Shown here one piece after another: positions 1 to 14,600 of a DNA stretch of 14,600 nt (position 1 is its first letter; each line of letters opens with the position of its first letter). The notes beneath the pieces were generated by a model. It did not search any database, was not told the DNA's origin, and worked only from the letters and a program-made list of their open reading frames with translations. The stretch lies in assembly GCA_031370645.1 (NCBI GenBank), contig JANMQV010000109.1, forward strand, positions 1 to 14,600. Reading direction: 5' to 3'. The position numbers were made by a program, and so were the translations under genes. The DNA comes from Candidatus Eiseniibacteriota bacterium. GTDB lineage: Bacteria; Eisenbacteria; RBG-16-71-46; SZUA-252.

Positions 1-206
1 CGTAACGCCGGGGCGAGGTTCGTCGTCGCCGCATCGTCAAAGAGTCCATCGTTCGTGAACTCGGGAGCCGCGGTGAGGCTGCCGGTGATGGCCGCTTCCT
101 CGCCGGTCGAGTGTGCCTGGGGGTTCACACCGTTGTTCGAACAGCCCGCCAGAACCGCCGCGGCTGCGAAGGTCAGGAGACACGATATATTCCGAATGGA
201 TTTCAT
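1..206 (-). CDS. Putative lipoprotein, N-terminal part (runs off the left edge of the window)
   Basis: Not in the ORF track because it is truncated. Manual translation from ATG at 206: MKSIRNISCLLTFAAAAVLAGCSNNGVNPQAHSTGEEAAITGSLTAAPEFTNDGLFDDAATTNLAPAL... Basic N-terminus, hydrophobic stretch and LAGC lipobox; purine-rich AGAGGG RBS upstream; no stop before the window edge. Confidence 0.85.
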   Translation of the reverse strand, partial: MKSIRNISCLLTFAAAAVLAGCSNNGVNPQAHSTGEEAAITGSLTAAPEFTNDGLFDDAATTNLAPAL

Positions 207-294
207 AAGTCCCTCTCTAGCAAGATGTTGCCGCACCGGTGGGCCGGCCCGCTTGTGCCATCCTGTGCCTGGCGCCGCTAACCATCAGAAGCAT

Positions 295-311
295 TGCAGA
301 GGCCGTGCCAG
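295..311 (-). promoter_or_regulatory. Putative sigma54 (-24/-12) promoter for the lipoprotein gene
   Basis: Minus strand reads CTGGCACGGCCTCTGCA versus consensus YTGGCACGRNNNTTGCW; exact GG-N10-GC spacing, one mismatch; intergenic and oriented toward ATG 206. Confidence 0.65.
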
Positions 312-373
312 CCTGGTGTACGATGGGGCTCCCCCCCGCACAACCGCTGCAGCCGTTCGATCGAAAGGACCCC

Positions 374-1339
374 GTGACCAGTTCCATTCGAGGCGTTATT
401 CGTCCGTTTCCTTTGCTGATTGCCGCACTCGCCGTTGCCGTTTCGCTCGTGTGCCTCCCTCGCGCCTTCGCCTCGAAACCGACTCCATCGAAGGTCACGT
501 CCAAGGTCACCTTCGAGGAGGCGAGCAAGCATTACCTCGCGAAGGAATGGGAGGCGTCCGCCGCCGCATTCGCCGAGATCGTGAAGGCGGAGCCGAGGAA
601 TGGCCGAGCCTGGTATCGCCTTGGCGTTTCGTACCAAAACTTGAAGGAGTACGACAAGGCGATCCCCGCCTATCGCACCGCCGAATCGATCGGGCACAAC
701 CCCGTCGTGATGTATAACCTTGCCTGCGCCTTTGCGCTCACGGGGGCCGCCGACAGTTCCTTCGCCTGGCTCGGGCGGGCCGCCGACGCCGGCTATAGCC
801 AGCCCGACGCGCTCACCTCGGACGAAGATCTCGCATCGATCCGCGGCGACGCCCGTTTTGTTGCGTTGGTCGATCGGCTGCAGCGCACCGCCACGCCCTG
901 CGCCTTCGCGCCCGAAGCGAGGCAATTCGACTTCTGGGTCGGAGCGTGGGATGTGCGGACGGCCACCGGCGATCTCGCCGGCACGAACGAGATCAAGACA
1001 GGCGCCGGAAAGTGCGTCTTGGTCGAGAACTGGAAGGACACGCAGGGAGGTTCCGGGCAGAGCCTCAACTTCTATGACTTCGATACGAAACGCTGGAATC
1101 AGATCTGGGTCGACGCGAATACGCAGGTGACGCGCTTCGAGGGTGCGTTCACCGACGGGGCGATGCGGCTTCAAGGAGAGCGGGTCATGAAGTCGGGCCA
1201 GAAGGTCCCCGTGAAGATGACGCTCACGCCGCTCCCGGACGGCCGCGTCCGTCAGATGGGCGAGTCGACCGCCGACGGCGGCAAGACTTGGAACGTCGAC
1301 TACGATCTCTACTACTCGCCGGCGCGTCGCGACGGCTGA
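374..1339 (+). CDS. Secreted tetratricopeptide-repeat protein with C-terminal DUF1579-like beta domain
   Basis: GTG at 374 follows AAAGGA RBS (364-369), in frame with ORF 239..1339. Signal peptide ending ..LPRAFA; TPR motifs (AWYRLGVSYQNLKEYDKAIPAYRTA; YNLACAFALTG...AFAWL..A...GY......D.DL.SIR.D.RF); C-terminal domain starting PC...PEARQFDFWVGAW and containing W.Q.WVD. Confidence 0.8.
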   Translation: MTSSIRGVIRPFPLLIAALAVAVSLVCLPRAFASKPTPSKVTSKVTFEEASKHYLAKEWEASAAAFAEIVKAEPRNGRAWYRLGVSYQNLKEYDKAIPAYRTAESIGHNPVVMYNLACAFALTGAADSSFAWLGRAADAGYSQPDALTSDEDLASIRGDARFVALVDRLQRTATPCAFAPEARQFDFWVGAWDVRTATGDLAGTNEIKTGAGKCVLVENWKDTQGGSGQSLNFYDFDTKRWNQIWVDANTQVTRFEGAFTDGAMRLQGERVMKSGQKVPVKMTLTPLPDGRVRQMGESTADGGKTWNVDYDLYYSPARRDG

Positions 1340-1355
1340 GTTGAAGGCGAGCTGG

Positions 1356-1388
1356 GGCGGGCCGCGGAATCGATCTCCGCGGCCCGCC
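1356..1388. terminator. GC-rich hairpin between convergent genes (possible bidirectional terminator or transcript end)
   Basis: Perfect 13-bp inverted repeat GGCGGGCCGCGGA-N7-TCCGCGGCCCGCC between the stops at 1339 (+) and 1402 (-); no U-tract on either side. Confidence 0.55.
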
Positions 1389-1401
1389 GCGAAGCCGCCC
1401 G

Positions 1402-1884
1402 CTACTGAATCGCGCCCTTCTTCCCCGCCATCCGCCGCAGAATCGCGATCTGCCCCGCGTGATACGCCTCGTGGAAGTGAAGGAAGTGAACCGCTTCCCT
1501 GGCCGTGCCGAAATTGGGGACCGTCTCGCTCCACTTCGCTTCGTCCGCCTTCGCGATGCCGTGCAGAAGCCGCTCCTGGGAGGTCGTGAGCGTTTCCATC
1601 AGTTTCGAGAATGGCATGCCGTCCCCCTTCGCCGCGCTCGCTTTCGTGACCGGAGCGCTTCCTCGCTTGTAGCGTTCGGCCATTTCGGGAGAGAGAACCG
1701 TCGGCTCACCGAGCAGACGAAGCATTCCCTCCCGCGACGCGAGGATGTGTCCGATGATCCAATTCATGCAGTTGCCGCCCGGCTCGGGCTGGATGAGCGC
1801 CTCCGTGTCGGTGATCCCCTCGGCGTTGGCACGAATCGCGTGAAGATTGATCTCGAACAGTTTCGTCAGAGTCGGGCCGCTCAT
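1402..1884 (-). CDS. DinB/YfiT-superfamily four-helix-bundle protein (putative metal-dependent thiol transferase or hydrolase), 160 aa
   Basis: ATG at 1884 preceded by GAAGGAG RBS. Motifs N.MNWIIGHIL and HEAYHAGQI..LRR..GK give the His triad typical of DinB_2 proteins. The upstream extension of the track ORF to 2733 overlaps another gene and is not protein-like. Confidence 0.9.
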   Translation of the reverse strand: MSGPTLTKLFEINLHAIRANAEGITDTEALIQPEPGGNCMNWIIGHILASREGMLRLLGEPTVLSPEMAERYKRGSAPVTKASAAKGDGMPFSKLMETLTTSQERLLHGIAKADEAKWSETVPNFGTAREAVHFLHFHEAYHAGQIAILRRMAGKKGAIQ

Positions 1885-1937
1885 CCAGGTCACTCCTTCA
1901 GGTAAGAGACGGTAGTTTGACGGGTGGTGGCGCGGCG

Positions 1938-2579
1938 CTAGGCGCCGGCCGGTTCCCAGCGGAGGATGTCGTCGGAAAGGGAGAGTCGATAACCCGGGTG
2001 CGCTTTGGCTAGTTGCAGGCGAAGATTCTCCGCGGAAGGATAGGCGCCCGTTCCGAGGAATCGAACGTCGTCCACCAGCACGACATCGCCGATTCGCCCG
2101 CGCGCGGCGATGGCGTCGATCTCCTCGCCTAGCGGCGTCTCCTTCGCTCCGTGCGCCGTTCCCACTCCGGAGTAGTGGCCGTCGAGCCAGAAGAGAATCG
2201 GCGACTCGATCCGGGCAAGGAGCGCCGGCAGAAGTGCCGCGCTGTCTCCCGTGTAGACGTGAATCCACGGCCATCGCCCGAGGCGGCGCGCCGCGCGCTC
2301 TGCCAGGCCCACGTCGAGCTCGATCGTGTGAATCTCGACGAACGCCTCTCGACACTTGCGCGACATCTCGCCCTCGAATGTGCCCGTCTCGACCAGGACC
2401 TCGATTCCGTGCCTCAGCGCATGCTCCAGCACCGCGCGTGTTTTGACCACATGAGGCGGAGGAATGGTTGGAGCCCGGCGATAGGCACTCCAATCGCGCG
2501 CGTCCTTCCACGACGACTTCATGGCGCGGAGCCGCTCGCGGACTTCCTCCGGTAGGAGCGCTGCTATGGCGGAGTTCAC
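1938..2579 (-). CDS. Class I SAM-dependent methyltransferase-like protein
   Basis: Motifs LVETGTFEG (motif I-like), IHTIEL, GDS, FWLDGHYS, VLVDDVR. Start chosen at GTG 2579 because it avoids overlap with the divergent gene and lies 7 nt from a TATACT; ATG 2522 is an alternative. Confidence 0.75.
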   Translation of the reverse strand: MNSAIAALLPEEVRERLRAMKSSWKDARDWSAYRRAPTIPPPHVVKTRAVLEHALRHGIEVLVETGTFEGEMSRKCREAFVEIHTIELDVGLAERAARRLGRWPWIHVYTGDSAALLPALLARIESPILFWLDGHYSGVGTAHGAKETPLGEEIDAIAARGRIGDVVLVDDVRFLGTGAYPSAENLRLQLAKAHPGYRLSLSDDILRWEPAGA

Positions 2580-2585
2580 GCCCCA

Positions 2586-2595
2586 GAGTATACTC
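2586..2595. promoter_or_regulatory. Palindromic -10 element GAGTATACTC, candidate bidirectional promoter
   Basis: TATACT on + at 2589-2594 is 7 nt before ATG 2602; TATACT on - at 2592-2587 is 7 nt before GTG 2579. It is the only AT-rich patch locally, and neither start has a convincing SD. Confidence 0.6.
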
Positions 2596-2601
2596 AAGTG
2601 C

Positions 2602-3069
2602 ATGATGAACGGACCGCGGGTATTGCTCGGCGGCCTCGCCGCCGGCGTGCTTCTCGTCGCGACCGGTGTGGGGCTCGGGCATGGCGTGCTGGGACCCGAG
2701 TACGTTCGCGCCTTCGCTTCGCATCGCGCGCATCCGGTCAACGTGATCACCGTCCTCGAGAATACCTCGCTTCGCCTCGCATACGGCTTTCTTGCCGTCT
2801 TCCTCTACGCCGCCATCCGCCCGCGCTTCGGCGCGGGACCGCGCACGGCGGTCATCGCGGCGCTCGTGCTCTGGCTCACCGCGCTTCTTCCACGCAATCT
2901 GCTGCTCTCGGAGTTCGGGATCCTGAACGGACGGCAGCTAGCGTTGAGCCTCGCCTACAGCGCGGCCGAGGTCGTCCTCGCCACGCTTGTAGGCGCCGCG
3001 ATCTATCGGGAGCGTTCCGCGATACCCGCTTCGAGGGGGGCGACGCCACGAGAGGGCGCGTCGGGATGA
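2602..3069 (+). CDS. Hypothetical integral membrane protein (about 4 TM segments), 155 aa
   Basis: Four hydrophobic segments; begins RVLLGGLAAG and contains LYAAIRPRFGAGPRTA and a GAAIYRE end motif; the stop overlaps the next start (ATGA). Start is ATG 2602 or 2605. Confidence 0.8.
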   Translation: MMNGPRVLLGGLAAGVLLVATGVGLGHGVLGPEYVRAFASHRAHPVNVITVLENTSLRLAYGFLAVFLYAAIRPRFGAGPRTAVIAALVLWLTALLPRNLLLSEFGILNGRQLALSLAYSAAEVVLATLVGAAIYRERSAIPASRGATPREGASG

Positions 3070-3773
3070 GGCCGAGCTGGAGATCGCTGCCGATCGTCCT
3101 GCTTCTTCTGTCTGGCGCCTGCGCCTCTTCGACCGAACAGCGCGCCGCGCTCGGTGCGCCCGACTCGCTGGGGCTTGTGCTCCTCGACTGCCAACTGAAA
3201 TTCGACTTCTTCGTCGATTCACGTCAGTTCGACACGAGCCTCACGATCGGGTTCGATCGACTCCGGCAGCCGATCGCCGCTCAGAGCGCGCTCTACTCCA
3301 GCGTCGACGACCCTCAGCATCTGATCCCGGCCAAACCGAATCGGGACCTTCTCCTCCTGGGGCCGCTCCGCCCGGGGATGTACTACCTGGAGCGAGTAGG
3401 CGCGGATCGTGAATTCATCGAGTCCTCCAGGACCTATCGCTCCGAAGTCGTGCGCGATCCGGTGGCCTTCAAGCCCGGCAGCGTCGGTACGAGTCGAATC
3501 GCGTTCGTTGTGGAACCCGGAGGGGTGACCTATATCGGTCGAATGAAGGCCGCGTGCGAGCTTAGGCTTCCCGAGGAGTACGACGGCCGCCTTTCCGATA
3601 CCATGATTCGCACGGCCTGGACCGCGGACGATCGGACCTGGAAAGTCACCTGGGACCGGGACGTTCAGAACGAGCTGGTGGCGTGGGAGAGAGTGATGGT
3701 CGGACTCAAGAAGACGGCTTGGCGGGAGCCGATCGCTAGACGGCTGGAATTCCTGCGCGCGCAGACGCCCTAG
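3066..3773 (+). CDS. Hypothetical lipoprotein, 235 aa
   Basis: ATGA overlap with the upstream gene; MRPSWRSLPIVLLLLSGAC lipoprotein-type signal; LRPGMYYL and F.VEPGGVTYIG patterns suggest a beta-sandwich. Confidence 0.7.
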   Translation: MRPSWRSLPIVLLLLSGACASSTEQRAALGAPDSLGLVLLDCQLKFDFFVDSRQFDTSLTIGFDRLRQPIAAQSALYSSVDDPQHLIPAKPNRDLLLLGPLRPGMYYLERVGADREFIESSRTYRSEVVRDPVAFKPGSVGTSRIAFVVEPGGVTYIGRMKAACELRLPEEYDGRLSDTMIRTAWTADDRTWKVTWDRDVQNELVAWERVMVGLKKTAWREPIARRLEFLRAQTP

Positions 3774-3803
3774 CGAACCGTCGGGACGATCGAGCGAATG
3801 TCG

Positions 3804-3829
3804 GTCACATTGCGGTCTGAGGGTTCGTA
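3804..3829 (+). promoter_or_regulatory. Possible ECF-sigma-type promoter upstream of msrA
   Basis: GTCACA (3804-3809)-N16-CGTA (3826-3829), then 9 nt to ATG 3839 with no SD; resembles ECF-type -35/-10 architecture. Confidence 0.4.
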
Positions 3830-3838
3830 TCCCAATCC

Positions 3839-4504
3839 ATGAACCGAACCGTAGCGCGTCCCCTCATCGCAGTAGCGCTGATTCTGCTATCCATACTCAT
3901 GCGGCCATCCTCCCCGCTGGCGGCTCCGGCGACGGCTCCGTCCGCCGCAAAGCACGCCGCGACAAGACCCCTGGCCAAAGCGGTATTCGCCGCCGGCTGT
4001 TTTTGGTGTGCGGAGGCTTCGTTCGAGGGGCTTCCCGGGGTGAAGGCAGTCGTCTCGGGATACGCGGGTGGAACCGAGCAGAACCCCACGTACGAGCAGG
4101 TTGGCTCGGGGCGCACGGGACACGCCGAGTCGGTGGAGATTACCTTCGACCCGAGCGTGATGTCCTACACGAGGCTCCTCGATGTTTTTTGGCACAACAT
4201 CGATCCGACGCAAGCCAACGCGCAGTTCTGTGACCACGGGCGGCAATACCGGTCCGCGATCTTCACGGAGAACGAGTCGCAGCGACGGGCCGCCGTCGCG
4301 TCACGGAAACGCCTCGAGGCGTCGAACATTCTGAAGGCGCCCATCGTGACCGAGGTCACGCCGATCACGAAGTTCTGGCCGGCGGAGGCGTACCACCAGG
4401 ACTACTACAAGACGAACCCGATTCCCTACCAAGCCTACCGCCTCGGCTGCGGGCGGGACCGCCGCCTGCACGAGCTCTGGGGCGACGCGGCCGGGAAGCA
4501 CTAG
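3839..4504 (+). CDS. msrA: Peptide-methionine (S)-S-oxide reductase MsrA with N-terminal signal peptide
   Basis: Catalytic GCFWC motif, SGYAGG...NPTYEQV..G.TGHAE, QYRSAIF, AEAYHQDYY, C-terminal GCGRD cysteine; signal-like N-terminus followed by an Ala/Pro linker. Confidence 0.97.
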   Translation: MNRTVARPLIAVALILLSILMRPSSPLAAPATAPSAAKHAATRPLAKAVFAAGCFWCAEASFEGLPGVKAVVSGYAGGTEQNPTYEQVGSGRTGHAESVEITFDPSVMSYTRLLDVFWHNIDPTQANAQFCDHGRQYRSAIFTENESQRRAAVASRKRLEASNILKAPIVTEVTPITKFWPAEAYHQDYYKTNPIPYQAYRLGCGRDRRLHELWGDAAGKH

Positions 4505-4580
4505 TAGCGACTGCTCCACTCGGCGCCCCGGCACGAGGGGCTCCCCCAAACCTGCTACCGACGGACCACTCGTTGTCCCC

Positions 4581-4607
4581 GGCTCGGCGATCTACGCTTT
4601 CCGAGCC
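4581..4607 (+). other. Hairpin in the 5' leader of the lyase gene
   Basis: GGCTCGG-N13-CCGAGCC inverted repeat ending just upstream of the AGGAG RBS (4613-4617). Confidence 0.35.
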
Positions 4608-4626
4608 CAGACAGGAGTGTGCCGAC

Positions 4627-7332
4627 ATGCCGATTCCCGTTCCGACCTACGAGCCGCACAAAATCAAGACCGTCCGCCTCGTCTCGTTCCCCACCCCCGA
4701 GGAGCGGAAGCGCCATCTTGCGGCCGCCCACTTCAACACGTTCAATCTGACGCCCACGCAGGTGAATTTCGACCTCACGTCGTACGGCACCAGCGCCGTC
4801 ACGCAGGAGCAGCACGCGGGCGAGATGGTGGGCGACGAGGCATACGCCGGGGCGCGGAATTTCGAGAACCTGGAGCGCGCCGTGAATCGCGTGCTCGGCC
4901 ACACCTACGTCTGCCCGACGCACAACATCCTTGGCTGCCTGAAGCTGGTCGTCGCCACGATGGTTCCCGCGGGAGCCACCGTCGCGAGCAACTCGCAGTG
5001 GCTCGCCGACGTGCTGGCGCCTCGCTCGATTGCCGTGGCCGACGTTCGCTCGCAGGAGGAGGCCCTCTTCACGGGAAATGTGGATCTGGAACGCCTTCGC
5101 GGCGCGCTGGCCGGCGGAGCGATCGCGCTGATCGAACTTCAGGCGTTCGCCGACGGCATGCACCCCTTCAGCCTCGCGAATCTCAAGGCGGTCCGCGCGC
5201 TGGCCGACCAGCGCGGGATTCGTTTGGCGCTCGACGGCTCGCGGCTCATCGAGAACGCCTGGTACATCCAGCGCCACGAGCCGGGGATGTTGGACCGTCC
5301 CGTGGCGGATCTGGTGAAGCAGATGGTCAAGACGGCGCACGTTCTTCTCCTGGACGGAGCGCAGGATCCGAAAGGCGCGAACGGCGGCATCCTCACGACC
5401 GATCATCCGGGGGACCACGAGAAGTTCGTGAACGAGGTCGTAATCTACGAAGGCCTCCACACCTACGGCGGCATGTCGGGGAGAACCATGGAGGTCTTCG
5501 CGCGCGGCATCGAGGAAATGTGCGACGAAGCCGAGGTGCAGTGGGCCATGCATGAGAGCGAGCAGTTCACGGCGCGCCTCCGCGAAGCGGGCATTCCGCT
5601 GGAGCGTGGCTGTGACGGCGCCTATCTGGAAGCCGACAAATTCCTCCCCCACCTGAGCATCTTTCCGGCCCATGCGTTGGCGTGCGCGCTCTACCAGACG
5701 AGCGGAGCGCGAGCGTTGGTGCCGGGCATGGTGGGCCGGAATCATTATCTTCCGATCCAAGTCCCCCGCCTCGCCATGACGACGTGGCAGTTGAATCAGG
5801 TGGTGGAAGCGATCGTGAATCTCTGGAAGCAGCGCGACCTCATCGCGCCGCTCGAGTTGCAGACCGGCGGCGATTGGAACGACGAGCTCCGCTTCCGTTC
5901 GGTGTTCGCGGCGATCACGCCCTACGAATTCGACTGCTACCCGTTCGTCGTCCACACGGTGGAGCGGATTCCGACCACGACGGCCGAGCATCGGCACCGG
6001 GCGATCCGCGAGGCCGGCTACAACACCTTCCTCCTTCGCTCCGCCGACGTGACGATCGATCTTCTGACCGACTCCGGCACCTCCGCGATGAGCACCGACC
6101 AGTGGGCGGCGTACGAAGCGGCCCGTGCCACCGCCGCCACGAGCGACGCCTATGGCCGCTTCGTGGACGTGATTCGCGAAGCGTACGGGTACGAGCATGT
6201 GATTCCGACCCACCAGGGCCGCGCGGCCGAGCACATCTTGAGTCAGACGCGCATTCGCCCCGGACAGTGGGTACCGGGGAACATGTACTTCACCACCACG
6301 AAAGTGCATCAGGAACTGGCGGGCGGCATCTTCGTCGACGTGATCGTCGACGCGGCTCACGACCCGCAGAACGACTTCCCCTGGAAAGGCAATATCGACC
6401 TCGCCAAGTTGAAGGGAGTGATCGACGAGCACGGCGCCGCGAACGTGGCGTATGTCTCCTTCGAGCACTCCGTCAACATGGCCGGCGGCCAGCCGGTCAG
6501 CATGGACAACATGCGCGAGGTCTACGGCATGTGCAGCCCGCTCGGCGTGCCGGTCTTCTTCGACGCCACGCGCGCGGTGGAGAACGCCTATTTTATCCAG
6601 AAGCGCGATCCGCGCTACGGCCACGTCCACATCCGCGACATCCTGCGCGAGATGATGATGTACGGCGACGGCTGCACGGTCTCGGGGAAGAAGGATTTCC
6701 TCGTGAACATCGGCGGGCTACTGGCGTTCAAGGAGAATGCCGAGTGGAAGAAGGAAGCCGAAGCGATGCTCCGGGTCTACGAAGGCGGGCGCGCCGACGG
6801 CGGTCTCGCGGCGTCGGATCTGGCCGCTATGGCCCGGGGAGTGGAAGAGATGCTGGATGATCGCTACATTCGAACGCGCGTCGAGCAGTCGGCGTTTCTC
6901 GGCCGGCTCCTCTCGGATGCCGGCGTGCCGATCGTCCAACCCTCCGGCAGTCACGCCATCTTCATCGACGCGAAGCGCTTCCTACCGCACGTCGATCAAG
7001 ACGAGTACCCCGCGCAGCGGCTGGCGGCTGAGATCTACCTGGAAACGGGTGTCCGGGTGATGGAGCGGGGGAATGTTTCCAAGGGACGCGACTCCAAATC
7101 GGGGAAGAACTACCGCCCGGCGCTCGAGTTGGTGCGGCTGACAATTCCTAGGCGGGTCTACACGAACGACCACATGCGCGCGGTGGCGGATGGCATCATC
7201 CGGGTTTGGAAGCGGCGGGATTCGATCCGCGGATTGGCGTTCGTCTACGAGCCGCCGATGCTCCGATTCTTCCAAGGGCGCTTCGCCCCGCTGGAAGAAG
7301 TGACGGCCGCGGTGGAGACGGCAACCGTCTAG
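4627..7332 (+). CDS. tpl: Double-length (tandem-domain) tyrosine phenol-lyase-like beta-eliminating lyase, 901 aa; N-half degenerate, C-half with intact PLP site
   Basis: ATG 4627 after AGGAG RBS. Two full tryptophanase/TPL-family copies (about 4627-5940 and 5941-7332). The C-half has IDLLTDSGT, THQGRAAE, GNMYFTTT, VNMAGGQPVSM, DATR, SGKKD..VNIGG, GVRVMERG, VRLTIPRRVYT and LRFF..RF, which are TPL-type signatures. Confidence 0.9.
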   Translation: MPIPVPTYEPHKIKTVRLVSFPTPEERKRHLAAAHFNTFNLTPTQVNFDLTSYGTSAVTQEQHAGEMVGDEAYAGARNFENLERAVNRVLGHTYVCPTHNILGCLKLVVATMVPAGATVASNSQWLADVLAPRSIAVADVRSQEEALFTGNVDLERLRGALAGGAIALIELQAFADGMHPFSLANLKAVRALADQRGIRLALDGSRLIENAWYIQRHEPGMLDRPVADLVKQMVKTAHVLLLDGAQDPKGANGGILTTDHPGDHEKFVNEVVIYEGLHTYGGMSGRTMEVFARGIEEMCDEAEVQWAMHESEQFTARLREAGIPLERGCDGAYLEADKFLPHLSIFPAHALACALYQTSGARALVPGMVGRNHYLPIQVPRLAMTTWQLNQVVEAIVNLWKQRDLIAPLELQTGGDWNDELRFRSVFAAITPYEFDCYPFVVHTVERIPTTTAEHRHRAIREAGYNTFLLRSADVTIDLLTDSGTSAMSTDQWAAYEAARATAATSDAYGRFVDVIREAYGYEHVIPTHQGRAAEHILSQTRIRPGQWVPGNMYFTTTKVHQELAGGIFVDVIVDAAHDPQNDFPWKGNIDLAKLKGVIDEHGAANVAYVSFEHSVNMAGGQPVSMDNMREVYGMCSPLGVPVFFDATRAVENAYFIQKRDPRYGHVHIRDILREMMMYGDGCTVSGKKDFLVNIGGLLAFKENAEWKKEAEAMLRVYEGGRADGGLAASDLAAMARGVEEMLDDRYIRTRVEQSAFLGRLLSDAGVPIVQPSGSHAIFIDAKRFLPHVDQDEYPAQRLAAEIYLETGVRVMERGNVSKGRDSKSGKNYRPALELVRLTIPRRVYTNDHMRAVADGIIRVWKRRDSIRGLAFVYEPPMLRFFQGRFAPLEEVTAAVETATV

Positions 7333-7341
7333 GCGGCCACC

Positions 7342-8120
7342 CTAGCCGGCGGAACCATCCCCGCTCTGGGCGGGCCGTCGTCCGTGCGTGAGCGACGCTC
7401 TCAAGAAGTCGCGATTCAAGCGGGCGATATTCGAGACGCTGATCTCCTTCGGGCAGGACGTCTCACACTCGCCGTGATTCGTGCAGGCTCCGAAGCCCTC
7501 CGCGTCCATCTGCGCCACCATGCGGCGCACACGCTCTTCCCGCTCGGGCTGCCCCTGGGGCAGGAGCGCCAGGTGCGACACCTTCGCCGCCGTGAAGAGC
7601 ATGGCCGAGGCGTTCGGGCAGGCGGCCACGCAGGCGCCGCAGCCAATGCAGGCGGCGGCGTCCATCGCGAGCTCAGCGTTTTCCTTCCGCACGGGTAGAG
7701 CATTCGCGTCCTGCGCGCTTCCGACGTTCGCGGAGATATAGCCTCCGGCCGCAATGATGCGATCGAACGCGCTCCGATCCACCACGAGATCGCGAAGCAC
7801 CGGAAATGCGCCCGCTCGCCACGGCTCGATCGTGACCGATTCTCCGTCGCGGAACGACCGCATGTGCAACTGACAGGTGGTCGTGGCCTTTTTCGGTCCG
7901 TGCGGCGCCCCGTTGATCACGACCCCGCACATGCCGCAGATACCCTCGCGGCAGTCGTGGTCGAAGGCGATCGGGTCCTCCCCTTTCGCGGTCAGCCGCT
8001 CGTTCACGACGTCGAGCATTTCCAGGAACGACGTGTCGGGGCTGACATCGGAGGCCGGATAGGTGATGAACTTCCCCGGCTCCTTCGCGCTCTTCTGCCG
8101 CCAGACGTGGAGCGTCAGGT

Positions 8121-8124
<4 letters not shown>
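7342..8124 (-). CDS. sdhB: Succinate dehydrogenase/fumarate reductase iron-sulfur subunit
   Basis: [13 protein letters not shown]...TTC ([2Fe-2S]), [12 protein letters not shown] and [12 protein letters not shown] cluster motifs; start overlaps the sdhA stop (ATGA). Confidence 0.96.
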
Positions 8125-10034
<1,910 letters not shown>

Positions 10035-10049
10035 GGTCGCGATTCCCCG

Positions 10050-10712
10050 CTAGCGGATAAATCCAATGAGCACGGCGATCGGAAACGAGATATTCCCCAG
10101 GACGACCACGGCCGTGATCGTCACAGCGAACGCATGCCGGAGCGGATTCCACCGCGGATGCGAGAGTCCGAGCGTCTGAAGCATGCTCCAAACGCCGTGA
10201 TGGAGGTGCAGCCCAAGGCAGAGCATCGCAAGAATATAGAACGCCGAAACCGGCACCACGCGGAAGCCGGAGACAAAGTTGTGATAGACGTCTCCCTCCA
10301 CGAAGTTCGGATGGAGGTTGCCCGTCGTGAAATGAAGGAGGTGATAGATGATGAAGAGCGCAAGGATCGGCCCCGACCAGACCATCGTCCGAGAGGCGTA
10401 GGTCGACTCTTCCCAGCGCCGCTTGCGATATTCAACAGGGCGCGCTTTCCGATTTTCGACGGTGAGGGCGACCGCGGCCCAGATGTGGAGGATGACCGCG
10501 AGAAGCAGGACGCCGCGGGCGATCCAAAGTCCGGCGCCGTGGAGGAGTTCGCGGAGCCAGAGCCCGTAGGCGTTGAGGGACTCCGGCCCGACATAGGCTT
10601 GGAGGTTGCCGATCATGTGAACGACAACGAAGCCGAAGAGGATCAGGCCGGTGACTGCCATGACGGCTTTCTTGCCGACGGTTGCGTCGAGGAACGGTAC
10701 CGCGCGGGGCAT
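10050..10712 (-). CDS. sdhC: Succinate dehydrogenase cytochrome b subunit (single 5-TM b558-type anchor)
   Basis: GKKAVMAVTG, HMIGN, LHIW, YHLLHF and HLHHG heme-ligand histidines in five TM helices; first gene of sdhCAB; GGAG RBS before ATG 10712. Confidence 0.93.
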   Translation of the reverse strand: MPRAVPFLDATVGKKAVMAVTGLILFGFVVVHMIGNLQAYVGPESLNAYGLWLRELLHGAGLWIARGVLLLAVILHIWAAVALTVENRKARPVEYRKRRWEESTYASRTMVWSGPILALFIIYHLLHFTTGNLHPNFVEGDVYHNFVSGFRVVPVSAFYILAMLCLGLHLHHGVWSMLQTLGLSHPRWNPLRHAFAVTITAVVVLGNISFPIAVLIGFIR

Positions 10713-10772
10713 TCAATCTCCCGGGTCGTCCAAAGAGGCACGCGATTCGGCGAAGCGACGAATCAGCCACAC

Positions 10773-10801
10773 ATTCTACTGCGCCCGGCCGCCGGGAGCA
10801 A
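10773..10801 (-). promoter_or_regulatory. Putative sigma70-type promoter of sdhCAB
   Basis: Minus strand TTGCTC (10801-10796)-17 bp-TAGAAT (10778-10773), about 60 nt upstream of the sdhC ATG. Confidence 0.6.
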
Positions 10802-10860
10802 GTCGGAGCACCCCCCGCGTTAAGGCGTGGCGCGATTCGACCTAAGGATTAGCAGGCATG

Positions 10861-10893
10861 AAAACGCGCGGCCCCTTTGGGAGGTCGCGCGTT
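10861..10893 (-). terminator. Rho-independent terminator of the FG-GAP protein gene
   Basis: Minus strand AACGCGCGACCTCCCAAAGGGGCCGCGCGTTTT: GC-rich stem followed by a T-tract, about 35 nt after the stop at 10927 and upstream of the sdh promoter. Confidence 0.7.
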
Positions 10894-10926
10894 CGTTCGG
10901 CGCCTCGTTCCACCGGCAGCGGGCGG

Positions 10927-13833
10927 TTACCTGAGGATCGTGAACCGCCCCGTCTCGGTCAGCCCCGCGCCCTCGATCCGGTAGAAGTAGACGCCGGAGC
11001 GAAGCGCCCGACCCGACGCGTCTTTCCCGTCGATTCGTGCCTCCTGCGAGCCGGGGACCGTGGCTCTCGCGTTCCAAACCGAGCGAACCAGACGGCCGCT
11101 CACGTCGAAAAGCCGGATCGTGACGGCGCCGGGGGCCTTGGCGGTGAATCGAAGTGTGCCCTCGGGATTCAGCGGATTCGGCTCGACTCTAGCGGCAATC
11201 GCGCCGCTTCCCTTCCCGATAATGGGAATGGTGAATCGGGAACAGAAGCGGCGTCCATCCGTGAGACCACCTTCCAGACGAACGGGCACCTCCTGCTTGC
11301 CGCGAAGAAGCGAGAAGAGCGCGGAGGCATCGGACATCGCGAAGCAGGCCGGATATTCAGGCACATCGTTCTTGTCCGAATCGCCGATGACCGCCGATTT
11401 CGCCATGGTCGCCGAGATCTCCGAAACGCTCCCCGTGCCCATGGAGACGAGTCGGAGGGTAGTCGGATCGATATCACCCGGCGTGAACCCGCCGTCGAGC
11501 GCCTCAAGGCGAACGCACATCGTCCCCGACGACTGCGCCGCCGGAATCGCGCGCTGGGACTGCGAGGTGAAAGCGCGCGCCAGTGCTTGGGGGGTTGATG
11601 GCGTGTTGTTTAAGACAGTGGTGAGGCCCCCCGCTGTGACGACATCGGGGCGGCCATCTGCATTCAGATCCGCGAACAAGACATCGGTAGAACCTATTCC
11701 CGCTGCGATTGGTGCCGATAGTGCAAACGCTCCTGAACCGGTCCCGAGCAGGACCTGAAAACTTGACGCTTCGAGTGCGACCAGCAAATCGAGATGACCA
11801 TCGCCGTTCCAATCTCCCGACACGGCCTCGTACCCATACGGGCTGGACGCACCCTGAAGAGCCGCGTCGAATCCACCAGCTGAATTTCCTGTCAGGATTA
11901 CGAGGGAACCAGTCGTGTACGACCTCGTGGCGGCGATGTCGAGAATACCGTCCTCATTCCAATCCCCCGTCACGAGGCCGTATCCGGAGCCACCGGGCCA
12001 AATCGAGCGCTCTGATCCGAAGGTTCCATCACCGAATCCGTAGAACACGCGCACATCTCGAGCCTGCGAAAGGATGAGATCGAGTCGCCCGTCGCGATCA
12101 AGATCTCCGATCGCGAGGTCGAACTCGGCTTCTCCAGAGATCACTTTGTGAATGGGGCCGGGGAGTTGGCCGGAGGCGCCCATGAGTACGGCAATCTCTG
12201 TGCTCAACCCGCACGCAACTAGGTCCGCGACGCCATCGGAGTTCAGATCGCCTGCCCGAATTTCGTTGAGGCTATGAATCTCGTCGTAGGCCGTGGCTTC
12301 GCTGAATGTCCCGTCACCGTGCCCCCAATAGAGGAGGAGAGGCGCTCCAACAAAGGATCCGATTGCCAGATCCGCGTGTCCGTCGCCATTCCAGTCGGCG
12401 CTTTCGGCCACCCAGTACAAATCTCCCACCTGTCGCTCCCAAGCGAGTGCGAGACTACCGGCCCCATCTCCTAGAAACACGGCGACTCGGGAAGGACCAC
12501 TTTCATTTACGCTCGCGACATCTACCTTGCCGTCCTCGTTGAAGTCGGCCGAGGCGAGGCCTGAAGGATTGGCTCCGAACTGCCTCACCATCGGCGAGGG
12601 GGGTGCGGAACCCGGCAAGACATCCAGGTGGACCTGGAGGCGGGCCTCCCCATCACGCGATACCGCTCCGATCTCCAAGTTGTAACTGCCCGCATCGCAT
12701 ATCCCCGGACGGAGCCATATGCGCCCCGCGGTCGAGGAGGGGCCGCTACCGTAGCTGGCAAGTTCCGCGAAGTCAGGGCCCGAAACGATTCGGAACGTAG
12801 CCGGATCGCCGTCGGAGTCCGTGGCCACGAGAGGAAGCGACGCGACGGTTCCGACGACGACTCGAACGGGCGCTACCGCGCGAAGCGCCGGGGCATGGTC
12901 CGACCCGGTCTGTATCTCGATGTGGAGCAGGGTGGTCGAAGTGTGAAAACCGTCGGAGGCGGAGACGGTGACATCATGCGAACCTGCGTCGCCACGAAGC
13001 GGGAACGCATGAACACGGAGGGCCGAGTTGCCGGGGCTCGACGTGAGTCGGGCAACTCTCACAAACCCGGGGGCGCCTCCGACGGAGAGCGTGAGCAGGT
13101 CGCCGTTCGCATCCGTCGCGGCGAAATCCGCCGAGCCGGGCTCACCTGTCCTCACGACGAGACTGGCGGGCCCGGAAACCAGGGGAGCATCGCCGGCACC
13201 GCCGCCGGCGGAATAGCCGAGTCCATCCGCGTCGAACCAGTCACTTCCAAGCTTTTGTGTATTGTCATAGTCGTTACCCTCGCACCGCGAGCCGAACGAG
13301 GTCAGCGAGTAGGCGAAGATCGTAGGCGCGCTCGGAACGATCTCGATCGACGGGGAACCCGACGCGACAGTGATTTCGATCTGCGCCAGCAAGTAGTCCC
13401 CGGGCGCCATCAAGGTTCCGGCATAGCCGATGTAGTACTCCTGGGCATTTCCCTGATTCCCGAATTTAGTCCCCATCGTGACCATGAGGTTGGTCGCGTT
13501 CGAAAAGACTACGCTTCCACCGACGGCTCGAAGGGATGCTTCATAGGAGTTGATGGTGTACTCCGCGCCTGAGGGGCAAATCGCGTCGGAGCCGTCCCGT
13601 CGTTTGTTCGTGCGAAGGTAGATCTTTGCCTGCGTCGTCCCGGTCGCGGTGATCACGTCCGCGGCGGTGTGCACACCGTCACCGTTCGAGTCGAGGTACA
13701 TGTACTGCGCCTGGACCGGAACTGCGGTGAGCAGTGGCCCGATAACGACGGCAGCGACGACGAGATGAGCAGGGAGTGACGAGGCTGAGAAACGGAAGTT
13801 CGCGAAACGCCGGAGATATTTTGTGGGCAGCAT
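10927..13833 (-). CDS. Large secreted protein: N-terminal domain, two Ig/cadherin-like repeats, seven FG-GAP/VCBS repeats, C-terminal FlgD-Ig/T9SS-sorting-like domain (968 aa)
   Basis: ATG 13833 after AAAGGGG RBS; signal peptide ending VQA/QYMYLDSNGDG; two ATD..GD repeats; seven DxN/DxDGxxD motifs (DFNEDGKVD, DWNGDGHAD, DLNSDGVAD, DLDRDGRLD, DWNEDGILD, DWNGDGHLD, DLNADGRPD); tail PNPLNP...LFDVSGRLVR...SGVYFYRI...GRFTILR. Confidence 0.88.
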   Translation of the reverse strand: MLPTKYLRRFANFRFSASSLPAHLVVAAVVIGPLLTAVPVQAQYMYLDSNGDGVHTAADVITATGTTQAKIYLRTNKRRDGSDAICPSGAEYTINSYEASLRAVGGSVVFSNATNLMVTMGTKFGNQGNAQEYYIGYAGTLMAPGDYLLAQIEITVASGSPSIEIVPSAPTIFAYSLTSFGSRCEGNDYDNTQKLGSDWFDADGLGYSAGGGAGDAPLVSGPASLVVRTGEPGSADFAATDANGDLLTLSVGGAPGFVRVARLTSSPGNSALRVHAFPLRGDAGSHDVTVSASDGFHTSTTLLHIEIQTGSDHAPALRAVAPVRVVVGTVASLPLVATDSDGDPATFRIVSGPDFAELASYGSGPSSTAGRIWLRPGICDAGSYNLEIGAVSRDGEARLQVHLDVLPGSAPPSPMVRQFGANPSGLASADFNEDGKVDVASVNESGPSRVAVFLGDGAGSLALAWERQVGDLYWVAESADWNGDGHADLAIGSFVGAPLLLYWGHGDGTFSEATAYDEIHSLNEIRAGDLNSDGVADLVACGLSTEIAVLMGASGQLPGPIHKVISGEAEFDLAIGDLDRDGRLDLILSQARDVRVFYGFGDGTFGSERSIWPGGSGYGLVTGDWNEDGILDIAATRSYTTGSLVILTGNSAGGFDAALQGASSPYGYEAVSGDWNGDGHLDLLVALEASSFQVLLGTGSGAFALSAPIAAGIGSTDVLFADLNADGRPDVVTAGGLTTVLNNTPSTPQALARAFTSQSQRAIPAAQSSGTMCVRLEALDGGFTPGDIDPTTLRLVSMGTGSVSEISATMAKSAVIGDSDKNDVPEYPACFAMSDASALFSLLRGKQEVPVRLEGGLTDGRRFCSRFTIPIIGKGSGAIAARVEPNPLNPEGTLRFTAKAPGAVTIRLFDVSGRLVRSVWNARATVPGSQEARIDGKDASGRALRSGVYFYRIEGAGLTETGRFTILR

Positions 13834-13876
13834 GGTGCTGAGACCCCTTTCCCATCTTGTAGGGCGCGTGTGGGCG

Positions 13877-13940
13877 GAGGTGTCCAGCAGCGCCCTGGAC
13901 ACTCGACGGGAAACCCCGGGGGGGAGGGATGGGTCCCGTC
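13877..13940 (-). other. Two adjacent stem-loops in the upstream region of the FG-GAP gene
   Basis: GTGTCCAG (13880-13887)/CTGGACAC (13895-13902) and GACGGGA (13905-13911)/TCCCGTC (13934-13940) inverted repeats lie back to back, 45-105 nt upstream of the ATG. Confidence 0.45.
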
Positions 13941-14082
13941 AGAGGTGAACGGAGAAGTTGGGCAATCCGAACTTGATGCCGCTACAAAGGTAGGCCCGCC
14001 GCTCGCCCAAAAGCAATGGTCCTTCGGCGGAACCGGCTGGAGCCCCTTGCCTTGCAGCGGGATCGGTCGGGAGCCTCTGGGG

Positions 14083-14406
14083 CTACTCGCCAGGAACCAC
14101 GATCGTGTAGATCCACCACCGCGCCCGCTCCGACCCCTTCGACCTCGCCTTCCGCTCGAAGTAGATCTTCATCTCGGAGCCGTCGTCGGTGCGGACGTGA
14201 AACCAGTGCTTTCGGAGGTAGTGCTCCGGCATGGAGGTCGATCCGGAGGTGTACTGCTTCCACGATTCGAGAATGGTCTCGATTCGATACTCCCGTTCGC
14301 GCCACCGGAAGCGGGCGGGAAGGATCGGCTCCCCGGCTTGAAACGGGAATTCGGCCGTCTCGTCCATCAACGGCTCGATCGACTCGCTGATCAGAGACTC
14401 CTTCAC
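14083..14406 (-). CDS. Small cytoplasmic protein, DUF6504-like
   Basis: GTG start after GAGGAG RBS; GEP.LP.RF.WR.REY.I..ILESWK and YLRKHWF.VRT.DG.EM.IYFER...RWWIYT pattern recalled as DUF6504-like. Confidence 0.75.
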   Translation of the reverse strand: MKESLISESIEPLMDETAEFPFQAGEPILPARFRWREREYRIETILESWKQYTSGSTSMPEHYLRKHWFHVRTDDGSEMKIYFERKARSKGSERARWWIYTIVVPGE

Positions 14407-14419
14407 GAGCGGCGTCTCC

Positions 14420-14600
14420 TCACCTCAACGGCGCGAGTCGCAACATGAGCGCCTGCTGCGCCACCACGTCCGCCGCTCGGGCGACCAACGCGTCGAGATC
14501 GTCCGCCACGGAGATGTGGCGTCCCGACAGCGCATCGCCATCGCCGCTCGCCAATCGAAGAACCAATCGCGTCGATGCCTCCGGTGGAAAGTCCTTCCCC
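14420..14600 (-). CDS. C-terminal end of a probable short-chain dehydrogenase/reductase (SDR) family protein (partial)
   Basis: Manual translation: ...GKDFPPEASTRLVLRLASGDGDALSGRHISVADDLDALVARAADVVAQQALMLRLAPLR*; P.E....V..LAS...D.LSGR.I.V resembles the SDR C-terminal helix-strand; its stop overlaps the RBS of the next gene. Confidence 0.65.
   Translation of the reverse strand, partial: GKDFPPEASTRLVLRLASGDGDALSGRHISVADDLDALVARAADVVAQQALMLRLAPLR

What the first reader, a model, noticed from the sequence alone, without database searches (positions are those of the whole stretch)
4627..7332. Fused tyrosine phenol-lyase pseudo-dimer with reciprocal degeneration of the two halves
Seen: one uninterrupted 901-aa ORF holding two TPL/tryptophanase copies. 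The N-half has lost the residues that act within a subunit: SGKKD becomes DGAQD (5353-5367, PLP Lys to Gln), THQGR becomes THNIL, DLLTDSGT becomes DLTSYGT, YFTTT and MERG are absent, and VRLTIPR becomes LPIQVPR. It keeps GDEAYAG (4831-4851) and YEGLHTYGG (5446-5472). The C-half is the mirror image: PLP Lys (6691-6693) and all intra-subunit motifs are intact, but GDEAY becomes ARATA (6121-6135) and YEG..TYGG becomes YEGGRADGG (6778-6804). Established: in TPL and tryptophanase the active site is built by two subunits; the general-acid Tyr (Tyr71, Citrobacter freundii TPL numbering), the cation ligand Glu69 and the 288-291 loop come from the partner subunit. Inference: neither half works alone; together they form one complete active site plus one dead site, an obligate split-function enzyme/pseudoenzyme fusion. 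Automated annotation would just call it tryptophanase, and I do not know of a characterised example.
Basis: partly seen in the sequence, partly recalled or inferred. Interest (0 to 1): 0.9.

Follow-up and report, generated by a model that had tools for sequence, protein, structure and literature searches.

The report
Fused two-half tyrosine phenol-lyase, one site
One gene joins two copies of the vitamin-B6 enzyme tyrosine phenol-lyase, and each copy has kept only the active-site parts that the other has lost, so the chain should build a single working site; the design is common in uncultured bacteria and I found no paper that describes it.

Summary
ORF 4627-7332 (+) encodes 901 aa with two beta-eliminating-lyase halves (26% identical to each other). 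The C-half (about 435-886) is a near-canonical tyrosine phenol-lyase (TPL). It has the PLP lysine and the cofactor- and substrate-binding residues, but lacks the residues a TPL subunit lends to its partner (Glu69, Tyr71, Tyr291 equivalents). The N-half is the reverse: Gln replaces the PLP lysine, while GDEAYAG and EGLHTYGG are kept.

In 257 fused homologues from many phyla, the N-half keeps the Tyr71 equivalent in 254 and the C-half keeps the lysine in 257. An AlphaFold2 model (pLDDT 92.8, pTM 0.90) and a two-chain prediction (0.92 against 0.00 for controls) pack the halves like a TPL catalytic dimer.

Best reading: a single-chain pseudo-heterodimer with one live composite site and one dead site. 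No experiment backs this.

Three limits:
- The architecture is not unprecedented. The glycine decarboxylase P-protein has it, including Gln at the lost lysine.
- The loss of the second site maps to essentially one ancestral event. Cyanobacterial fusions keep both lysines.
- The C-half alone scores below NCBI's TPL equivalog cut-off.

This scan has noted the same family at least 8 times on other genomes. Nine literature searches found no description.

The parts
4613..4617 (+). Shine-Dalgarno-like AGGAG, 9 nt before the ATG
   Evidence: Read directly.
4627..7332 (+). Whole gene: 901 aa plus stop, a fused double tyrosine phenol-lyase-like protein
4627..5928 (+). N-half (residues 1-434): TPL-like fold that lacks its own cofactor and substrate residues; the pseudoenzyme half
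   Evidence: E 2e-57 to TPL 9j3u; 26% identity to the C-half.
4831..4851 (+). GDEAYAG (residues 69-75). Glu71 is the TPL Glu69 equivalent and Tyr73 is the Tyr71 (general acid) equivalent. This segment is donated in trans to the C-half site.
   Evidence: Alignment. Tyr73 is present in 121 of 121 close homologues and in 254 of 257 fused proteins. Residues 70-77 lie in the predicted interface, and Glu71 touches C-half 484, 485 and 694.
5353..5367 (+). DGAQD (residues 243-247), in place of SGKKD. Gln246 (5362-5364) sits where the PLP lysine should be.
   Evidence: Gln is present in 120 of 121. Over 257 fused proteins the position is Q 200, E 33, K 16.
5446..5472 (+). YEGLHTYGG (residues 274-282). 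Leu277 is the Met288 equivalent and Tyr280 is the Tyr291 equivalent. This is the second partner-donated loop.
   Evidence: EGLHTYGG is invariant in 121 of 121. The Tyr291 equivalent is present in 255 of 257. Residues 272-278 and 282-287 lie in the predicted interface.
5854..5940 (+). Junction (residues about 410-438): the degenerate C-terminal tail of the N-half (ELRFRSVF in place of LRFFxxRF) runs straight into the N-terminal arm of the C-half, with no added linker
   Evidence: pLDDT is 90-96 across these blocks.
5929..7329 (+). C-half (residues 435-901): the catalytic TPL-like half
   Evidence: E 4e-160 to 1c7g; TM 0.98, rmsd 1.7 A to 1c7g_A.
6121..6135 (+). ARATA (residues 499-503), in place of GDEAY. 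Both the Glu69 and Tyr71 equivalents are lost (Ala501, Ala503).
   Evidence: alignment. Never Tyr in 121 of 121. Tyr in only 13 of 257.
6208..6222 (+). THQGR (residues 528-532): phosphate-binding segment that includes the Arg100 equivalent
   Evidence: 121 of 121.
6280..6300 (+). NMYFTTT (residues 552-558): Phe123 and Thr124 equivalents
   Evidence: 121 of 121.
6682..6696 (+). SGKKD (residues 686-690). Lys689 (6691-6693) is the PLP lysine (Lys257 equivalent).
   Evidence: 121 of 121 and 257 of 257.
6778..6804 (+). YEGGRADGG (residues 718-726). The Met288 and Tyr291 equivalents are lost (Gly721, Asp724).
   Evidence: Over 257 fused proteins the Tyr291 position is D 197, S 34, N 16, Y 2.
7060..7071 (+). 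MERG (residues 812-815): Met379 and Arg381 equivalents
7132..7152 (+). VRLTIPR (residues 836-842): Arg404 equivalent, Arg837 (carboxylate binding; the role is recalled)
7267..7272 (+). Phe881-Phe882: Phe448 and Phe449 equivalents

Best explanation
The gene encodes a single-chain pseudo-heterodimeric tyrosine phenol-lyase. The two halves fold like two TPL subunits and pack against each other like a TPL 'catalytic dimer'.

Of the two composite active sites that such a dimer normally has, only one survives. The C-half supplies the PLP lysine (Lys689), the cofactor ligands and the tyrosine-binding pocket (Thr556, Met812, Arg814, Arg837, Phe881). The N-half supplies in trans the general-acid tyrosine (Tyr73), the cation-site glutamate (Glu71) and the 274-282 loop (Leu277, Tyr280).

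The other site has lost its parts on both sides: N-half Lys to Gln246, and C-half Glu, Tyr and Tyr to Ala501, Ala503 and Asp724. The most likely reaction is L-tyrosine to phenol + pyruvate + ammonium, with one PLP per chain.

Shown here: the sequence pattern, its conservation, the fold and the predicted packing. Inferred: the activity, the substrate, the PLP stoichiometry and intrachain (rather than interchain) N:C pairing.
For: 1. Homology and residues. The C-half aligns with TPL 1c7g over residues 435-886 (E 4e-160). The model superposes on it with TM 0.98 and rmsd 1.7 A. The N-half matches TPLs at E 2e-57.

2. Conservation. In 121 sequences (68-100% identical to the window protein), N-half G69, D70, E71, Y73, A74 and G75 are invariant (A72 in 118 of 121), N-half EGLHTYGG is 121 of 121, Gln246 is 120 of 121, C-half Lys688-Lys689 is 121 of 121, and the C-half Tyr71 position is never Tyr. 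In 257 fused proteins from three searches and 35 genome loci, the N-half has the Glu69 equivalent in 255, Tyr71 in 254 and Tyr291 in 255. The C-half has Lys257 in 257 and Tyr71 in only 13.

3. The N-half is not decaying. Its mean pairwise identity is 70%, against 78% for the C-half, over 7260 pairs. Among 54 diverse sequences its invariant residues include G69, D70, E71, Y73, A74, G75 and E275, G276, Y280, G281, G282, G285, R286.

4. Specificity. PMC5805759 (passages) lists five residues that separate TPL from tryptophan indole-lyase: Thr124, Met288, Met379, Arg381 and Phe448. The C-half has the four that come from the PLP-bearing subunit in 241 of 257 proteins.

5. Trans donation. In P. vulgaris tryptophan indole-lyase, Tyr-72* comes from the other chain of the catalytic dimer (PMC11301627, passages). 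TPL Tyr71 is the proton donor (PMC10170061 and PMC9262865, passages).

6. Packing. AlphaFold2 of the whole chain gives pLDDT 92.8 and pTM 0.90. The two-chain prediction (C-half + PLP against N-half) scores 0.92, and the best of 3 controls scores 0.00. That mark was reached by 58 of 80 solved complexes and 2 of 110 mismatched pairs. The runs share at least 97% of contacts and the partner pLDDT is at least 93. N-half Glu71 touches C-half Gly484, Thr485 and Asn694. Solved TPL dimers exist, so this pass may come from memory. My own alignment and a ligand were used, so the calibration counts hold only roughly.

7. Evolution. TPL-type C-halves form one clade (19 rows, support 100) inside single-domain TPL-like proteins, and the N-half topology mirrors it. 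Fused proteins that keep both lysines (P0280, P0281) are sister to the one-site clade.
Against: Nothing has been assayed: no activity, PLP content or structure exists for any member.

The C-half alone scores 632 bits on NCBIfam TIGR02618, below the equivalog cut-off of 720.7. The whole protein passes (865 bits) only because the two halves add up.

The partner-donated Met288 position is Leu in 242 of 257 proteins, not Met, so substrate preference may differ from canonical TPL.

Loss of the N-half lysine maps to about 2 changes on the tree, so its association with loss of the C-half tyrosine (both kept 12, Lys only 4, Tyr only 1, neither 240) is essentially one event and carries no independent statistics.

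I could not obtain model coordinates, so the Tyr73-to-PLP distance was not measured. Tyr280 and Lys689 are not in the listed interface residues.

Intrachain and interchain N:C pairing cannot be told apart.

The partner-subunit origin of Glu69, Met288 and Tyr291 in TPL is recalled, not read in a paper here.
Confidence: 0.75

Rival explanations
1. The C-half is an autonomous enzyme that pairs C:C between two chains. It catalyses reactions that do not need the general-acid tyrosine, such as beta-elimination of substrates with good leaving groups. The N-half is only a structural or solubility domain.
For: The C-half keeps every cis residue. A Y71F TPL still forms quinonoid intermediates (title of PDB 2ycn). 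I recall, without a source read here, that Y71F keeps activity on good leaving groups.
Against: This does not explain why GDEAYAG and EGLHTYGG, the segments that only matter in trans, are the most conserved parts of the N-half. It also does not explain why the C-half keeps the full tyrosine-specific pocket (241 of 257). The predictions pair N with C.
Confidence: 0.08
2. The live site is real, but the substrate is not (or not only) L-tyrosine. It could be another aromatic or substituted amino acid, or the enzyme could work mainly in the synthetic direction.
For: The C-half alone is below the TPL equivalog cut-off (632 against 720.7). The donated Met288 position is Leu, and the neighbouring residues are His-Thr rather than Pro-Ser. 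There is no conserved neighbourhood pointing to phenol catabolism.
Against: Thr124, Met379, Arg381, Phe448, Phe449 and Arg100 are all canonical. The TPL model is by far the best NCBIfam hit (632 bits against 407-439 for the tryptophanase equivalogs). Single-domain TPL-like genes in Bacteroidota also carry YEGLHTYGG.
Confidence: 0.15
3. Besides lending residues, the dead pocket of the N-half has become a binding site for an effector or for non-covalent PLP, making the N-half a regulatory subunit. This would add to the main reading rather than replace it.
For: Residues of the dead pocket are themselves conserved: Asp203 121 of 121, Arg206 121 of 121, His99-Asn100 121 of 121, Asp243 121 of 121, Gln246 120 of 121. 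Authors of a GLDC study predict non-covalent PLP in the analogous Gln-bearing N-terminal pocket (PMC7259800, passages).
Against: The Phe123 equivalent that stacks on PLP is deleted, and the Arg100, Arg381 and Arg404 equivalents are replaced. The conserved residues may be kept only for the fold.
Confidence: 0.15
4. The fusion is an assembly or gene-calling artefact: two adjacent genes read as one, or a pseudogene.
For: The genome is a fragmented metagenome-type assembly (247 contigs). Adjacent but separate tnaA-like and TPL-like genes do exist in other phyla.
Against: The frame is uninterrupted. The same roughly 890-930-aa architecture recurs in hundreds of independent assemblies, including contigs of over 1 Mb. 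Both halves are conserved.
Confidence: 0.01

Closest known systems
Tyrosine phenol-lyase (EC 4.1.99.2; Citrobacter freundii and Erwinia herbicola enzymes, PDB 2ez1, 1c7g)
   Same: The C-half has the same fold (TM 0.98), about 52-53% identity, the PLP lysine, Asp214, Arg217, Arg100, Phe123, Thr124, Met379, Arg381, Arg404 and Phe448/449. The composite site still uses a Tyr71-type residue from a second TPL-like unit.
   Different: Canonical TPL is a homotetramer of identical subunits of about 456 aa, with four equivalent sites. Here two diverged units (26% identical) are one chain. Only one of each pair of sites is intact. The trans-donated Met288 is Leu. The C-half alone misses NCBI's equivalog cut-off.
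Glycine decarboxylase P-protein (GLDC/GcvP): a single chain of over 1000 aa, or alpha/beta subunits in some bacteria and archaea
   Same: It is a fold-type I PLP enzyme made of two tandem homologous halves. Only the C-terminal half carries the PLP lysine, and the N-terminal fold has Gln at the lysine position (PMC7259800, passages). The window protein's N-half likewise has Gln246.
   Different: It is not related beyond the superfamily: no GcvP family appears. The reaction is different (decarboxylation with the H-protein). No split two-gene form of the fused TPL was seen here. This looks like an independent origin of the same architecture.
Tryptophan indole-lyase (tryptophanase, EC 4.1.99.1; PDB 1ax4, 2c44)
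   Same: It is the sister family, with the same catalytic-dimer logic. Tyr-72* from the partner chain is shown in crystal structures (PMC11301627). Many databases label the fused proteins 'tryptophanase'.
   Different: The C-half lacks the indole-lyase signature residues and has the TPL ones instead (PMC5805759). The tryptophanase equivalogs score 407-439 bits against 632 for TPL. The genome has a separate single-domain tryptophanase-like gene.
Heteromeric PLP enzymes with one lysine-less subunit, e.g. eukaryotic serine palmitoyltransferase LCB1/LCB2 (recalled, not checked here)
   Same: A lysine-less paralogue pairs with a catalytic one and contributes to a single interface active site.
   Different: These are separate polypeptides from a different family, and are membrane-associated. 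The comparison rests on my recall only.

Membership tests
Pfam PF01212 Beta_elim_lyase | Profile match above the gathering score | tested here: met
   302 bits against a cut-off of 27, in two stretches.
Tyrosine phenol-lyase (NCBIfam TIGR02618 equivalog) | Score above the curated equivalog cut-off (720.7 bits) | tested here: not met
   The whole protein scores 865.4 bits, but as the sum of two stretches. The C-half alone scores 632.2 and the N-half alone 238.4. TPL is still the best-scoring model.
Tyrosine phenol-lyase | PLP-binding Lys257 with Lys256, Asp214 and Arg217 in one unit | tested here: met
   C-half Lys688, Lys689, Asp646 and Arg649; 257 of 257 for Lys257. Not met in the N-half, which has Gln246.
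Tyrosine phenol-lyase | TPL-specific pocket residues Thr124, Met379, Arg381 and Phe448 (PMC5805759) | tested here: met
   C-half Thr556, Met812, Arg814 and Phe881. The signature is present in 241 of 257 fused proteins.
Tyrosine phenol-lyase | Met288 contributed to the site (TPL-specific according to PMC5805759) | tested here: not met
   The residue available in trans is N-half Leu277 (Leu in 242 of 257, Met in 15). The C-half's own position is Gly721.
Tyrosine phenol-lyase | General-acid Tyr71 (with Glu69) available to the PLP site from a partner unit | tested here: met
   N-half Glu71 and Tyr73, present in 255 and 254 of 257. Residues 70-77 are in the predicted interface and Glu71 touches C-half 484, 485 and 694. 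Both residues are absent from the C-half itself.
Tyrosine phenol-lyase | Homotetramer of identical subunits of about 456 aa, with four equivalent sites | tested here: not met
   The protein is a 901-aa chain of two halves that are 26% identical. Its oligomeric state could not be tested.
Tyrosine phenol-lyase | Catalyses L-tyrosine to phenol + pyruvate + NH3 | not testable with these tools
   This needs an enzyme assay.
Tryptophanase (NCBIfam TIGR02617 / NF053783 equivalogs) | Score above the equivalog cut-offs (825.8 and 750) | tested here: not met
   The C-half scores 407.2 and 438.7 bits. Only the broad subfamily NF009709 is passed (552 against 285).
Glycine decarboxylase P-protein (as a family, not as an analogy) | Sequence membership in GcvP families | tested here: not met
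   No GcvP family appears among the Pfam or NCBIfam hits. No P-protein chain appears among the listed structural matches, although a long model can miss such matches.
P-protein-like architecture (single-chain pseudo-heterodimer of fold-type I halves) | Two tandem homologous halves; the lysine only in the C-terminal half; the N-terminal half retained and conserved | tested here: met
   compared with the PMC7259800 passages.

The most novel reading that the evidence does not exclude
This would be an independent, convergent re-invention of the glycine-decarboxylase P-protein design inside the TPL family, down to the same Lys-to-Gln replacement in the silent pocket. Extant cyanobacterial fusions with two lysines would be living intermediates of the path from a two-site to a one-site enzyme. 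The strongly conserved dead pocket of the N-half (Asp203, Arg206, His99-Asn100, Asp243, Gln246) would not be mere scaffold: it would bind a ligand (non-covalent PLP or an effector) that controls the single live site.
Probability: 0.2. Interest if true: 0.75.

Novelty: new variant of a known kind. Interest (0 to 1): 0.6.

Why it matters
TPL is a textbook PLP enzyme and an industrial catalyst for L-DOPA and tyrosine analogues. Every characterised member is a homotetramer.

A widespread natural single-chain form with one composite site offers three things:
- A natural test of which residues act in trans.
- A clean system for half-of-sites and asymmetry questions, because each half can be mutated separately. 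That is not possible in a homo-oligomer.
- A second, independent example next to the P-protein of how a symmetric fold-type I dimer becomes an enzyme/pseudoenzyme fusion, with relatives that still have two lysines.

It also matters for annotation. These genes are labelled simply 'tryptophanase' or 'tyrosine phenol-lyase', and they pass the TPL equivalog cut-off only because two halves are summed.

Tried and rejected
- **Coordinates of the AlphaFold2 model.** They were not available to scripts, so the Tyr73 to Lys689/PLP distance could not be measured.
- **Whole-model structural search against chain representatives** (VIA-align wide). I hoped for a two-half match to a P-protein chain. Only single-half matches were listed (best 8sbg_A, Z 54.8). 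This says nothing about the arrangement.
- **Conserved gene neighbourhood.** All-against-all BLAST of ORFs from the window and 32 fused loci found no neighbour family shared beyond close relatives. A tnaA-like gene lies directly upstream in a few genomes.
- **Natural split two-gene forms.**
  - L041, L043, L044, L045, L047, L051 and L054 looked split by ORF length. In the two I read (L041, L054) they are two intact adjacent enzymes.
  - P0128 is a truncated fusion.
  - P0246 ends in what looks like a frameshifted tail.
  - Split pieces in G034 and G115 lie on different contigs.
  - I did not run a dedicated 'shorter' search, so split forms are not excluded.
- **Independent-contrast test** of N-half Lys against C-half Tyr. 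Only 2 informative pairs were available, so no significance is possible.
- **Origin of the N-half.** In the tree, N-halves fall outside all single-domain sequences. With long, fast-evolving branches this may be an artefact, so I do not claim a donor.
- **First MAFFT run** timed out. It was repeated with faster settings.
- **PMC2662015** (TPL quinonoid structures) is not held. The partner-subunit origin of Glu69, Met288 and Tyr291 in TPL therefore stays recalled.
- **Literature.** Nine searches, plus passages of PMC3870968, gave no description of a fused TPL. Supplements are closed, and subscription journals are mostly not held.
Full report
**1. The observation**

The stretch 4627-7332 (+) translates into one uninterrupted protein of 901 residues. 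A longer ORF starts at a TTG at 4573. The ATG at 4627 is the likelier start: AGGAG sits 9 nt upstream and the closest homologue starts with the same residues.

Pfam finds Beta_elim_lyase (PF01212) twice. Against solved structures:
- Residues 435-886 align end to end with tyrosine phenol-lyase (TPL) of Erwinia herbicola (1c7g, E 4e-160) and Citrobacter freundii.
- Residues 8-408 also match TPLs best (9j3u, E 2e-57).
- The two halves are only 26% identical to each other.

The alignment fixes the numbering. C-half position minus 432 gives the TPL number up to about residue 703, and minus 433 after that. Lys689 is therefore Lys257, Ala503 is Tyr71, Ala501 is Glu69 and Asp724 is Tyr291. In the N-half, Glu71 is Glu69, Tyr73 is Tyr71, Gln246 is Lys257, Leu277 is Met288 and Tyr280 is Tyr291.

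**2. Is the pattern conserved?**

A search limited to proteins of 495-1577 aa gave 1250 hits at E <= 1e-3 among 7998 scored candidates. The best 120 are all 887-934 aa long, 68-92% identical, and cover 98-100% of the query. Their sources name them only 'tyrosine phenol-lyase' or 'tryptophanase'.

In an alignment of these 120 plus the query:
- N-half G69, D70, E71, Y73, A74 and G75 are invariant (A72 in 118 of 121); EGLHTYGG is 121 of 121; Gln246 is 120 of 121.
- C-half Lys688-Lys689, THQGR, NMYFTTT, MERG and FF are 121 of 121.
- The C-half Tyr71 position is Pro, Ser, Ala, Thr or Val, never Tyr. The Tyr291 position is Asp in 118.

An exhaustive HMMER search of 50%-identity representatives gave 11 further full-length fused clusters among the best 150 hits, at 36-51% identity. 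All 12 sequences viewed (the query plus these 11) have GDEAYAG in the N-half.

I then pooled three sets:
- the fused proteins;
- ORFs of 840-960 aa from 35 genome loci;
- I dropped shorter or partial ORFs, the unfused loci, and L072, whose C-half was incomplete.

I aligned each half to an HMM built from single-domain relatives. Over 257 fused proteins:
- The N-half has the Glu69 equivalent in 255, Tyr71 in 254 (2 Phe, 1 gap) and Tyr291 in 255 (2 Cys).
- The N-half lysine position is Gln in 200, Glu in 33 and Lys in 16.
- The C-half has the lysine in 257 of 257 and Tyr at the Tyr71 position in 13.

This sample is built around the query and P0131. It is not a random sample of the family.

**3. 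The N-half is maintained, not decaying**

Mean pairwise identity over 7260 pairs is 70% for the N-half and 78% for the C-half. Among 54 diverse sequences, 13 of the 25 invariant N-half residues lie in two places: 69-75 (all but Ala72) and 275-286. In TPL-family enzymes these two segments act on the partner's site.

**4. What is established about those segments**

- TPL Lys257 binds PLP. Tyr71 is the general acid and proton donor to C-gamma. Arg381 and Thr124 hold the phenol hydroxyl (PMC10170061 and PMC9262865, passages).
- In Proteus vulgaris tryptophan indole-lyase, the homologous Tyr-72* is seen in crystal structures to come from the other chain of the catalytic dimer (PMC11301627, passages).
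- Five residues separate indole-lyases from phenol-lyases: Thr124, Met288, Met379, Arg381 and Phe448 in TPL (PMC5805759, passages).
- I recall that Glu69 completes the cation site of the neighbouring subunit and that Met288 and Tyr291 come from the neighbour. I could not read the source.

**5. Packing of the halves**

AlphaFold2, given a 54-sequence alignment, yields mean pLDDT 92.8 and pTM 0.90 for the whole chain. The junction (residues 410-440) is confident at 90-96. The C-half superposes on 1c7g_A with TM 0.98 and rmsd 1.7 A.

A two-chain prediction (C-half with PLP, N-half as the partner) scored 0.92 in each of three runs, against 0.00 for the best of 3 controls.
- That mark was reached by 58 of 80 solved complexes and 2 of 110 mismatched pairs.
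- The runs agree in at least 97% of contacts, and the partner pLDDT is at least 93.
- Among the most confident contacts are N-half Glu71 with C-half Gly484, Thr485 and Asn694. These are the Gly52/Asn262 and Glu69 equivalents of the recalled TPL cation site.
- N-half 70-77, 272-278 and 282-287 face the C-half. The mirror-image C-half segments 500-507 and 716-731 face N-half 38-55 and 99-103.

Solved TPL dimers exist, so this pass shows likeness to them and may come from memory. My own alignment and a ligand were used, so the calibration counts hold only roughly. I had no coordinates, so no Tyr73 to PLP distance can be given.

**6. Mechanism proposed**

N:C pairing gives two interface sites.
- **Site A** is complete. 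It consists of the C-half lysine, cofactor ligands and tyrosine pocket, plus N-half Glu71, Tyr73, Leu277 and Tyr280.
- **Site B** has lost residues on both sides: N-half Lys to Gln, Arg100 to Leu, Phe123 deleted and Arg404 replaced, and C-half Glu69, Tyr71 and Tyr291 to Ala, Ala and Asp.

N:N or C:C pairing would give no complete site at all. That is a further argument for N:C pairing.

The likely reaction is tyrosine beta-elimination. The C-half carries Thr124, Met379, Arg381 and Phe448 in 241 of 257 proteins, and TPL is its best NCBIfam model.

Two cautions apply.
- The C-half alone scores 632 bits, below the TPL equivalog cut-off of 720.7. The whole-protein 'pass' at 865 bits is the sum of two halves.
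- The donated Met288 position is Leu. Single-domain TPL-like genes in Bacteroidota also carry YEGLHTYGG, so this may be ordinary variation.

**7. Evolution and distribution**

In a tree of 81 halves and single-domain relatives, TPL-type C-halves form one clade (19 rows, support 100) nested among single-domain TPL-like proteins. The N-halves sit outside on longer branches, with a topology that mirrors the C-halves. This fits one old fusion followed by faster change in the N-half. The deep placement of the N-halves may be a long-branch effect.

A second fused lineage, mostly from cyanobacteria (P0131, P0272-P0279, and also P0135, P0137, P0138, P0284), keeps lysines in both halves. It usually also keeps the C-half Tyr71, and its C-half pocket is not the TPL one.

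P0280 and P0281 keep both lysines and have a fully canonical C-half, but carry Phe and Cys at the N-half Tyr71 and Tyr291 positions. They are sister to the whole one-site clade.

Keeping the N-half lysine and keeping the C-half tyrosine go together: both 12, Lys only 4, Tyr only 1, neither 240. On the tree this reduces to about 2 changes of the lysine state, so it counts as one event and is no statistical proof.

Fused genes occur in metagenome-assembled genomes (MAGs) labelled Eisenbacteria (the closest named, 74-75% identical), Acidobacteriota, Gemmatimonadota, Planctomycetota, Myxococcota, Gammaproteobacteria, Bacteroidota, Chloroflexota and Nitrospirota.

In a sample of 201 genomes of the window's own phylum (45 further matches were not listed):
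- 23 show a full-length fused match and 8 more show partial pieces.
- All 8 genomes of the window's genus are among them, one of them in two pieces.
- Most of the rest show only a single-domain match.

**8. Context**

Upstream on the same strand lies msrA (3839-4504). Downstream on the other strand lies a succinate dehydrogenase/fumarate reductase-like operon (7342-10712). No neighbour is conserved across the window and 32 fused loci. A single-domain tryptophanase-like gene lies directly upstream of the fused gene in L010, G052 and G054. In the window's genome the corresponding gene lies on another contig. This fits a role in aromatic amino-acid breakdown but proves nothing.

**9. Comparison with what is known**

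As an enzyme, the protein is closest to TPL. As an architecture, it is closest to the glycine decarboxylase P-protein.

A GLDC study describes the P-protein as unusual among fold-type I enzymes in being either one chain of over 1000 aa or an alpha/beta pair. Its N-terminal fold lacks the lysine and carries a glutamine there (PMC7259800, passages). The window protein shows the same design and the same replacement, but has no sequence membership in the P-protein families. It is therefore an analogue of independent origin, not a member.

I found no paper describing a fused TPL or tryptophanase. This rests on searches, and passages of PMC3870968. Supplements are closed, and most subscription journals are not held.

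**10. Earlier notes of this scan**

The same family was reported at least 8 times on other genomes, with the same reading. One of those reports was later marked 'part of it fell', without saying which part. That led me to test the universal claims. The results are the exceptions listed in section 7 and the equivalog cut-off result in section 6.

**Verdict**

- It is a new variant of a known kind: TPL chemistry in a P-protein-like single-chain pseudo-heterodimer.
- Confidence in the mechanism is 0.75 and interest is 0.6.

Noticed in passing
G000 contig C105, locus L002:1372-2865 (-): The window's own genome also encodes a canonical single-domain tryptophanase-like protein of 497 aa (GDESYAG, SAKKD, EGFPTYGG, LRHFTA). 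The organism therefore has both a one-unit indole-lyase-like enzyme and the fused TPL.
   Followed up: partly
L010:7974-9377 and 9379-12066; G052:C59:19147-20541 and 20543-23215; G054:C1:1005631-1006998 and 1007008-1009677: In some relatives a single-domain tryptophanase-like gene lies directly upstream of the fused gene on the same strand, with gaps of 1-9 nt. This suggests an operon for aromatic amino-acid breakdown. It is not the case in this window.
   Followed up: partly
L041:7764-9362 and 9375-10754; L054:7959-9362 and 9426-10868: Bacteroidota loci that looked like split versions are two intact adjacent genes: a tryptophanase-like gene followed by a complete TPL-like gene. The TPL-like gene also carries YEGLHTYGG, the loop sequence of the window's N-half.
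   Followed up: yes
Proteins P0131, P0272-P0279, P0135, P0137, P0138, P0284: A second lineage of roughly 900-aa fusions, named mostly from cyanobacteria, keeps the PLP lysine in both halves and usually keeps the C-half Tyr71. Its C-half pocket is not the TPL one (Arg381 to Val/Leu/Ile; Phe448-Phe449 mostly to Ala-Thr). These may be two-site enzymes of unknown specificity.
   Followed up: partly
Proteins P0280, P0281 (944 and 927 aa): These are sister to the one-site clade. The C-half is a fully canonical TPL with its own GDEAYAG. The N-half keeps its lysines but has Phe and Cys at the Tyr71 and Tyr291 positions, which is the mirror image of the window protein's division of labour.
   Followed up: partly
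window 7342-10712 (-): Three genes look like a succinate dehydrogenase/fumarate reductase operon: an iron-sulfur subunit (7342-8124), a flavoprotein (8121-10034) and a membrane cytochrome b-like subunit (10050-10712). The iron-sulfur gene is also the downstream neighbour in the Eisenbacteria locus L009.
   Followed up: no
window 10927-13902 (-), 1402-2733 (-), 3839-4504 (+): Three further ORFs were annotated by Pfam: a 991-aa protein with FG-GAP repeats and a FlgD-Ig-like C-terminus, a 443-aa protein with a C-terminal DinB_2 domain, and MsrA. Several long ORFs had no Pfam hit: 1-717 (+), 2598-3773 (+), 13870-14448 (+) and 278-1534 (-). In this G+C-rich DNA some of them may be spurious.
   Followed up: no
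Proteins P0168 (3002 aa), P0171 (1552 aa), P0247 (1036 aa): TPL-like domains are embedded in very long proteins. These are probably PKS/NRPS-type assembly lines of the kind described in PMC3870968, and are related to the thiocysteine lyase domain 9cen seen.
   Followed up: no
Whole-protein NCBIfam score, window 4627-7332: The fused protein passes the TPL 'equivalog' cut-off only because the scores of two halves are added (865 bits against 632 and 238 for the halves). Automated pipelines will therefore name such proteins as plain TPL, for a reason that has nothing to do with equivalence.
   Followed up: yes
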